A stretch of DNA of 64,000 bases, from positions 3,915-67,914 of the forward strand of contig CANFBW010000010.1 in the NCBI GenBank assembly GCA_947444925.1. Direction: 5' to 3'. The DNA is from Flavobacteriales bacterium (GTDB lineage Bacteria; Bacteroidota; Bacteroidia; Flavobacteriales_C; GCA-002722245). Position numbers and translations under genes: made by a program. Below the pieces are notes generated by a model. That model searched no databases. It had not been told where the DNA came from and saw only the letters and a program-made list of their open reading frames with translations. Shown piece after piece: positions 1 to 64,000 of the stretch; the first letter of the stretch is position 1; the number at the start of each line of letters is the position of its first letter.

Positions 1-207
1 AAAACTTCTTTGATCGACCAATACAAAGAAGGTGATGAAATCACAGTGCATTTCAACCTCCGAGGCAGAGAGTGGGCTTCACCATCTGGCGAAGTAAAAT
101 ATTTTAATTCTTTAGAGGCTTGGAGAATCGAAGCTGGTCAAGGTGCTGCTGCAGCGCCTCAGGTTGCTGGTATCGCGGCTTCACAAGAAGACGACCTTCC
201 GTTTTAG
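1..207 (+). CDS. DUF3127-family protein, C-terminal fragment (5' end lies outside the window) ending in an SSB-like acidic DDLPF tip
   Basis: The frame is open from base 1. The motif ...VHFNLRGREWASPSGEVKYFNSLEAWRIE is typical of Bacteroidota DUF3127 proteins as I remember them. The C-terminus ...SQEDDLPF resembles the SSB tip DDDIPF. A strong terminator follows. Confidence 0.6.
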   Translation, partial: KTSLIDQYKEGDEITVHFNLRGREWASPSGEVKYFNSLEAWRIEAGQGAAAAPQVAGIAASQEDDLPF

Positions 208-235
208 TGCCTTAAAAACACCATTGCGTTAGTGG

Positions 236-285
236 GCGCAGAGATCACGGAGCTCCATCTGTGAACTTTGCGCTTTTTTATTTTT
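236..285 (+). terminator. Rho-independent terminator downstream of the DUF3127 gene
   Basis: GCGCAGAGATCAC (236-248) pairs with GTGAACTTTGCGC (261-273) at 11 of 13 positions. The loop contains the palindrome GGAGCTCC. A TTTTTTATTTTT run follows. Confidence 0.7.
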
Positions 286-323
286 CCCTTTTCCACGAAT
301 TGTATCTGCACAAAAATTTCGAA

Positions 324-536
324 GTGAAACAACTTCCTCTATTTCTTTCGATTTTCATTTTGTGTTTTGGCACAGCATCCTCGGGAAATACAATCATGAT
401 TTGCAATAGCAGCGCAGCCTATGCCTACCACGACCATTATTGCAGAGGATTAAAAGCATGTACCCACGAAGTGGAGACCGTATCGATAGCGTATGCGAAA
501 AGCATTGGAAAAAAGGCTTGCGGCTATTGCTGTTAA
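324..536 (+). CDS. Small secreted Cys-rich protein (hypothetical) with a C-terminal YH..C..L..C....C..CC motif
   Basis: The ORF-track start at 261 (GTG) lies inside the terminator stem. An in-frame GTG at 324 gives MKQLPLFLSIFILCFGTASS..., a plausible signal peptide. The C-terminal half reads YAYHDHYCRGLKACTHEVETVSIAYAKSIGKKACGYCC. Both the start and the function are uncertain. Confidence 0.4.
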   Translation: MKQLPLFLSIFILCFGTASSGNTIMICNSSAAYAYHDHYCRGLKACTHEVETVSIAYAKSIGKKACGYCC

Positions 537-580
537 AATTCCTTCTCGAGCATATTTATAATGGAATAGTAGAGTGATGC

Positions 581-1696
581 CTACACATTTCCAATAGTTC
601 TTCCCTTCCACTGCGGCGTCATCAGCACAGCAGCCGCAGCGGTTAATGCAATGTAAAAAGGATACAATAGACCTACTAATGGTAGAAAAGGCAACAAATT
701 TTGCTGCTGCGTGCGCAACACAACAGGTATCGTCAGCACTGCGTCCATCATCATTTTACACAAAAACATGGTAAGAACAAAAGGAAGGAGGTAAGGAAAA
801 AACACAGTAGTCAAGAGCACTGCAGCCATTAGTACATTGTATAAACCGACAAAGGCCGTGAAGATTTTTGCAGACAAACGATAGCCTTTGCTTTTGCCTG
901 CCCAGCGCACTCTCTGTTGCAACAAATCTTTCATATTCAGGGTTGCTTGAGTTTGCACCATTGCACTGACTTCGCCATTAAATCCAATACTTTTTGCACC
1001 AAATTTTTGCGCAATTTTTTGCAACAAAAAAACATCGTCTCCAGAAGCAAAATTATCTCCATCATAGCCATTCACCGCCACAAAAGCATCTTTTCTAAAT
1101 AAAAAATTAGTGCCATTGGCCAGCACTGGAAAGCCCATGTTGATGCCTCCAGCGGTAATACCCATAAGCGAACACATTTCAATATTGAGAAATTTATTTA
1201 AAAATCCATTTTCCTCTTTGAATTTAACAAGTCCCCCTACCGCTTTAAACCCACCAAATACAGCACTTTCAATCATTGATTGCAACCAAGATGTTGGCAC
1301 TATGCTATCGGCATCAAGCAACAAAACATAAGAATAGCGCGCTGCAGCAACCCCCTTGCTTATGGCAGCTTTTTTTCCTGCAGTAGCACTCAAATGCAGC
1401 AGTTGTGCGTTGGCAAGCACTTCAGCTTCGAGCAGTGCAACAGAATTGTCGTCACTGTGGTCGTCTACAAATATAAATTCATAAGGAAAGTCCAACGATT
1501 TTAGTTCACGCAGCGCCTGCACGCAATCAGACAAGTGTTTTGCCTCGTTTCGAAAAGCAATGATCACCGAAACACCATCCATTGTGCTAGAGAACGATTT
1601 GTTTCTCGATTTCTTTGTCCAGCCATACCAATGCAGCAAAATCACCACCGAATATGAAAAAGTATAGAGCATTAAAACGGGAAAGAAAAAACTCAT
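581..1696 (-). CDS. Family 2 glycosyltransferase (membrane-anchored)
   Basis: GT2 signature VSVIIAFRNEAKHLSDCVQAL....FIFVDDHSDDNS, then LLLDADSIV and QRVRWA-type motifs. The C-terminus contains TM helices. The start overlaps the upstream stop by 4 bp (ATGA). Confidence 0.85.
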   Translation of the reverse strand: MSFFFPVLMLYTFSYSVVILLHWYGWTKKSRNKSFSSTMDGVSVIIAFRNEAKHLSDCVQALRELKSLDFPYEFIFVDDHSDDNSVALLEAEVLANAQLLHLSATAGKKAAISKGVAAARYSYVLLLDADSIVPTSWLQSMIESAVFGGFKAVGGLVKFKEENGFLNKFLNIEMCSLMGITAGGINMGFPVLANGTNFLFRKDAFVAVNGYDGDNFASGDDVFLLQKIAQKFGAKSIGFNGEVSAMVQTQATLNMKDLLQQRVRWAGKSKGYRLSAKIFTAFVGLYNVLMAAVLLTTVFFPYLLPFVLTMFLCKMMMDAVLTIPVVLRTQQQNLLPFLPLVGLLYPFYIALTAAAAVLMTPQWKGRTIGNV

Positions 1697-2709
1697 GCTT
1701 CAGATTTAAATATTTTAACCCCATACAAAAACAAAGCGCCAAACAGCGCCGGAACAGCGAGATTTATGAGCCACAACACGGTAGATGCTTGCCACACATC
1801 GGCGTCAACAACGACATTTTCACTCCCCTTATACGCGTAAAAGGCATGCACCAACTGCAAACAAATTAAACTGCGGGTAAAACCCAATTCCATCAGTGCA
1901 GAGAGCGACAAAAAAGACAAGAACAAAAAAGTAATAGCAACAATGGCAAGACCATCAAACAAAGGCAATTCGATATTAAAGATCTCTAAGCACAAATAAA
2001 ACTGCAAAGAAAAAACCACATAACGCAATGCAGAAATAAGAAGCACTTCTTTGAAAAGCTCAGCTGGATTAAATAGAGACAAAACCCTAAAATATTTTTT
2101 AACCTTTCTTGGCAATGGCGTTTTGTTCACCGCACTCACCAGAAATGAAGGATTTAGCAAGGCCATGAGAAAAAACAAATTCAAAATAATGATCAGCGCG
2201 ATGTACAAATAATACCACCACTGATAAAGACCGCTAGACACATCGTACATCTTAGGCAAAAAATAAATCAATGCTGCATTACCAAAAAGAATGGTCACAA
2301 AAAGTTGGGCCATACTCCCATAAATCGTAAGCACAGTGCCTTTTATTCGATTCTCGGGACTCAAATGCAGAATTCTACCCATGTATTCACCCATCTTTAG
2401 CGGCGTAAAAATAGAAACAGTGACACCCGACAAAACCGCCTTATAACTCTTGCCAAAAGACACTTTTTCTACTTTAGATACTAGAAATTTCCACTTTAGC
2501 GCCTCCAAAGCCCAATTAAGAAAAACCAATAAAATTGCGACAGTAAACAAGCCTGAACTGTCTTCAATTTTTTGCAAAGGGGACAAGTGTTGAAACTCGT
2601 CCTTCTGCATCTCATGAAACACCTTATTGTAGATGTAACCGAAAGAAAATAATACAATGATTATTTTTAGTGCAGTGCCTGCGTACTTTATTTTTTTACT
2701 TTTATCCAT
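1693..2709 (-). CDS. Flippase-like / lysylphosphatidylglycerol-synthase TM-region family membrane protein
   Basis: A 338-aa polytopic membrane protein translationally coupled to the GT2 gene, which is the usual pairing for this family. The assignment rests on architecture and context only. Confidence 0.55.
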   Translation of the reverse strand: MDKSKKIKYAGTALKIIIVLFSFGYIYNKVFHEMQKDEFQHLSPLQKIEDSSGLFTVAILLVFLNWALEALKWKFLVSKVEKVSFGKSYKAVLSGVTVSIFTPLKMGEYMGRILHLSPENRIKGTVLTIYGSMAQLFVTILFGNAALIYFLPKMYDVSSGLYQWWYYLYIALIIILNLFFLMALLNPSFLVSAVNKTPLPRKVKKYFRVLSLFNPAELFKEVLLISALRYVVFSLQFYLCLEIFNIELPLFDGLAIVAITFLFLSFLSLSALMELGFTRSLICLQLVHAFYAYKGSENVVVDADVWQASTVLWLINLAVPALFGALFLYGVKIFKSEA

Positions 2710-2744
2710 CGGCTATCCTACAAGTTTACTTCAAGTTATTCAAT

Positions 2745-3296
2745 TTGTCAAAAGAGACCATCATAATAGGCATCGACCCAGGTACCACTGTCATGGGCTT
2801 TGGCGTGATTAAAGTTGCAAACAACAAGCTGACGCTGCTCGACATCGGTTCGGTGAAATTTTCAACATTGAAAAATCACGAGCAAAAACTAAAGGAGATT
2901 TACGAGGTGATGATCACCCTCATCAACAAACACCACCCCGACCACCTGGCGATTGAAGCGCAGTTTTTTGGCAAGAATGTGCAGTCGATGCTCAAACTCG
3001 GCCGCGCCCAAGGCGTTGCGATTGCTGCCGCACTGTCGCGCGAAATCCCATTTACAGAGTATGCGCCCAAGAAAATCAAAATGTCAATCACCGGCAGCGG
3101 CAATGCCTCAAAAGAGCAAGTGGCAAAAATGTTGCAAACACTACTGAATACAAAAGATCTTCCCGAGGTACTGGATGCAACAGATGGCCTGGCAGCTGCG
3201 GTATGCCACCATTTTCAAGGCGGCAACAAAAGCGAGGGCAAAAAATACAGCGGCTGGGATGCTTTTGTAAAGCAGAATCCTAAAAAAACAAAATGA
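2745..3296 (+). CDS. ruvC: Crossover junction endodeoxyribonuclease RuvC
   Basis: IIIGIDPGTTVMGFGVI...LAIEAQFFGKNVQSMLKLGRAQGVAIAAAL...ATDGLAAAVCH. I prefer the in-frame TTG at 2745 as the start because it gives 183 aa. The GTG at 2670 would overlap the divergent gene. Confidence 0.9.
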   Translation: MSKETIIIGIDPGTTVMGFGVIKVANNKLTLLDIGSVKFSTLKNHEQKLKEIYEVMITLINKHHPDHLAIEAQFFGKNVQSMLKLGRAQGVAIAAALSREIPFTEYAPKKIKMSITGSGNASKEQVAKMLQTLLNTKDLPEVLDATDGLAAAVCHHFQGGNKSEGKKYSGWDAFVKQNPKKTK

Positions 3297-3484
3297 TTAT
3301 CGCAATTGTACCAGTCCTATGACAGAAGTAGCGATAGATCCTTCGGAGTACCTCAGGAGGACAATCATTCTCGAAAAACCTATGTACAATCGTTCGCATT
3401 CATCTCCGTGCGCTTTAAGATTAACAGGAGAAACGAAGTTTCGCTCTTTGAAGGATCTATCGCCCTTAACATAAATCTACTGGC
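3293..3484. repeat. Structured repeat / candidate ncRNA, copy A (core hairpin 3333..3461)
   Basis: GATAGATCCTTC (3333-3344) pairs perfectly with GAAGGATCTATC (3450-3461). The segments GGAGTACCTCAGGAGGACA and AGATTAAnAGGAGAAACGAAGTnTCG are shared with the copies at 22441 and 62292. The flanks ATGATTAT..AATTGTACCAGT and AACATAAATnTACTG are shared with copy C. Confidence 0.7.
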
Positions 3485-3704
3485 GCCATTCAAGACAATC
3501 ATTAAAAAAAAGTAGTTTCCATCGTCCAGCAGCAGACTGCGCTTGCCTTTCGGCGGAGAGCAAGGAGATGACATAAAAAACTACTATTTCAATTCCCCAC
3601 CTTTACACTTCCCGCCGAAGCCCTCTCCTCGGAGAAGGAAAAAAAAACGCTTTACTTCGTCGAAAACATACAGATTGCTATCTTTACTCCTCAATTTTGA
3701 AACA

Positions 3705-4979
3705 ATGCTTGTAGTAAAAGACATCCTCGACAATAAGGAAAAAGCCATCATCGGCCTTAAAAAAAGAAACATCGCCACAGCAGAAGTGCTGATTGAACAA
3801 GTGATCACCCTCGACGCACAGCGCAAAACTGCCACTACAGAAATGGAAAATGTGTTGGCAGAAAGCAACAAAATCGCCAAGTCGGTGGGACAGTTGATGA
3901 AGGAAGGCAAAAAGGACGAAGCCGAAATTGAAAAACAAAAAGCAGCAGAATTGCGCAATCAGTCTTTGTCTTTGAAAGAAGATTTAAGCACCATTGAACA
4001 GAAACTGCAAACCTTACTGTACAGCATTCCCAACATTCCGAGTGAAACTGTACCAGCGGGGAAAATGCCCGAAGACAATGAAATCGTTTACACGCAAGGC
4101 GATATCCCTAAACTGCACGAAGGCGCTGTGCCCCACTGGGACTTGCTTAAAAAATACAAACTCGTTGACTTTGAGGTGGGCGTTAAAATCACTGGCGCCG
4201 GATTTCCGGTATTCAAAGGCAAAGGCGCTCAACTCAACCGCGCACTGATCAACTTTTTTTTAGCAGAAGCAGCAAAAGCGGGCTACGAAGAAATCATTCC
4301 GCCACTGATGGTAAACGAAGCATCGGGCTATGGCACAGGGCAGCTTCCCGACAAAGAAGGACAAATGTACCACGTGCAAATAGACGACCTGTATTTGATT
4401 CCAACCGCCGAAGTACCCGTTACTAATTTGTACCGCGATGAAATTGTAAACATGGATATTCTGCCCATTAAAAACGTGGCGTATACTCCTTGCTTCCGCA
4501 GAGAAGCAGGTTCATACGGCAAAGATGTGCGCGGCCTAAACCGCTTGCATCAATTCGACAAAGTTGAAATTGTTCAAATTCAACATCCCGATAAATCGTA
4601 CGACACATTGAACGAAATGGTAGAGCACGTGAAAGGCTTGGTGACCAAACTCGGCTTGCCTTTCCGCATTTTGAAACTGTGTGGTGGCGACATGGGCTTC
4701 ACCTCAGCGCTGACTTACGATTTTGAAGTATATTCAGCAGCACAAGAAAAATGGTTGGAGGTGAGTTCAGTTTCCAACTTTGAAACATTTCAAGCCAACC
4801 GCCTGAAATTACGGTACAAAAGCGGTCAAGAAAAACCACAGCTTGCACACACTTTAAATGGCAGCGCACTTGCGCTACCCCGCATCCTAGCTGCATTGCT
4901 TGAAAACAATCAAGATGCCGAAGGCATCAATATTCCTGAAGTGCTGCACCCCTACTTGTCGTTCAAAAAAATAAATTGA
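3705..4979 (+). CDS. serS: Seryl-tRNA synthetase
   Basis: The N-terminal coiled-coil arm begins MLVVKDILDNKEKAI. Class II core motifs include FRREAGSYGKDVRGLNRLHQFDKVE and TLNGSALALPRILAALLENNQ. I use the ATG at 3705 (424 aa). The ORF-track extension back to 3543 runs through intergenic sequence. Confidence 0.93.
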   Translation: MLVVKDILDNKEKAIIGLKKRNIATAEVLIEQVITLDAQRKTATTEMENVLAESNKIAKSVGQLMKEGKKDEAEIEKQKAAELRNQSLSLKEDLSTIEQKLQTLLYSIPNIPSETVPAGKMPEDNEIVYTQGDIPKLHEGAVPHWDLLKKYKLVDFEVGVKITGAGFPVFKGKGAQLNRALINFFLAEAAKAGYEEIIPPLMVNEASGYGTGQLPDKEGQMYHVQIDDLYLIPTAEVPVTNLYRDEIVNMDILPIKNVAYTPCFRREAGSYGKDVRGLNRLHQFDKVEIVQIQHPDKSYDTLNEMVEHVKGLVTKLGLPFRILKLCGGDMGFTSALTYDFEVYSAAQEKWLEVSSVSNFETFQANRLKLRYKSGQEKPQLAHTLNGSALALPRILAALLENNQDAEGINIPEVLHPYLSFKKIN

Positions 4980-6820
4980 TGTTGACCTACTTGCACCGCA
5001 ATATTGTTTTTCTGCTTTTCAGCGTTAGCTGCCTAACAGTAAGCCCTTCTTTCGGTCAAGACAATGGACAAATACAATTCAACTTAGGGAAACAATTTTA
5101 CGGCGAGGGCGAGTTTGACAAGTCCTCTGAAATTTTTGAAGAGCTCTATAAAAAATCAAAATCAGAAGAAGTTTACGAATATCTGCTGACCAGTTATGTG
5201 TCTGCAAAAATGTACAAGGCCGCGGAGAAACTGGTGGAGAAAAAAATAAAAGATTTTCCGAAAAGCACGCTTTACCCCATCGACCTTGGATTTGTGTATA
5301 CCGCAGCGGCAGACGAAAAAAAGGCAACTAAAAGTTTTGAAAAATCGTTGGCGTTATTGCCCGCCGACAATCAAGAAATTATTGTGTGTGCTGGTCGCTT
5401 CCTCAAAAGAAAGCAAGCCAACTGGGCCATTCAATGCTACTTGAAAGGGCGAAAACTGGTGCACAACGATTACCCTTTTTCATTTGAACTCGCTGATGTT
5501 TACCGTTCGCAAGACAACTATTCAGAAATGATCAACGAATATTTGTATGTTCTTGAATATGGCGAAGGCTACTTATCAGAAGTGCAAAATGCATTACTCA
5601 ACGCCATCGGAGAAGATCCTCAGGGCCGAAAGAAACAAGTACTGAAAGACAACCTACTCAAGAAAATTCAAGAGAATCCAAGCAACGATCTCTACCTCGA
5701 AATGCTAATTTGGGAGTTGATTCAAGAAAAAGAATTTTCGGCAGCACTCACCCAAACAAAAGCGATAGACAAGCGGAAGCGCGAGGATGGACAACGTTTG
5801 ATGCGCCTCTCTGAACTTTGTTTGAAAAACGAAGATTACGACAATGCCGCCAAAGCACTGAAATATGTCATCGACAAAGGCGAAAACAGCATGTATTACC
5901 GTCACGCCAAAATGAATTTATTGAAGGTGTTGAATCAAAAAATTACAACACGTCCCGACTACACCACACAAGATTTATCGGAATTGCAAAGCGCTTATGT
6001 TTCAGGGTTGAACGAACTCGGAAAAAACACTTTTACGCTCGAGATGATGCAAGACTATGCGCATTTACTGGCCTTCTTTTTGCACCAACCCGAAAAAGCA
6101 ATAGTCCTTTTAAAGGAAGCCATTGCTATGCCACGCGCCAGCGTTCAACAAATTGCGGATAGTAAATTGGAGCTGGGTGACATCTACCTGATATCCAACA
6201 AAATTTGGGATGCAAGTCTGCTCTATTCACAAGTAGAATTGGATTTCAAATACGATGTCATTGGACAGGATGCCAAATACAGAAATGCAAAAATATCTTA
6301 CTACAGTGGCGACTTCAAATGGGCCAAAGCACAACTCGATGTATTGAAAGCGGCCACCGATCGCTACATCGCCAACGACGCCATGTATTTGTCGATACTC
6401 ATCACCAGCAATACCTTGCTCGACACCATCACTACCCCTCTTGAAATGTTTGCAAGAGCCGATTTACTTGAATTTCAAAACCAAGATTCACTCAGCATGC
6501 TGACCTTGGATTCGCTTGAAAAAGAATTCAAGTCGCGCTACAATCTAATGGATGACGTGAGCTATTTACGCGCACAAATATATTTAAAAAAACACCTGTG
6601 GACACAAGCCGCAGAAGCGCTTCAAAAGACTTATGAATACAAAGATTTACTGGCTGACGACGCGCTGTTCAAACTCGCTGAACTTTATGAAAATGTGTTG
6701 AACGACAAAGTAAAAGCGCAAGCAAAATATGAAGAAATACTATTTAAATTTCCGGGCAGCATCTACGTTGAAGAAGCCCGCAAAAGATTCAGAAGGTTAC
6801 GAGGAGATAAAGAATTTTAA
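4976..6820 (+). CDS. Tetratricopeptide-repeat protein with an N-terminal signal peptide
   Basis: 614 aa with a hydrophobic N-terminus and repeated TPR-like A/Y/L-spaced helices. The start overlaps the serS stop (ATGA). Confidence 0.7.
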   Translation: MMLTYLHRNIVFLLFSVSCLTVSPSFGQDNGQIQFNLGKQFYGEGEFDKSSEIFEELYKKSKSEEVYEYLLTSYVSAKMYKAAEKLVEKKIKDFPKSTLYPIDLGFVYTAAADEKKATKSFEKSLALLPADNQEIIVCAGRFLKRKQANWAIQCYLKGRKLVHNDYPFSFELADVYRSQDNYSEMINEYLYVLEYGEGYLSEVQNALLNAIGEDPQGRKKQVLKDNLLKKIQENPSNDLYLEMLIWELIQEKEFSAALTQTKAIDKRKREDGQRLMRLSELCLKNEDYDNAAKALKYVIDKGENSMYYRHAKMNLLKVLNQKITTRPDYTTQDLSELQSAYVSGLNELGKNTFTLEMMQDYAHLLAFFLHQPEKAIVLLKEAIAMPRASVQQIADSKLELGDIYLISNKIWDASLLYSQVELDFKYDVIGQDAKYRNAKISYYSGDFKWAKAQLDVLKAATDRYIANDAMYLSILITSNTLLDTITTPLEMFARADLLEFQNQDSLSMLTLDSLEKEFKSRYNLMDDVSYLRAQIYLKKHLWTQAAEALQKTYEYKDLLADDALFKLAELYENVLNDKVKAQAKYEEILFKFPGSIYVEEARKRFRRLRGDKEF

Positions 6821-6897
6821 ATGCAAATTTTCAATTTGAGGTTTGAACCAACACGAATGAAAATTCAATCTAACTTCAATCAAAAAATCAAAAAACC

Positions 6898-7200
6898 ATG
6901 ATCATCTACAGTATTACTTTCGCAATTGAAGACAACCTACAGGAAGAATGGTTGGAGTGGACGAAGGAACACTTCATTGGCAGCATCATGGAACTTGGTC
7001 TTTTCAACGATTTCCGCTTCAGTAAAACACATCCACGCGCCGACGTGGATACTGCCTACAACATTCAATTTCGCTGCGATTCATTAACGCATCTTGAAAT
7101 TTTTGAAGCCCAACACGCCGACGCTGTAAATGCAAAAATGATGCAAAAATACCGCGGCAAATTCGGTACCTTCAAAATGGTTTTAGAGGAAATAAATTAG
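6898..7200 (+). CDS. DUF4286-family protein
   Basis: 100 aa. [27 protein letters not shown]... matches the small Bacteroidota family I recall as DUF4286. Confidence 0.6.
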
Positions 7201-7214
7201 GCTATCTTAGCACC

Positions 7215-8021
7215 ATGAAATACGAATCAAAATACAAAGACGCCACACCAAAGCACGACGATGCCGTTCGTGCGAAAAAACATTTGGGTCAGCACTTCTT
7301 AAAAGACGAAAGTATTTCAAAAGCCATTGCCGATGCCTTGCAGTTTCACTTGAACTACAACAGCGTTATCGAAGTGGGACCAGGAATGGGCGTTTTAACC
7401 AAATACCTCGTTAAAAACACAGCAATCAAAAATTTCAAAGTCGTTGAAATCGACAGAGAGTCAGTTGCTTTTTTAAAAGTGAATTACCCCGACTTGCAAA
7501 TTCTCGAGGCCGACTTTTTACAATTGAATTTAGAAGAATTATTCGATCAAAATTTTGCTGTCATTGGCAATTTCCCCTACAATATTTCCACACAAATACT
7601 TTTCAAAGTACTTGACTACCGCGACAAAGTGCCTGAGGTAGTGGGCATGTTTCAAAAAGAAGTGGCCGAAAGAATTGCAGCGCCTCCCGGCAGTAAAACC
7701 TACGGCATCACTAGTGTTTTGCTGCAGGCATTTTACGACATTGAATACTTGTTCACCGTAGAACCACATGTTTTCAATCCGCCACCCAAAGTGAAATCAG
7801 CAGTAATTCGCCTCAAGCGCAATACGCGTGCGCAACTTCCGTGCGATGAAACGCTGTTTTTTAAAATTGTAAAAACAGGTTTTAATCAAAGAAGAAAAAC
7901 TTTACACAACGCATTAAAATCTTTGAATTTGCAGGTTCCCGAAGAATACAAAACACTACGAGCAGAAGTGCTCAGTGTTGAAGATTACATTAAAATTGTA
8001 TTGGCAAATAGCCCTGCTTAA
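7215..8021 (+). CDS. rsmA: 16S rRNA (adenine1518/1519-N6)-dimethyltransferase RsmA/KsgA
   Basis: [11 protein letters not shown], the SAM motif [29 protein letters not shown], and [11 protein letters not shown]. Confidence 0.92.
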
Positions 8022-8327
8022 AGCTAATTTTTACTTTGCAGCACTTGCGCTTTTCACCAAAGCACTTTCACTTAACTCACCGGCCTGCCGCCAAAAAATC
8101 TATCCATTACTTCTTTTGATTCGAAGTACTCCTTGCCATAGATTTTTAATGGGAGCAAGTGGTAAGTTGTGAATGACGCATTTTTTATACGCCATTTCTA
8201 CATTGTGTAAATTTACGTGCCAGGGCACGATTTAATGTGATGTCAACATCAATTTTTCATTAATTTGCATTAAGAAATAGTTAAGCAGAAAATTGAGTGC
8301 TGTGCTTTCCCCTTTCACAATTAGCGC

Positions 8328-8335
8328 TATCTTTG
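8328..8335 (+). promoter_or_regulatory. Bacteroidota sigma-A -7 box (TATCTTTG) for mgtE
   Basis: Exact match to TAnnTTTG. Its last G lies 4 nt before the mgtE ATG, which implies a leaderless or near-leaderless mRNA. Confidence 0.35.
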
Positions 8336-8339
8336 CACC

Positions 8340-9683
8340 ATGCAGTTTGAACACAACGAACAATTTTTAAAAGACCTTAAACAAGCGATACAAAATCAAT
8401 CGCTTGACGAAGTCAATACCCTAATCAGCGAACTGCATCCCGTTGACATCGCCGACATTACAACACGCTTGTCGTTGGAAGAAGTAAAATCTTTTTTCGA
8501 CATCGTGCCCGGCGAATTGATTTCAGAAACCATTGCGGAACTCGAGGAAGACGAAAGAGCAGGCTTGCTCAGCTCACTAACACCTGAACAAATTGCGCGC
8601 AAGGCCATTGATTATATGGAGTCGGACGACGCTGCCGATTTGATTATGGAATTGCCGAAGGACAAAAGAAGCAAGGTCATTGCTCTAATCGACGATGTTA
8701 AAAAAGCCAGCAACATTGTTGATCTGCTCAACTATCCCGACGATTCAGCTGGTGGCTTAATGGCCAAAGAATTGTTCAAAGTAAACATCCACTGGGATGT
8801 GATGGAATGCGTGCAAGAGCTCCGCAAACAGGCTGAACAAATAGAAACCATTCACACCGTATATGTGGTGGATGAAAACAATAAATTATTAGGAACGGTA
8901 TCGCTAAAAAGTTTGATACTAACTCCGTCAAACACCAAAATTGAAGATGTACTGAACAGAGAAATCATCTCGGTGAAGGCGCACACACAAAGTTCAGAAG
9001 TGGCGCAAATCATGGAGAAATATGACTTGGTAGTACTTCCTGTGGTTGACGATTTGAACCGACTAAAAGGCCGCATCACGATTGACGACGTGGTGGATTT
9101 GATTAAAGAAGAAGCCGAACGCGACTACCAAATGGCATCAGGACTCTCAGACACCGTTGAGTCACATGACTCCGTATGGCAAGTTACCAAAGCGCGTTTG
9201 CCTTGGTTGCTCATGGGCATGATTGGTGGCGTGGGCAGTGCGCACGTACTGTTGGGTTTTGATTTGTCGAAGCACCCCGAAATGGTGGTGTTTATTCCAC
9301 TGATTGGTGCGATGGGCGGCAACGTAGGTGTACAATCTTCGGCCATTGTGGTGCAAGGTTTAGCCAACAATTCCTTAAAAGGATCTATCGCGCAGCGCTT
9401 GGTGAAAGAAACAGGCATTGGACTTGTCAATGGTTTGGTATGTTCTGCTGTACTTTTTGCAGTAAATTTTCTTTCCGATTTTTCATCGCGCACGTGCATC
9501 ACCGTGAGTATTGCATTGTTGTCTGTCATCATATTCGCTGCAATATTGGGTACTTTCATTCCGCTTTTGCTCAATCGTTTCAAAGTCAATCCCGCGCTGG
9601 CCACCGGTCCCTTCATCACCACAACCAACGATATCTTTGGCTTGTTGCTGTACTTTTACATTGGACAAATGATTATTGGGTAG
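8340..9683 (+). CDS. mgtE: Magnesium transporter MgtE
   Basis: N-terminal domain (LHPVDIADI), two CBS domains, and a C-terminal TM domain containing GNVGVQSSAIVVQ and PFITTTNDIFGLLLYF. Confidence 0.92.
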   Translation: MQFEHNEQFLKDLKQAIQNQSLDEVNTLISELHPVDIADITTRLSLEEVKSFFDIVPGELISETIAELEEDERAGLLSSLTPEQIARKAIDYMESDDAADLIMELPKDKRSKVIALIDDVKKASNIVDLLNYPDDSAGGLMAKELFKVNIHWDVMECVQELRKQAEQIETIHTVYVVDENNKLLGTVSLKSLILTPSNTKIEDVLNREIISVKAHTQSSEVAQIMEKYDLVVLPVVDDLNRLKGRITIDDVVDLIKEEAERDYQMASGLSDTVESHDSVWQVTKARLPWLLMGMIGGVGSAHVLLGFDLSKHPEMVVFIPLIGAMGGNVGVQSSAIVVQGLANNSLKGSIAQRLVKETGIGLVNGLVCSAVLFAVNFLSDFSSRTCITVSIALLSVIIFAAILGTFIPLLLNRFKVNPALATGPFITTTNDIFGLLLYFYIGQMIIG

Positions 9684-9725
9684 TACTGTTTACAAACTCC
9701 ATTTTTTGATTTCAAAATAAGCGCC

Positions 9726-10127
9726 ATGAAACATTTAAAAAAAACACATTTCAGTGTAGGTGTTTTATCATTTTTAGCATTTTTAATCAGCGGCTTATAC
9801 ATGAACATCAATGTTGCGCATATTGCCGACAGTGACATTGCGACACGAATGATGTTTAGGGCAAACCACATTTACATTTTACTTGCGGCACTAATCAACT
9901 TATTTTTGAGTTTTACTTTTCGTGACGGACAACTGAGCAGCAAAATATTTTATTTTTCTTCTGCACTTGTCACGCTGGCAACACTAACTTTGAACCTTTC
10001 CTTTTACGTTGACCCCATCACAAAAAGTATTGAACACCGTGAATTGAGTGCCTATTCAATAGAAGTGCTTTTTGCGGGTTGCGCAATTCATTTATGGACA
10101 TTGTGGCGCCATGAAAAGAAAAATTAA
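9726..10127 (+). CDS. Hypothetical membrane protein
   Basis: 133 aa with about 4 predicted TM helices. No family recognised. Confidence 0.5.
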   Translation: MKHLKKTHFSVGVLSFLAFLISGLYMNINVAHIADSDIATRMMFRANHIYILLAALINLFLSFTFRDGQLSSKIFYFSSALVTLATLTLNLSFYVDPITKSIEHRELSAYSIEVLFAGCAIHLWTLWRHEKKN

Positions 10128-10140
10128 AACAAGTGCTGTA

Positions 10141-10506
10141 CTACGGCATTCGCAACACCTTCAAAATCAATATTGACAAAACAACGCCAAGCGCATCAGC
10201 AGCGATATCGAGCAGCTCAAAAGCTCTGCCGAGTTGCATCAATTCCTGCAAAATCTCAATCAATACTCCGTATGAAAAACAAAAGATTGCAGCACTTTTT
10301 TTAGCATTCTGCTGCAAAAATAAAATTGTATTTTGTTTGCTAAAACCACGAACCCAAGCGACAGTGAGCGAGGCAAATAAAAAAACATGAATGTATTTGT
10401 CGAAATAAGGAAGGCGCGGTGGATGTGTGCCACCCAAGGGTATTAAACAAACAAATGCTACCGCAAGCGATAGCATTATGCCTATATAATTGTATTTTAA
10501 AAACAC
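10141..10506 (-). CDS. VanZ-family membrane protein
   Basis: DKYIHVFLFASL....YGVLIEILQE....R.FELLDIAADALGV matches the VanZ-like pattern. Confidence 0.65.
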   Translation of the reverse strand: MFLKYNYIGIMLSLAVAFVCLIPLGGTHPPRLPYFDKYIHVFLFASLTVAWVRGFSKQNTILFLQQNAKKSAAIFCFSYGVLIEILQELMQLGRAFELLDIAADALGVVLSILILKVLRMP

Positions 10507-10512
10507 AAGAAA

Positions 10513-10893
10513 CTAATGTCCGATCAATGCTTTGTACGCATCTGCCGATAGCAATTCTGACAATTGCGAAGCGTCAGTAATTTTAACTTTGATCATCCAC
10601 CCTTTTCCGTAAGGATCGTTGTTCACCGATTCAGGAGCGCCATCAATATCTTTGTTCATCTCTATAATTTCACCGCTGACAGGCATAAACAAATCAGAAA
10701 CTGTTTTTACCGCTTCAACGGTGCCAAACACTTCTTCCTGTGCCAATGTTTCACCAACCGTTTCAATTTCTACATAAACGATGTCACCCAACTCACTTTG
10801 CGCGAAATCGGTGATGCCAATGGTGGCAATGTCTCCGTCGATTTTGATCCATTCGTGATCTTTGGTGTATTTTAATTCTGAAGGAATATTCAT
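10513..10893 (-). CDS. gcvH: Glycine cleavage system H protein
   Basis: [36 protein letters not shown] and the lipoyl-lysine motif [18 protein letters not shown]. Confidence 0.93.
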
Positions 10894-10959
10894 GGCTAAT
10901 TTTTTAAGTGCCGCAAACTTACATCATTCGTGAATAATTCACAAAAACTTAGGTCACTA

Positions 10960-13900
10960 TTATAGCGTGTAACGCAAACTGATTCCGCCGTTGGAAGTTG
11001 ACGATGGAAAAGAAAGCGAGTTGGCAGGTGTGTTAAACACCACATCATAAAATACGCGCAAGTTCAATTTGTCGCTGAGCACGTAATCGGCAACGCTTTT
11101 AACGCTCACGATGTTTGTTCCATTTTGAACAATAGAACCCCCATCGATCGTACGCAAAATGGTTTTGCTTTGCGTCACCGTTAGGTCGACACGCAGATCC
11201 AAATTGCTCTTTATTTTTTTTCCCATCACGAGAATAGGGAAACGCACATCTTTTATCTTATACCCTGTTCCAGCAGTGATGCCAAAATTTGACACTTCCG
11301 ACACAGATAACCCCGTTAAATTCAATTGCACGGTTCTTGTTTTCTTCAATTCAAATTTCGCAATCCAACTACTCTTCAAAGTAGCGTCAACTTTAACAAG
11401 CGGACTCAAACTCTCGGACATTACGATCGAAGCATAATTGTACTTCGATACAAAATTTCCCGATTGTCCAACAGTATCGGCTTTAGTTGTGTAGCCAAAC
11501 CCATCGTCTTCAAAAGACAGATTTTTAGAAAATCCCTGATTGAGGGTTGATGTGTACGAATGGCTCATTGTAAAAGACTGGAAATACTTGGCTACAAAAG
11601 GAATTTTCATCATTCCATCGTAATTCAATTTCCAGTTCGGCAAAGGTATTTTAGGCATTGTTACCATAGGCGATGAAACTGCATTTCCACCCGTGTATGC
11701 CGTAATGAAAGATTGCACCAATACATCGGTTTGGGTTCGTCCGTAGCCAGTTGGAAAACCGCCGGTCGTGCTCGGATTGTAATTCGGATCAGCATTGTGC
11801 TGATCGGCAGCCAATCGAGAGGCAATACCTGCGCGACTGTTCAAAAATGCCGTGTACACAACCGATGCATTGTCGGTATTTCCAAACTCAAATGCCGATC
11901 CCAAAGTAATGGTTGTAATGCTGAAAGTGTACGTTGCCGTAGACGAAAAATTACTAACGTTCTGCTGCGCATCGACGCGATAAATAAATGACGAGTCTTT
12001 GCTGAAAGCGCGCGTTCCCGTTAGCTCAATGCGCATTTTGGGGATGGGTTCCATCGTAGCGCGCACGCTAAGGTTTTCGCTGTGCGATCGCGAGTACCGT
12101 GTATTGAGTTGTTGTGAATTGGTGGTGAGCCAACCTTCGCGCGCCGCCTTCGACAAAATATCGCCTTGCCCGCCAAACAAGAAATCGGCTCCCGGCGAAT
12201 TCCGATCAAAGTCCATTCCCACCAAACGCGTATTGGGCACATAACCCGGCAAGAAAGTGCCATTGTTTTCAGAATACGTAAACGAAGCATTGCGCAACAG
12301 CATCACCAAACGCAAAGCAGAATTCACCAAATTCAAAGGTTCAAAAACAACTTTCTTTTTAGTGCTGTCGGTAGCAGCAGGCTTCGGCTTATTGCCTGCT
12401 TCATTGTTGATTTTTTTGAGATAAGGAATTTTATTATAGAAAGAAACAAGATTGAAATTCGCCGTCAGCTGCTCCGTATTGCTATTGGAAATAGTATTGT
12501 TGATCGACTCAAAAGAAAGAGGTGCCGCTTGCCAGTCAACCTTCGCTGTGTACTTAGCGTTGGCGGTGATCCAATCGGTAAATGGAATTTTTTTCAATGG
12601 CAACTCATAACCAAAATCCATAGTTTGAGAGAAGTTGGTGTTGCGTCCAAAATTTTTAAGATTGGTAACCAAAGTATCTTGTTTCACTTTGGTGTCGATA
12701 CGACCTTGCGGCTCATCGATACGCGCTCTATTTACCGCAGCATACTTGAACTTTATGGCCTTGCTAAGGTCCCAACTCACATCGTAATTTCTATCCCAAT
12801 AAAAGTTTTTATTGAACACTGGCGCAATCAATAAAACTGCGTCGGAATTATTGCGAACAATACTTTCGTTATACAAACGATTCCAGTCGCTGCGCACTGC
12901 AATTCGCGAAGGCATCAAATAAAAATTAAATTCACGACCAATTTTATTGTACGGCGACTGCATCAAACCCTTTGCTGCTTTTGTGAAAGCAGCCTTTTTA
13001 TCCTGCACCTTCTTCATTTCTTTTTCCAATTTCGACAATTCAGCGGTCGCAGTTTTCTGCTTGCGCAAACGATCGATTTCTTCCTGCATCCTGCTCACCT
13101 TTTCCTCATAGCTTTCCTCTCTCACCTTCTTAAAAAATCCAACAATGGGGCTTTGAATAAAGGGCTGAAAATTTTTCGGCTGTATCGTATAATTGTAATT
13201 CAACGCACCTTTGTAGGTTTGTAAAACATTGTACCGTGTATTCACATCACTCTTAAATGTTTCATTAAAAGCATAGGTTGCGTCAAAGTTCTCAATGTCA
13301 TATGGCATTGGTTTCGCAGTAGAAGTACTGCTTCTATTTTTTCGCACATTTGATAAATTCAAACTCTTTCGGCGCTGGTAGGTTTGCGCGCTGTCTTGCA
13401 CTTTTCGGCGTACGTCGGGACTCAATGATGTCATGAGCACATCTTGGTCAAGCGGACTGAATTGCTGGTTTTGAAAAGTCTCAGAATAACCCAAATAAAC
13501 AGGAATAGAAACATTGTACTTCGCAGGAATCAACTTACCCAATTCTAAACTCGCCAAGGCATCGTACATTTGATAATATTCTTTTTTTCGCGCCGCAACT
13601 TTATCGGTAATGTTACCCCATCCTGGCGTGTACATTTTACCGGTTACAGAAAGGTTGGCAAAGTCGGCTAATTTCATACTCGCCGTAGCCGTAGCCGCCC
13701 ATCCGCTTTGGTCGTTAAAACAAGACAAACGCAATTCGTTCGCCCAAACACCCAAAGATCTTTTTACACCAGGATCACCGTTGTTGCGCACCCCAATCAT
13801 GATCACTTTAATAGAAGACATCGTTGGAGAACCTTTCACATAAACGTTGTTTTTTCCGTGCACCACTCGATAGCGCTGCGATTTAAAGAAGTTCGCAGGA

Positions 13901-16900
13901 TCAGCGGCCAAGGCCTCATTGCGCTCTAACTTCGCCTCGGTAAGCAAGGACAAATCAAAGTCAAAGGAATTTTGCGACGGCCAAATCGCAGCAATAGCCG
14001 CTTCTCTATTGTTGATGTCGATAGGACCTTCGGTAAATTTCATTGGAATTTCATACTCGTAGTAATTGTCATCGAAGTCAGAACCCATTCTCAAAAAAAC
14101 ACTCATTTTATTGTTGTAGTCTTCCGCCGCATTTCCTTTTTTTTCAGCGTGCACAAACATTTTCAAGCAGTTGTATGCGCGCATGTCGATGGTAGTGTTT
14201 TTAAACGCAGCTCGAGAATCGCAGCCATCTAAATCATCAATATTCAAGTACAATGCCTGCTCGTTCATATTCGCTTGCGTTTGCACATTGTACACCCTTT
14301 CCACTGGTGGTACATATGGAATAGGATCCTTCTGACTGTCTTCTTCCACGTTGATTGATGTCACTACAAACTGAGTATTGTTGTCGTTGGCCACAAACTC
14401 ACATTCACCCTTCATTTGGTTTTCGTACTTTCTCCATGTTTCACGCACCAAGTCAATTTTTCCAAAACGCAAAATCACTGGTTTACTCCAACCTTTCAAT
14501 AAAATACGGATATAACGCATTGACCTAAAATCCTGAATAGAACCAATAGCGCGCTCAGGCTTACGAATGGGAATGCGAAAATGAATCCATCTCGACTTTA
14601 CGTTATTCTTACCATATCCATTGATCGTCCCAACGCTGGGACTCACAATGTTGTTGATGTAGTTGCGGCCTGCCTCTTGATCCACCAATTGCAAATCGTT
14701 CGGGCGCAATGAAATGTGGTATTGGTAATAACTTTCTCCCTCATTTAGTGTGTTGTCTCTATTAAGATCTTCAATATCGGGAATCGTTGTTGCCGATGCC
14801 AAGTACGCCGAATTGGTACTCGCAGGTGAGTTACCGTGCACGCCACTAAAATCTTTGTATCGCTCAATTACCTTTGATTGTGCAGAATTGAATGATTCAT
14901 CACGGTAGTGTTTAAAGTTGTCGGCCGACGGGTCATCGGCAATCGACTGCGGTATCGCGCCAAATGCACCATTGTAATAATTCAGATATTTATTGAAAAA
15001 CACTTTCTCTCTATCGTCCGTCAAGCCATCATAACCCACATCTTGAAAAGGTCGAGTAGCAGGGTCATTGTTGAATGCATTTACGAGATTGAGCGAAGTG
15101 GGCACCAATCCCCAAGCGGTAGTGTCAACAGTAGAAAGATCTGTATTGTTGGTGGGCAAGCCATTTTCAAAGGATTTCCTGGAATCGCGTAAGACGTCTT
15201 CCGACAGATTTCCAATATGTATGATCATGTCTCCACCCTCTTGTGACCCATTAAAAATTTCATAATCCTTTTGCGCACCATCATCATCAAAAAAAGGATC
15301 AAGCATCCAGAATTCTAAAAACTCAATGTTGGAAAACTCGAAATCGGGCGTTTCAATTTTACGCATGATACCACCCCAGCGCGAATTGGGATCTTTCAAA
15401 GTACCGTTGGCATTGACACCCGCCGAATAAATACCGCCCACAGTATCAAAATTGTACTGACCACGTTCTTGCGGATAGTAGGCTAAATCAAGCGTAATCA
15501 AATTGGGTACAATTCCGTTTTGTCCTGATTTCTGCGGAAATACTTCTGTCTGATTGATAGGACGCACAAAGTTGTTGTTTTGCTGCGCCGCGTCATTTTT
15601 CAAGTAATCGGGTGTAAGTCCGCTATTGTCGCTAAACAAAGGATCAATATTGTACCACGACATCTTGGCGCGGTTGAAGCCATTTGCCAAGTCGTTAAGC
15701 AATCGTCCTTCGGGGAACATGCCGCTTTCTTCCAAGCCGTGTGGGGTTGAAGCCGGAAACCATGAAGTACGAACCGTTAATGTGGTGTTGCTTTCGGCGC
15801 CTTCAAAGTTGTCAATAAAAGACTCCCCTCTGCCACTGTTCACATTTTGTATGGCGGAAGATGTGCCAGGCAGAAGTTGCGCAAATTCACCGGTAACATC
15901 AATAGTTGACATTTCCTTGGTCGAGAGCAAAGGCAATTTATCAAGCACCTTAGTCACGAACGGCAAGTCTGTTCGGTATTTGGTATTTAATCCCCAAATG
16001 GTATTCGACATTGGTTCTTCGCCTATATCGACCTTCGATGTCAAAGGGCGTTCCGTTAAATTCATAATGGTACCACCCAAATTAAAATTGTCGGAAAATT
16101 TGTATTCAAGATGTGAGCCCAATAAATTTTTAGTTTGAATACTGAACAATGCGTTGGTTTCAAGCGAGACTTTTATGGGCGTTGAGGAATTTAAAATCCC
16201 TTCGTTGATGATCGTTACTTGTCCACCACTATAGTTCACCGTATAATCCTGATTTTCCACCAAACGCTTTCCACCGGCGGTAACCACAACAGATCCCTGA
16301 GGAATGTTCATTGAATTAAGGTTTATTACCGAAGATTGACTGCTTTCGTACTTCACCCAAAATTTAAAACGGTCTTTCGCCGGATATTTTGTTTGCGCCG
16401 CAATAGGCGTGACAGCGTACAAAGAGTCGAAACAATATTTATTGGCAAGAGCTGCATTGTTCAATTTTTTGCGCAAGTATTCTCCAAAAGGTTTGCGCAC
16501 AGGAAAGTAAATTCGGCCATTGGTCGCCTTAATGGTGAGGCCTTCGATAAAGTCGTAAAATCCATCAGAGATTTTATCTTGCTGAATATTCATTTGATCG
16601 GCGCCCATCAACTCTACCCAGCGCTTGGCTTTGTCGCCGCCCAAATCCACAAAGTTGATATCTTGATTAGAAGACGGATCGGTGTACAAAATCTGCATTT
16701 GAAATGTTTCGCCTTTGATGCCCGATTCTCCCAAAGAATAAACGTTCTTCATCATCAACTCCCAAGTGGGAAGATGCGTGTTGTTGACCGTGTTAGTTTT
16801 CAAGAGCTTGAGAAAAAGCGCCTGCGCACTATTGGTGATATCGTTGCTGAATTCACCCACTTGAAAAACTTCGGTTTTACCGGTAACAGTGTACTGAAAG

Positions 16901-18201
16901 GCAACCGCCAAAATTTCGTCGGCGTTCAACTGGCGATTCAAAGAGATGTATCCCAATTGCGGATGAAAAGTAAATTCATCAGATTTCAGCTTGCGTGCAT
17001 TTTCAATTTTATTAAAGTTTGCGCCTTCCACATAGCCCATTGCGCTTAAAGCTCCACTGGCATTGGTGAAACTTCGCACGTTGCCATTGGCCGTCACGTT
17101 TCCGTATAAATTATTTAAATTGTTGTAAGGATACAAACCTGAATTCACGAAGAGATTGGCATCAAAGGGAAGGTGTTCACCCAAATCTATGAAGCCCACA
17201 ATTTTTCGCGCTTCCTCATTGTTGTTGTTTCCAACGTTGGTAATCCACACTTCGACTCTGGTGAGCTGCACGGCTGAATTCACAAAAGGCAAAGCACTCA
17301 AAGCACTGTCATAACTCTCAGCAAAATACTGCGACAGAAAAAAATGCCGGTTGGCTTCGTACTGGTCGGCCTGAATTTTAAAATCGCGAATTTGCACGCC
17401 ACCACTGGTTTCAATACTTTTTGAATCACCCTTTTGCTGCGTAACGATAGAGGTTACATTGAGCTTGCCAAACTGCATTTCTGCCTTCACCCCAAACAAA
17501 CTCTGACTGCCCTGAATCAACTGCGTTTGCAATGGCAGACTGACATTACCAACTTCTATCTTTTTTACAATTTCATCTTCACTACCATTGTACTCCAACT
17601 TCATTTGATTTTCAAAATCAAAGGTCGATTCGGTGTTGTAACTCGTGGTAAGTTTCAATTTATCGCCTATCGTTCCAGTGATATTGAGCTGTATTTTTTG
17701 ATTGAACTGAAAATTGGTATTCGTCTGATTCCGCACTGGAATTGCAGGATTCTTTGTAGTTGAAGAGTTGAGTCCGAAAATCAACTCCGCAGAACCTGTG
17801 GGTTTGATTTCAACTTTATTGCTACCAAAGAGTCCATCGACCAAACCACCTTGGGGCAATTTAAGTTGGGGCAATAGCGACTTCTCTTTGTCGAAATTCT
17901 CTGCCTTCGCCTTCTCCTGAAAATACTTTTTTTCCGATTGCTTGTAGCGCTCGTCCCAGTATTGGTCAAAGGTCATTGTTTCTGTGCCCACCACCACATC
18001 ACCAATCTTTCGTACTTTTTTATACTTTTTAGTTTCGGCATCATAAGTCACCTCTTCCTTCACCGCCGCCGGATCATCGGTATAAGGTTGCGATACTTTA
18101 AATGCAGTATCCGCCTGAGCAACAATTTGCTCTGCACACAATACCTGCAGCAAGAGGATTACCGCCCAAAGAGGAAAGCTATTTTGAAAATATTTTTTCA
18201 C
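10960..18201 (-). CDS. sprA: Type IX secretion system translocon SprA (Sov)
   Basis: 2413-aa outer-membrane protein with a signal peptide (MKKYFQNSFPLWAVILLLQVLCAEQIVAQ). Size and sequence character match the giant SprA beta-barrel of gliding Bacteroidota. The GTG start sits directly after the ruvA stop. Confidence 0.85.
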   Translation of the reverse strand: MKKYFQNSFPLWAVILLLQVLCAEQIVAQADTAFKVSQPYTDDPAAVKEEVTYDAETKKYKKVRKIGDVVVGTETMTFDQYWDERYKQSEKKYFQEKAKAENFDKEKSLLPQLKLPQGGLVDGLFGSNKVEIKPTGSAELIFGLNSSTTKNPAIPVRNQTNTNFQFNQKIQLNITGTIGDKLKLTTSYNTESTFDFENQMKLEYNGSEDEIVKKIEVGNVSLPLQTQLIQGSQSLFGVKAEMQFGKLNVTSIVTQQKGDSKSIETSGGVQIRDFKIQADQYEANRHFFLSQYFAESYDSALSALPFVNSAVQLTRVEVWITNVGNNNNEEARKIVGFIDLGEHLPFDANLFVNSGLYPYNNLNNLYGNVTANGNVRSFTNASGALSAMGYVEGANFNKIENARKLKSDEFTFHPQLGYISLNRQLNADEILAVAFQYTVTGKTEVFQVGEFSNDITNSAQALFLKLLKTNTVNNTHLPTWELMMKNVYSLGESGIKGETFQMQILYTDPSSNQDINFVDLGGDKAKRWVELMGADQMNIQQDKISDGFYDFIEGLTIKATNGRIYFPVRKPFGEYLRKKLNNAALANKYCFDSLYAVTPIAAQTKYPAKDRFKFWVKYESSQSSVINLNSMNIPQGSVVVTAGGKRLVENQDYTVNYSGGQVTIINEGILNSSTPIKVSLETNALFSIQTKNLLGSHLEYKFSDNFNLGGTIMNLTERPLTSKVDIGEEPMSNTIWGLNTKYRTDLPFVTKVLDKLPLLSTKEMSTIDVTGEFAQLLPGTSSAIQNVNSGRGESFIDNFEGAESNTTLTVRTSWFPASTPHGLEESGMFPEGRLLNDLANGFNRAKMSWYNIDPLFSDNSGLTPDYLKNDAAQQNNNFVRPINQTEVFPQKSGQNGIVPNLITLDLAYYPQERGQYNFDTVGGIYSAGVNANGTLKDPNSRWGGIMRKIETPDFEFSNIEFLEFWMLDPFFDDDGAQKDYEIFNGSQEGGDMIIHIGNLSEDVLRDSRKSFENGLPTNNTDLSTVDTTAWGLVPTSLNLVNAFNNDPATRPFQDVGYDGLTDDREKVFFNKYLNYYNGAFGAIPQSIADDPSADNFKHYRDESFNSAQSKVIERYKDFSGVHGNSPASTNSAYLASATTIPDIEDLNRDNTLNEGESYYQYHISLRPNDLQLVDQEAGRNYINNIVSPSVGTINGYGKNNVKSRWIHFRIPIRKPERAIGSIQDFRSMRYIRILLKGWSKPVILRFGKIDLVRETWRKYENQMKGECEFVANDNNTQFVVTSINVEEDSQKDPIPYVPPVERVYNVQTQANMNEQALYLNIDDLDGCDSRAAFKNTTIDMRAYNCLKMFVHAEKKGNAAEDYNNKMSVFLRMGSDFDDNYYEYEIPMKFTEGPIDINNREAAIAAIWPSQNSFDFDLSLLTEAKLERNEALAADPANFFKSQRYRVVHGKNNVYVKGSPTMSSIKVIMIGVRNNGDPGVKRSLGVWANELRLSCFNDQSGWAATATASMKLADFANLSVTGKMYTPGWGNITDKVAARKKEYYQMYDALASLELGKLIPAKYNVSIPVYLGYSETFQNQQFSPLDQDVLMTSLSPDVRRKVQDSAQTYQRRKSLNLSNVRKNRSSTSTAKPMPYDIENFDATYAFNETFKSDVNTRYNVLQTYKGALNYNYTIQPKNFQPFIQSPIVGFFKKVREESYEEKVSRMQEEIDRLRKQKTATAELSKLEKEMKKVQDKKAAFTKAAKGLMQSPYNKIGREFNFYLMPSRIAVRSDWNRLYNESIVRNNSDAVLLIAPVFNKNFYWDRNYDVSWDLSKAIKFKYAAVNRARIDEPQGRIDTKVKQDTLVTNLKNFGRNTNFSQTMDFGYELPLKKIPFTDWITANAKYTAKVDWQAAPLSFESINNTISNSNTEQLTANFNLVSFYNKIPYLKKINNEAGNKPKPAATDSTKKKVVFEPLNLVNSALRLVMLLRNASFTYSENNGTFLPGYVPNTRLVGMDFDRNSPGADFLFGGQGDILSKAAREGWLTTNSQQLNTRYSRSHSENLSVRATMEPIPKMRIELTGTRAFSKDSSFIYRVDAQQNVSNFSSTATYTFSITTITLGSAFEFGNTDNASVVYTAFLNSRAGIASRLAADQHNADPNYNPSTTGGFPTGYGRTQTDVLVQSFITAYTGGNAVSSPMVTMPKIPLPNWKLNYDGMMKIPFVAKYFQSFTMSHSYTSTLNQGFSKNLSFEDDGFGYTTKADTVGQSGNFVSKYNYASIVMSESLSPLVKVDATLKSSWIAKFELKKTRTVQLNLTGLSVSEVSNFGITAGTGYKIKDVRFPILVMGKKIKSNLDLRVDLTVTQSKTILRTIDGGSIVQNGTNIVSVKSVADYVLSDKLNLRVFYDVVFNTPANSLSFPSSTSNGGISLRYTL

Positions 18202-18780
18202 TTACAAATTCTTAAGAGCCAGTTTAACTAGCTCCTCAACGCTGTAATTAGGATTATCTGTTATTAATTTTTGCAAAACCTTTTCTACCCCGATTTTGTT
18301 GAAGCCCAACATAATCAGCGCGGATAACGCTTCATCTCTGCTGGTATTGTGCGCTGCAGAAAAAACGGAACCTTCGCTTTGCTTGCTAACCTTACCTTTC
18401 AACTCCAAAATAATGCGTTGTGCTGTTTTTTCTCCAATGCCTTTGATGGCTTTTAAGCTGTTCACATCGGACACAGCAATGGCTCCCTCTATTCGATCGG
18501 GATCCATCGACGACAATATCAATCGCGCCGTATTCGCGCCAACACCCGACACCGAAATCAATTGGCGAAACAATTGTCTTTCTGATTCGCTAATGAAACC
18601 ATACAAAGTATGCGCATCTTCCTTGATAGAAAGGTGGGTCAATAATTTACAATGTTCATCCTTCCCCAACTTGTCATACGTAAAAAGCGAAATGTGGACA
18701 AAATAGCCCACACCACCGCATTCAATCACCACCGAAGTGGGTGTTTTTTCAACGAGTTTCCCCGATAAATGATGAATCAT
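18202..18780 (-). CDS. ruvA: Holliday junction branch migration complex subunit RuvA
   Basis: [26 protein letters not shown], plus HhH motifs LISVSGVGANTARLIL and LKAIKGIGEKTAQRIILEL. Confidence 0.92.
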   Translation of the reverse strand: MIHHLSGKLVEKTPTSVVIECGGVGYFVHISLFTYDKLGKDEHCKLLTHLSIKEDAHTLYGFISESERQLFRQLISVSGVGANTARLILSSMDPDRIEGAIAVSDVNSLKAIKGIGEKTAQRIILELKGKVSKQSEGSVFSAAHNTSRDEALSALIMLGFNKIGVEKVLQKLITDNPNYSVEELVKLALKNL

Positions 18781-21053
18781 AATTGTTCCTGTTTTTGATG
18801 CGCATCCACCACTGCGATGGTCGCCATATTCACTATTTCACGCACCGAAGCACCAAGCTGTAGAACGTGTACCGACTTTTTCATTCCCAACAAAATTGGA
18901 CCAATCGCCTCTGTTTCTCCCATTTCTTGAATCAACTTATAGGCAATATTGCCTGATGAAAGATTAGGGAAAATCAGAGTATTGGTTTGCTGATCACCCA
19001 ATTTAGTAAACGGAAACTTGCTGGTTCGCAAAGCAGAATTCACTGCAAAATTTCCTTGAATTTCGCCATCAACGCAGATGTGCGGATATTTTTCGTGCAG
19101 TATTTTCACCGCTTCATTCACCTTCACTGCCTCTGCACCCTTGGATGTGCCAAAGTTTGAGTAGGAGAGCATGGCAATGCGCGGCTCAACGTTGAAACGC
19201 TTTACAGCGTCGTACGTCAGCAAGGTGATTTTTACCAAATCTTCTGCTGTAGGCTCCAAATTCACGGTGGTATCGCTGAAAAAGAATGTTCCTTTTTTAG
19301 TGATGATCATGTACATTCCAGCTATAATCTGATGTTGCTTGTCCATACCAACCACCTGCAAAGGCGGACGAACACTGTCTTTATAATTTCTTGTTACGCC
19401 AGTAATCATAGCATCGGCATCACCCTGATCGACCATCATTGAACCGAAATGGTTGCGATTGCGCATGGCAATCTTTGCCTCGTGCAAAGTAAAACCTTTG
19501 CGCTTGCGCTTTTCAAAAAGTATTTGTGCGTAAGCCAATCGGGTCTCTTCTGCATCGGAACTGCGCGTATCAATAATGGGCACATCGGAAAGATCCAAGT
19601 TGTTTTCAGCAATGACTTGTTTGATTACCGCAGTGTTTCCAAGCAAAATTGGCTTCGCAATGCCTTCGTCTTTCACAACTTGCGCCGCTTTCAAAACACT
19701 GTAATTATCGGCTTCAACAAACACAACGCGCTTCGGATTTTTCTTGGCCTGTTGCGTAATTTGATTCATAATTTTTTTATCGAGTCCCATGCGCAAGCTC
19801 AGCTCTTGCTTGTATTTGTCCCAGTCGCTAATCGGACTGCGCGCAACACCTGAATCCACCGCTGCCTTTGCCACAGCAGGCGCCACAACAGTCAACAAAC
19901 GAGGATCAATGGGTTTTGGGATAATGTATTCTTTGCCAAAAACCAAGTTTTTTATGCTGTAAGCCTGATTCACTTCTTCGGGCACCGGTTCTTTCGCCAA
20001 AGCAGCGATGGCACGTACGGCAGCCAATTTCATTTCTTCATTAATTGTAGAGGCGTGCACATCTAAAGCACCGCGAAAAATGAAGGGAAATCCTAAAACA
20101 TTATTCACTTGGTTGGGATGATCTGAGCGCCCAGTGGCGACAATGACATCGGGACGAGAATCGATAGCTTCCTGATAAGGTATCTCTGGATCAGGGTTGG
20201 CACACGCAAAAACTATTGGATTTGCAGCCATTACCTGAATCATTGTTTTGTCAACAATGTTGCCGCGCGACAAACCCAAGAAAACATCCGCTTCATTCAT
20301 CGCCTCCTTGAGCTCGCAATGCGGTGCACTGCTCGCAAATTGTTGTTTGTGCACATCTAAATTTGTACGGTCCTTCGTGATCAATCCTTTCGAATCGAAC
20401 ATGTATATATTTTCCACCTTCGCGCCCAAAGCCAAATATAACTTGGCACAACTGATGGCTGATGGTCCGGCACCACTGACCACTACTTTAATTTTTTCAA
20501 TTTTTTTGCCTGTGATTTCCAAGGCGTTCAACAAGGCTGCGCCAGTAATAATTGCCGTGCCGTGTTGATCATCGTGCATCAATGGAATATTCAGTTCTTG
20601 TTTCAAACGCTGTTCTATTTCAAAACACTCAGGAGCCTTGATGTCCTCCAGATTGATACCGCCAAAAGTGGGGGCAATCGCTTTCACCGTTTGCACAAAA
20701 TGATCAACATCCGTAGCGTCAATCTCTATATCAAAAACATCAATATCAGCAAATATCTTAAACAATAGGCCCTTGCCTTCCATCACCGGCTTCGACGCCA
20801 ATGCACCAATATCGCCCAAACCCAGCACTGCTGTGCCGTTGGATATCACCGCGACTAAATTTCGCTTTGCAGTGTATTTGTACACATCGTCAGGATTCTC
20901 GGCTATCGCCAAACAAGGCTCAGCAACGCCAGGGGAGTATGCCAACGACAAATCTCGCTGCGTATGGTAGGGCTTTGAAGGCACCACTTCTATCTTCCCC
21001 GGTCGGCCTTGAGAATGGTAATCTAATGCTTCCTGTTTTCTAATTTTACTCAT
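18777..21053 (-). CDS. maeB: NADP-dependent malic enzyme (malic enzyme plus phosphotransacetylase-like domain)
   Basis: [20 protein letters not shown]...[10 protein letters not shown]...[15 protein letters not shown]. The 758-aa length includes the C-terminal PTA-like domain. Confidence 0.9.
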
Positions 21054-21127
21054 GGCTCAATAATTTCCCTATTTATTTAACGTGTAATAGTAGTAATTTT
21101 GACCCACTTAATAAAATTTTACGCAAA

Positions 21128-21817
21128 ATGAAAAAGGTCGTAGTTCTTAGCGGTGCAGGCATTAGCGCAGAAAGCGGATTGAAAACTTTTCGCGGCAGCG
21201 ACGGCTTGTGGGAAAACCACAATGTGTACGATGTAGCCACACCTGAAGCTTGGGCAAAAAATCCCGCTTTGGTTCAAAAATTTTACAACCAGCGTCGTCA
21301 GCAATGCCGAGCTGCACAACCAAATGCAGGACACTTCGCGTTGGTCGATCTTGAAAAAGATTTCGATGTACACATCATCACCCAGAACATCGATGATCTG
21401 CACGAAAGAGCCGGATCGACCAACATCCTGCACCTGCATGGTGAAATCACAAAAGCACGCAGTTCAACAAACGAAACACTGGTTTACGACCTGAAGGATG
21501 GCGACATTCAAATGGGCGACACCTGTGCCGAGGGCTCACAATTGCGCCCACACATTGTATGGTTTGGTGAACTAGTGCCCAACATCTCCATTGCGCAGAA
21601 AATCATTCGCAACGCCGACTTTCTCATCATTGTTGGAACTTCACTCAACGTATATCCCGCAGCAGGATTGGTCCACTTCGCTCCCAACTACTGCAACACT
21701 ATCTTAGTGGATCCCAACGACTGCCCCACTACAAATCTAAAACAACTGAGCATCATCAAAGAAATTGCTGGCACTGGACTTTCAAAAGCGGCAAAATTGA
21801 TACGCAGCATCGCGTAA
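21128..21817 (+). CDS. cobB: NAD-dependent protein deacylase, Sir2 family
   Basis: VVLSGAGISAESGLKTFRG..GLWE, ITQNIDDLHERAGS, and LHGE. Confidence 0.88.
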   Translation: MKKVVVLSGAGISAESGLKTFRGSDGLWENHNVYDVATPEAWAKNPALVQKFYNQRRQQCRAAQPNAGHFALVDLEKDFDVHIITQNIDDLHERAGSTNILHLHGEITKARSSTNETLVYDLKDGDIQMGDTCAEGSQLRPHIVWFGELVPNISIAQKIIRNADFLIIVGTSLNVYPAAGLVHFAPNYCNTILVDPNDCPTTNLKQLSIIKEIAGTGLSKAAKLIRSIA

Positions 21818-21883
21818 CAATATTTTTTGTACCTTTTCTCAAGCTTAGCATTGAAAGATCGACAGCACTAAAAAAAACACGGC

Positions 21884-22372
21884 ATGAAAAAGCACACGGC
21901 ATTGACTTTATTGGCATTATTCTCTGTTGCGACAATTTTCGCGCAAATTGAAAAAACAGTTCCATCATTGGACTTGCTGTCTATCGACGGAAAAAAAATA
22001 AACTTGAAAACAGCCTTGGCCGCAAACAAAATTTCCTTGGTGTCTTTCTACGCCATGTGGTGCAACAATTGCGTAACACAGTACAATTCATTTTCCACCA
22101 AAGTAAATGATCTCGGCATACCCGTTTTCGCGGTGTCCATCGACGCCAAAGAGCAAGAAGCAAAAGTGACTCCATTTTTAAAAGAAAAAAACTGGCACTT
22201 CTCCTACCTTCTGGATCCCGAAAAACAACTGTTCCGCGCCATGGGCGCTACCTTTCCGCCACATCTTTTCTTGGTTAACGCCGAAGGAAAGGTGCTTTGG
22301 GAACAGCGCGTATTCAATGAAAAAAGCGAAGCAGAGTTGCTTCAAAAAATTAAAGAATTCAGCGGAAAATAA
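21884..22372 (+). CDS. TlpA-like thioredoxin-fold thiol-disulfide oxidoreductase, secreted
   Basis: Signal peptide, then the redoxin fold with the WCNNC active-site motif (SFYAMWCNNCVTQ). Confidence 0.7.
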   Translation: MKKHTALTLLALFSVATIFAQIEKTVPSLDLLSIDGKKINLKTALAANKISLVSFYAMWCNNCVTQYNSFSTKVNDLGIPVFAVSIDAKEQEAKVTPFLKEKNWHFSYLLDPEKQLFRAMGATFPPHLFLVNAEGKVLWEQRVFNEKSEAELLQKIKEFSGK

Positions 22373-22440
22373 GTCTCTATTTTCGTCCCAAAATTATTTC
22401 GGATCGGCCGAAATGGCACTAATTCATTTAAGTTTAGGGC

Positions 22441-22760
22441 GATAGATCCTTCGGAGTACCTCAGAAAGACAAATGCGAACAAAGGTCCGTCATGGTTTTA
22501 CGATGTTCCATAATGGTTTAACCATGTTCCTTAAGGATTTTTTCAAATGCGAACAAAGGTCCGTCATGGTTTTACGATGTTGCATAATGGTTTAATCATG
22601 TTCCATAACGGCTTTTTCAAATGCGAACAAAGGTCCGTCATGGTTTTACGATGTTCCATAATGGTTTAACCATATTCCATAAAGGTTTTCGAGAATGGCT
22701 GTCTTCCTGAGAGTTGAGATTAAGAGGAGAAACGAAGTTTCGGTCTTTGAAGGATCTATC
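22441..22760. repeat. Structured repeat / candidate ncRNA, copy B, with its apical region expanded by a tandem insertion
   Basis: The closing stem is the same as in copies A and C: GATAGATCCTTC (22441-52) pairs with GAAGGATCTATC (22749-60). The motifs GGAGTACCTCAG and GAGATTAAGAGGAGAAACGAAGTTTCGGTC are also shared. The inner stem is AGAAAGACA / TGTCTTCCT. Confidence 0.7.
22471..22692. repeat. Tandem direct repeat of 3 x 74 bp, with two about-20-nt sub-repeats per unit
   Basis: Units start at 22471, 22545 and 22619, each beginning AAATGCGAACAAAGGTCCGTCATGGTTTTACGATGTT. The first 37 nt are identical in all three units. Within each unit ATGGTTTTACGATGTTCCAT and ATGGTTTAACCATGTTCCTT lie 21 nt apart. 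Confidence 0.9.
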
Positions 22761-22942
22761 ATCCTCTTCTGTAGCACTAATGATCTCATAGCAGACCAAC
22801 CAATCATTATTACAATTTTTGTTAATTGAAATCACTTGGGCAATATTGCGACCATGACAAAGTTTTGCAACAAGGAAAAGGCGTTGAAGCGTGGCACACT
22901 TTTTTTATACGACGTATGCCCGCCAAATAAAAAAACGGCAAA

Positions 22943-23146
22943 ATGTTTGAACTAAGCAAAGAAGTACTAGAAAAAGTAAGTTTCGACAGAGATTTATTTA
23001 AGAAAGAGTTGGAAAAGGCGATCAAATGGTTGCGTCAAAGCAACGAAGTGAAAAGCTTGCAAAAGTGGTGCTACGCCAAATTTGGACACCTCTATTATGA
23101 TGTTATTGTAAGTTCGTTCTCGAAAAATATCGATTTAAGCAGGTAG
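22943..23146 (+). CDS. Small conserved hypothetical protein
   Basis: 67 aa starting at an ATG, with helical composition (LEKVSFDRDLFKKELEKAIKWL...WCYAKFG). No function known. Confidence 0.45.
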   Translation: MFELSKEVLEKVSFDRDLFKKELEKAIKWLRQSNEVKSLQKWCYAKFGHLYYDVIVSSFSKNIDLSR

Positions 23147-23160
23147 CAAGCAGTGCGACC

Positions 23161-24099
23161 TTAAAATTGGCTTACCACAGCTTTTGATTTCAAAATACCA
23201 TTCACCTTTTCAAGCAAGGCAAAAGACGCTTCAACATCGTTTTTTCGAATGGCCACGCTTTCAATATTGAAGCCGTAAGGGATGTCGTTTAAAGCACAAT
23301 AATTGGCAAGAGTTTGTGCAACTTCAAAACAAATCTGCAATGACTCCTGTAAAATATCCTCGGCTGTTTGCATGCGCTGTTTATGCGCGTCGGCAATATG
23401 AATACCCAACCATTCCATGAACTCTACAGTCTTTAATGAACCACAAGTACTGAGCGTAAAAATGATCGTAGGCAATGCTTGTTGCGATCTTTGACAAGCC
23501 TCTTTAAGTGCTTCCAGCATTGCAATAGTGTATTCTTCATTAAAAACACATTGGGTGACAAAATAAGAAACACCACTTTTCACTTTGTCTAAAATGCGTT
23601 GGTCTTCGTCTTTCAAAACAACATGGCGCTCTGGTATGCAAATAGCGCCCATCACTGATTTTTCTTGGTAATCAGACCACAATTGATAGGCCTCTGGCAA
23701 GGAAATTTTAGGCACATAATCCGGAGAAGGAATGCCTACCAAAACAGGATGCAAATTGTTTTGATGCATATTTAAAAACCAATCCGCAATTTCCAACTGC
23801 GTATACTTTCCAGCGGGACGGTAAATGATTTTTGCCACATTCAAATCCGCCAAATAATTCACGGCATAGTGCATAGGATCCATTGCAGGCTGAAAGGGAA
23901 AAGGCCGCGCTTCCTTTGTACGGGTAGATTCATCTTGCACATCATACACAATCAACGCATCGAGATTTACAGTTTTAAGGCGTGCAATGCTGCGTTGCGC
24001 TGACTCCAATACTTTTTCTAAAGGTGTTTCCAGCTTCGGCGGTGTTACACCGTAGATCAATACAGCGGATGTTCGGTTCTTTATTTTTTGCAAAAACAT
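23161..24099 (-). CDS. Methylenetetrahydrofolate reductase-like (MTHFR superfamily) protein
   Basis: 312 aa. IYGVTPPK near the N-terminus, and SYFVTQCVFNEE plus LPTIIFTLSTCGS resemble the ITQ.FFD / PI.PGI.P blocks of MetF-like TIM barrels. This is recognition by eye only. Confidence 0.45.
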   Translation of the reverse strand: MFLQKIKNRTSAVLIYGVTPPKLETPLEKVLESAQRSIARLKTVNLDALIVYDVQDESTRTKEARPFPFQPAMDPMHYAVNYLADLNVAKIIYRPAGKYTQLEIADWFLNMHQNNLHPVLVGIPSPDYVPKISLPEAYQLWSDYQEKSVMGAICIPERHVVLKDEDQRILDKVKSGVSYFVTQCVFNEEYTIAMLEALKEACQRSQQALPTIIFTLSTCGSLKTVEFMEWLGIHIADAHKQRMQTAEDILQESLQICFEVAQTLANYCALNDIPYGFNIESVAIRKNDVEASFALLEKVNGILKSKAVVSQF

Positions 24100-24157
24100 T
24101 CTTAATTCAATTTCTAGTTAAAGGCAAATGCGGCACAACTCATTTTTTTCCGTCGGG

Positions 24158-24165
24158 CAAATATA
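24158..24165 (-). promoter_or_regulatory. Candidate -7 box (TATATTTG on the minus strand) for the MTHFR-like gene
   Basis: Exact TAnnTTTG match on the minus strand, 58 nt upstream of the ATG at 24099. Confidence 0.3.
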
Positions 24166-24210
24166 TAAAAATGAAGATAAGGCATTCACAAATGCAAGAA
24201 GGATAAGCAT

Positions 24211-25104
24211 TTAGTTTTTCAGAAATTTCTGATAAAATACAGCGTGCTCCGCTTGCACGCGCAGGAAGTAGAGTCCTGTCGCGAAATCTGAACAGTCGAT
24301 TTGACGCAGCGCTTCGCTATTGAAAATACTTTTCTCACAATTGATTTGCTGACCACTGGCATTGAAAATTTGCACTTCGCTGCTATTTCCAACAGCTACG
24401 GTCAATAGGTCGCTGACTGGATTTGGATAGAGTACAATTGACGACGACCGCAGCAATTCATGGCGCTGTGTCGCTGCAAAAGCAACACAGCCTGAAGTAT
24501 CTGAACAAGCATTTTTAGTGAGGACAACAGCATAATTTCCGTTTTGCGTGAGTACAAGTTTTTGAAGTGTATCATTGGGTAGCACAGAATTTGCATTGCC
24601 ACAGTCTATCCACTGGTATGCAGCACTCGCGTCTTGCGCAATCAATGTGTCATCATTTTTCACGACAGCAAGATCCAGAGAATCTATCACCAACTGCAAA
24701 CGCAAAACACTGTCGCAAGCCTTGGCACTCGGCAAAGTATCGAGATAAAAACCGGCTGTTTTCCTGTACGTAAAATTGAACATAACGCTGTCTCCCTTGC
24801 ACAAATTCAACACCAACGTACTGTCGTACCTGGGAATCAAACGCAGCGTAGACTCTTTTTGAATATTGTAATCAGCCAGAGTTCTACCGTCTTCGAGACA
24901 ATGGCCTGCAAAAACCAATCGCTGCTGGTCGGGCGGTATGCCTTCTTTGTCTTGAATCTTAGCTTTAATGGCATCAATGGTATCGGACGCTTCCACCTCA
25001 AGGGCAATTGTTTTGCCAGTCAATGTCTTGACGAAAACCTGCATCGCGAACAATGAAAAAACATGCAAAAACAGAAAGCAAAAGGCAAGTATCTTTTTAC
25101 GCAT
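24211..25104 (-). CDS. Secreted eukaryotic-type ubiquitin domain fused to Cys-containing modules and a T9SS C-terminal sorting domain
   Basis: The signal peptide [20 protein letters not shown] is followed directly by [72 protein letters not shown]. The last 75 aa or so ([12 protein letters not shown]...[21 protein letters not shown]) match the Por/T9SS sorting-domain pattern. I prefer the ATG at 25104 as the start; the ORF-track start is at 25158. Confidence 0.85.
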
Positions 25105-25167
25105 TGATATATTGTGAAAATGTGTGGCTAAGATAGGTTTTCGTTGTCGCAAAAACAAACCCGAAAG

Positions 25168-26097
25168 CTAATCTAAGAATTCAATATTTCGTTTTAGTCC
25201 GCTGTATTTAGTGCGTTTCACGGCCGAGTTTTTAAACAGCACATTGAAGGCTTCCTTGGAAATATTTTGCCATTGCAATTTGGTCATTTCGAGCAAATCA
25301 GCATGCGGTAAAAATGCACTTTCACTGTGCGGTTTTGAAAAACGGTTCCACGGACACACTTCTTGGCAAATGTCGCAACCAAACATACGGTTCTCGAATT
25401 GCCCTTTCATTTGCTGCGGAATCGCGTCTTTTAGCTCAATCGTAAAATACGAAATGCACTTGCTTCCATCCACCACCTGCGGTTGAATAATTGCGCCAGT
25501 TGGACAAGCATCGATACATCGCGTGCAAGTACCACAATAATCTTTTATTTCCGTATCATATTCTAATTCGACATCCATCAACAATTCACCAATGAAGAAA
25601 AAAGATCCGTTTTTATTGGAAATTAAATTGCTGTTTTTTCCTATCCAGCCTAAACCGGATTTTTTCGCCCACGCCTTGTCCATAACCGGTGCAGAATCCA
25701 CGAAAATTCTTCCGTTCACTTCACCTATTTCACTTTGAATGAACAACAACAATTCATTCAACTTTCGTTTAATTACAAAGTGATAATCTTCACCAAAGGC
25801 ATAAGTACTTACGATTGGCGCTTCAGGATCTTTTTGTTTTTCAGCGGGGAAATAATTGACAAGCAGTGAAACCACACTTTTACAACCCTCAAAAAGAATC
25901 CGCGGATCAAGGCGTTTGTCGAAGTGGTTTTCCATATACTTCATTTCACCATTTCTTTTTTCTTTCAACCATTTTTCGAGGCGGGGTGCTTCTTCCTCTA
26001 AAAATTCAGCTTTCGAAATACCACAAGACAAAAAGCCCAAGTCTTTGGCTTTGGCTTTTATAGATTCACTGTACTTATTTTTTAAAGAAGAATTCAA
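25168..26097 (-). CDS. queG: tRNA epoxyqueuosine(34) reductase QueG
   Basis: [12 protein letters not shown], and two 4Fe-4S motifs [16 protein letters not shown] and [13 protein letters not shown]. Confidence 0.9.
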
Positions 26098-26108
26098 ATT
26101 GCTTTTAC

Positions 26109-27134
26109 TTAAAACAACTTGCCTTGATTGCCTCTATATTCTTTGCCCAAATGCTGGTAAGCCAAAGCGGTAACTTCACGACCACGGGGGGTGCGGTTCA
26201 AATAACCTTGCATAATCAAGAAAGGCTCGTACACTTCTTCAATGGTGCCAGCTTCTTCGCTCACAGCCATTGCCAAGGTGTTCAATCCTACAGGCCCACC
26301 CGAAAACTTATCAATAATGGTGGTGAGTATTTTATGGTCCATGTCATCGAGGCCAAACTGATCCACATTCAGCGCACTCAAAGCCATGTTTGAAATCGCC
26401 ATATTGATTTTACCATTGCCTTTTATTTGAGCAAAGTCGCGCACGCGGCGCAGCAGGGCATTCGCAATACGAGGTGTTCCTCGACTGCGGCGCGCGATTT
26501 CATAGGCAGCATCCGCTTCCACAGGAATGTTCAGTATCTCTGCTGAACGGTGCACAATGCCCGTAAGCACCTCTGCATCGTAATACTCTAAACGACAATT
26601 GATGCCAAATCGAGCTCTAAGCGGCGATGTAAGCGAGCCTGATCGGGTGGTTGCGCCCACTAGTGTAAATGGCTCTAAAGAGATTTGTACGGAACGCGCA
26701 TTGGGCCCTGAGTCAATCATGATGTCAATGGAATAATCTTCCATTGCAGAATACAAATATTCTTCCACAACGGGACTCAATCGATGGATCTCGTCAATGA
26801 ACAACACATCTCCCTTTCCCAAGTTCGTCAGTAAACCAGCCAAATCTCCGGGTTTATCGAGCATTGGACCTGAAGCAATTTTAATGTTCACGCCCAATTC
26901 CTGCGCTATGATGTTTGCTAAAGTTGTTTTTCCTAAGCCTGGAGGTCCGTGTAACAACACATGATCCAGGGCCTCGCCTCTTTGCATAGCCGCTTGCACA
27001 AAAACCTGCAGGTTTTCAAGTACTTTGCGCTGTCCGGCGAAATCATCAAATTCTTGCGGACGCAAAACTTTTTCAAATTCCTTTTCCGCAGAACTCAATC
27101 GCTCACCATCTGGATCTAATGCTTCGTTCTTCAT
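26109..27134 (-). CDS. ruvB: Holliday junction DNA helicase RuvB
   Basis: [12 protein letters not shown], Walker [12 protein letters not shown], Walker [10 protein letters not shown], and RTPRGR. I use the ATG at 27134 (341 aa). The ORF-track extension to 27203 runs into the terminator hairpin. Confidence 0.93.
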
Positions 27135-27164
27135 TGCAATAAAGGTACAGTATAGAAATCGTTT

Positions 27165-27200
27165 GTAAAACAAAAGCCCTCTTGACTTATCAAGAGGGCT
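27165..27200 (-). terminator. Rho-independent terminator after the act-cta operon
   Basis: A perfect 11-bp stem AGCCCTCTTGA / TCAAGAGGGCT with a 4-nt loop, followed on the minus strand by TTTTGTTTT. It lies between the ctaD stop and the ruvB start. Confidence 0.8.
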
Positions 27201-27226
27201 CATTATTTTTTTGTATTTGCTTTTTT

Positions 27227-29035
27227 CTAGTGGCCGTCAGCTTCGCCTTCTTTCAAAGGAACAGACTGGGGAACAAAGTCAACGTCGTAACCAGGCTTGC
27301 TGTAATCGTAAGGCCAACGGTGCACTTCTGGTATTTTACCAGACCAGTTTCCGTGGATTCTTTCGATAGGTGCCGTCCACTCTAAGGTAGTCGACTGCCA
27401 AGGATTTTGATTTGACTTTCTTCCTTTAAAAATACTGTAGAAGAAGTTGAAGATGAAAACAAATTGTCCGATTGCTGCCATAATAGCGAACATTGTGATG
27501 ATCACGTTGATCGGTTGAACATCTTTAAACAATTCATATTCTTCGTTAGAGAAATATCTACGTGGAACACCTGCCAATCCTAAGAAGTGCATAGGAAAAA
27601 ACACGCCGTATACACCCACAATCGTCATCCAGAAGTGGAGGTAACCCATTTTAGGCAACATCATTTTACCGTACATTCTCGGGAACCAGTGGTACACACC
27701 AGCGAACATACCGAAGATAGCACCCGCACCCATTACGATGTGGAAGTGACCTACTACGAAGTATGTATCGTGAATATTGATGTCTAATGCAGAATCTCCC
27801 AAAATCAAACCAGTCAAACCACCAGAGATAAACAATGAAATCATACCTAAGGCAAACATCATTGCAGGAGTCAATCTTAAATTACCTTTCCAAATAGTAG
27901 CGAGGTAATTGAAAACTTTGATGGCAGAAGGAATCGCAATCAACAAAGTAGTAAAAGTAAATACCGTTCCTAAGAAAGGATTCATACCCGTCATAAACAT
28001 ATGGTGACCCCATACGATGAAAGACAAGAAAGCAATTGCAAGTACAGAAACAATCATCGCTCTGTAACCAAAAATTGGTTTTCTTGAATTCGTCGAAATA
28101 ACTTCAGAAATAATACCCAACGCTGGCAACAAGATGATGTACACCTCAGGGTGACCCAAGAACCAGAACAAGTGCTCAAACAACAATGGACTTCCACCAG
28201 TAGCCTCTAAAGGCACACCGCTGAAGAAGATATCAGACAAGTAAAAAGCAGTGCCAAAACTTCTGTCGAAAATCAACAACAAAGCGCAACTCAACAACAC
28301 TGGGAAGGAAAGTACACCTAAAACTGCTGTGATTAAGAAACACCAGATGGTTAAAGGCAAGCGTGTCATCGTCATACCTTTTGTTCTCAAGTTGAACACA
28401 GTAACGATGTAGTTCAAACTACCCAATAAAGAAGAAGCAATAAAGATGGCCATTGAAACCAACCATAAAGTCATACCCAAACCTGATCCAGGAATGGCTT
28501 TTTCAATAGCACTTAAAGGTGGGTAAACAGTCCAACCAGCTGATGCAGGACCCGTTTCAACGAAACAAGAAGCAATCATAATACAGCTCGATAGAAAGAA
28601 CAACCAGTAAGAAACCATGTTCAAAAATCCTGAAGCCATATCTCGCGCACCAATCTGATACGGAATCAAAAGATTGGAGAAAGTACCACTCAGTCCACCC
28701 GTCAAAACGAAGAAAACGATGATGGTACCATGAATGGTCACCAAAGCCAAATACATGTTGGGATCGAGGATGCCTTCTGGCGCCCATTTATCTCCCAAAA
28801 AGAAGTTAGAGAATGCGAATTTCTCTCCAGGCCATGCCAATTGCAAGCGGAAGATCAATGACATACCCATTCCAATTACCGCCATAACAATGGCAGTAAT
28901 CAAAAATTGCTTGGCAATCATTTTATGATCCTGGCTAAAGATATATTTTGAGATAAAAGTCTCGTGATGCGCATGGTGACCGTGGTCGTCATGTGCGTGG
29001 TGACCTTCATTGCCGTGATGTCCGTGATCTGACAT
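27227..29035 (-). CDS. ctaD: Cytochrome c oxidase subunit I (heme-copper oxidase, A-type)
   Basis: [22 protein letters not shown] and [15 protein letters not shown], with 12 or more TM helices. The N-terminus is His-rich ([25 protein letters not shown]). Confidence 0.93.
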
Positions 29036-29069
29036 TTTTTATCGTTTTACAGGTTTCTAGTTCAATTAA

Positions 29070-30266
29070 TTATTTTCCGGCGAACTCGTCACCGAAAGTT
29101 TTGTATGATGCTATTCTCGCGTCGTATTCTTTTTGTGACAATACCACAATTGGGAAGCGCATTTTATAGTGCGATGCACCGCATATCTTGTTGCACACCA
29201 ATTCAAACAACACAAACTTTTTACCTTCGCTGGCAGCAACTTCAACCATTTCAGTTGAAGTATATTTAGGTGTAAAAGTAAAGTATGTTTTTTGTCCTGG
29301 AACACAGTTCATTTGTGCACGGAAATGCGGGAAATACGCAGAGTGCAACACGTCTTTAGAGCGGAAAGTAAACTCAGCCATTCTGTCTTTGGCCAGATAC
29401 AATGTGTCGCGAACAACAACATCGTCATCAGCGCCTTTGTAGTAAGCGGCATCATTTTTATGCTCCAGAATAAACTTTTCCAATCTTCTTCCATTTGCTT
29501 TGAAGGCAGAAAGATTTTGCTCGGCATCAGCCAATTCATCTTCCTTAACCACCCAGCCGTTGTTCACGAGTGAGTCTAAATTTTTAACAACAATCTCCAA
29601 TGCGGCAATTTGCTTTTTAGTATCAACCAAACTAGAGTCCACTGAAGCGGCAGTCATAATACCCAAACCATTAGAACCAGTGATCACAGAGAAATTAACT
29701 TTGCCCAACTGCTTGTCTTTACCTGGGTAACGCACCGTCCATTTAAACTGCTCAGCAACCAATTCCAATTTAACTGAGTCTTTTGTAGACTCTTGATACA
29801 TCACATCACTCCATGTGGTTAAACCGTATGAAATTAAGCTTAACAAAACTATAGCAGGAATGATGGTCCAAGCCATTTCCAATTTATTGTTGTGCGGAAA
29901 CCAGTACGCTTTTTGACCTTTCTTTTGAAAATACTTATAGATAAAGGCAAACATAACTGCGTGCGTAATCAGGAAGGTAACGAGAATCAATCCCATAGTG
30001 ATGTCGAACAAGTTGTCGATTTCATCGCCGTGCACAGATGCAGAAGAAGGTAAAATATATTTACCCCATACCACCATTTGCACCGCGATGAGTGCAAAAA
30101 ACACAACGCCAAACACAACGTACAAAACGGCTTGCGTTTTAATTTCGGACGGCGTTACAAAATCCGCATCGTCACCATTAAGTTTTGTAGCCAACTCGTG
30201 CGAGCGCATAATTTTTGCGACTGCAACAACAACAAGTACTACCGTAAAGAGAATCAATAATGCCAT
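29070..30266 (-). CDS. ctaC: Cytochrome c oxidase subunit II
   Basis: Two N-terminal TM helices and a C-terminal cupredoxin domain carrying CuA-type ligands: DVLHSAYFPHF...CNKICGASHYKM. Confidence 0.85.
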   Translation of the reverse strand: MALLILFTVVLVVVAVAKIMRSHELATKLNGDDADFVTPSEIKTQAVLYVVFGVVFFALIAVQMVVWGKYILPSSASVHGDEIDNLFDITMGLILVTFLITHAVMFAFIYKYFQKKGQKAYWFPHNNKLEMAWTIIPAIVLLSLISYGLTTWSDVMYQESTKDSVKLELVAEQFKWTVRYPGKDKQLGKVNFSVITGSNGLGIMTAASVDSSLVDTKKQIAALEIVVKNLDSLVNNGWVVKEDELADAEQNLSAFKANGRRLEKFILEHKNDAAYYKGADDDVVVRDTLYLAKDRMAEFTFRSKDVLHSAYFPHFRAQMNCVPGQKTYFTFTPKYTSTEMVEVAASEGKKFVLFELVCNKICGASHYKMRFPIVVLSQKEYDARIASYKTFGDEFAGK

Positions 30267-30296
30267 TTCAAAATATTTTTAGCTCAAACATTCAAT

Positions 30297-31529
30297 TTAA
30301 TGATACAAATTTTTGCTTTCCTCTAAGTAAGGATGGTTTTTAACCAGTAGCGGTTTACTCGCCAAAGATCGTAAAACAACGAACAAAAACGCGCCAAGGA
30401 ACATCAAAAACATCCCAAACTCTACAAAGCCTATTTTTCCAGCTTCTTTCATTGTTGAAGGAATGATCAACATTTGAAGATCTACCCAGTGTGTGAAGAA
30501 GATGATGATACCAATTACCAACAACAAGCCTTTTCTCTTTTTCGCGTCAGCATCCATCAAGAACAACATCGGCAGTATAAAATTCACCAACATCATGGCA
30601 AAGAATTCAAATTTGTAGTCGCGCAAACGAGCGATATATGGTGCAACCTCTTCAGGAATGTCAGCATACCAAATCAACATGTACTGCGCGAACCAAAGAT
30701 AAGTCCACAAGAAACTCAAAGCAAACATCCATTTACCTAGATCATGAATGTGACCTTTCTTCACCCATGACATCAAGCCTTGAGATTGCAGGTAGATCAA
30801 TAAACAAATTGTCATGATGATGCCGCTGATCCAAATTCCAGCAAATACGTACCATCCAAATAAGGTAGAGAACCAGTGTACATCCAAAGACATAATTAAA
30901 TCCCAAGCCAATACAGAAGAACCGTAACCAAAAACCACTAAGAAACCAGCCGCCATGGCAATGTTTTTAAAGTGCAATTTAGTTCCACCTTCCACATCTT
31001 CTTGCATAGATCTCTTTTTGAACTTCATTGCGAAATAGATGAAAGCACCCATGAAACCAAAGAAACGCAGCAACAAGAAACCTCCGTCAGCACCGCTTCC
31101 AAAGTTAAAGTAGTGTGCTTTGTGAGAAATAATTTCGTCGAAATCAGCGTGGTTCACATCGTACACATTTGGGTCCATCCAGTGGTACAAATGGTGTTGG
31201 TGACCGAAGCCCGCCAAAAGCACCACCAAGATCACTGCAGCACCAATTGGCAACCAAGTAATTATTGCTTCCAAAATTCTTTTGTACACAATGGTGTATG
31301 CTGCTTCAGCAACATATTGCAAGGCGAGGAAGAACAAGGCGCCGAAAGAAACTCCGAAGAAGAAGAATCCGTTGCCCAATAAATCAGCCCACAATCTTTG
31401 ACCCAAACCAGTATGCTCTGCATATTGATAATTGCTGTCGAGTGTCAATCCCAATCCGAATAGAAGAAAACCTGATGCAATTAGAATCAGTGTAAATCTT
31501 TTAGCCTTGGATGAAAATGTATATTCCAT
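30297..31529 (-). CDS. actF: Alternative complex III subunit ActF (NrfD-like membrane subunit)
   Basis: 410-aa polytopic membrane protein in the last position of the act cluster. Assigned by position and topology. Confidence 0.7.
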   Translation of the reverse strand: MEYTFSSKAKRFTLILIASGFLLFGLGLTLDSNYQYAEHTGLGQRLWADLLGNGFFFFGVSFGALFFLALQYVAEAAYTIVYKRILEAIITWLPIGAAVILVVLLAGFGHQHHLYHWMDPNVYDVNHADFDEIISHKAHYFNFGSGADGGFLLLRFFGFMGAFIYFAMKFKKRSMQEDVEGGTKLHFKNIAMAAGFLVVFGYGSSVLAWDLIMSLDVHWFSTLFGWYVFAGIWISGIIMTICLLIYLQSQGLMSWVKKGHIHDLGKWMFALSFLWTYLWFAQYMLIWYADIPEEVAPYIARLRDYKFEFFAMMLVNFILPMLFLMDADAKKRKGLLLVIGIIIFFTHWVDLQMLIIPSTMKEAGKIGFVEFGMFLMFLGAFLFVVLRSLASKPLLVKNHPYLEESKNLYH

Positions 31530-31556
31530 TTTCTGTTTTTTTTAAGTCTTTAAATT

Positions 31557-32279
31557 CTATTTTTTTACTTGAAGTGAATCAGCAGGCGCGGCTACAGAAG
31601 ATGAATCTGATGCAGTAGGCTTGGCCAATTTTCCTTGTAAACTTTGTACGTAGTAAACAATTTTCCATCTTTCTTTTTGAGAAATCTGAGAAGCATGTGA
31701 ACCCATCATCCCTTTTCCGTAGTGCATGGTGAAAAATATTTGTCCTTCCGGAAGATCTTTCAAAGCAGCAGTGTAAGAAGGAGGTGCAGGAAACTTATCG
31801 TTTTGCACCATTTTACCGTCACCTTCGCCTTTAGCGCCGTGGCAGTGGTCACAAAATATCTCAAACAATTCTTTTCCTTGCGCCAAAACGGTATCAGAAA
31901 AATGCAATGGATTTTTCAACTCTCTTCCAGCTTTAGCATAGCCAGTAGTATCGTTGGCATATGGAAAAGGAAGAAAACCTTCAGCTACAGTACCCTTTGC
32001 AGGTAAGAAACTCGTGTTACCACCTTTCAACAAGTTGTAGATCGCTGCCATTTCCACTGCGTCTGTTTCGATGTTGTAGCCTTTACCTTCCAATCTTTCG
32101 TAGATGGCTGCTGAATCAAGATCTCCTTTTTTGGTGTAAGTTTCATAAGAAGGTGATCTGTACATGTCAGGCATGTACTCAACGCCAGGGCTGTTTGGAT
32201 CAGATGTACAGGCAAACATACCAGAAGCAAGAACTGCCACCAGTGATATTTTACCAATATATTTAAATATCCTATTCAT
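31557..32279 (-). CDS. actE: Alternative complex III subunit ActE (monoheme cytochrome c lipoprotein)
   Basis: Lipoprotein signal ...LASGMFAC and a single heme motif CDHCHG. Confidence 0.75.
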   Translation of the reverse strand: MNRIFKYIGKISLVAVLASGMFACTSDPNSPGVEYMPDMYRSPSYETYTKKGDLDSAAIYERLEGKGYNIETDAVEMAAIYNLLKGGNTSFLPAKGTVAEGFLPFPYANDTTGYAKAGRELKNPLHFSDTVLAQGKELFEIFCDHCHGAKGEGDGKMVQNDKFPAPPSYTAALKDLPEGQIFFTMHYGKGMMGSHASQISQKERWKIVYYVQSLQGKLAKPTASDSSSVAAPADSLQVKK

Positions 32280-32294
32280 AATATTCTCTTCTTT

Positions 32295-32816
32295 TTAAGC
32301 CGCTTTTTTATTTATTTCAATGGCACCCGTTTCTTTCAACAAGGCAATCAATTCTGCTTCTTTCGATTCTTCCACATGAATCTCCATTACAAATTTATCA
32401 TCTGTTGTTCTAGGATCAGGATTTTTAGCCTTCATCCCTGGAAGTGTTTTGTTTCTCAGGAAGTAAGTAATCGCCATACCATGCGCTGTGCAAAATACAG
32501 TGAACTCAAATGTAATTGGAATGAAAGCTGGCAAGTTTTGCAACAATGAGAAATTTGGTTTACCACCAATGTTCATCGGCCAGTCAACAATCATGAAGTA
32601 GCGCATACCAATTAAGGCTAGTGACATTCCTGTCAATCCGTAGATGAAAGCACAAATCGCCAAACGTGTTTTTCTAACACCAATAACGTCGTCTATTCCA
32701 TGAACAGGAAAAGGAGAAAACACATCTGTGACATGTATCCCTTTAGACACCACCTTCTTTGCTCCGTCAAGGAGAACGTGGTCATCATCGTACATTGCGT
32801 AAATTACTGTGCTCAT
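32295..32816 (-). CDS. actD: Alternative complex III subunit ActD (DUF3341)
   Basis: 173 aa with two central TM helices, positioned between actC and actE. Confidence 0.7.
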   Translation of the reverse strand: MSTVIYAMYDDDHVLLDGAKKVVSKGIHVTDVFSPFPVHGIDDVIGVRKTRLAICAFIYGLTGMSLALIGMRYFMIVDWPMNIGGKPNFSLLQNLPAFIPITFEFTVFCTAHGMAITYFLRNKTLPGMKAKNPDPRTTDDKFVMEIHVEESKEAELIALLKETGAIEINKKAA

Positions 32817-32856
32817 TTCCTTTGTATTATTTCGCTATTCTACTTAATTTCTATTA

Positions 32857-34281
32857 TTAATGTCCATTTTTTGAACCATTGCCATTGACGTCAATGTGCT
32901 CACCTGCTTGCAATTGTTTCAACTGCGATTCGCCAGTAGTTCTCAAAATAGTTTTCACCTCATTCAAAGCCAATACCGGGAATACTCTGCTGTACAACAA
33001 GAACAACACGAAGAAAATACCGATAGTACCCAAGAACAAACCTATGTCGACAAATGTAGGGTGAAACAAATTCCATGAAGAAGGAACATAGTCACGGTGA
33101 ATTGAAGTCACGATGATTACAAAACGCTCGAACCACATACCAATGTTTACAACGATAGACATAAAGAAAGTCAACACAATGTTTCTTCTCCATTTCTTCA
33201 CCCACATCAACTGCGGAGAAACAACGTTACACGTCATCATTAAAGCGTATGACCACCAGTACCAACCTGTAGCACGGTTCATGAAAGCATAACCTTCATA
33301 TTCCACACCAGAGTACCAAGAGATAAACAACTCCGACAAGTAAGCAACACCTACCATTGAACCTGTTAACATAATGATGATGTTCATGTACTCAATGTGC
33401 TTGATGGTTACGTAAGCTTCGAGGTGCAATACTTTACGCATTACAATCATCAACGTACATACCATAGCAAAACCAGAGAATACTGCACCCGCCACAAAAT
33501 AAGGAGGAAAGATAGTAGTATGCCATCCCGGAATTACCGAAGTGGCAAAGTCCATAGATACAATAGAGTGCACAGAGAATACCAACGGAGTTGCCAAACC
33601 GGCCAAAACCAAGGATACTTCTTCAAAACGATTCCAGTGCTTAGCCGAACCTGACCAACCAAAACTCAAAATGCTGTACACTTTTTTAGAAAGTGGTTTC
33701 ACTGCTCTGTCACGGATGGTAGCGAAATCGGGAATCAAACCGATGTACCAGAACACCAAGGAAACAGAGAAGTAAGTAGAGATTGCAAAAACGTCCCACA
33801 ACAAAGGAGAGTTAAAGTTCACCCAAAGAGATCCAAATTGATTAGGCAAAGGCAATACCCAGTAAGCCAACCAAATTCTACCCATGTGCAATAAAGGAAA
33901 GAGCGCTGCCATGATAACGGCGAAGATCGTCATCGCTTCCGCAGAGCGGTTGATGGCCATTCTCCAACGTTGACGGAACAACAACAATACGGCAGAAATC
34001 AAAGTACCAGCGTGACCAATACCAACCCACCATACGAAGTTAGTGATGTCCCAAGCCCAGTCAACAGTTTTGTTCAAACCCCAAACACCAATACCTACAC
34101 CAACGGTGTAGCAAATGCAGCCCAGTCCCCACAATGCCAACAAGGTGGCAAGTGAAAACATCATGTACCACATTTTGTTTGCTTTTCCTTCTACAGGGCG
34201 GCAAACATCCTCAGTGATCTCGTGGTAAGTTTTCTTACCAAGAATTAAAGGCTCTCTAATTTGCGATTCTACGTGATGCAT
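32857..34281 (-). CDS. actC: Alternative complex III subunit ActC (NrfD/PsrC-like quinol-interacting membrane subunit)
   Basis: 474-aa polytopic membrane protein that follows the Fe-S/molybdopterin-like subunit. Confidence 0.8.
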   Translation of the reverse strand: MHHVESQIREPLILGKKTYHEITEDVCRPVEGKANKMWYMMFSLATLLALWGLGCICYTVGVGIGVWGLNKTVDWAWDITNFVWWVGIGHAGTLISAVLLLFRQRWRMAINRSAEAMTIFAVIMAALFPLLHMGRIWLAYWVLPLPNQFGSLWVNFNSPLLWDVFAISTYFSVSLVFWYIGLIPDFATIRDRAVKPLSKKVYSILSFGWSGSAKHWNRFEEVSLVLAGLATPLVFSVHSIVSMDFATSVIPGWHTTIFPPYFVAGAVFSGFAMVCTLMIVMRKVLHLEAYVTIKHIEYMNIIIMLTGSMVGVAYLSELFISWYSGVEYEGYAFMNRATGWYWWSYALMMTCNVVSPQLMWVKKWRRNIVLTFFMSIVVNIGMWFERFVIIVTSIHRDYVPSSWNLFHPTFVDIGLFLGTIGIFFVLFLLYSRVFPVLALNEVKTILRTTGESQLKQLQAGEHIDVNGNGSKNGH

Positions 34282-34300
34282 TACTCAGTATTTTAAAATA

Positions 34301-37300
34301 TTAAGCTTCTTTTGATAAATTTCTCACTTTCGTTTGGTAATAAACATTCGGTTTAACACCAACCTCATCGAGCATTGTATATGATCTTTGGTCTTTCGAC
34401 GCTTTGTGTACGTATGAATTCACGTCGTTCAAGTCACCAAACTGGATAGCGTGTGTAGGACAAGCCTCAGCACAAGCTGTTTCAATGGAACCGTCTTCTA
34501 CAGCGTGACCTGCTTTTTTCGCTTCCAATTTACCATGTTGAATTCTTTGAACACACATTGAACATTTTTCAATAACACCTCTAGATCTAACAACAACATC
34601 AGGGTTCAACACCATACGACCAAGGTCATCGTGTGCAGGATTGATTTTATTGAAGTCAGGATATTGTGTCAAATTCAATGAATCATATTGGAACCAGTTG
34701 AATCTTCTTACTTTGAACGGACAGTTGTTCGCGCAATATCTGGTACCGATACATCTATTGTATGCCATTTGGTTCAAGCCTTCCTGAGAGTGCGTAGTAG
34801 CAGCAACCGGACAAACCGTTTCGCACGGTGCGTGGTTACAATGCTGACACATTACCGGTTGGTAAACCACTTGCAATTCGTCGTCGCCATCAGGTACCTC
34901 CGCTTCGTGGTATTCAGCAATAGAGTTCAATTGATCCAACTCTCTTACCTTCTCGCCTTCCAAAGTAGAAGAGAAATAACGGTCGATTCTGATCCAATGC
35001 ATTTCACGACTTCTTCTCACTTCGTCTTTTCCAACAACAGGAACGTTGTTTTCACTTTGACAAGCCGTAGCACAAGCACCGCAACCGATACAAGTGTTCA
35101 AGTCGATCACCATACCCCAACGGTGTCCAAGATCGATGCCTTGATCTTCCCAAAGGTCGAGTTCAGCAGGCGTTCTTTTTTTGCCGTAAGTATCAGTCAA
35201 CATTTCTTGTTCATTGTAAGCACCAGCCGCTTTTGAATCTTTGGTGCTTTTAAAAATATCTAAGGTGGTTTCATTGACAATTTTTCTACCCATCATCGTG
35301 TGATGTGTTTGGGTAGTTGCCAACGGATAAGTATTGTCTGTTTTTGAAATCTCTACGCTGTTGCTGTACAAGAAATCTTTAGAGATCAAAGGGAAAGCAT
35401 TCACACCAATCAAAGCGCCTTCTTTGTACAAACCACCTTGCCACTCTTCTCTCGCAATACCTGAAGTGATTGATCTTCCGTAACCCAAAGCAACGCTCAC
35501 CGTTTGTCTGGCTTGACCAGGCAAAGGATAAACTGGCACTTCTAATTCAACGCCGTTTGCTTTAATTTTGATCACTTTAGCAGGATATTTCTCGCCCAAG
35601 TACAATTCGTTGTGGCCTTCATATCCTTTTCCAGTGATGCCAAACAATTCTTTAACATCTTCTGGGTGCATCGTTGCATAATTGTCCCAGGTTACTTTTG
35701 TGATTGGATCCGGTAATTCTTGCAACCATGGGTTTAAGGCGTGACGGCCGTCTCCCATACCTGCTTTAACGTACAATTCGACTTCCCAACCAGCGCTCGC
35801 CTTAAATTTAGCAGCTACTTCGTTGAAATTAATATCTGCGCTCGTCACTGTTGCAGCGGCCACCAAGGCCATATCTACTGCTTCCGTTTTCGGAGCTTCT
35901 ACTTTTTTAGTTTCTGTTGTTTCAACAATTGCAGGTGCTGCGTGTCCAACATAAACACCGTTTTGAACAGCTTCGTGCCAAGCAACATTACCTGAAACTA
36001 AACCTGCACTTGACCAATGTTCTTGCACATAGTCACCAAAAGCTGTGCTGTTACCAGACCAAGCCAAGATGCTTTCTTGCCATTGACGCGTATTGAACAA
36101 TTTGTTGATCGCAGGTTGTGCAATATTGTAAATTCCTTTAGCAGGATTGAAGTCATTCCATGATTCGAGGTAGTGGTTGTCAGGACAGATGTAATCACAT
36201 TCCGCACCAGTTTCATCCAATCTATCTCCCAAATAAATTTTCACTTTTACTTTAGCCAAAGCAGATTTGAAATCTCCTTTATCTCCAATTTTTGCCGGAG
36301 AAGAATACACTGGATTCACTCCAGCGATCAAAATTGCTCCAACTGAACCAGCAGCCATTTGATTCACCAATACAGCAAAATCAGTGTCGTTTCCTTTTCT
36401 GATGTGTAAGCCTGATTCAACATCTACTGTATTTCCGTAGTTGCCCAATTGTTTGTTGATGGCATTTACCAACAATTGAACGTTGCTGTCATTGCTTCCT
36501 GAAACCACCAATCCGTGACCGGCAGCAGCTTTCAATTCCGCAGCAGCTTTGTTTAATTTTTTCTTAGCGCCTTCTGTCAAGCCAGCCGGAACAGTAACAT
36601 TTCCACCAACAGCTTTCAACAAGTAAGCAGCAGCGATACCGTTTTCAGATGGTTTAAGTGTTGCTCTAACATCAGCGTTAGAACCTGTCAATGATAATTT
36701 TGTTTCGAACTGGAAGTGTTTCGACATCCATTCGCCTTCTGGTTTTCTTGACAATGCGTATTGTGCAGCGTATTGGTTAGAGTTCAACCAACCACCCAAG
36801 AAATCAGCGCCAATGCTTACAATTACTTTTGATTTATCAAAACGGTAAGAAGGAATCACTGCTTTGCCAAACATCATTTTGTTGGCTTTCAAAATCCCTG
36901 AGCTTGAAATAGAATCGTAAACAACGTGCTCCACTCCTGGGAATTTCGCAGCCAAGTCAGCGATTGCTTTTTCAGAAGATGGACTCATCAATGTTCCCGT
37001 CAGAACAACAATTTTTCCACCTGAAGCAGAAACATTTGACAAGTGACCAGTGATCTCTTTGTCAACAGTACTCCACTCTAATCCTTTTTGCCAAGATGCA
37101 GCCGCCTTTTTAGCTGGCGCTTTACCTCTTTTGGCATCGTATAATTCCAACACAGATGCGTTTACTCTAGCATTAAGAGCACCACCTGTAATTGCTGAAT
37201 GTTTGTTTCCCTTGATGAAAATAGGACGACCTTCTCTTGTTTTTACAACAACACCGGCGAAATCAAATCCATCAAAATAAGTAGAAGCATAAAAGTTCGC

Positions 37301-37570
37301 TACACCAGGTGTAATCTCTTCAGGCTTGTTCAAATAAGGAATTGCTTTAGTCACTGGCGTTTCGCAAGCTGCCAATGAAGCGGCAGTAATACTAAAACCA
37401 AGGTATTTCAAGAAATCCCTTCTGTGTGTTTTGCTTTCGGTAGCTTCGCTATCGCTCAAAAATTGGTCTACCGGAACATGCTCTGCAAATTCCTTTTGGC
37501 TTTGCTCCACAAATTGAGGCGCGGCCGTTAGCTCTTCCAGCCCTTTCCAGTATTTTTTAGTTTCAGTCAT
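34301..37570 (-). CDS. actB: Alternative complex III subunit ActB (molybdopterin-oxidoreductase-like domain plus 4Fe-4S ferredoxin domain)
   Basis: Tat signal HRRDFLKYLGFSITAASLAAC. The C-terminal part carries cysteine clusters CIGCGACATACQSENN, CQHCNHAPCETVCP, CIGTRYCANNCP and CSMCVQRI...CAEACP. Confidence 0.88.
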   Translation of the reverse strand: MTETKKYWKGLEELTAAPQFVEQSQKEFAEHVPVDQFLSDSEATESKTHRRDFLKYLGFSITAASLAACETPVTKAIPYLNKPEEITPGVANFYASTYFDGFDFAGVVVKTREGRPIFIKGNKHSAITGGALNARVNASVLELYDAKRGKAPAKKAAASWQKGLEWSTVDKEITGHLSNVSASGGKIVVLTGTLMSPSSEKAIADLAAKFPGVEHVVYDSISSSGILKANKMMFGKAVIPSYRFDKSKVIVSIGADFLGGWLNSNQYAAQYALSRKPEGEWMSKHFQFETKLSLTGSNADVRATLKPSENGIAAAYLLKAVGGNVTVPAGLTEGAKKKLNKAAAELKAAAGHGLVVSGSNDSNVQLLVNAINKQLGNYGNTVDVESGLHIRKGNDTDFAVLVNQMAAGSVGAILIAGVNPVYSSPAKIGDKGDFKSALAKVKVKIYLGDRLDETGAECDYICPDNHYLESWNDFNPAKGIYNIAQPAINKLFNTRQWQESILAWSGNSTAFGDYVQEHWSSAGLVSGNVAWHEAVQNGVYVGHAAPAIVETTETKKVEAPKTEAVDMALVAAATVTSADINFNEVAAKFKASAGWEVELYVKAGMGDGRHALNPWLQELPDPITKVTWDNYATMHPEDVKELFGITGKGYEGHNELYLGEKYPAKVIKIKANGVELEVPVYPLPGQARQTVSVALGYGRSITSGIAREEWQGGLYKEGALIGVNAFPLISKDFLYSNSVEISKTDNTYPLATTQTHHTMMGRKIVNETTLDIFKSTKDSKAAGAYNEQEMLTDTYGKKRTPAELDLWEDQGIDLGHRWGMVIDLNTCIGCGACATACQSENNVPVVGKDEVRRSREMHWIRIDRYFSSTLEGEKVRELDQLNSIAEYHEAEVPDGDDELQVVYQPVMCQHCNHAPCETVCPVAATTHSQEGLNQMAYNRCIGTRYCANNCPFKVRRFNWFQYDSLNLTQYPDFNKINPAHDDLGRMVLNPDVVVRSRGVIEKCSMCVQRIQHGKLEAKKAGHAVEDGSIETACAEACPTHAIQFGDLNDVNSYVHKASKDQRSYTMLDEVGVKPNVYYQTKVRNLSKEA

Positions 37571-37611
37571 CGTTGTTAAACTATATAAGAGAACCTATTT
37601 TCTTAATATTA

Positions 37612-38925
37612 TTAATAGTGACATTTTGCACATTCTAACCCACCTATCTTGTCAACAGTGAACTTAAAGTCTTTCTTGTGCTTGAATTCTTTTTTAGCGT
37701 CTTCGTGTATTTTCAAGTAGTAATCGTTGCCTGCGAAATTAACTTCTGTTTCGCGGTGACAGTTTACACACCAGCCCATCGTCAATTCAGAGAACTGCTT
37801 AACTTCAGCCATTTTCTCCACTTCGCCGTGACATTTTTGACAAGCCACTTTACCTACCTCAACGTGTTGTGAGTGGTTGAAGTAAACAAAGTCAGGAAGG
37901 TTGTGCACTTTCACCCATTCAATGGCAGTGTCAGTTCTCATTTTTCCATCAGGCGTAGTGTACTTCATTGAATCTGGATTCCAGCCAATGTAAGCATACA
38001 ACTTATTGATTTCTGTTTTACCGCTTCTGCTGCCTTCTTGAACTGCTTTGTGACAGTTCATACAAACGTTTGCAGATGGAATACCTGAAGTTTTACTTAT
38101 ACGTGCTGAAGAGTGACAATATTTGCAGTCAATTTCATTTTTACCAGCGTGCAAATCGTGAGGAAAAGCAATCGGTTGTTTTGGCGCGTAGTCTTGGTAA
38201 ACACCAATTCCTAAAGCTGCGTCCCAACCAATTTTCGCCAAAGTCAACACCACAATTAAACCAATGATGCTGCTTAATTTTTTGTGCGATTTCATCCACG
38301 TGCCTATTGCTGACCAAACTGAAGAAGATTCTTCAATTTCAGCACCTTGCTTTTGATTGATCACGTTCTTCATAGAACGATTCACACCAGAGAAAATCAC
38401 AATGATTAAAGTAGCAATGCCAATCACAATTAAGATCATCCACAAATCACTGTCGCCATCGTCTTCCGACGCAACTCCTTCAGTTGTTCCAGCTGCAGGA
38501 GCGCCTGGCTCAGCAACTTTAGGAGCAGGACCAGCATGCAAAAACGCAACCAAGTCAGTCAACTGCGCATCAGATAAAAATCCGAATGCATTCATTGCCA
38601 AACCTGCATTTGCGTTGTATACTTGGTTACCGTAAGCGTCACCGCTTGCTCTTACTTTCGCGTTGTCTTTGATCCACGCCTTCAACCATCCATCTACGTC
38701 ACCGTAGCTTCCTGGCTGCACTCTGTCCACCACCCCTTGTAAGGCTGGACCAGACACTTTTTTGTCCCACGCGTGACATGCGCCACAATTCGCTTTAAAG
38801 ATTTTTTCTCCTGCTTTGGCATCTTGCGAAAAGCCTGTTGACACAAAAAATAGTGTGCACACCAGTAAAATAAGGAGGGAAGAGATAGATGAGATTTGTC
38901 TCATTGTTCTTTTATATAAGTTCAT
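37612..38925 (-). CDS. actA: Alternative complex III subunit ActA (multiheme cytochrome c) with an extra N-terminal class-I-like cytochrome c module
   Basis: Six CXXCH motifs: CGACH (N-terminal module), then CKYCH, CMNCH, CQKCH, CVNCH and CAKCH. An Ala/Pro-rich linker and a TM helix separate the two parts. Confidence 0.85.
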   Translation of the reverse strand: MNLYKRTMRQISSISSLLILLVCTLFFVSTGFSQDAKAGEKIFKANCGACHAWDKKVSGPALQGVVDRVQPGSYGDVDGWLKAWIKDNAKVRASGDAYGNQVYNANAGLAMNAFGFLSDAQLTDLVAFLHAGPAPKVAEPGAPAAGTTEGVASEDDGDSDLWMILIVIGIATLIIVIFSGVNRSMKNVINQKQGAEIEESSSVWSAIGTWMKSHKKLSSIIGLIVVLTLAKIGWDAALGIGVYQDYAPKQPIAFPHDLHAGKNEIDCKYCHSSARISKTSGIPSANVCMNCHKAVQEGSRSGKTEINKLYAYIGWNPDSMKYTTPDGKMRTDTAIEWVKVHNLPDFVYFNHSQHVEVGKVACQKCHGEVEKMAEVKQFSELTMGWCVNCHRETEVNFAGNDYYLKIHEDAKKEFKHKKDFKFTVDKIGGLECAKCHY

Positions 38926-38969
38926 TGATCTGATGACCTATTTAAATTCAAGCCATTTTTAGCTTGCGA

Positions 38970-38977
38970 CAAATTTA
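38970..38977 (-). promoter_or_regulatory. Candidate -7 box (TAAATTTG on the minus strand) for the act-cta operon
   Basis: Exact TAnnTTTG match about 45 nt upstream of the actA ATG, in an AT-rich divergent intergenic region. Confidence 0.35.
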
Positions 38978-39275
38978 TAATAATCCTCATTTTTAGCATC
39001 GCCTTTGTCATGGAAAAGTCTGCTCAACATCTAATTTAAATTGATTCTAAATAAGGTAATTCCATTACGTTCATTTTAAATAATTAAAAATCAATACACT
39101 CCATTCAAAATCGCGAATAATGTTTCCATTTTTAAAACATAAATTTGTTAATATTATTTTAAAAACAAGCACTTTGAAAGAGTGTGAAAATAAATCGAAA
39201 AAACCTTTGGCTCAATTGTAGTTGGCTGTTTTTAAACTCGTTATTTATTGTAATTTTGAAAAAAAATTAATTATC

Positions 39276-39716
39276 ATGCGCATCCTCATTTTTCTAATTT
39301 GTTTCATTAGTGCCAACATTGCAAATGCTCAAGATGCTGAAGCATCAAAAGACAACAAGGGGGGAGATGTTCTTGTTTATGGCGACGATCAAGTCAATGA
39401 ATTGCTCAAGCAACATGTAGCCATCAACAAAAAAAAGTGCCCGCATTTGGTGAAGGGCTACCGTGTTCAAATATACTCTTCAGCTGGAAATGGAAGTCGA
39501 GAAAACGCAACGCGCGATCAAATAAGATTTCTAGCAAATTACTCTAGCGTTAACGCGTATAGTATGTACGAGCAACCGAACTGGAAAGTGAGAGTAGGCG
39601 ATTGTCGTTCGCGTTTTGAAGCCGAAAAACTTAAAAAAGAAATTCAGGTAAACTTTCCAAACTGTTTTGTAGTAGTCGATTTTATTGACACCGCATATTT
39701 AGACAACTGCAAATAA
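39276..39716 (+). CDS. SPOR-domain protein, secreted
   Basis: Signal peptide MRILIFLICFISANIANAQ. The C-terminal SPOR-like domain reads YRVQIYSS......A.......NAYSMYEQPNWKVRVGDCRSRFEAEKLKKEI. I prefer the ATG at 39276 as the start. Confidence 0.7.
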   Translation: MRILIFLICFISANIANAQDAEASKDNKGGDVLVYGDDQVNELLKQHVAINKKKCPHLVKGYRVQIYSSAGNGSRENATRDQIRFLANYSSVNAYSMYEQPNWKVRVGDCRSRFEAEKLKKEIQVNFPNCFVVVDFIDTAYLDNCK

Positions 39717-39924
39717 TTTCGTTGACCTCTTTCACTTGGCAAGTTTTATATACCGTATCACCAACAACAACAGCATTCATTTTCGGTTATTCGTTTACTG
39801 CCAAACAACTTTTTAAAAGTTAATAGTGCGAACACACTATTTTCCGACAGCCAAAAGTGCGGTGAAACAATGAAGCAATCAATAACTAAAGCGTAAATCC
39901 CATTCAGCTCCGAAGGAAGGCAAC

Positions 39925-39960
39925 AAAAAAGGGCTGAGTTATAAAACTCAGCCCTTTAAT
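39925..39960 (-). terminator. Hairpin terminator after infB, possibly bidirectional
   Basis: GGGCTGAGTT (39931-40) pairs with AACTCAGCCC (39945-54) around a 4-nt loop. An A-run lies on one side (a T-run on the minus strand) and TTTAATTT on the other. Confidence 0.75.
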
Positions 39961-39978
39961 TTATTGTACATATAAAAA

Positions 39979-42702
39979 CTAGATCAGTTTTTGCTTCACC
40001 TCTACTTCTTCGTAAGCTTCGATAACGTCGCCCACTTTGATGTCGTTAAAGTTGTTGATATTCAAACCGCACTCGTAACCTACCGTAACATCCTTCACGT
40101 CGTCTTTGAAACGCTTCAAAGAACCAAGTTCTCCAGAGTAAATAACGATGCCTTCGCGGATCAAACGTATTTTGTTTTTTCTTGTGATTTTTCCATCCGT
40201 CACGTAACAACCGGCAACTGTACCCACTTTCGTGATTTTGAAAGCTTCGCGCACCTCCATATTTCCAACAATTTTCTCTTCGATTTTCGGTTTCAACATA
40301 CCTTCCATCGCGTCTTTCAATTCGTTGATCGCGTTGTAGATAATAGAGTACAATCGGATTTCAATGTCTTCTTGTTCTGCTAATTTACGAGCGCCAGCTG
40401 ATGGACGAACTTGGAAACCAATGATGATGGCATTGGAAGCGGAGGCCAACAATACATCTGACTCAGAAACTTGACCCACTGACTTGTGAATAACATTGAT
40501 TTGTATTTGACTCGTTGACAATTTCAACAATGAATCAGATAAGGCTTCAATAGAGCCATCCACGTCACCTTTAACAATCACGTTCAATTCTTGGAAATCA
40601 CCAATTGCAATACGACGACCAATCTCATCCAATGTAATGTGGCGACGGGTACGAATACCTTGTTCACGTTGCAATTGCAATCTTTTGGTTGCTATTTCCT
40701 TCGCTTCTCTCTCGTCTCTCATCACTTGAAAGTGATCGCCAGCTTGAGGAGCGCCTGTAATACCTAATATTTGTACTGGGGAAGATGGCCCTGCCACATC
40801 CACGCGATTGCCGCGCTCGTTGTACATCGCTTTTACTTTTCCGTAAAAACAACCTACCAAAACGATATCACCCAATTTCAATGTTCCATTTTGAACAAGC
40901 ACAGTAGCAACATAGCCGCGGCCCTTATCGAGCATAGACTCAATCACTGTACCTTTCGCCAAGCGATCTGGCGATGCTTTCAAATCCATTAATTCGGCTT
41001 CCACCAAAACTTTATCTAAAAGTTCATCAATACCCAAACCTTTCTTTGCAGAAATATGTTGGCATTGAAACTTACCACCCCAATCTTCCACAAGGATGTT
41101 CATTTGTGCCAATTGTTCTTTTATTTTTTCAGGATTCGCACCCGGCTTATCTATTTTATTGATGGCAAAGATCATCGACACACCCGCTGCCTGTGCATGG
41201 TTGATGGCCTCAGTAGTTTGGGGCATGATCGCGTCGTCAGCCGCTATGACGATAATCGCCAAGTCGGTTACTTTTGCTCCACGTGCTCTCATCGCTGTAA
41301 AGGCTTCGTGACCAGGGGTATCTAAGAAAGTAATGATTTGTCCACCTTTCACTTGTACAGAATATGCACCAATATGTTGCGTGATTCCACCAGCTTCACC
41401 AGCTACCACGTTTTCCTTTCTGATGTGGTCTAACAAAGATGTTTTACCATGGTCAACGTGACCCATTACTGTTACGATTGGCGCACGAGCGAAATCATTA
41501 TCATATACCTCAACATCTACGTCATCTTGCGCATCGGCGCTCACAAACTCCACTTTAAATCCGAATTCTTCAGCAACAATGCTCAAAGTTTCAGCGTCCA
41601 AACGCTGATTGATGGATACAAACAAACCTAAACTCAAACAAGTAGAAATGATTTCATTTACAGAAACATCCATCAAATTAGCCAATTCATTGGCCGACAC
41701 GAATTCCGTCACTTTTAAAATCGACTTGTCTTGCTCTAATTTATCGCGCTCGTCTTGAATTCTTTGACCAGCTTCATCCCTTTTAATTCTTCGGAATTTA
41801 GCTCCCTTGTTTTTATTTTTGCCACCGCTCAAACGAGCCAATGTTTCTTTGATTTGCTGCTGGATTTGACCTTCGGTCACTTCCGGTTTAAATGGTTTTT
41901 TCGCACCAGGCGCTGAAAAACCAGGTTTTCCGCCCTTTTGAGGAGGACGAGCACCTGCTGGCGTTGCACTTGGCGTCGGCACAACTCCTTGTACCGGGGC
42001 CTTTTGAATACGCTCTCTTTTCTTTTTATTGAAGAAATCATTGCCTTTAGAAGATGCAACTGGATTTTTTCTTTTGTCTATTTCCTTTGGTAATTCTATT
42101 CTGCCAACTACTTTGGGACCTTCAATTTTTGCCGCTCTGGCTCTAATCACATCATCTATAGGTTCTGCCGGATTTGCAGATTCCACTATAGGCGCAGGTG
42201 TTTCAGCAACAGGTACTTCAGCTACCGTAGGCGCTACTGCAGCCGGCGCCTCCACTTCTGGAGCAGCGGCAACGGGTTCTACAGCAATGGGCTCAGCAAT
42301 AACAGGCGCAGGAGCGGCAGCAACTGCCTTCTCCTCCACTTTTTCTTTGCCTTTCCCCAAATCGATTTTACCCACCACTTTGACCTCAACGTTTTCTTGA
42401 ACGCGGGTCGTGAAAAGCGCTTCGTCCTTTGCTGGTTCTTCTACCTTTTGTTCTTTAGTAGGCTGAAGCACAATGGTTTCTTTCTTTTCTTTGCCCACCA
42501 CCACTTTTTCAGATCTTTCTTTCAAAGATTTTTCCAATTGGAACTCATCCACCAGAAGCTTGTGCATCTGAGGTGTTATCTTGGAATTGGGATTTGAGTC
42601 TATCTGAAATCCTTTTACTGCAAGGAAATCAACGATAGTCATTAACCCGAGATTAAACTCTCGCGCTACTTTACTTAATCTTGTTGGCTGGGCCGAATCC
42701 AT
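39979..42702 (-). CDS. infB: Translation initiation factor IF-2
   Basis: GTPase motifs [22 protein letters not shown] and NKID. The N-terminal region is Ala/Pro/Val/Glu-rich low-complexity sequence. 907 aa. Confidence 0.95.
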
Positions 42703-42743
42703 ATTTTATTATACTATGCTTTAGAATTTAATACCGCTTTGTG

Positions 42744-43985
42744 CTATGCTTCAAATTCAGATTTAAGGATGTTCATTACCTCAACAACCGTTTCTTCTTC
42801 CAAATCTGTTCTCTTCACCAAGTCAGCGATTGACAAATCCAAAACACTTCTTGCGGTATCGCAACCAATGTTTTTCAATTCCAACAATACCCAGTCTTCG
42901 ATCTCATCTTTGAACTCATCCAAGCGAACATCTTCTACATCTTGGTCGGTGTCTCTATATACGTCGATTTCATAACCCACCAGCTTTCCAGCCAATTTGA
43001 TGTTAAATCCACCTTTACCAATCGCTAAAGAAACTTGATCTGGTTTCAAATATACCTCGGCACGTTTTTCTTCATGACGCAATTGGATAGACGTTATTTT
43101 CGCAGGGCTCAACGCTCTTTGAATAAATACTGAATCGTTGTCAGAGAAGTTGATCACGTCAATGTTTTCATTGCCCAGTTCACGCACAATTCCGTGAATT
43201 CTAGAGCCTTTCATACCTACGCAAGCACCAACCGGGTCAATTCTTTCGTCGTACGATTCAACAGCCACTTTAGCTCTTTCACCTGGTACACGAACAATTC
43301 TTTTGATAGTGATTAATCCATCGTAAATCTCAGGAACCTCTTGTTCAAACAGTCTCTCCAAGAACACCGAAGAGGTACGTGACAAGATGATTACCGGATT
43401 GTTATTTTTCATATCTACCTTCAACACCACGGCGCGAACGGTATCTCCTTTTTTGAAATAATCGGTAGGAATTTGTTCTGACTTAGGAAGCAACAATTCG
43501 TTTTCTTCATCATCCAAAATCAAAATCTCTCTTTTCCACACTTGGTAAACTTCTCCCGCTACTATCTGTCCAACTTTATCTTTGTATTTTTTATACAAGT
43601 CGTCTTTTTCCAAATCCAAAACACGTGAAATCAAGTTTTGACGAACTGCCAAAACTGCTCTGCGACCGAAATCCTCCAATTTCACCTCCTCAGAAACCTC
43701 TTCACCCACTTCGAAATCGGGCTCAATTAAAATTGCTTTAGAATAAGCAATCTCGCGGTTTTCGTCTTCCACTTCACCATCTTCAACGATGCTTCTGTTT
43801 CTCCAAACCTCCAAGTCACCCTTGTCAATGTTGACAATGATGTCATAGTTGTCATCAGAACCATACTTCTTTTGAAGCATATTTCTAAATACATCTTCAA
43901 GAATACTCATCATCGTTTCACGATCGATGTTCTTAAATTCTTTAAACTCCTGAAACGAGTCTATCAATCCAATTTGCTGTTCCAT
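42744..43985 (-). CDS. nusA: Transcription termination/antitermination factor NusA
   Basis: S1 and KH domains (VAVESYDERIDPVGACVGMKGSRI, AIGKGGFNIKLAGKL). It sits in the conserved rimP-nusA-infB order. Confidence 0.95.
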   Translation of the reverse strand: MEQQIGLIDSFQEFKEFKNIDRETMMSILEDVFRNMLQKKYGSDDNYDIIVNIDKGDLEVWRNRSIVEDGEVEDENREIAYSKAILIEPDFEVGEEVSEEVKLEDFGRRAVLAVRQNLISRVLDLEKDDLYKKYKDKVGQIVAGEVYQVWKREILILDDEENELLLPKSEQIPTDYFKKGDTVRAVVLKVDMKNNNPVIILSRTSSVFLERLFEQEVPEIYDGLITIKRIVRVPGERAKVAVESYDERIDPVGACVGMKGSRIHGIVRELGNENIDVINFSDNDSVFIQRALSPAKITSIQLRHEEKRAEVYLKPDQVSLAIGKGGFNIKLAGKLVGYEIDVYRDTDQDVEDVRLDEFKDEIEDWVLLELKNIGCDTARSVLDLSIADLVKRTDLEEETVVEVMNILKSEFEA

Positions 43986-43996
43986 ATCACCTCTGT

Positions 43997-44479
43997 TTAA
44001 AAAGTAATAACTACTTTACATTCATTTATTTTCTTCGCTGCCTCTGTGGCAACAAACTTTAATACATACTGTGTAACCACCAACTCCTTCTTCTTCATTC
44101 CTTCCAGCTTCAATTTCTCGCTGCTCTCCAAAACAATACCTTCCTCGTCGGCTGAGATCAATATCCCTTGCAATTTCTTGCCGTCACCCGTTTTCACTTC
44201 TACTTTTTTGCCAATGTACTTCAGGTATTGTTTCAACACTTTAAATGCTTGATCCAATCCCGGTGAAGAAACCACCAGCTCAAAATCTTCCGTTTCACGA
44301 TCCAAAGAACTTTCAATTTGTCGACTCACTCCCACTATTCCTTTAATAGGAATACCCTCTTCACCATCTACCAAAACACTGATTTTATTACCAGCGCCAA
44401 CTTTCACTTCCACTAAAAAATAGTTCGTTCCTTCTATTTTTTCGTGCACCAACTTCGTAATCAATTCTTCTGATATCAT
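43997..44479 (-). CDS. rimP: Ribosome maturation factor RimP
   Basis: 160 aa from the ATG at 44479 (MISEELITKLVHEKIEG..YFLVEVKV), upstream of nusA. The ORF-track start at 44596 lies inside a terminator hairpin. Confidence 0.85.
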   Translation of the reverse strand: MISEELITKLVHEKIEGTNYFLVEVKVGAGNKISVLVDGEEGIPIKGIVGVSRQIESSLDRETEDFELVVSSPGLDQAFKVLKQYLKYIGKKVEVKTGDGKKLQGILISADEEGIVLESSEKLKLEGMKKKELVVTQYVLKFVATEAAKKINECKVVITF

Positions 44480-44586
44480 AACTTTACCTAATGAAGCAGG
44501 GGACTTTTGTGTCCCCTGCATATCAAATATCCAATAAAATGGAAGGCAAATGTAGCTAAAAAATTCTAATCTGCAAGGACTTAAAG

Positions 44587-44620
44587 AAAAAAGCATCCGT
44601 TGGGGTGCGGATGCTTTTTT
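44587..44620 (-). terminator. Rho-independent terminator after the GT39 gene (bidirectional shape)
   Basis: GCATCCG (44593-99) pairs with CGGATGC (44608-14). The hairpin is flanked by an A-run and a T6 run. Confidence 0.75.
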
Positions 44621-44720
44621 CGGATTTCCTTGTCGGCCCGGGTAGCCAACAAAAGGTATACTAAGAGGTAATTGCAGGATAGACGTTACTTTGAATAGAG
44701 GGTTGCCTCGACTTTAAAAA

Positions 44721-46127
44721 TTACTTTAAAGGGGCGCTTCGGCGGTACAGATTGAACTCTTGAGTGGGCGTCGAAACAAGCGTATATGCAACAGGACAGA
44801 TCTCTCTTTTATCAAGCAACAAATAGGTGCGCAGAAAACCATCATTGGGCTCCATACTCACTTTACCATAACGTTGAAAATACCCATACATCGCCCAATG
44901 ATCACGGTACTTTGCTGGAACACTGATCACACTGTACGCCGGCAAAATGGAGGTCATCACTTTAATGTCGTGCACCAAAGTATTGTTGCGGTTAATTTTT
45001 CCCCTTTGCGCATAAGCCACCATTCCTGAGGTAAAAAGCAACAACAAAGCCATTGTATTAAATATTCTATAGGCCCTACTTTCTATGTTGATGCGTTGCA
45101 ACCATTGCTGCACCGGAACAGCAACCAACAAAGCAAAGGCAATTGCAAAAAAAGGAAGTGCACACAAAATATAGAAGCCATTTTGCTTCAAACTCACCAT
45201 AATGGGCAACACACCGCACAATCCCAAAGAAAAGAAAATCCCGCTCCATGTTTTCAACTCAGAACTTGCTTTGTGCTGCCGACCAAGTAGCACGAACACC
45301 GTGGTCAACATCGCCGCAATTCCCAACTCAGTCATTAGCTTAACAATAATATAAGCGCGATAGGGTACAGTTTGTATATTTTGAATGCTGTTAAAAACCT
45401 GGGCATTTAAGTAGGCTTGAATACTATCGATTCCCGCTGGCACAAAACAGTAAAGCAACAGCGCAGGCAGCAGCAATCCTGCGCTAATAAAAAGCATTCG
45501 AATCATGAATTCTTTAAAGGTACTGAGCCGAAAACACCACAAACAAAAAGGAAGCGCCAACGGAAACAAGCCTGTAAATCCTTTGCTCAAGAAAGCGCAA
45601 AAAAGCATTGCACCTGAAAGCAGCATATAAAGGCATGATTTGGTACTGGCTGCTTTTAGCAAAAACAACACCGACAAGCACACAAAAATCAACATTGTGT
45701 TTTCCAGCATATTGTTGGCAGCGCCCCAATAAACCAAAGGCATCACGAGCCAAAACAAAAAAGGCAACCATGCCACTGCGCTAAATTTACTTAGTGTAAC
45801 CTGCTGCCAAATTAAAAACAGTATCCCTCCGCTGATCAAATAGGTCACCATGGAATACAATTTCTCAACTAAAATACTGTCGCCGAAAAGGCGGAAAAAC
45901 AAACTTTGCAATCCCATTACCAAGGGCGGATGCTCGTGAAATGCAGATAAGTAGGTATCCGAAAAACGCAACATCCAAAAACTTCCATCACCCTCCGCTA
46001 AGTTTCGCGCCACAGAAGCATACATCAATCCGTCCATAAACATGCCGTCGCTGAACAAAGTGGGCGACAGCAACAAAATGAAAAGCGCAACAACTACAAA
46101 TAGAAAAGGGTAAAATCTCTTGTCCAT
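44721..46127 (-). CDS. ArnT/PMT-like family 39 glycosyltransferase (membrane)
   Basis: 468-aa polytopic protein. The N-terminal motif DGLMYASVARNLAEG......HEHPPLVMGL is typical of GT39/ArnT-like enzymes. Confidence 0.7.
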   Translation of the reverse strand: MDKRFYPFLFVVVALFILLLSPTLFSDGMFMDGLMYASVARNLAEGDGSFWMLRFSDTYLSAFHEHPPLVMGLQSLFFRLFGDSILVEKLYSMVTYLISGGILFLIWQQVTLSKFSAVAWLPFLFWLVMPLVYWGAANNMLENTMLIFVCLSVLFLLKAASTKSCLYMLLSGAMLFCAFLSKGFTGLFPLALPFCLWCFRLSTFKEFMIRMLFISAGLLLPALLLYCFVPAGIDSIQAYLNAQVFNSIQNIQTVPYRAYIIVKLMTELGIAAMLTTVFVLLGRQHKASSELKTWSGIFFSLGLCGVLPIMVSLKQNGFYILCALPFFAIAFALLVAVPVQQWLQRINIESRAYRIFNTMALLLLFTSGMVAYAQRGKINRNNTLVHDIKVMTSILPAYSVISVPAKYRDHWAMYGYFQRYGKVSMEPNDGFLRTYLLLDKREICPVAYTLVSTPTQEFNLYRRSAPLK

Positions 46128-46148
46128 CGTTCAAAAATATGTTTTGCT

Positions 46149-47111
46149 GTGCTTATTCTTGCTAATTTTGAAAAAAATAATGCTTTGAAAATCATCGCCA
46201 TTGATAGCGTTCACCCAATTTTGTTCGATGTGCTGCGCGCACAAGGACATACTGTAGATGAACTCACGCACCTTGCTTCAGATGAATTGCTGTCGATTAT
46301 ACCCAAGTACGAAGGTTTTATCATCCGCTCCAAATTCAAAATCACAAAAGAGATACTGGATCTTTGTCCAAAATTAAAATTCATCGCCCGCGCTGGTTCG
46401 GGCATGGAAAACATTGATTTGCCTTACGCCACTTCCAAAGGAGTACTTTGTTTCAATTCACCAGAAGGCAATAGGGATGCTGTTGCTGAGCATGTACTCG
46501 GCATGCTTTTGATGTTGCTCAACAAACTAAAAAGCGCCGACAACGAAGTGCGCCAAGGCATTTGGAAACGTGCTGAAAACAGGGGCATTGAACTGAAAGG
46601 AAAAACATTTGCCATCATCGGTTACGGACAAATGGGTTCGGCTGTAGCACAGCGCCTGCAAGGCTTTGAAATGAATGTGCTCGCCTACGACAAATACAAA
46701 AGCGGCTTCGCACACGAAGCTACTATGGAAAAAATATATGCGCAAGCAGATTTCGTAAGCATTCATCTTCCCTACACTGATGAAACAAAGTATTTGGTGA
46801 ACGACGATTGGATCGCCCGTTTTGCAAAAGATTTTTTCCTCATCAATAGTGCTCGCGGAAAATGTGTTGATACCGAAGCCCTAATTAAGGCATTGCAAAG
46901 CGGCAAAATTCGCGGTGCCTGTCTCGATGTTTTAGAATATGAAAGTGTTTCTTTTGAACACATTGATGCCGCGCAACTGCCCGCTCCTTTTCAGTATTTA
47001 ATTCAATCTGAAAAAGTGATATTAAGTCCACACATCGCTGGATGGACGCATGAATCACACGTTAAATTATCGTCCTATCTAGCCGACAAAATAACAAAGG
47101 CTTTTTCATAA
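46149..47111 (+). CDS. D-isomer-specific 2-hydroxyacid dehydrogenase family protein (PGDH-like)
   Basis: NAD motif AIIGYGQMGSAVAQRL, and catalytic region motifs INSARG, DV...E and SPHIAGWT. The start is uncertain: GTG at 46149 or TTG at 46185, which gives MKIIAID. Confidence 0.85.
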   Translation: MLILANFEKNNALKIIAIDSVHPILFDVLRAQGHTVDELTHLASDELLSIIPKYEGFIIRSKFKITKEILDLCPKLKFIARAGSGMENIDLPYATSKGVLCFNSPEGNRDAVAEHVLGMLLMLLNKLKSADNEVRQGIWKRAENRGIELKGKTFAIIGYGQMGSAVAQRLQGFEMNVLAYDKYKSGFAHEATMEKIYAQADFVSIHLPYTDETKYLVNDDWIARFAKDFFLINSARGKCVDTEALIKALQSGKIRGACLDVLEYESVSFEHIDAAQLPAPFQYLIQSEKVILSPHIAGWTHESHVKLSSYLADKITKAFS

Positions 47112-47266
47112 GTAAATACACCTTTTCATGTTCATTGTCACTTTTTGTTTTCGTTTGGCAAAGAGGCAATGCATTTGCTTAAATATCCTATGCAAAGCAA
47201 AGCAAAAAAGCAGCTATCGTTTATATTAAAAGGGGCCTACGGTATCAAGGACCTCTTTTTTCTTGC

Positions 47267-47274
47267 TATATTTG
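47267..47274 (+). promoter_or_regulatory. Candidate -7 box (TATATTTG) for mfd
   Basis: Exact TAnnTTTG match ending 4 nt before the mfd ATG. The spacing is the same as at mgtE. Confidence 0.35.
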
Positions 47275-47278
47275 CGCG

Positions 47279-50200
47279 ATGCAAGTCCAATTGCTTTCAG
47301 AAAAATACCGGCTCAACACCGCTATTTCTGAGCTGATCACACATTTGAATCAAAACAACAGTAGCCCGAAAATTCTTTCCGGCGCTAAAGGTTCATTGCC
47401 TGCTTTGATCGCAGCCGGAGTGTGGAACAAAGTCAATACACCCCATGTTTTTTTACTCAACGACAGCGAAGAAGCGGCCTATTTTTACAACGACCTTCAA
47501 CAGTTTATTGATAAAAATGATCTTGCATTTTTTCCGGCATCGTACCGAAATCCATACGAAACAGAGGAAGTGCAAAATGCCAACGTTCTTGCCCGCACCG
47601 AAATAATTGCTGCGCTGGTACGGCACAAAAAAAAAATCATTGTCTCCTATCCCGAAGCGATCGCCGAAAAAGTAGTTTCTGAAAAGGTATTCAAACAACA
47701 CTCTCTGCAAATCAAAAAAGGAGAAGCCCTCTCCGTTGATTTTGTCATCGACGTGCTTTTCGAATACCACTTTGAACGCACCGATTATGTTGTGGAACCC
47801 GGTCAATTTGCAGTGCGTGGAGGCATCGTTGATATTTTCTCCTACTCCAACGATTATCCTTTTCGCGTTGAATTTTTTGGCAACGAAATTGAAAGCATAC
47901 GCACCTTCGATCCCTCCGACCAACTGTCGGTAGATCCACTTGACGTCATCACTGTGGTGCCCGACATTATTGGCAAAGAAAGCACGTCGCAGCGTGAATC
48001 ACTGCTAAATTTCCTGGGCAGCAACTGCGCAGTATGGATTTCAAATCCCGAATTGTTTCAAGAGCAAGTCGACAAGTCTTTTCAAAAAACAACACGCCTC
48101 TTTGAAAAAACCAGCGACTCCCCCATCCAAAAAAGAGCTCCTGAAGAATTATTTTTAGACGAGAAATCTTTTGTTGCCGATCTCAAAAAACACAAAGTCA
48201 TTCACCTCAAAAGCAGTGGCGACAACACCACTGCGGTGCACAGTTCGCCACAACTGAATTTCAACAAAAATTTTCAATTGTTGGTAGAACATCTGAAAGA
48301 ATACCAAGACAAAGATTACGCTATATTTTTGCTTTCCGACAATGTAAAAGAACTCTCGCGACTGAAAGAAATTATTGCGCATCACCCACTGCAAAACAGC
48401 GCAGAACCTATTCGCTATCAATTCATCAACGCAGCGCTGCACGCAGGTTTTATCGACCACGACGAAAAAATTATTTGCTATACCGACCACCAAATATTCA
48501 ACCGCTACCACCGTTTTAAGCTCAAGGAGCGCTACAAAAAAAGCAAGCAATCGATCACGATTAAAGAGCTCACAGGCCTGCACAAAGGGGACTTTGTAGT
48601 GCACACCGATTACGGCATCGGCGTTTTTGACGGACTTGAAACCATTGAAAACGACGGCAAAAAACACGAAGCCGTACGCATTCTCTACAAAGACAGCGAC
48701 CTTTTGTACGTCAACATTCAATCGCTGCACAAGATTAGTCGCTACTCGGGCAAAGAAGGCAAGGAACCCACCATGAATAAATTGGGTACCGCCACTTGGA
48801 AAACAAAAAAAGAAAACACCAAAAAGAAGGTCAAAGAAATTGCCTACGACCTCATTCAACTGTACGCCAAAAGAAAGGCTCAGAAAGGCTTTTCATACAG
48901 TCCCGACAATTACCTGCAACAAGAACTTGAAGCGTCATTCATTTACGAAGATACGCCCGATCAGGAAAAAGCAACAGTGGCGGTGAAAGAGGACATGGAA
49001 AAGATATTTCCAATGGACCGCCTCGTTTGTGGTGACGTTGGTTTTGGTAAAACAGAAATTGCCATTCGCGCCGCATTTAAAGCAGTATGCGACAACAAAC
49101 AAGTTGCCGTACTAGTGCCTACTACCATTCTTGCACTTCAGCATTTTCGCTCTTTTCAAGAACGCTTCAAAGATTTCCCGTGTAAGGTCGATTACATCAA
49201 CCGCTTCCGCACTGCCAAACAACAGCGCGAAACACTCGATCAACTGAAGGAAGGAAAAGTAGATATCATCATCGGCACCCACCGCATCGTTGGAAAAGAC
49301 GTGATCTTCAAAGACCTTGGTCTATTGATTATCGATGAAGAACAAAAATTTGGCGTCGCCATCAAAGACAAATTGAAACTGATCAAAGCCAACGTTGACA
49401 CACTTACGCTCACAGCAACACCCATCCCGCGCACACTGCAATTCTCACTCATGGGCGCACGCGACCTCAGCGTCATCAATACGCCGCCACCCAATCGCTA
49501 TCCTGTTGAAACCACTGTCACTAGCTTCAACGACGAAATGCTGCGCGATGCCATTCGCTTTGAATTAGAGCGGGGCGGACAAGTATTTTTTGTGCACAAC
49601 AAGGTGGGCAACATTATGGAAATTGCAGGCAAAATTCAACGCTTGTTGCCAAGCGCTCGCGTGGCTATTGGTCACGGACAAATGGATGGCCAAAAATTAG
49701 AAGAAGTGATGCTCGATTTTATTGAAGGACAGTACGACGTGCTCGTGGCCACCACCATCATTGAATCGGGATTAGACATTCCCAATGCCAACACCATCAT
49801 CATCAATAACGCGCAAAATTTTGGATTGAGCGATTTGCACCAAATGCGCGGAAGGGTTGGCCGTTCCAACAAAAAAGCTTTTTGCTATTTGCTCACGCCG
49901 CCACTTTCTACCCTGAGCGATGAATCACGCAAACGCTTGCGCGCCATCGAAGAATTTTCAGATTTAGGCAGCGGATTCAACATCGCCATGCGCGACCTAG
50001 ACATTCGCGGCGCAGGAGATTTATTGGGTGCCGAGCAATCGGGATTTATCACCGATGTGGGGTACGATATGTACCAACGCATTCTCGACGAAGCTCTTTT
50101 TGAATTGAAAGAAACTGAATTCAAAGATTTGTACGAAGGCGAACCCAACGTGCGCATGTTTGCCGACGAATGTGTGATCGACACCGACATTGAAATATTG

Positions 50201-50626
50201 ATTCCTACCAACTATGTCAACACCGTATCTGAGCGCTTGTCGTTGTACAAAGAGCTCAACGAAATAAAAAGCGAAGAACAATTGCTGCTCTTCGAAAAAC
50301 AAATGATCGACCGCTTTGGCGCCATACCAAAAGCAACGCGAGAATTGTTTAACGCGATGCGCTTGCGCTGGTTGGGGCAAAAACTGGGCTTCGAAAAAAT
50401 ATTGTTGAAAAACAATAAATTGCGCGGTCACTTTTTAGGCGATCAAAACAACAATTATTTTCAATCTACACAATTCGGCGCCACCTTGAAATACGTGCAA
50501 GACCATCCACAAAAATGCCAGCTAAAACAAGTAAAAGACAAACTCACTTTGGTGATGGAATATATTTCAACAATAGAAGAAGCGAAGGAAGCGCTGGCAA
50601 AAATTGCAGCACCTATTAAAGTCTGA
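47279..50626 (+). CDS. mfd: Transcription-repair coupling factor Mfd
   Basis: 1115 aa. Contains a UvrB-homology region, an RNAP-interaction (CarD-like) domain, the helicase motifs GDVGFGKTE and DEEQKFGV, and the TRG motif region. Confidence 0.95.
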   Translation: MQVQLLSEKYRLNTAISELITHLNQNNSSPKILSGAKGSLPALIAAGVWNKVNTPHVFLLNDSEEAAYFYNDLQQFIDKNDLAFFPASYRNPYETEEVQNANVLARTEIIAALVRHKKKIIVSYPEAIAEKVVSEKVFKQHSLQIKKGEALSVDFVIDVLFEYHFERTDYVVEPGQFAVRGGIVDIFSYSNDYPFRVEFFGNEIESIRTFDPSDQLSVDPLDVITVVPDIIGKESTSQRESLLNFLGSNCAVWISNPELFQEQVDKSFQKTTRLFEKTSDSPIQKRAPEELFLDEKSFVADLKKHKVIHLKSSGDNTTAVHSSPQLNFNKNFQLLVEHLKEYQDKDYAIFLLSDNVKELSRLKEIIAHHPLQNSAEPIRYQFINAALHAGFIDHDEKIICYTDHQIFNRYHRFKLKERYKKSKQSITIKELTGLHKGDFVVHTDYGIGVFDGLETIENDGKKHEAVRILYKDSDLLYVNIQSLHKISRYSGKEGKEPTMNKLGTATWKTKKENTKKKVKEIAYDLIQLYAKRKAQKGFSYSPDNYLQQELEASFIYEDTPDQEKATVAVKEDMEKIFPMDRLVCGDVGFGKTEIAIRAAFKAVCDNKQVAVLVPTTILALQHFRSFQERFKDFPCKVDYINRFRTAKQQRETLDQLKEGKVDIIIGTHRIVGKDVIFKDLGLLIIDEEQKFGVAIKDKLKLIKANVDTLTLTATPIPRTLQFSLMGARDLSVINTPPPNRYPVETTVTSFNDEMLRDAIRFELERGGQVFFVHNKVGNIMEIAGKIQRLLPSARVAIGHGQMDGQKLEEVMLDFIEGQYDVLVATTIIESGLDIPNANTIIINNAQNFGLSDLHQMRGRVGRSNKKAFCYLLTPPLSTLSDESRKRLRAIEEFSDLGSGFNIAMRDLDIRGAGDLLGAEQSGFITDVGYDMYQRILDEALFELKETEFKDLYEGEPNVRMFADECVIDTDIEILIPTNYVNTVSERLSLYKELNEIKSEEQLLLFEKQMIDRFGAIPKATRELFNAMRLRWLGQKLGFEKILLKNNKLRGHFLGDQNNNYFQSTQFGATLKYVQDHPQKCQLKQVKDKLTLVMEYISTIEEAKEALAKIAAPIKV

Positions 50627-51170
50627 TCTGTCCCGTTATATTTTTAACTCGGTAATGCGTGAAAGTTTCATCAGAAACTAGTCCTTTACCCGTAATGATC
50701 TTGTCTTTAGTGGTAATGCGTACATACTCTTCTGTAAATATCTTTCGCGTGTTGGCATCCCAAACCAAGTGCTCGGTATTTAGTTTATCTCCAACTTTAT
50801 TGAATACCACAACATTTCCTTTGGCCTCCATTTGATTTGATGTGCGAAAGCGTGTGGCGTGGTTGGCGGTCATCTCTGATTCAACATTTTTCTCCTGATC
50901 AAAAAACCAAAGATGCACACCCTTTTTAAATTCGTCGTGGGCAATATCACCATCGTACTGCTCCATCACCTTTCCCTGCAAACGAACGCGCACAATGGCT
51001 GAATCGCTGTAAAGCACATCGTAATCGAGATAAGTTGTGGACGGAAATTTATTTACAACGGTAGCTGTGGCCACTTCCTCTAAATCATTTTTACAGGAAG
51101 TAAAAAAAAGCAAAAAATACAAGCCCAACAATAGAAATGCATTGAACTTCAAAAACTGCTTATCACCCAT
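50616..51170 (-). CDS. lptC: LPS export system periplasmic protein LptC
   Basis: An N-terminal anchor/lipoprotein-like segment (LLFFTSC) followed by a beta-jellyroll-like repeat pattern. It sits in the conserved Bacteroidota position after coaX and an outer-membrane gene. The ATG at 51170 lies directly after the upstream stop. Confidence 0.6.
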   Translation of the reverse strand: MGDKQFLKFNAFLLLGLYFLLFFTSCKNDLEEVATATVVNKFPSTTYLDYDVLYSDSAIVRVRLQGKVMEQYDGDIAHDEFKKGVHLWFFDQEKNVESEMTANHATRFRTSNQMEAKGNVVVFNKVGDKLNTEHLVWDANTRKIFTEEYVRITTKDKIITGKGLVSDETFTHYRVKNITGQIRL

Positions 51171-51171
51171 C

Positions 51172-52467
51172 TTAATCGAGTTTACGCTTGATAAACCACT
51201 TGTCATTAAAGGTAAAGCCAAGATTAAATTTGTAGTAATCCTCCTGCACAAGTCCATTGCTAAGGCTACCTCTTCGGCCAATTTCAAATCCTAAATTGAT
51301 GTAAGATCCAAACAATTCTCTTTCAAATTTAAGTTTGCGCAACGGAAAACCCATGCCCAAGCTCAAGCCAAAATCATTGATCGCACTGCCATTCACCATC
51401 AAAGGCAAGGTTCCATAGCGCAATCCACAACGGTATGCAACGCGTTTTTGATAGTTCTCATTGCCCACTGCACCAGCATTTGGCACGTACTGTGCGCCAA
51501 CGTTAATACTTCGTCCTAAGGCAGCGGATGCGCCGTTGATCAAGCCCATATTAGACCATTCCTGTTGCTTATAATCAGCAGTAACAATCACCTTTTCTTT
51601 GTAGTTCATGGTCAGTCCGGCTCCGAAATAAGACGGGTATTTCACTGTAATTCTATCGGGACTTCCTGAATTGTCAACAACCACATTTTTAATGTTTCCA
51701 CTGTACAGAACGTCTATTAACACATTTTGAGAAGTACTAACTTGCAATTCAGCCGATGAAACATTCATCATTTGTTGCAAACCATATACAGCGCCCAAAG
51801 TAAAACTAAGATTGTCGTTAACGGGCAATTGATACTGGGCACCAAAATCAAAAGTTAAATTTGAAAATCCATATTGATTTTCCACATAAGAATTGGTGAA
51901 AGTGGTGTCGAGTGCTCTTAATTTTTCACGCAGAATGGTGCCAAAAACATAATTCATTTTTCCGCCAACCGAGAAATTTCTATACTGATAACCTGTTCCG
52001 ATAAACACGGTGTTGAGCCCTCCGGCGCCATGGTAATAATCATTCACGGTTCCCAAAATCGGATCGGTACTTGTGCGTTTCACGCGATAGCCCATTGAGG
52101 CAAAAGGAGTCAAACCAGCCATTGCACCCCAACCTTTGAGCAACGGAACGCCAACACCAATTGTACCTAATGAAGCATCTGTATAAGAAGCAGGATCATT
52201 CACACCATCTTTAGCACTAACGCTATTAGACACCGCGTTCACATCAAAAGTCACATATTTCAAATTACCGAGTGACGCTGGATTGAATAGATTAAGATTT
52301 GTACTGCTATTCATCGCAATACCTGTATTGCCCATTCCAAAACTTTGCCCAAACTGATGCGGATACAACATCCCCAAACCAAATTGGGAATAAACGGAAT
52401 TTGATCCACCTTGCGCAAAAGCTGAGCAAGTGAACAAAACAAGAAGGGCAAGTATTTTAACGCGCAT
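51172..52467 (-). CDS. Putative outer-membrane beta-barrel protein
   Basis: Signal peptide MRVKILALLVLFTCSAFAQ, alternating beta-strand pattern, Gly/Asn/Tyr-rich composition, and an aromatic residue near the C-terminus. Confidence 0.6.
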   Translation of the reverse strand: MRVKILALLVLFTCSAFAQGGSNSVYSQFGLGMLYPHQFGQSFGMGNTGIAMNSSTNLNLFNPASLGNLKYVTFDVNAVSNSVSAKDGVNDPASYTDASLGTIGVGVPLLKGWGAMAGLTPFASMGYRVKRTSTDPILGTVNDYYHGAGGLNTVFIGTGYQYRNFSVGGKMNYVFGTILREKLRALDTTFTNSYVENQYGFSNLTFDFGAQYQLPVNDNLSFTLGAVYGLQQMMNVSSAELQVSTSQNVLIDVLYSGNIKNVVVDNSGSPDRITVKYPSYFGAGLTMNYKEKVIVTADYKQQEWSNMGLINGASAALGRSINVGAQYVPNAGAVGNENYQKRVAYRCGLRYGTLPLMVNGSAINDFGLSLGMGFPLRKLKFERELFGSYINLGFEIGRRGSLSNGLVQEDYYKFNLGFTFNDKWFIKRKLD

Positions 52468-53182
52468 TGTATTCTAAAATTACATTCAGCCCTCTCAAAA
52501 CGAGATAAGGGTCGGCAAATATCTTCATATTTAACAGGCTTTCAAAATAAGAAGCATCTCCACCTGTAAATATCACTTTTAAATCTTTGTATTCTGCATC
52601 GTATGCCGCCATAGAACCGGAAATTTCAAATAAAATACCATTCACCACTCCCGACTGCATACAACTTTCGGTGCTATCACCGGTAAGTGTAGGCAAAGTG
52701 GGGCTTCCTGCGGGGATTAACGGAAGCTTATCTGTAAAAGTATGCATTGCCTTAAAACGCAAGTTCAATCCAGGTGCAATAGCGCCACCACAATAAACAC
52801 CTTGCGCACTCACAAATTCAGTGGTGATGCAGGAACCAAAATCAAAAACCAATACATTTTGTTTGGGAAAACGAGCTTGTGCACCAACTGCTGCCGCCAA
52901 ACGGTCTAAGCCCAAAGTAGCGGGTGTTGCATAGTGCACTAATATAGGCAGTGGGGTTGACTGCGAAAACAGCAAAATCTCGCTTTTAGCACAGCGCTCC
53001 AAAAAATTTACAGATAATTTTTTTACCGTCGAAACAATAATTTTACTGTACTGTTCGGCATCCACAAACCGCCACAATTCTTCCTCCGAAAAAGCATCAA
53101 AAACCTTGCTGCCACTCAATTCTTGATTATTGAACCAAGCCACTTTAGTTTTTGTATTTCCTATATCTACTGCCAAATGCAT
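52457..53182 (-). CDS. coaX: Type III pantothenate kinase
   Basis: MHLAVDIGNTKTKVAWF, and the motifs DRL and DFGSCITT of the ASKHA-fold CoaX family. Confidence 0.9.
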   Translation of the reverse strand: MHLAVDIGNTKTKVAWFNNQELSGSKVFDAFSEEELWRFVDAEQYSKIIVSTVKKLSVNFLERCAKSEILLFSQSTPLPILVHYATPATLGLDRLAAAVGAQARFPKQNVLVFDFGSCITTEFVSAQGVYCGGAIAPGLNLRFKAMHTFTDKLPLIPAGSPTLPTLTGDSTESCMQSGVVNGILFEISGSMAAYDAEYKDLKVIFTGGDASYFESLLNMKIFADPYLVLRGLNVILEYNAR

Positions 53183-53248
53183 CGTTCAAAGTTAGACCTA
53201 TTTTCATAGAATAGAAATGCGAATGTTTTATTATTTAAAAAATATACT

Positions 53249-53256
53249 TAGTTTTG
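53249..53256 (+). promoter_or_regulatory. Candidate -7 box (TAGTTTTG) for tRNA-Phe
   Basis: Exact TAnnTTTG match ending 18 nt upstream of the mature tRNA 5' end. Confidence 0.4.
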
Positions 53257-53274
53257 CCCTCCATTATTTAAAAT

Positions 53275-53347
53275 GGTGCCTTAGCTCAGTCGGTAGAGCA
53301 GCAGACTGAAAATCTGCGTGTCGCTGGTTCAATTCCAGCAGGCACCA
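53275..53347 (+). tRNA. tRNA-Phe (anticodon GAA)
   Basis: I folded the cloverleaf by hand. Acceptor stem GGTGCCT/AGGCACC, D stem GCTC/GAGC, anticodon stem GCAGA/TCTGC with loop CTGAAAA, T stem GCTGG/CCAGC with loop TTCAATT. The discriminator is A and CCA is not encoded. Confidence 0.95.
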
Positions 53348-53356
53348 CAAAAATGG

Positions 53357-53389
53357 AAAAAGCCTTTAGAGCAATCTAAAGGCTTTTTT
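53357..53389. terminator. Bidirectional hairpin terminator (for tRNA-Phe and the convergent ClC gene)
   Basis: AAAAAGCCTTTAGA - gcaa - TCTAAAGGCTTTTTT, a perfect stem flanked by A and T runs. Confidence 0.8.
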
Positions 53390-53453
53390 ATTTATGGATT
53401 GGCCCAGATTAAGTGTACCACTGATTCAAATTTGAAATCGCGTCTTTTCGTAT

Positions 53454-55265
53454 TTACGTTTGAATCAATTTTTCGCGGTACCTCACCAATAGACTTGATT
53501 TAGACACAAAGCCAATATACTTGCCTTCATCAATTACGGGTAGATTCCAAGCATTGGTTTCATCAAATTTTTTCATCACCGATTGAATAGATTCGTCAGA
53601 AGAAATAATGGCCGGAGGATTGTGCATGAGTTGTTTTACAAATACACTTTCGTACAAATCATGTTTGAACATAATTTCACGAATATCATCAAGAACAATG
53701 ATCCCCACAAGAATTTCATGTTTAACAACAGGGAAAATATTTCTTTTAGAAGTAGAAACAACTTCCGTTAATTCGCCTAAAGTGGCATCTGGAGAAATAC
53801 TTTGAAAGTTTTTTTCAATAACGTACATTGTTTTGAGAGAAGCTAAAATATTTTTGTCCTTATCATCCACAAATAAATGTCCTTGCTTTGCTAAGTTTTT
53901 AACATCCAAAGAATGCGGTTCAAAATAGCGGGCGATCATAAAACTAAAGGCAGAGACAATCATTAGTGGAATCATTAATTCATAACCTCCCGTCAATTCT
54001 GCAATAAGAAATATAGCTGTCAAAGGCGCGTGAAAAACCCCACTTAAGATGCCCGCCATTGCTACCAAAGTGAAATTGCTAACAGGAATATCCCTAAACC
54101 CTAATAGACTTAAAATAATGGCAAATCCAAATCCTAAAAAGGCCCCCACAAAAAGAGATGGAGCAAAATTCCCTCCATTCCCTCCTGAGCCAACAGTTAA
54201 TGCTGCTGCTATGGGTTTAAATAACATGGTTAAAATAATAACTAAAGCAATTGCCAATTTATTGGTTATGAGGTCGGCAAAAACACTATGCGCAAACAAC
54301 TCATTTGTTTCTAGAGAAGAAAATGTTTTGATACTTTCGTATCCTTCTCCAAACAAAGGAGGAAAAATTAAAATCAATATTGACAAGCTGAGACCGCCAA
54401 CCAATGCTTTTGTATAAATACTCCATGTTTTATGATGGATGCTTGTCTCTATCTTTAAAAAAACTCGCAAGTAATATACCGACATAACACCCGCTAAGAG
54501 ACCCAAAATGATATAAAATGGCACATTGTGGTAATCAAATTTTTGGGTTAGTTTAAATGACAGTAAGATTTCTTCTTTCAAAATTATTTTTGACAATAAC
54601 GCCCCTGTTGCTGCAGAAATAATAAGGGGTATAAAAGCAGAAATAGAAATATCAGCAAGCAACACTTCTAAAGCAAACAAGACACCAGCGATAGGGGCGT
54701 TGAAAGCAGCACCAATACCAGCGGCAGCCCCGCAAGCTAAAAGCAGCGTGCGATCCTTATAATTAACATGATAAGTTCTGGAATAATTAGAGCCAATGGC
54801 TGACCCTGTTGTTACGATCGGAGACTCCAAACCCACCGATCCTCCAAACCCCACGGTGATGGCACTTGTAATAGCATTCGAATACATCAAATGTTTGGGC
54901 AAAAAACTGCCTTTTTTTACAATCGAAAACAATATACTTTCCGTGCCTTTTTCCAACTTTCCTTTAAAATACTTTCTGATAATCAAAGCCGTAAAAAAAA
55001 TGCCAATTGTCGGGAAGATTAAATAAAGAAAATGTTGGAAATTTAAATGGAAATCTTTTGTGATGGTGATGCGAATATAATGCACTACTGTTTTTAAAAC
55101 CACGGCCATTCCTCCCGCTGTTAAACCAACCAGGATACTGGATACAATAAGAAATTGTTTCGGGTTTAATTTCCTGTGAAGCCAGTGAATGTAAACTTGG
55201 TATTTGAGCTCTTTTCTTTTCACGCTATAAGATATCGAAATTAAAGTAAATCTTTGTTCTGGCAA
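53454..55265 (-). CDS. ClC-family voltage-gated chloride channel/antiporter with C-terminal CBS pair
   Basis: GGSVGLESP, GIGAAFNAPIAGVLFALE and GGNFAPSLFVGA match ClC selectivity-filter motifs. The last 140 aa or so form two CBS domains. The start is uncertain: TTG at 55265 or GTG at 55223. Confidence 0.88.
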   Translation of the reverse strand: MPEQRFTLISISYSVKRKELKYQVYIHWLHRKLNPKQFLIVSSILVGLTAGGMAVVLKTVVHYIRITITKDFHLNFQHFLYLIFPTIGIFFTALIIRKYFKGKLEKGTESILFSIVKKGSFLPKHLMYSNAITSAITVGFGGSVGLESPIVTTGSAIGSNYSRTYHVNYKDRTLLLACGAAAGIGAAFNAPIAGVLFALEVLLADISISAFIPLIISAATGALLSKIILKEEILLSFKLTQKFDYHNVPFYIILGLLAGVMSVYYLRVFLKIETSIHHKTWSIYTKALVGGLSLSILILIFPPLFGEGYESIKTFSSLETNELFAHSVFADLITNKLAIALVIILTMLFKPIAAALTVGSGGNGGNFAPSLFVGAFLGFGFAIILSLLGFRDIPVSNFTLVAMAGILSGVFHAPLTAIFLIAELTGGYELMIPLMIVSAFSFMIARYFEPHSLDVKNLAKQGHLFVDDKDKNILASLKTMYVIEKNFQSISPDATLGELTEVVSTSKRNIFPVVKHEILVGIIVLDDIREIMFKHDLYESVFVKQLMHNPPAIISSDESIQSVMKKFDETNAWNLPVIDEGKYIGFVSKSSLLVRYREKLIQT

Positions 55266-55513
55266 ACATTAAAGCCAACATCATCATGAAAATTCTACTG
55301 TAGATTTACTAATAGTGCTAGGAAACATGTTTTATACGCCTGATTATTCACAAACACAGAGCCCTTAGAAATATTTATGGGAATTGTATGTTGGATTACC
55401 GTCGAAATCATGGGCAGGGATCTTCCCATAAAGTGAGCAAAAGAACAATGTGTGAATGCGTATTTATGCCCAGTATGAAAATGGGGTAATTACAATCACT
55501 TGATGAGATAGAT

Positions 55514-55550
55514 GCAAAAAAAAGCCTTCCCATCGTCTGGAAAGGCTTTC
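55514..55550 (-). terminator. Rho-independent terminator after osmC
   Basis: On the minus strand, AAAGCCTTTCC - loop - GGAAGGCTT (one bulge) is followed by T8. Confidence 0.7.
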
Positions 55551-55567
55551 ATTATTGGTTTTGATGC

Positions 55568-55978
55568 TTACGCCAAAGTAAATTCCAAAGTAATGTTGGT
55601 ATTCAACAACTTTGAAATTGGACAGTTCACTTTTGCGTCGTTTGCTGCAGTAGCAAATTGCTCGGCACTAATACCAGGTACCTTAGCTGTTACTTTCAGC
55701 GCAGATTCTGTTACAGCACCTGCTTCTAAAGTGATGGCACAAGAAGTATCAATTGCATCCGCAGTAAAGCCGGCTGCATTTAAAATAAAGCTCAATTTCA
55801 TAGTGAAGCATCCTGCGTGCGCGGCTGCAATTAATTCTTCTGGATTGGTACCCACGCCTTCTTCAAAGCGAGAAACATAAGAGTATTGTGTTTTGTTCAA
55901 CACGGTACTTTGTGTAGAAACATTTCCTTTACCTTCCTTTCCTGTTCCTTGCCACTCGGCTGTTGCTGTTCTTTTCAT
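55568..55978 (-). CDS. osmC: OsmC-family peroxiredoxin
   Basis: 136 aa. NPEELIAAAHAGCFTMKL contains the first conserved Cys and a second Cys lies in DTSCAITL, as expected for the OsmC subfamily. Confidence 0.85.
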   Translation of the reverse strand: MKRTATAEWQGTGKEGKGNVSTQSTVLNKTQYSYVSRFEEGVGTNPEELIAAAHAGCFTMKLSFILNAAGFTADAIDTSCAITLEAGAVTESALKVTAKVPGISAEQFATAANDAKVNCPISKLLNTNITLEFTLA

Positions 55979-56100
55979 ATCTCTTGTTTTAATTGGTTTA
56001 TCAAATGCGCAGCATAGATAAGCACTTTTATTTAAATACGATGCCGCTCAACTATTGCTTTTATTTATACCATCATCGTTACGGCAAATATTCCAAACCA

Positions 56101-56754
56101 TTACTTCACTATTTTAAACTGAAACATCGGACTGCCATAAGCACCGTACAAACGTACCCACAAAGGCAGTAATTGCTCGGTTCCTCGCGCCGTTGTGATA
56201 TCGCCCAAATCTAAAATGTTTTCTTTTTTCCATGCGAAAGAAGTCAACAATGTAACTACTTCTGCTTTTGCTTCTGCCGAATTACCACTGATGAAAATAT
56301 TGTGGTCGCCGCCATTCACCAAAAGTGGATTTACCATCAACTGGCAGTTTAATGTGTTTAATGTCTTTACCACTTTGGTATCAGGAAATAGCTTTTGAAT
56401 TTCTTCGCCCAATGAATTGTCGTTCACGATAGAAAGCACGGGCGGCATGCCTTTGCTGAAATCAAGGGGATTTGAAATATCGATCAATATCTTTCCTTTT
56501 AAATTTTCGGCACCTGCCAGCGTTAATGCATCAAGAGTATTCAATCCTTTTGTGCAATTGAAAACAATTGAAGCAAATTGTGCCGCATCGGCGAAAGTGC
56601 CCTGTGCTGCGCCTGCTCCCGACTTGGCCACCCAAGCCGCCGCCTTTTCATTGTTGTTCGTTCTTGATCCCATCATTACTGAATGCCCCAAAGAAAGCAA
56701 TTTAGTAGCGATCACATCGCCTACCATACCTGTACCCAATACTGCAATTTTCAT
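56101..56754 (-). CDS. NAD(P)-binding oxidoreductase (NADPH-dependent F420 reductase-like family)
   Basis: N-terminal Rossmann motif MKIAVLGTGMVGDVIATKL...MGSR, with about 217 aa overall as in this family. Confidence 0.7.
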   Translation of the reverse strand: MKIAVLGTGMVGDVIATKLLSLGHSVMMGSRTNNNEKAAAWVAKSGAGAAQGTFADAAQFASIVFNCTKGLNTLDALTLAGAENLKGKILIDISNPLDFSKGMPPVLSIVNDNSLGEEIQKLFPDTKVVKTLNTLNCQLMVNPLLVNGGDHNIFISGNSAEAKAEVVTLLTSFAWKKENILDLGDITTARGTEQLLPLWVRLYGAYGSPMFQFKIVK

Positions 56755-56758
56755 AGTA

Positions 56759-57127
56759 TTAATTTTTTGTTTTTACGGTTAACGAATAAAAAAGAATGCC
56801 TAGAGCAAAAGCGTGCAAAAGCACCATGATCCAGGTTTTTAGAAAAGGCCATATCAATGCACAATACAAAAGCATAAACAAAGCACAAACTATCGCAATA
56901 TACGTTGCATTTTTTTGCTTTTGCTTTAACCCACTGAAAAGAAAAAGAAGCACTGTACCACAAAAAAGCAACACCAATCCATCTACCAACAGGCGCAACA
57001 AATTTCTATCGTAGTGTGCGGCATGCGGCGACAACAGCACAAAAACCTCGTGCAACAAGCCATTGGCGACAGTCCAAATACCCACACCAAAAACAAAATG
57101 CGGCATGTAGCGCAGCAATTTTTCCAT
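56759..57127 (-). CDS. Hypothetical membrane protein
   Basis: 122 aa with 4 predicted TM helices. It is probably co-transcribed with the oxidoreductase and lies divergent from the HxlR regulator. Confidence 0.5.
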   Translation of the reverse strand: MEKLLRYMPHFVFGVGIWTVANGLLHEVFVLLSPHAAHYDRNLLRLLVDGLVLLFCGTVLLFLFSGLKQKQKNATYIAIVCALFMLLYCALIWPFLKTWIMVLLHAFALGILFYSLTVKTKN

Positions 57128-57285
57128 TCAATACAAGTTGTTTTTACTTTTGAATTATATTGTAATAAGTATAGTAAAGGAAAAAAGTAAATTCCACAAT
57201 TGCAAGAACCGTAAGCGCGCACACCTACTGTCAATAGTAACAGTTATGCATCGCAGCAAAGGAAAAAAACTATAAAATAAATTTT

Positions 57286-57609
57286 ATGATCATTGACGGA
57301 CAAGAAAAAATAGTGCAATTGTGGGGCAAAGAATTCCATTGTGCCCTTGACATCACCATGCACTATATTGGCGGCAAATGGAAAACCGTTATTTTATGGT
57401 ACTTGCGCAACGACACGAAGCGCTTTAGTGAAATCAAAAAACATGTTCCCGACATCACCGAAAAAATGCTGAGTTTGCAACTACGCAGCCTCGAAGAAGA
57501 CGGCATCATCAAGCGCAAGGTATACGCCGAAGTGCCGCCAAAAGCAGAATACAACTTAACCGCCTTCGGAAAAACAATGTTGCCTATGATAGAAGAAATC
57601 GTAAAATAG
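57286..57609 (+). CDS. HxlR-family winged-helix transcriptional regulator
   Basis: C.LD.T...IGGKWK..ILW.L.....RFSEIKK....IT.KMLS.QLR.LEEDGII.R..Y.EVPP..EY.LT..G, the canonical HxlR pattern. Confidence 0.88.
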   Translation: MIIDGQEKIVQLWGKEFHCALDITMHYIGGKWKTVILWYLRNDTKRFSEIKKHVPDITEKMLSLQLRSLEEDGIIKRKVYAEVPPKAEYNLTAFGKTMLPMIEEIVK

Positions 57610-57713
57610 GGGCGTGAACTCGGAAAAAAAGAAGGGAAAATCGTCAACCGAGCACCAAAAAAAGAAAGAATTTTATGCCTAAAAAAAAGAAGCTCAACGA
57701 CCTTCCAAGCACA

Positions 57714-58016
57714 TCAATTGTGCTTTTTGCGCTCAATATGTCGACTGGCGGCCTTTTGTTCCTTGCGCAAGCGTCTTCTCTCCGCCTTTGTCACAACACC
57801 ATCCGCTTTCGCCATTTTTTTGTCGCGCTGAATACGGCGCTGTTCGCGTTTCAAGCGCTTTGCTTCGCGTGCCGACAATGATCCATTTTGCACGCCATTT
57901 TCAATGCGCTGCTTTTCTTGAAATTGCTCTTGACTGATCTTTGGCGTGGCTTGTCCATTAACTATTGTAGCCAATAAAACAAAGGCAGCGGTGAAGGCGA
58001 TTTTAAATAGTTTCAT
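57714..58016 (-). CDS. Small secreted, highly charged (K/R/E/Q-rich) hypothetical protein
   Basis: Signal peptide MKLFKIAFTAAFVLLATIVNGQ followed by about 78 aa of charged helical sequence. Confidence 0.5.
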   Translation of the reverse strand: MKLFKIAFTAAFVLLATIVNGQATPKISQEQFQEKQRIENGVQNGSLSAREAKRLKREQRRIQRDKKMAKADGVVTKAERRRLRKEQKAASRHIERKKHN

Positions 58017-58087
58017 AATTGTATTTTTAAGGTTACACTACTAAGACGCATACAAACAGAAATGGTTTAATGTCGTTTTTAAAAAAA

Positions 58088-58507
58088 TTATTTTTGATGC
58101 TGCTGATATACAAATTCCAACAATGCCACTGCAAATTGAAAATCCCTTTCTTCATTCATCCATAGGGACACCCATGCACCGCTATGTTCCAATACGTGAT
58201 GTTGTGCGCAAGCAAAATTCGCCATGCAATAATCTCTGTGCCTCACCCCTACATACACATCTAAAAGCGCATTACCGTGCATGTGCCCCAACTCCTTGCC
58301 TCCAATATTAAACTGCAGGCCTCCATACGAATGCAGTGACAGAGAAACACCCTCCATCTGCTGAATTCGCTCCTCGACTTTACAAATCCATTCGAATTTG
58401 TCGCGCCGAAAAACAAAGCTCTGCAACAAAAGCAAACTGTTGTAAAAGTGGGCTAACAAAGGCAGCTTCGACAAAAAATGAAGATGTTTTACAACCCACG
58501 CAAACAT
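58088..58507 (-). CDS. Luciferase-domain family (DUF5519-like) small protein
   Basis: The motif GGLQFNIGGKELGHMHGNALLDV resembles the G..EF..G..E.GH.H..G..D signature I associate with this family. It is the last gene of the six-gene operon. The start is uncertain. Confidence 0.4.
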   Translation of the reverse strand: MFAWVVKHLHFLSKLPLLAHFYNSLLLLQSFVFRRDKFEWICKVEERIQQMEGVSLSLHSYGGLQFNIGGKELGHMHGNALLDVYVGVRHRDYCMANFACAQHHVLEHSGAWVSLWMNEERDFQFAVALLEFVYQQHQK

Positions 58508-59431
58508 CTAACGCTCACTTAATTTTTTGATGTGCTTCATTGCCCTCATATGCACATTTCGAGTGATGCTTTCCGCCCAAATATTGTAATACCAAGCAGG
58601 AAAAACTTTTAAATCATACCAACTGACTCCCTCTAAAGTGGTGGTTCCATTGCCATTGTCTTTGAGCTTGAACTGACCGCGTTTCAAATTGATATGACCA
58701 ATAATTTCGGGATCTTGCGGCATTTTTACGATATCGAAAGTGAGATTTTTTTCAGGCTCGTACACCACAATTTTTTCGTCGAAAGAAATTCCATTTTCAA
58801 AAACACATTTGCGCCCTCCGCCTACCTTTCGCTCGGTCACCGTGGCAGCCACTACCTTGGGCAAACCTATGTCGAACAACCAATATTCCGATGGCGCTTC
58901 TACCTCGTCAAAAGCCACTACATTCGGCCATACCTTAGATGGCGGCGCATTTACAATCAACGTGTCGCTCACTTCATAAGCCACTGAATTTGCGGAGAGA
59001 ATGTCGAACACATAAATCAGCAGCAGCGTGCCAAAAACAGAAAGACGCGCCTTGTTGTTTTTTCCGCTGTACAAGTAAACACCGAGCCCTGCACCCAACA
59101 ACAAGAAAGCAATAATCAATGGCGACACTATGAGCAGACAAATGTAGCCCTCTTTGAGTACCGCAACAGCCCAAATCAAAATCACAACGAAATTGCGCAG
59201 CACCTGCCTAAATAAAAACCTTGTGCTCGACTCCTCATTGGTCAAGTATTTCACACTCAAAACACCTATCAAAACAGGAACAACCGTGAACAAAGAGAAA
59301 ACCATCAAACCTGCGACGTCACTGTTTTTTTTGGCGATCCACAGTGACAATACAGAGGCACAGATTCCAAAAAAATTGGCGTAAATTGTACCCTTCCAAT
59401 AATTCGATAAAGCATTCCATTTCTCTTTCAT
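58508..59431 (-). CDS. Membrane-anchored SRPBCC (START/cyclase-dehydrase-like) protein
   Basis: Four to five N-terminal TM helices followed by a C-terminal domain of about 150 aa (VNAPPSKVWPNVVAFDEV...FKLKDNGNGTTTLEGVSWY) of SRPBCC type. Confidence 0.55.
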   Translation of the reverse strand: MKEKWNALSNYWKGTIYANFFGICASVLSLWIAKKNSDVAGLMVFSLFTVVPVLIGVLSVKYLTNEESSTRFLFRQVLRNFVVILIWAVAVLKEGYICLLIVSPLIIAFLLLGAGLGVYLYSGKNNKARLSVFGTLLLIYVFDILSANSVAYEVSDTLIVNAPPSKVWPNVVAFDEVEAPSEYWLFDIGLPKVVAATVTERKVGGGRKCVFENGISFDEKIVVYEPEKNLTFDIVKMPQDPEIIGHINLKRGQFKLKDNGNGTTTLEGVSWYDLKVFPAWYYNIWAESITRNVHMRAMKHIKKLSER

Positions 59432-59437
59432 AAGCTT

Positions 59438-60292
59438 CTATTTAATTTCCTTCTCCCAAAATTTTTCACAGTCCATTGCCTTTCTTCCCAACAGCGCTTC
59501 CATTCGCGCATTGTCGTGCACATTGTCGCTCGCCAATAAATAATACTGGTCTCTGTTCATGAAAGGATTTTTAAATAGCGTAAGCAGCATAAACAACCAA
59601 TGTGTCGCCCACTTCGGCAGCGAAATAATTTTTATTTTCGATTTTGAATAGGCTATCATTTGTGCAAGTGTGAGCACTTTAGGTCCGGTAGCATAAAAAA
59701 TTCCACACTCCGATGAAGTAGCCAATTTCACTATCAAATCAGCCACATCTTCGCCCATCACGGGTTGAAATTTTGGATTCAAAAAATGCGCCGGCATCGG
59801 CACAATGCCCATCATCCATTTGCTCATTTTGACGATCATGTTGACTTTTTGCACAATCGCCGTACCTCTTGTCAACACGAAGGAAGGACGAACAATGGCT
59901 ATATTTTGCGCAGCCAGCAGCAGCGCATCGGCAACCCCTTTGGTGCGCGCATATTCTGCTTTGCTTTTTACATCGGCTCCCAATACTGAAACATGCACAA
60001 TGCGCGGATTTCCCATTGCTTCGCGCTGTTTTAGCACATCGCGCACTACTTGCACATGCGCTTTCTCAAAAGTGTTTTCTCCTCTTTCTTCAATAATGCC
60101 CACGATATTCACTACCACATGTACATTTGTGAGCGCCGACCAATCGTCGCTGTACACATTGAAAGGCAAGTAATGCACGCCTTTTGCCGAGCGCGAACAA
60201 CCCAGCACTTCATCATTCGGAAAGGCTTGCAGCAAATGCTGCATCACCACCGTTCCAATCTGTCCTGTTGCTCCAAAAACGACTATTTTCAT
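59438..60292 (-). CDS. NAD(P)H-binding atypical SDR (NmrA/epimerase-like)
   Basis: MKIVVFGATGQIGTVVMQHLL Rossmann motif. 284 aa. Confidence 0.75.
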   Translation of the reverse strand: MKIVVFGATGQIGTVVMQHLLQAFPNDEVLGCSRSAKGVHYLPFNVYSDDWSALTNVHVVVNIVGIIEERGENTFEKAHVQVVRDVLKQREAMGNPRIVHVSVLGADVKSKAEYARTKGVADALLLAAQNIAIVRPSFVLTRGTAIVQKVNMIVKMSKWMMGIVPMPAHFLNPKFQPVMGEDVADLIVKLATSSECGIFYATGPKVLTLAQMIAYSKSKIKIISLPKWATHWLFMLLTLFKNPFMNRDQYYLLASDNVHDNARMEALLGRKAMDCEKFWEKEIK

Positions 60293-60293
60293 A

Positions 60294-60944
60294 TCAGTTA
60301 TATTTAATTTTCACTGGCTGTTCCCAAATGTAGGGGATTGTTTTTTGCACACTAAAGGCTCCCTCTAACTTTGCCGATGCGAAAAAATTGGTGCTGAAAT
60401 CTTTCACACTTAAAACTTCAATCGGCCATTCCCTTCGAGTGATTTGGGTAATGCTCACCGCATCTTCGGCAAAAGAATAGGCCCTGTCGATGCGCTTTAC
60501 CGCAGTATATAGATTTTCATTTTGTGCAGCTGCAACATAGGGATCGAAGGTATAATTCAAAAATTTACCACTTTGACGCAGCGCAAATACATTGTTATTT
60601 TGTTCGATTTTAGCCAAGGTCAAATTGTAATTCGCCACCCAATTTCCACCCAATACCATCAGTGGATTGGAGCTGAAAGACTGCAAAAAATAAATGCCTT
60701 TCGGGCCCAACTTTGAGTATTCGCCATCGTCAATCAACAAACGAAAAGCCACATGGCGGTAAGCAAAAGAAGGCAAAAAACGATGCATCTCCATCTTCTT
60801 CAAATGCACGTCTACCATAGAAATTAAAGCCCTTCCTGCGTAATCAACAACTTTCAACTGCTTTGGAAGATGTCCTTTCAACTCTTCTTTGTCAATTGAA
60901 AAATTAATCAATTTAACCTCGTGCAATTCTCCTGAAAATTTCAT
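60294..60944 (-). CDS. DUF2071-like protein
   Basis: 216 aa. The assignment rests on my recollection of the family's size and N-terminal pattern and on its frequent co-occurrence with SRPBCC, SDR and DUF393 genes. Confidence 0.4.
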   Translation of the reverse strand: MKFSGELHEVKLINFSIDKEELKGHLPKQLKVVDYAGRALISMVDVHLKKMEMHRFLPSFAYRHVAFRLLIDDGEYSKLGPKGIYFLQSFSSNPLMVLGGNWVANYNLTLAKIEQNNNVFALRQSGKFLNYTFDPYVAAAQNENLYTAVKRIDRAYSFAEDAVSITQITRREWPIEVLSVKDFSTNFFASAKLEGAFSVQKTIPYIWEQPVKIKYN

Positions 60945-60954
60945 ATTTTCTATT

Positions 60955-61434
60955 TTAAGAATTTAGTAAAATATTTTGCCAACCTTCCCCCTCCGCACAA
61001 TTTTTTATAAAGGAATTTCTTTCATTTAGTATATGCTCAAGATATTTCTTTAAAAATAAGGCGTCCGCGATTTTCCCGAAAACGCCAAATGGCGATGTAT
61101 AATAAAACTCATCTTTCATCATTGTATCTTGACCATTTTGAATAAAAATGTGACGATGACTCAAACACTTGAATGCGCCCAAAACCATTGTATCCACAAA
61201 GACATAGGGGCGACTCATTTCTGAAATTTGACCAGTAAGTTCTTGAGTAATGCCAAAATGTTTGGCGCGAAAAGTTACCGTTTCATTCACTTCAATGAGT
61301 CCCGATTTTCTGCCGCCCACAATCCGTTCACCAGACGCGCGCATAGACAAAACATGAACCTCCATGCTTCTCGCCAAATCAAAACACCTTTCTATTGGCG
61401 CTGCGATTTCGGTATGTAAAAGTATTAACGGCAT
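60955..61434 (-). CDS. SRPBCC-superfamily protein (COG4276-like)
   Basis: 159 aa from the ATG at 61434 (MPLILLHTEIAAPIERCFDLARSMEVHV...). The start overlaps the upstream stop by 10 bp. Confidence 0.6.
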   Translation of the reverse strand: MPLILLHTEIAAPIERCFDLARSMEVHVLSMRASGERIVGGRKSGLIEVNETVTFRAKHFGITQELTGQISEMSRPYVFVDTMVLGAFKCLSHRHIFIQNGQDTMMKDEFYYTSPFGVFGKIADALFLKKYLEHILNERNSFIKNCAEGEGWQNILLNS

Positions 61435-62240
61435 AATAAAAATATTACTGCAGCCGAAAGATGTAGAGTAATCCACCAAGCGAAAGTAAGTGCTTGAGAA
61501 AGTCCTAAAAAGCGCACTCTGCGGTACGACAAATAGCTCATCAATACATCGCTCAAAACCAAACTCACACAAATCCATGCACTGCTACTGCCAAAAAAAT
61601 AGAAGGCAAAAACAAATGGTACTTGCACTAAAATACCCGCCATCATGATCGTTGCCAAATGGCCATAATAGTCCATTTTATTGCGCACACTATAAACAAA
61701 AATGAAAAGAGAATGCAGCAACCATCCGACACCAACCACTGCAAGATATTGAGTACCGGAACTAAAAAATTGAGGTAAGGAAAGTCCCACCAAATAAGAA
61801 ACGCCAGCACTAACAAAAGACACAACAGCGAGGTAACTCATTCGAAATCCCCAATGAAATTCAGGCTTACAATCATTTTCAATAGTGGTGTACACAGGAG
61901 CGATCAATCTTCTGTTGTACGAGAAAATATGGTAAAAAAAATCAAGAATCAACAGCAGTGGCGGAAACAAAAACACCCTAACTATTTTGCCAAATCTATC
62001 TTCCAACATCCACACAATTCCTCTAACACCATAACGTGTTTCTTTAGTTGCAGGATCATAAACTGCCATTTCATTGCAGTAGATCTCTTGGTTGATGGAG
62101 CAGGCGGTTAACTCGTCCATATCCTGCAAAGGATTTAAGTTTTCTTGCCCTGCCAAACCAGATTTAGCAGCAACGAAAGCCCCTGCGCGACAAACCCTAC
62201 AACCATTGTCGAAATACATTATTTTATTTGACTTTCCCAT
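61425..62240 (-). CDS. DCC1-like thiol-disulfide oxidoreductase (DUF393) fused to a multi-TM domain
   Basis: The N-terminal motif MYFDNGCRVCRAG matches the YDG.C..C signature of DUF393/DCC proteins. The C-terminal half is hydrophobic. Confidence 0.65.
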   Translation of the reverse strand: MGKSNKIMYFDNGCRVCRAGAFVAAKSGLAGQENLNPLQDMDELTACSINQEIYCNEMAVYDPATKETRYGVRGIVWMLEDRFGKIVRVFLFPPLLLILDFFYHIFSYNRRLIAPVYTTIENDCKPEFHWGFRMSYLAVVSFVSAGVSYLVGLSLPQFFSSGTQYLAVVGVGWLLHSLFIFVYSVRNKMDYYGHLATIMMAGILVQVPFVFAFYFFGSSSAWICVSLVLSDVLMSYLSYRRVRFLGLSQALTFAWWITLHLSAAVIFLLCR

Positions 62241-62250
62241 TTTTCAAAAT

Positions 62251-62445
62251 ATGATTATTCGTAATTGTACCAGTACTGAAACCGCAGTGACGATATATCC
62301 TTCGGAGTACCTCAGGAGGACAACCTTTCGCGAAAAAACTTTGTAGAAAATCGTTCGTTTCTGTCCTCCTGAAATTTGAGATTAAGAGGAGAAACGAAGT
62401 GTCGGTCTTTGAAGGATCTATCGCTCTAAACATAAATTTACTGAT
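62251..62445. repeat. Structured repeat / candidate ncRNA, copy C (core hairpin 62292..62422)
   Basis: GATATATCCTTC pairs with GAAGGATCTATC at 11 of 12 positions. The inner stem AGGAGGACA / TGTCCTCCT is perfect. Both flanks are shared with copy A. The element lies 11 nt upstream of the DUF393 operon ATG. Confidence 0.7.
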
Positions 62446-62509
62446 ACTATTCTGCACAATAATTTTTCAAAACTTTCAATTTTTATTGAAACATATATGT
62501 AAAAAAATA

Positions 62510-63013
62510 TTACTTCACCAAAAATTTCATCAATGAACCCGTGAACCAGTTTTCATCAGCCTTCACCATGCGTTCAATCATCTTGTCAGTATTTTCGCCA
62601 AACGAAGAAATGTCAGCAACTACCCTTTTGAATTCGCGGGCTTCGGTAGTATTTCCTTTCACTTGTTTCAATTCACGCAAAGTTTCCAATACAGGACCCA
62701 GCTCCCTTTTGCGGCGTTCATTCATGATTTTAATGGCCACTTTGTAAATGTCTTTATCGGCTTGAAAAAACTCTCTTCTTTCTCCTTTTTTCAAAACTCT
62801 ACTTACAATTCCCCAGGTAATTAAATCGCGCGTGTTCATGTTCACATTTCCACGAGAAACATTCAATTCCTCCATGATATCTTCTGTGCTTAATGGCTCA
62901 GCGCTTACTAAAAGTAAGGCGTGAATTTGAGCCATGGTACGGTTGATACCCCACTCGCTGCCGAATATCCCCCACGCTTCTATAAATTTATTTTTACCTT
63001 CATTGAGTTCCAT
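62510..63013 (-). CDS. GbsR/MarR-like winged-helix transcriptional regulator
   Basis: FIE.WG......G..R..A.I.ALL......LS.EDI.EEL..SRGNVN...R.L..WG.V, the pattern of GbsR-type regulators. 167 aa. Confidence 0.7.
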   Translation of the reverse strand: MELNEGKNKFIEAWGIFGSEWGINRTMAQIHALLLVSAEPLSTEDIMEELNVSRGNVNMNTRDLITWGIVSRVLKKGERREFFQADKDIYKVAIKIMNERRKRELGPVLETLRELKQVKGNTTEAREFKRVVADISSFGENTDKMIERMVKADENWFTGSLMKFLVK

Positions 63014-63037
63014 AATTCGAATGTAATGATTGTTTTT

Positions 63038-63063
63038 AAACTTTCAAAATATATTGAAAGTTT
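63038..63063. promoter_or_regulatory. 26-bp near-perfect palindrome, candidate operator of the GbsR-like regulator
   Basis: AAACTTTCAAAATATATTGAAAGTTT has 12 of 13 symmetric pairs and starts 25 nt upstream of the regulator ATG at 63013. Confidence 0.5.
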
Positions 63064-63102
63064 GTTTTCACATCCGACAGAGGATGGGTCGCTAACTTAG
63101 TG

Positions 63103-63178
63103 CGATGGCCCGAGCCAAGAGGCGGGCCATCGGTGACGGGAGCGAAATTTTTCCGTGACCGACGGATAAAAAATTTCG
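63103..63178. other. GC-rich island with two tandem strong hairpins (REP-like element or unknown ncRNA)
   Basis: H1: CGATGGCCCG (63103-12) pairs with CGGGCCATCG (63123-32). H2: CGAAATTTTT-CCGT (63143-56) pairs with ACGG-at-AAAAATTTCG (63162-78). Each hairpin is followed by GTGACG. Confidence 0.5.
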
Positions 63179-63267
63179 TGACGCGCGGTGGGAGCATCTC
63201 TTGCCTCTTGATTTTTTGTTGCTTTTTCATCAAGGAAAAAGTAAAAGAAGAGAGGCTGAAAGCCTCA

Positions 63268-63309
63268 AATAAAAGATTCCGTGAAGTTACGCTTCGCTAA
63301 ACTTCACGG
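63268..63309 (-). terminator. Hairpin terminator after the M23 peptidase gene
   Basis: CCGTGAAGTT (63279-88) pairs with AACTTCACGG (63300-09), a perfect 10-bp stem. On the minus strand AATCTTTTATTT follows. A second small hairpin GAGGCT-gaa-AGCCTC lies at 63252-66. Confidence 0.65.
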
Positions 63310-63349
63310 AGCAAGCGAATGAGGACGTAATAGTAATAAGGACTCCGTA

Positions 63350-64000
63350 TTAATTCGCGGCTAAAGGTTTTTGATTGTAATCAATGCTTTTCAAAGTTTC
63401 CACAAGCACATCGGCAACAGCATGGAATTTTTCTTTATTGCCACTGCTAATAGGTTCGGATTGCGGTAATTTTTCACCCAAGGCATCAATCTGTTTTCCG
63501 TTCTTCCAAAAGCGATAGCAAACATGTGGACCGCTTGCCAACCCGGTAGAACCAACATAACCAATCACATCCCCTTGGCGCACACTTGCACCACGACGCA
63601 TGCCTGACGCAATGCGTGACATATGCAAATATTGGGTGGTGTAAGTGCTGTTGTGTTTTACTTTCACATAGTTGCCATTGAAACGATTTTGTGTTGCTTC
63701 AATGATTACACCATTGGCTGTGCTCATGATAGGTGTTCCAGTTGGCGCCGCATAATCCGTGCCCAAATGTGCTTTCCAGCGCTGCTGCACAGGATGAAAT
63801 CGTTTCATGGTATAGCGCGATGAAATGTGCGAAAATTTCACTGGCGCTTTCAAAAACTGTCTTTTCATTCCACGGCTTTCTTCGTCATAGTAGCCACTCA
63901 CACCATTTTGCTCAAAATATACGGCGTAGTATTCGTGTCCTGAATGTTCAAACATTGCTGCTTTGATTCTTTTAATGTTCACGCTCTCGCCCTCCACTTG
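63350..64000 (-). CDS. M23-family metallopeptidase, C-terminal part (5' end lies outside the window)
   Basis: HLGTDYAAPTGTPI (the H..D motif) and VIGYVGSTGLASGPHVCY (the H.H-type motif region). The frame stays open to the window edge. Confidence 0.85.
   Translation of the reverse strand, partial: QVEGESVNIKRIKAAMFEHSGHEYYAVYFEQNGVSGYYDEESRGMKRQFLKAPVKFSHISSRYTMKRFHPVQQRWKAHLGTDYAAPTGTPIMSTANGVIIEATQNRFNGNYVKVKHNSTYTTQYLHMSRIASGMRRGASVRQGDVIGYVGSTGLASGPHVCYRFWKNGKQIDALGEKLPQSEPISSGNKEKFHAVADVLVETLKSIDYNQKPLAAN

Follow-up and report, generated by a model that had tools for sequence, protein, structure and literature searches.

Within the 64,000-nt contig stretch analysed here, from a Flavobacteriales bacterium (the window), a segment abutting the ruvC stop codon recurs at two distant places and folds into a long hairpin, raising the question whether it represents a new structured RNA or a piece of mobile DNA. 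The evidence collected below makes it very probable that the element is a MITE, about 212 bp long, which combines IS1595-type ends with a REP-like hairpin core. The family is previously undescribed but is ordinary mobile DNA, and its interpretation as a new RNA gene is not favoured; the element should be annotated accordingly, and not followed as a new RNA class.

Copies of the element in the window

The three copies recognized in the earlier note, all on the plus strand, were recovered both by repeat finding and by mismatch-tolerant searches. Copy A (3293-3502) is 210 bp long and was detected by nhmmer with E = 2.8e-56; copy C (62251-62463) is 213 bp long (E = 1.8e-58); copy B (about 22390-22807, outer ends approximate) is old and degenerate, and gave two partial nhmmer matches. 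No fourth copy was detected in the window by nhmmer. With up to one mismatch allowed, three matches to the 20-mer GATCCTTCGGAGTACCTCAG and three to the 22-mer AGATTAAGAGGAGAAACGAAGT are found in the window, none being expected from 100 shuffles. The left ends originally assigned to copies A and C, 3293 and 62251, were exact, while the right ends, set at 3484 and 62445, have to be moved to 3502 and 62463.

Copy A is bounded by a left terminal inverted repeat at 3293-3312 (plus strand, ATGATTATCGCAATTGTACC), which carries a 1-nt deletion relative to the consensus and matches the ends of IS1595-type elements, and by a right one at 3482-3502, reading ATGATTGTCTTGAATGGCGCC on the minus strand. Between them lie a short REP-like unit at 3331-3363 (minus strand, TGTCCTCCTGAGGTACTCCGAAGGATCTATCGC), made up of the 5' half of stem P1 (3331-3344), the apex GGAGTAC (3345-3351) and the 5' half of stem P2 with the tag (3352-3363), and a long REP-like unit at 3400-3463 (plus strand), in which a degenerate 3' half of P2 (3400-3411) and the 3' half of P1 (3450-3463) flank an apex of about 38 nt (approximately 3412-3449, plus strand), containing AGATTAACAGGAGAAAC and GAAAC-GAA-GTTTC. 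Copy C has terminal repeats at 62251-62271 and 62443-62463, P1 at 62290-62303/62411-62424, P2 at 62311-62322/62362-62373 and the 38-nt apex at 62373-62410. For copy B only the core is well delimited (22439-22762, plus strand), with P1 at 22439-22452/22749-22762, P2 at 22460-22471/22700-22711 and the 38-nt apex at 22711-22748 (plus strand); its terminal repeats are decayed and a target duplication is not recognisable. The spacer of copy B contains three 74-nt tandem repeats (22470-22691, plus strand).

The P1 stem of copy A, described as a perfect 12-bp helix, is real and extends to 14 bp, GCGATAGATCCTTC (3331-3344) pairing without mismatches with GAAGGATCTATCGC (3450-3463). P2 is intact in copy C, has one A.C mismatch in copy B and a degenerate 3' arm in copy A. 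The predicted folds of copies A and C have energies of -56.3 kcal/mol (z = -3.8) and -55.1 kcal/mol (z = -3.1), respectively. The open reading frames drawn over the copies fall in different frames, the indels between copies are not multiples of three, and the MITE has no coding capacity. The view of a non-coding, dispersed repeat family with a conserved long hairpin is retained.

Terminal repeats, target site duplications and an empty site

The limits of the repeated unit were defined on additional copies. When a pattern derived from the 38-nt apex was run against metagenomes, it matched 13 loci, which hold further copies of the MITE with paired inverted ends; they all come from a single sample and have a G+C content of about 40%. 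Their alignment showed that the conserved unit reaches beyond P1 on both sides. Full copies measure about 212 bp and have at both ends the 21-bp terminal inverted repeat ATGATTATCCGCAATTGTACC, so that the element reads ATGATTATCCGCAATTGTACC ... GGTACGATTGCGGACAATCAT; such ends occur as pairs about 212 bp apart, and the total length is constant (201-213 bp in 11 full copies). Along the element, the 21-bp terminal repeat is followed by the subterminal segment X of about 18 bp and by a first REP-like unit; a spacer of about 38 bp leads to the second unit, which is inverted, and after it come the subterminal segment Y and the other terminal repeat. The short outer pairing CCAGT/ACTGG, formerly considered as a possible closing stem, is present in the sequence, but is part of the 21-bp terminal inverted repeat. 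In all, at least 15 copies are found in unrelated contexts, with sharp and constant ends.

Copies are flanked by A/T-rich 8-bp target site duplications, the sequence of which differs at each copy. The flanking 8-mers are identical and flush (8/8) at four related loci (L240, L241, L250, L251), agree at 7 of 8 positions at two (L248, L252), and are identical with a 1-nt offset for L242 and for copy C of the window. By comparison, 8-mers paired at random with this spacing agree on average at 2.06 of 8 positions, and the probability of 7 or more is 0.00085. In copy C, the direct repeats (TTTTCAAAA) are located at 62241-62249 and 62464-62472, and a single T (62250) separates the left one from the element. 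The flanks of copy A, which agree at 6 of 8 positions, are low-complexity A-runs.

A direct view of one insertion is provided by locus L251, which is 96.9% identical to window positions 28320-40030 over 11.4 kb. A 212-bp MITE (L251:11400-11611) has TAGTTTTT on both sides, where the window has a single, uninterrupted TAATTTCG at 39714-39721, overlapping the TAA stop of the ORF 39222-39716. This is a clean pair of filled and empty orthologous sites, which contradicts the presence of pre-existing direct repeats at this position. Empty sites corresponding to copies A, B and C were not found in other assemblies, all being filled; in the assemblies retrieved, copies A and C are present without exception. 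What had been proposed as an unknown structured RNA is thus a MITE with target site duplications, as indicated by the inverted repeats, the 8-bp duplications, the filled and empty site and the IS1595-type ends. BLAST comparison of a full copy against a plasmid collection gave no match, and a literature search by sequence fragments returned primers only.

IS1595-family elements with the same ends

A degenerate pattern of the terminal repeat was used to scan viral contigs. All of the four matches obtained turned out to be ends of larger elements. Elements of 2.3-3.1 kb with MITE-type ends encode IS1595-family transposases and make 8-bp duplications. Three variants with the same ends were distinguished (L269; L270/L271; L272-L281). 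The first (L269:416-2720) is a 2305-bp insertion splitting the DNA-methylase gene of a phage. One of its genes codes for a 315-aa protein matching the Pfam domains DDE_Tnp_IS1595 (2.2e-18) and Zn_ribbon_IS1595, another is a Bro-N passenger, and the element is flanked by an 8-bp duplication with a 1-nt offset at each end. Its transposase has 3726 homologous proteins at E up to 1e-20. Two of them, 74-85% identical, were picked by protein similarity alone, solely for the length of their contigs, and sit in elements of 3115 bp (L272:5850-8964) and 2750 bp (L277-L280:5885-8634), bounded by ATGATTATCCGCAAT..TACC / ATGATTATCCGCAAT..TACCACCA ends. The 8-bp duplications associated with these elements are TCCAGTTT, ATATTTTT, TATTTTAA and TAATCTTA, and their passengers are KilA-N or SocA_Panacea proteins. 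Apart from the insertion in the methyltransferase gene, the IS1595-family elements were seen in chromosomal and phage-like contexts.

The MITE and the full-length elements have only about 22 nt of each end in common, and the MITE is therefore not a simple internal-deletion derivative. As previously noticed, the window contains no transposase: an IS1595 transposase with such ends was found neither there nor in about 113 kb of related metagenome loci, and searches with terminal-repeat patterns and nhmmer revealed no full-length element in the window and 13 related loci. For this reason we infer mobilisation in trans, and the source copy of the transposase element within this genome is a putative one. 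In the proposed mechanism, an IS1595-family DDE transposase, supplied in trans, would bind the ATGATTATCCGCAATTGTACC ends of the MITE, excise the element and insert it elsewhere, at A/T-rich targets of 8 bp that become duplicated; these targets often coincide with stop codons or fall in short gaps between genes.

Gene neighbourhood of the copies

According to gene calls, copy A starts at the last codon of ruvC, which encodes a protein of 167 aa (PF02075), and is followed downstream by serS. The ruvC stop TGA (3294-3296) sits within the left terminal repeat, and annotation should take into account that this stop codon is supplied by a transposon end. Copy B comes after a peroxiredoxin-like gene. 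Copy C is placed between two minus-strand genes, one MarR-like and one DCC1-like, which are 290 nt apart; it is downstream of the former and upstream of the latter, whose start codon (62219, minus strand) is about 30 bp away. The orientation of the copies relative to adjoining genes is mixed, A being sense to ruvC and C lying between two minus-strand genes. Given its position between the MarR-like and the downstream gene, the hairpin of copy C probably belongs to the transcript of this gene pair, and may affect neighbouring transcripts. Overall, the insertion sites suggest that the MITE prefers A/T-rich gene ends.

Insertions at stop codons were seen both at ruvC, whose stop is inside the MITE end, and at L251, where the target overlaps the stop of the upstream ORF. 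A Por_Secre_tail (T9SS) domain was also noticed in a neighbouring protein of the window, which suggests that the DNA comes from a member of the Bacteroidota.

Fold, covariation and promoter-like motif

The RNA hypothesis was evaluated on the enlarged set of copies. In agreement with the initial failure to assign the element to a known RNA family, no hit reached the gathering threshold when Rfam covariance models were searched on the window and 12 related loci, and E values up to 10 brought only chance matches. The string CUGA...GAAAC...GUC was considered as a possible hammerhead; this was dropped, since the core does not fit and Rfam gave no match.

Covariation was tested on a gapless alignment of the arms from 12 copies, in comparison with 500 shuffles. 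In this alignment 92.5% of the cells are paired, but covariation above background was not found: the score is 0.048 versus 0.045 in the shuffles, 122 of which reach 0.048. Across the 12 copies a double-sided change occurs at one pair only, and several pairs carry uncompensated mismatches, including five A.C mismatches at one P2 pair. The compensatory G-C to A-T change formerly described in P2 is real (pair 30/54), yet isolated, and the proposal of a structure under selection, backed by covariation, is not supported, since the score does not exceed that of the shuffles. The pairing hence reflects a conserved palindrome, and not a demonstrated selection on an RNA fold. Mismatches compatible with wobble pairing fit the minus strand in 21 cases and the plus strand in 11, the copies not being independent.

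The TTG-N16-TAnATTTA motif, formerly read as a hint of a promoter, lies in the terminal repeat and subterminal region, and is partly conserved among copies. About 6-7 of 11 copies have on their Y side the arrangement TTG...TAnnTTTA, which resembles the -33/-7 boxes of Bacteroidota. The terminal repeat reads ATGATTG on the Y side in 7/11 copies and ATGATTA on the X side in 9/11; the TTG of the promoter-like motif is created by the Y-side form.

A pattern built on the 3' block, GATTAANAGGAGAAACGAAG, was also tried and discarded, as its matches in over 120 viral contigs all correspond to an unrelated stop/RBS/start junction of enterobacterial prophages and are due to chance. The 20-mer GATTAAGAGGAGAAACGAAG (L001-L120) is this conserved junction, in a widespread enterobacterial prophage; such a chance identity would contaminate searches seeded on that block.

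The REP-like hairpin core and its relatives

In the core of the MITE (P1, GGAGTACCTC, P2) a REP-like hairpin unit, (C/T)GTC-AT-CCTGAGG-TACT-CCGAAGG-AT-CT, is present twice, in opposite orientations. The units of the window carry a TGTC tag. In one of them a 38-nt apex, which includes the conserved AGATTAAnAGGAGAAAC block pointed out in the earlier note, replaces GGTACTCC, the usual apex being 8 nt long.

Relatives of the unit were found outside the Flavobacteriales. The 18-mer TCCTTCGGAGTACCTCAG, corresponding to the 5' block, is present at more than 117 loci of a collection of species-representative genomes, mostly in Tepidisphaerales or Phycisphaerae MAGs, but also in Saccharibacteria, Paceibacterota, Flavobacteriales, Armatimonadota and Thermoguttaceae. 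In Tepidisphaerales and Phycisphaerae it is the arm of palindromes of 75-87 bp with a C/T-GTC tag, in which (C/T)GTCATCCTGAGGTACTCCGAAGGATCT and its reverse complement are separated by about 24 nt. Among 73 distinct Planctomycete dimers, GTC is preceded by C in 37 cases and by T in 35, and flanking direct repeats are absent. The window core has the arms of this Planctomycetota palindrome joined in the opposite way, with the tags inward ('tail-to-tail').

The 27-nt unit forms by itself a hairpin, with the stem ATCCT/AGGAT, a tandem G.A pair, GG/CC and the loop TACT; in its Planctomycete copies, double-sided compensation occurs at one pair (CG 49, GC 13, TA 6). Compensatory variants of the Planctomycete stem include ATGCT/AGCAT, ATTCT/AGAAT and ACCCT/AGGGT. 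MAGs of Tepidisphaerales and Phycisphaerae (L124-L239, e.g. L152:4126-6284) are dense with tag-outward GTCATCCTGAGGTACTCCGAAGGATCT dimers, and nearly exact copies of the 27-nt unit were observed in Planctomycetota, CPR bacteria and Bacteroidota. Partner arms with expanded apexes, such as GCAAAACGAAAGTGGAGC and CGCAGTGTACTCACGGAGT, were noticed at L123 (about 5900-6200, minus strand), L206, L214, L220 and L157, in CPR and Thermoguttaceae genomes; the expansion of the apex is therefore not unique to the family of the window.

The unit was compared with the CGTC-tagged REPs on the basis of the text of Di Nocera, De Gregorio and Rocco 2013 (BMC Genomics 14:522; PMC3733652). In that text, the CGTC tag is often changed to TGTC, and the repeats are found in Bacteroidetes and other phyla, with stems of 8-9 bp beginning with A-T and T-A, loops of 4-5 nt and a short tail. 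Dimers are described as mostly tag-outward, tag-inward dimers with variable spacers being a rare class, and the text reports no known dedicated transposase (PMC3733652). As judged by this text description, the unit fits the CGTC-tagged REP superfamily. Like CGTC REPs, the Planctomycete dimers are dispersed without duplications or terminal repeats of their own; every unit of the window and related loci is inside a MITE bounded by terminal repeats, free REPs not being seen there.

Internal variation and conservation of the arms

The arms of the MITE occur in a short form (apex GGAGTAC, plus strand) and a long form (38-nt apex). The long apex may be on either side relative to X and Y, the spacer may be in either orientation, and all four combinations occur; a copy with two short arms was also found (L246:1-160). 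A 642-bp variant with the same terminal repeats (L245:581-1222) has as its interior a tandem array of mixed short-apex and long-apex REP units, which keep one orientation throughout and recur at intervals of about 94 and 124 nt. In assemblies from the same population, the 74-nt repeat of copy B is present once (L256), twice (L253-L255) or three times (L259 and the window). Several contigs among L253-L260 break within this repeat. Its copy number and the presence or absence of individual MITE copies make the family usable as a source of strain-level markers.

Mean pairwise identity over 11 full copies is 0.90 and 0.91 for the REP arms, the long one being partly fixed by the search pattern and the short one free of such bias, 0.73-0.79 for the terminal repeats, 0.65 for the spacer and 0.61 for X/Y. 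Arms better conserved than ends are unusual for a purely selfish MITE, and this hints at an additional constraint or at gene conversion; it is the one feature that speaks for a functional role. The REP-like units, especially the 38-nt apex, could in principle constitute a selected functional module spread inside an IS1595-type MITE, a reading that we regard as unlikely; it would account for arms better conserved than the transposon ends, for the interchange of short and long apexes between arms and within arrays, and for the nearly identical 27-nt unit in Planctomycetota, CPR bacteria and Bacteroidota. Such a hairpin might bind a protein or take part in RNA processing, and the factor recognising it would be one that distant phyla have in common. 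If true, a selected module riding in a MITE would provide a route of spread for CGTC-type REPs, otherwise devoid of a known transposase. From the standpoint of mobile DNA, the interest of the family is that the best conserved part of a MITE is a REP-type hairpin dimer, found almost exactly as such in distant phyla.

Alternative explanations

It is improbable that the copies represent genes for small RNAs, or RNA elements acting in cis, driven by a minus-strand promoter of their own and with a fold maintained by selection. The high proportion of paired cells in the conserved hairpin, the double change of A-U to G-C in P2, the REP arms more conserved than the remaining element and the TTG...TAnnTTTA arrangement of the Y side are all features that such genes might have. 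The covariation is nevertheless within that of shuffled controls, and uncompensated mismatches are many, the 3' arm of P2 being disrupted in copy A. The copies are found in either orientation relative to their neighbours, Rfam has no match for them, and it is transposition, not an RNA gene, that accounts for their terminal repeats, their duplications and the polymorphic insertion. Still less credit can be given to a decaying segmental duplication, immobile and functionless. The degeneration of copy B and the broken P2 of copy A would suit such a remnant, but this explanation is already refuted by the filled and empty pair, together with flanking duplications that differ in sequence from copy to copy; the number of copies, their unrelated contexts and their sharp, constant ends are also against it.

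A REP or REPIN, moved as single-stranded DNA by a RAYT (IS200/IS605-like Y1) transposase, is a very improbable explanation too, although the core units fit the description of CGTC-tagged REPs and the dimer can be folded into one hairpin. Transposition of the IS200/IS605 and REPIN type is not known to duplicate the target or to depend on terminal inverted repeats, and the duplications largely refute this alternative: the element has 8-bp duplications and 21-bp terminal repeats in common with the DDE-type IS1595 elements, and the Planctomycete dimers, free of duplications, are in direct contrast with the family of the window. In addition, for CGTC REPs the text of PMC3733652 indicates no known dedicated transposase. 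Among these explanations we thus retain that of a MITE probably moved, to judge from its ends, by an IS1595-family transposase.

Comparison with known systems

Within this frame, the family resembles the MITEs of DDE insertion sequences (IS1595, Pfam DDE_Tnp_IS1595/ISXO2-like), being small, non-coding, present in dispersed copies and polymorphic for insertion. It is similar to the IS1595 elements themselves in the 21-bp terminal repeats, identical at 20-21 positions, and in the 8-bp duplication, but differs from them in that only the termini of about 22 nt are in common, the interior being a REP-like hairpin dimer.

With CGTC REPs, the units have in common the terminal (C/T)GTC tag and the arrangement in inverted dimers with spacers of 20-100 bp, as well as, in the Planctomycete copies, a stem of nine positions beginning with A-T and T-A, a 4-nt loop and a short tail. 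In the window units, the first stem pair is a C.T mismatch; the short unit has a 4-nt loop, while in the long one the apex measures 38 nt and not the 4-5 nt of a REP loop.

REPINs are linked to RAYT Y1 transposases. They are reportedly, after Bertels and Rainey 2011, doublets of REPs forming hairpins. The similarity of the core to REPINs and to the BIMEs of E. coli lies in the presence of two inverted REP units and a spacer, foldable as one long hairpin; the element of the window differs from REPINs by its DDE-type ends and 8-bp duplications.

A further comparison can be made with the Correia elements of Neisseria, ERIC and RUP, hairpin-forming MITEs which are co-transcribed with neighbouring genes, and for which effects on transcripts, through promoters and RNase III processing, are documented. 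Sequence similarity between these families and the MITE of the window is absent, but all of them are palindromic MITEs of about 100-200 bp, located by or between genes, which give rise to long RNA hairpins when transcribed.

Follow-up and report, generated by a model that had tools for sequence, protein, structure and literature searches.

We found that an uncultured Bacteroidota bacterium carries, as a genuine chromosomal gene, an open reading frame (ORF) in which a ubiquitin domain stands between a predicted signal peptide and a T9SS C-terminal sorting domain (CTD). The product is very probably a real exported bacterial T9SS cargo with a ubiquitin head, and very likely belongs to a wide class of prokaryotic surface ubiquitins that is under purifying selection. 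Its candidate role is best read as that of a surface-displayed, non-conjugatable ubiquitin mimic. Ubiquitin is the textbook example of a eukaryote-only, near-invariant protein. The protein BfUbb of Bacteroides fragilis was called the only bacterial ubiquitin homologue in 2018 (PMC6194340).

Results

Architecture of the predicted protein

The DNA analysed, here called the window, is a stretch of 64,000 nt from a Flavobacteriales bacterium (GCA_947444925.1, contig CANFBW010000010.1, positions 3,915 to 67,914). The gene under study has 297 codons, with its ATG at 25104 and its stop at 24211-24213, and a TTG-started longer frame of the same ORF extends to 25158. An earlier reading made from the letters of the window (the sequence-only reading) had described this ORF and quoted its translation; both were confirmed, and every other statement that it made about the sequence was checked and held. 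The features are as follows.

24211..25104, minus strand: whole gene, signal peptide, ubiquitin, stalk modules and T9SS type A CTD (ORF list, translation)
25045..25104, minus strand: predicted Sec signal peptide, aa 1-20 (sequence features, class comparison)
24829..25044, minus strand: ubiquitin domain, aa 21-92, ubiquitin residues 1-72 (PF00240, identity, AF2/Foldseek)
24673..24828, minus strand: stalk module 1, aa 93-144, C-x-GDS ... G-x-Y-x-DTL ... CDS type, 2 Cys (repeated elsewhere)
24433..24672, minus strand: stalk module 2, aa 145-224, YQWIDC ... NGNYAV ... C-x-DTS-x-C type, 3 Cys (sequence comparison)
24214..24432, minus strand: T9SS type A CTD, aa 225-297 (PF18962, TIGR04183)
24172..25167, minus strand: lineage-specific indel, approximate extent, the gene with its own short flanks (alignment with syntenic relatives)
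10960..18201, minus strand: sprA, T9SS outer-membrane translocon (PF14349 SprA_N, E=3.8e-161)

The putative signal peptide, which was assigned by eye and by comparison with the class members described below, has a basic n-region, a 15-residue hydrophobic core and Ala at -1, with a putative signal peptidase I site at A20/M21. At this junction (SLFA/MQVF, the slash marking the cut) Met1 of ubiquitin is the first residue of the predicted mature protein. Between the window gene and its sister allele at locus L085 the segment has no non-synonymous and one synonymous change, and it appears to be under purifying selection. We rejected a lipoprotein signal (LAFC), since a lipobox does not accommodate Phe at -1.

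The domain that follows is identical to human ubiquitin at 59 of 72 positions without gaps (82%), a figure first counted by eye and now reproduced by alignment and by phmmer, which gave E about 1e-33 per unit against PDB ubiquitin chains. The substitutions are I3V, T14A, P19A, E24D, N25A, V26I, I44V, K48H, Q49C, S57A, H68R, V70I and L71P. Alignment also confirmed that six of the seven lysines are kept (K6, K11, K27, K29, K33 and K63), that K48 is His, and that the tail reads YDST in place of LRGG (RYDST); 205 more residues follow in frame. PF00240 matched aa 23-89 (E=6.5e-25, 87.1 bits, cutoff 25.4), which was the lowest score among the bacterial ubiquitin domains scored with Pfam, the others lying at 90-110 bits. 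In the AlphaFold (AF2) model, built on an input alignment of 34 rows, aa 21-92 had pLDDT 78-94, and Foldseek superposed the modelled domain on solved ubiquitin with an rmsd of 0.7-1.0 Å over 72-73 residues and a target TM-score of 0.9-0.97, predicting the beta-grasp fold of ubiquitin. Confidence of the middle modules was below 50 pLDDT, so no fold can be assigned to them.

The end of the protein was recognized above cutoff by PF18962 (Por_Secre_tail; aa 225-294 of 297, E=1.8e-13, 51 bits, cutoff 27) and by TIGR04183 (43.5 bits, cutoff 23). The proposed order of predicted signal peptide, ubiquitin, Cys-containing modules and T9SS CTD is supported, with a stalk of about 130 aa. Stalk module 1 matched no Pfam family; giant proteins contain up to 77 copies of it (P0167, 5877 aa), and it occurs also in P0002-P0005, to whose CTD-proximal part module 2 is 34-40% identical. 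The cohesin-headed T9SS proteins P0303 and P0311 end in the same arrangement of module 1, module 2 and CTD. A whole-protein search of a 1.84-billion representative protein set revealed the stalk as a common T9SS repeat that is shared with large T9SS proteins. In a search with the non-ubiquitin part, ubiquitin was present only in the window protein's own 90% cluster, P0002-P0005 shared the stalk and CTD only, and no second ubiquitin fusion with a type A CTD was found. In the whole-protein search, and equally when a 5.8-billion-protein set was queried with the signal peptide and ubiquitin, the lists were dominated by polyubiquitins of eukaryotes and by stalk-repeat giants; neither yielded a count of bacterial relatives. 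Other T9SS type A cargo, such as the gingipains of Porphyromonas gingivalis and many Flavobacterium surface proteins, has a plan of Sec signal peptide, head, stalk and Ig-like CTD of about 75 aa that the window protein, with its predicted signal peptide, would share; sprA is encoded in its genome. The window protein differs from it in having ubiquitin as its head and not an enzyme, an adhesin or a cohesin.

Genomic context and lineage history

T9SS machinery is present in the carrier genome, since sprA lies within the 64-kb window, 6 kb from the ubiquitin gene as had been stated; the other T9SS components are encoded outside this stretch. The neighbours had been named as queG and an MTHFR-like gene, which was borne out: queG was identified by PF08331/Fer4_16, and the other neighbour encodes a 312-aa protein whose MTHFR match is sub-threshold (19.3 bits, cutoff 24). 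E1, E2, E3, JAB and DUB domains, already reported as missing from the flanks, turned up neither in a Pfam scan of 27 window ORFs nor in the precomputed Pfam matches of the ActB-to-SprA genes. Nor was an immunity-like gene or a transporter gene found next to the ubiquitin gene. A scan with sigma-70 promoter and terminator models, which do not cover Bacteroidota promoters, gave nothing above shuffled expectation, and the sole Rfam match was a tRNA at 53275-53347.

The sequence-only reading had itself raised the worry of an assembly chimera or of eukaryotic contamination joined to a bacterial T9SS gene. Such accidents have some footing: a 1.5-kb scaffold from another sample (L086) tracks the window gene over 249 nt before continuing into a canonical ubiquitin 3′ end and AT-rich DNA, and small polyubiquitin contaminant contigs occur in many isolate assemblies. 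For the window gene this explanation has a vanishingly small probability and is excluded by the following results. The identical, full-length 297-aa product was chosen by gene callers on at least seven independent contigs of up to 204 kb, which different assemblies and assemblers had produced, always in core-genome context (ruvB-queG) between queG and the 312-aa gene. The diverged sister allele L085 (92% identical) carries the same fusion at the same position. The fusion is in frame behind a predicted signal peptide with the mark of purifying selection, and no shift in composition marks the border of the domain, GC being 0.463 in ubiquitin, 0.444 in the middle part and 0.443 in the CTD. The GC3 of the gene is native (0.453 versus 0.429 +/- 0.051 for 35 window ORFs).

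Loci L087 (GCA_026390935.1), L088 and L089 have queG, about 72 nt and then the 312-aa gene, with the ubiquitin gene absent. Because these close relatives show identical synteny without the gene, it lies in a lineage-specific indel of ~1 kb; in the alignment, the extra DNA of the window stands between the queG stop and a conserved TTAAATATATTTACC-like block. Between the window and L085, dN/dS was 0.72 for ubiquitin versus 0.09 for queG (Fisher p=0.005), and L085 carries the radical changes D24W, K29M, G47S and G53D. By these substitution rates the ubiquitin domain is not tightly conserved within its own lineage and is evolving fast, and the window copy may be drifting away from true mimicry, as BfUbb has (63% identity). 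The indel and the fast evolution both lay beyond the view of the sequence-only reading.

A class of exported prokaryotic ubiquitins

BfUbb had been given as the known precedent. It is not the only one in sequence data, in which we found a large surface-anchored class that counts among its members a T9SS cargo whose CTD is of type B. When 185,579 prokaryotic species genomes (genome contigs) were scanned, at least 356 ubiquitin loci were obtained, and the class was surveyed in the best 80 of these. We defined it by a ubiquitin at least 75% identical to eukaryotic ubiquitin right after a signal-peptidase site and by a C-terminal surface sorting or anchoring signal of the host's type; the window protein has both (predicted cut SLFA/MQVF; T9SS type A CTD). 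Members follow one plan, in which the cleavage site of a signal peptide directly precedes Met1 of a 76-86% identical ubiquitin, usually without Gly-Gly, and a local surface anchor follows. They comprise dozens of chromosomal genes and spread over at least seven bacterial phyla and one archaeon, counted by taxon labels that can be wrong for MAG contigs. A signal peptide stands directly before 44 ubiquitin units from the best 80 of the at least 356 loci, and at the junction A/MQIF in 44 other prokaryotic ubiquitin genes Ala occupies -1 in 34/44 and -3 in 32/44.

The anchors are diverse. HMM searches detected an autotransporter beta-domain in L076 (E=5.8e-41), L012, L047, L011 and L020, IPTL-CTERM in L034 and L063, dockerin in L060 and L051, and T9SS type B CHU_C in L068 (E=3.6e-19), which is thus another ubiquitin T9SS cargo. 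GLUG, TIG, Big_2 and choice-of-anchor U domains were also HMM-confirmed, and sortase-like signals were recognized by eye. NCBIfam 'choice-of-anchor' domains are found with many alternative C-terminal sorting signals. The prokaryotic ubiquitin module resembles them in being paired with T9SS A and B, autotransporter, IPTL-CTERM, sortase-type and dockerin anchors, and it stands beside a choice-of-anchor U domain in L057 and L063; it differs from them in its eukaryotic origin and in having no NCBIfam model. Members with an autotransporter or IPTL-CTERM anchor have ubiquitin as their sole passenger or sole extracellular domain, suggesting that ubiquitin display is the function itself.

The carriers come from lakes, sludge, soil, rumen and gut, and include a complete Brevundimonas sanguinis chromosome, cultured Dyella isolates and some Gram-positive bacteria. 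Free, unfused ubiquitins with a signal peptide occur in Dyella and Collimonas. LRGG is retained in 6/51 prokaryotic units. Among the best 80 matches on viral contigs, a signal peptide was present in 0/80 and LRGG was kept in 80/80, indicating that export without Gly-Gly is the prokaryotic state. An all-versus-all comparison of neighbouring ORFs at 43 loci found no conserved neighbouring gene; the largest neighbour 'cluster' consisted of antisense shadow ORFs over the ubiquitin gene. In NCBIfam there were only sub-threshold Rad23 matches and no model for prokaryotic exported ubiquitin. The NCBI gene calls P0131 and P0135 start at the ubiquitin Met, so the signal peptide is dropped. We found no description of surface-anchored or T9SS-borne ubiquitin in the searchable literature, which covers few subscription journals and in which absence is no proof, and the class is apparently undescribed.

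Origin of the domain

Acquisition from a eukaryote, as the sequence-only reading had it, stands for the ultimate origin of the domain and not for its immediate source. This source was more probably a bacterial pool, as suggested by the shared signal peptide/Met1 junction, the loss of Gly-Gly, residues A14 and V44, and native codon composition. V44 was found in 12/48 bacterial versus 3/147 eukaryote-type units (Fisher p=4e-6) and A14 in 9/48 versus 6/147 (Fisher p=0.003); the two occur together in six prokaryotic copies from three phyla. A recent direct capture from a eukaryote or its virus by this lineage, independent of other bacteria, is improbable. It would agree with the gene being a recent indel and with identities of up to 85-88% to eukaryotic ubiquitins; any bacterial copy matches at most 61/72 positions. 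Eukaryotic identity is therefore as high as that of any bacterial copy, and no close bacterial donor was found. Against direct capture, synonymous sites are saturated relative to every eukaryote-type unit tested, GC3 is native, the junction and the loss of Gly-Gly belong to the state that prokaryotic copies share, A14 and V44 are over-represented among these copies, and the eukaryotic-virus copies all have LRGG and no signal peptide.

Selection on the ubiquitin surface

GC3 of the ubiquitin domain followed the GC of its locus (r=0.87, n=42), and among prokaryotic ubiquitin domains median pairwise pS was 0.88 (saturated) with a pN of 0.096. Saturated synonymous sites, GC3 that tracks host GC and a pN of about 0.10 together point to long-term purifying selection. 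Across 49 distinct sequences, 41/72 positions and 28/54 non-core positions were at least 95% identical to human ubiquitin, and the conserved non-core positions include six of the seven lysines and the F4, L8 and D58 surfaces.

These results bear on an explanation without mimicry, in which ubiquitin would be a stable, fast-folding, protease-resistant N-terminal cap or a solubility or folding aid, possibly a decaying relic in this lineage. Ubiquitin is a classical stabilising fusion partner, its place is N-terminal in all class members and hence first out of the Sec channel, its downstream partners are extremely varied, and the dN/dS of 0.72 speaks for relaxed constraint in the window lineage. 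Yet a folding aid would need the core only, and more than the core has stayed near the human sequence while synonymous divergence became saturated. Moreover, there is nothing to assist where ubiquitin is the sole passenger or extracellular domain. We consider this explanation improbable.

Discussion

By analogy with T9SS type A biology, the protein would be exported by Sec and cut by signal peptidase I before ubiquitin Met1. The CTD would then direct passage through the nearby-encoded SprA translocon and be removed, and the protein would be released or anchored to the outer surface, where ubiquitin would form the distal end. That canonical conjugation is impossible, as had been suggested, is supported by the missing Gly-Gly and by the absence of cognate enzymes nearby. 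With these features and its C-terminal fusion, the domain, judged by its sequence, cannot be conjugated and cannot be a protein modifier, so it would have to act by being bound, as a look-alike ligand. Its reader would most likely be a protein that recognises ubiquitin and belongs to a eukaryote encountered by the bacterium (for example a grazer, host, alga or fungus), because only a partner adapted to real ubiquitin would explain how much of the ubiquitin surface has stayed constant in bacteria.

Overall, we lean towards an exported, T9SS-borne ubiquitin look-alike ligand of a wide class, with a eukaryotic reader, as the best explanation. Eukaryote-directed mimicry as its purpose is a tentative proposal, and so is the role put forward in the sequence-only reading, that of an effector aimed at the ubiquitin machinery of eukaryotes or at competitors. 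More tentatively still, the class may represent an undescribed, ancient, horizontally spreading inter-kingdom mimicry in at least seven bacterial phyla and one archaeal lineage. If true, this mimicry would be aimed at the ubiquitin readers of phagotrophic or host eukaryotes, for example altering bacterial fate during or after uptake. Ubiquitin readers live in the eukaryotic cytosol and surface ubiquitin is topologically outside; eukaryotic mimicry needs a route of contact between the two, which has to be assumed. It also counts against eukaryotic mimicry that the sole studied precedent targets bacteria.

This precedent, BfUbb, is an exported bacterial ubiquitin shown to be biologically active (PMC3352274, PMC5705921, PMC11467351). 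Its ubiquitin comes right after a signal peptide and lacks Gly-Gly (PMC3352274); the protein is secreted and kills related strains through a periplasmic PPIase after entering via ButCD (PMC5705921, PMC11467351). We compared it with the window protein by its published description. BfUbb and BUbb (from B. fragilis and other Bacteroides) resemble the window protein, as predicted from its sequence, in being exported, strain-variable proteins of Bacteroidota, with a signal peptide abutting a eukaryote-derived ubiquitin, no C-terminal Gly-Gly and no co-encoded ubiquitin enzymes. BfUbb is, however, free, about 76 residues long after cleavage and ends in Cys; it is 63% identical to human ubiquitin, is encoded in a low-GC island and is secreted without any T9SS signal, and its target and importer (ButCD) are known. 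The window ubiquitin, in contrast, is 82% identical to the human protein, fused to a stalk and type A CTD, and compositionally native. The earlier view that its architecture is distinct from that of free BfUbb is thus supported.

An antibacterial weapon of the BfUbb kind is unlikely for the window protein. The ubiquitin head would be released or presented to competitors, be taken up by a SusCD-type TonB-dependent transporter able to recognise ubiquitin-like proteins, and poison a periplasmic target such as a peptidyl-prolyl isomerase, with T9SS merely delivering it. No exported bacterial ubiquitin other than BfUbb has a tested function (PMC5705921, PMC11467351), the window organism is likewise a Bacteroidota, and the gene is strain- or lineage-variable and fast-evolving, as interbacterial toxins often are. 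Free signal-peptide ubiquitins exist in Dyella and Collimonas, and import by a transporter adapted to real ubiquitin would also explain the sequence conservation. On the other hand, no immunity-like or transporter gene was found adjacent and no neighbour is conserved in 43 loci, and the window ubiquitin is fused to a stalk and a surface-sorting domain. Many class members are permanently anchored (autotransporter barrel, IPTL-CTERM, sortase signal), a periplasmic target does not apply to the Gram-positive and archaeal members, and BfUbb has drifted to 63% identity against 76-86% in the class.

Under the favoured reading of a look-alike ligand, the closest comparison is with eukaryotic ubiquitin itself (PF00240; PDB 1UBQ-type chains), with which the window domain shares 59/72 residues, the modelled fold, six of the seven lysines and, conservatively, the L8/I44/V70 patch. 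It differs in its predicted export, the lack of LRGG, K48H with Q49C, the permanent C-terminal fusion and the lack of E1/E2/E3/DUB partners found nearby. The secreted ubiquitin-extension effectors of plant-parasitic nematodes (Globodera), as described in PMC5705921, carry, like the predicted window protein, a signal peptide before ubiquitin with a non-canonical C-terminal extension and are delivered to another organism. Unlike the window protein, they are described there as having a eukaryotic producer, an extension cleaved inside the plant cell and a conjugation-competent ubiquitin (PMC5705921). Bacterial Ubl conjugation systems share a beta-grasp fold in a prokaryote, but the proteins of these systems (ThiS/MoaD, Bil/Bub and related E1-E2-DUB operons) stay in the cytoplasm, end in Gly, come with E1/E2/JAB genes and are highly divergent from ubiquitin in sequence (PMC11601603, PMC11601596), whereas the window protein has predicted export, no terminal Gly and no E1/E2/JAB neighbours.

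On this sequence evidence, exported non-conjugatable ubiquitin is a recurrent surface module across bacteria and no mere peculiarity of Bacteroides. The finding is also relevant to microbial antigenic mimicry of ubiquitin (PMC6194340) and to annotation, where the signal peptide is lost if a gene call begins at the ubiquitin Met (P0131, P0135). Since ubiquitin is nearly constant in these genes although no ubiquitin machinery adjoins them, something extracellular must, it seems, read it. The question lends itself to direct tests because several carriers (Dyella spp., Brevundimonas sanguinis) are in culture, and identifying the reader would begin a new chapter in the study of how bacteria interact with eukaryotes or with other bacteria.

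A ubiquitin head on a probable minimal T9SS surface protein

The open frame at 24211..25104 on the reverse strand starts with ATG and encodes a product of 297 aa, as seen from the ORF listing and translation. Its parts are as follows.

aa 1-20, reverse strand: predicted Sec-type signal peptide with basic, hydrophobic and small-residue layout
24829-25044, reverse strand, beginning at aa 21 (Met1 of ubiquitin): ubiquitin domain (PF00240)
24433-24828, reverse strand: stalk modules 1 and 2
last 73 residues, reverse strand: T9SS type A sorting domain, the CTD (PF18962 and TIGR04183)

The Pfam ubiquitin profile PF00240 matched the protein at 87 bits (cutoff 25.4). Alignment with human ubiquitin gave 59 identities over the first 72 positions without gaps, the same count as the sequence-only reading had made by eye; the substitutions were I3V, T14A, P19A, E24D, N25A, V26I, I44V, K48H, Q49C, S57A, H68R, V70I and L71P, and the tail reads YDST in place of LRGG. 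The proposed T9SS domain scored 51 bits with PF18962 and 43.5 bits with TIGR04183, above both curated thresholds. An AlphaFold model of the ubiquitin part (pLDDT 78-94) was superposed by Foldseek on solved ubiquitin chains at 0.7-1.0 Å across 72-73 residues, supporting a ubiquitin fold for the predicted structure. Translation, identity count, profiles and model thus bore out every sequence statement of that reading.

No Pfam family matched aa 93-224. Other Bacteroidota T9SS proteins, which carry no ubiquitin, resemble this region in their CTD-proximal part (34-40% identity). In an exhaustive HMMER search module 1 (aa ~84-145) recurred within giant proteins, with a maximum of 77 matched stretches (P0167, 5877 aa), and it is repeated tens of times also in the giant database proteins P0176, P0184, P0189, P0191, P0193 and others. 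The order module 1, module 2, CTD closes large proteins with other heads, for example cohesin domains (P0303 and P0311, with N-terminal cohesin domains, module 1 and T9SS CTD). Since stalk and CTD are common to such proteins, the window protein looks like a minimal T9SS surface protein with a ubiquitin head, a short stalk and a sorting domain. Without its CTD the mature protein would have six cysteines. Cys49 lies in the 46-49 loop of ubiquitin, and modules 1 and 2 contribute two and three respectively; the odd cysteine in module 2 of all relatives makes a disulfide between the head Cys49 and the stalk conceivable. In P0269, a T9SS protein sharing this stalk, a weak Prok-E2_D match at aa 46-68 (26 bits, no stretch passing alone) is probably spurious.

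The gene is a resident, lineage-specific insertion or deletion

Chief among the risks named beforehand was assembly chimerism. At least seven contigs, drawn from different ENA, Logan and NCBI assemblies and one of them 204 kb long, encode exactly this 297-aa protein, and all carried ruvB-queG on one side and a 312-aa MTHFR-like gene on the other. A sister allele, P0127 at locus L085, was 92% identical with the same fusion in the same place; its signal-peptide codons differed from those of the window gene by no non-synonymous and one synonymous change. Composition was even across the domain borders (GC 0.463 in the ubiquitin, 0.444 in the middle and 0.443 in the CTD), and GC3 (0.453) fell within the range of 35 window ORFs (0.429 ± 0.051). 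A chimera is therefore excluded for the window gene. A separate 95-aa 'variant', P0129, is carried by an assembly chimera at 314-601 of L086 (ENA ERZ19567623, GROS21 scaffold_128936), a 1.5-kb scaffold from another sample: over 249 nt it matches the window gene at 100% identity, and inside AATATTCAAAAAGA, where ubiquitin is conserved, it changes over to the end of a canonical ubiquitin (TIHLVLRLRG and stop) and then to AT-rich DNA. In two 277-aa cluster members, P0131 (NCBI) and P0135 (ENA), the gene was called from the ubiquitin Met onward; without the 20 signal-peptide residues the protein would not be recognised as exported.

The window belongs to the core chromosome of a Bacteroidota bacterium (IF-2, NusA, Mfd, SerRS, alternative complex III, cytochrome oxidase, RuvA/RuvB, SprA), and NCBI labels proteins that share 90% or more identity with the window's COX1 and RuvB as Bacteroidota or Flavobacteriales bacterium MAG. 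As the sequence-only reading had it, no E1, E2, E3, JAB or DUB domain was found among the scanned window ORFs. The close relatives L087 (GCA_026390935.1), L088 and L089 are collinear with the window from the oxidase genes through to sprA, with only ~72 nt between queG and the 312-aa gene. In the alignment the extra ~1 kb of the window (about 24172..25167) falls between the queG stop and an AT-rich block, itself conserved, ahead of the next gene; having no counterpart in these relatives, the gene is a single-gene, lineage-specific indel, at which no mobile-element genes or flanking repeats were noticed. The downstream 312-aa gene (23161-24099, reverse strand) is conserved in all syntenic relatives. 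Of the two neighbours named earlier queG stands, while the label 'MTHFR-like' is weakly founded (19.3 bits, below the cutoff of 24).

Exported ubiquitins across prokaryotes

The ubiquitin domain was searched against one genome per prokaryotic species (185,579 species), giving at least 356 confirmed loci, of which the best 80 were examined. About half of these are eukaryotic contamination of isolate assemblies, on very small contigs of low coverage that carry either RLRGG-MQIF polyubiquitin in tandem or ubiquitin-ribosomal fusions. The likely contaminants, all in GTDB isolate assemblies, are L005-L010, L013-L017, L019, L021, L023-L025, L036, L040, L044, L048-L050 and L054. Such contigs measure 0.2-1.1 kb, with 0.01-3.5x coverage where NODE-style names state it; those in Marinobacter salinexigens, Rugosimonospora acidiphila, Ectobacillus ponti, Microbacterium karelineae and others carry tandem polyubiquitin of plant or fungal type and appear to be eukaryotic contamination.

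The rest of the best 80 were on large contigs or complete chromosomes. Carriers, as labelled, include Brevundimonas sanguinis (CP116770), Dyella spp., Collimonas, Sediminihaliea, Kapabacteria, Fibrobacter, Ruminococcus and other Clostridia, Verrucomicrobiota, Saprospiraceae, Sphingobacteriaceae, Flavobacteriia, Actinomycetota, Bacteriovoracaceae and one Methanotrichaceae archaeon. Among the best 80 loci a hydrophobic signal peptide abuts Met1 in 44 units, with Ala at -1 in 34 and at -3 in 32. No neighbouring gene was shared across 43 loci. The 80 best viral loci of IMG/VR (L090-L169, many on GVMAG giant-virus contigs) were the opposite of the prokaryotic set: none had a signal peptide before ubiquitin, and all 77 units retained LRGG, free or with short or fusion extensions.

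The part after ubiquitin varies by lineage, and its domains were confirmed by HMM unless stated.

Autotransporter beta-domain, ubiquitin the only passenger: L076 (E=5.8e-41), also L012, L047, L011, L020
IPTL-CTERM sorting signal directly after ubiquitin: L034
Choice-of-anchor U domain, then IPTL-CTERM: L063
Choice-of-anchor U domain and a comparable hydrophobic tail, not matched by the IPTL-CTERM model: L057
Dockerin after ubiquitin: L060, L051
GLUG, YDG and MBG repeats, then T9SS type B CHU_C domain: L068 (E=3.6e-19)
TIG, Big_2 and Listeria-Bacteroides repeats: class members
Sortase-type LAxTG/SPKTG signals, by eye: L033, L081

Some Dyella and Collimonas genes consist of signal peptide and ubiquitin alone, with the GG end present or absent. 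Five such free genes of soil Pseudomonadota, each matching at ~6001-6216, share a conserved upstream 370-aa secreted-looking neighbour: L042 (Collimonas MAG) and L059 (Dyella sp. OK004) end in an intact RLRGG and stop, L039 and L079 in RL and L055 in RLRGY (the last three from Dyella spp.). Two ubiquitin genes, tandem or nearby paralogues, occur at each of L057, L070, L071, L033 and L075, the second copy of L071 being strongly diverged (43/72 to the window). In L067 (6001-6582) a single frame encodes ubiquitin, then another, diverged domain of ubiquitin-like type, and a membrane anchor. L067 and the Actinomycetota loci L033, L056 and L075 have no recognisable signal peptide ahead of Met1, L033 ending in a LAFTG sortase-type signal; perhaps the start codons are miscalled, or export takes a different route. 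Near-identical signal peptide-ubiquitin-autotransporter genes occur under different phylum labels in L012 (Akkermansiaceae), L045 (Luteolibacter) and L065 (labelled Gammaproteobacteria), for example MRNLTWLRTVILSFSLALTVEASA and MRKLICLRTIILSISFALTVEASA, reflecting either whole-gene transfer or binning error.

Constraint on the class and the origin of the window copy

GC3 of the ubiquitin codons tracked the GC of the surrounding locus (r=0.87, n=42), from 0.18 on a 35%-GC Flavobacteriia contig to 0.99 on a 72%-GC Cellulomonas contig; these genes are resident and ameliorated. Pairwise comparisons gave a median pS of 0.88 (saturated) and pN of 0.096, and purifying selection on the ubiquitin domain was class-wide. 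Among 49 distinct sequences 41 of 72 positions were at least 95% identical to human ubiquitin, as were 28 of the 54 outside what we take to be the core residues of the ubiquitin structure. Lysines 6, 11, 27, 29, 33 and 63 were kept at 94-100% and K48 least (78%). With LRGG retained in only 6/51 and this much surface identity, the conjugation end is dispensable and most of the surface is not.

A14 and V44, both present in the window, were enriched in prokaryotic copies over eukaryote-type units (9/48 versus 6/147, Fisher p=0.003; 12/48 versus 3/147, p=4e-6); six copies, spread over Pseudomonadota, Actinomycetota and Bacteroidota, have both (p=0.014). This suggests, without proving it, that the window ubiquitin descends from an already bacterial variant; the proposed eukaryotic derivation holds for the ultimate origin only, a bacterial immediate source being the more probable. 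The search for a close donor found none (best match 61/72). H48 and C49 are unique to the window lineage, and R68, I70 and P71 are rare. Between window and sister allele dN/dS was 0.72 in ubiquitin, 0.38 in the stalk, 1.68 in the CTD (few sites) and 0.09 in queG (ubiquitin versus queG, Fisher p=0.005). L085 shows the radical changes D24W, K29M, G47S and G53D at otherwise constant positions and retains Cys49; residue 48 is His in the window and Arg in L085. The window-lineage head is either under diversifying selection, as is frequent in conflict surface proteins, or released from constraint.

Predicted display of ubiquitin and its possible recogniser

The domain order, the sorting signals, sprA and the absence of a conjugation end and of nearby ubiquitin enzymes are observed for the window protein. 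By established T9SS biology it would be exported by Sec, cleaved before Met21, guided by its CTD through SprA and relieved of the CTD, and then released or attached to the surface with ubiquitin outermost. From the class as a whole, the domain would act by being recognised: ubiquitin is the sole displayed domain in some members, which points to its display as the function, and a purely structural role across the class is unlikely. As recogniser a eukaryotic ubiquitin-binding protein is tentatively preferred here: conservation of so much surface would be explained only by partners that are adapted to authentic ubiquitin. The carriers' record names mention rumen, activated-sludge, lake and soil samples, and such habitats are generally under heavy grazing by protists, which also points this way.

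Once secreted, BfUbb of Bacteroides fragilis is taken up through the SusCD-type ButCD and kills related strains by way of a periplasmic PPIase (PMC5705921, PMC11467351). This precedent makes a bacterial target for the window ubiquitin a serious rival, to which we would give a minor chance. Like BfUbb, the window protein is an exported, non-conjugatable, eukaryote-derived ubiquitin; unlike the free BfUbb, it is fused, bears a T9SS signal, lies in native-composition DNA and is closer to human ubiquitin (82% versus 63% identity; PMC3352274). It is not a BfUbb-type protein and is unrelated to bacterial Ubl conjugation systems, and its sequence fits T9SS type A cargo. In the full-text literature searched, largely outside subscription journals, ubiquitin was nowhere described as T9SS cargo, autotransporter passenger or general surface module. 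Exported bacterial ubiquitin is already known, and the T9SS-borne version would be a new variant; the class entered through this gene appears to be undescribed and much larger than the known kind.
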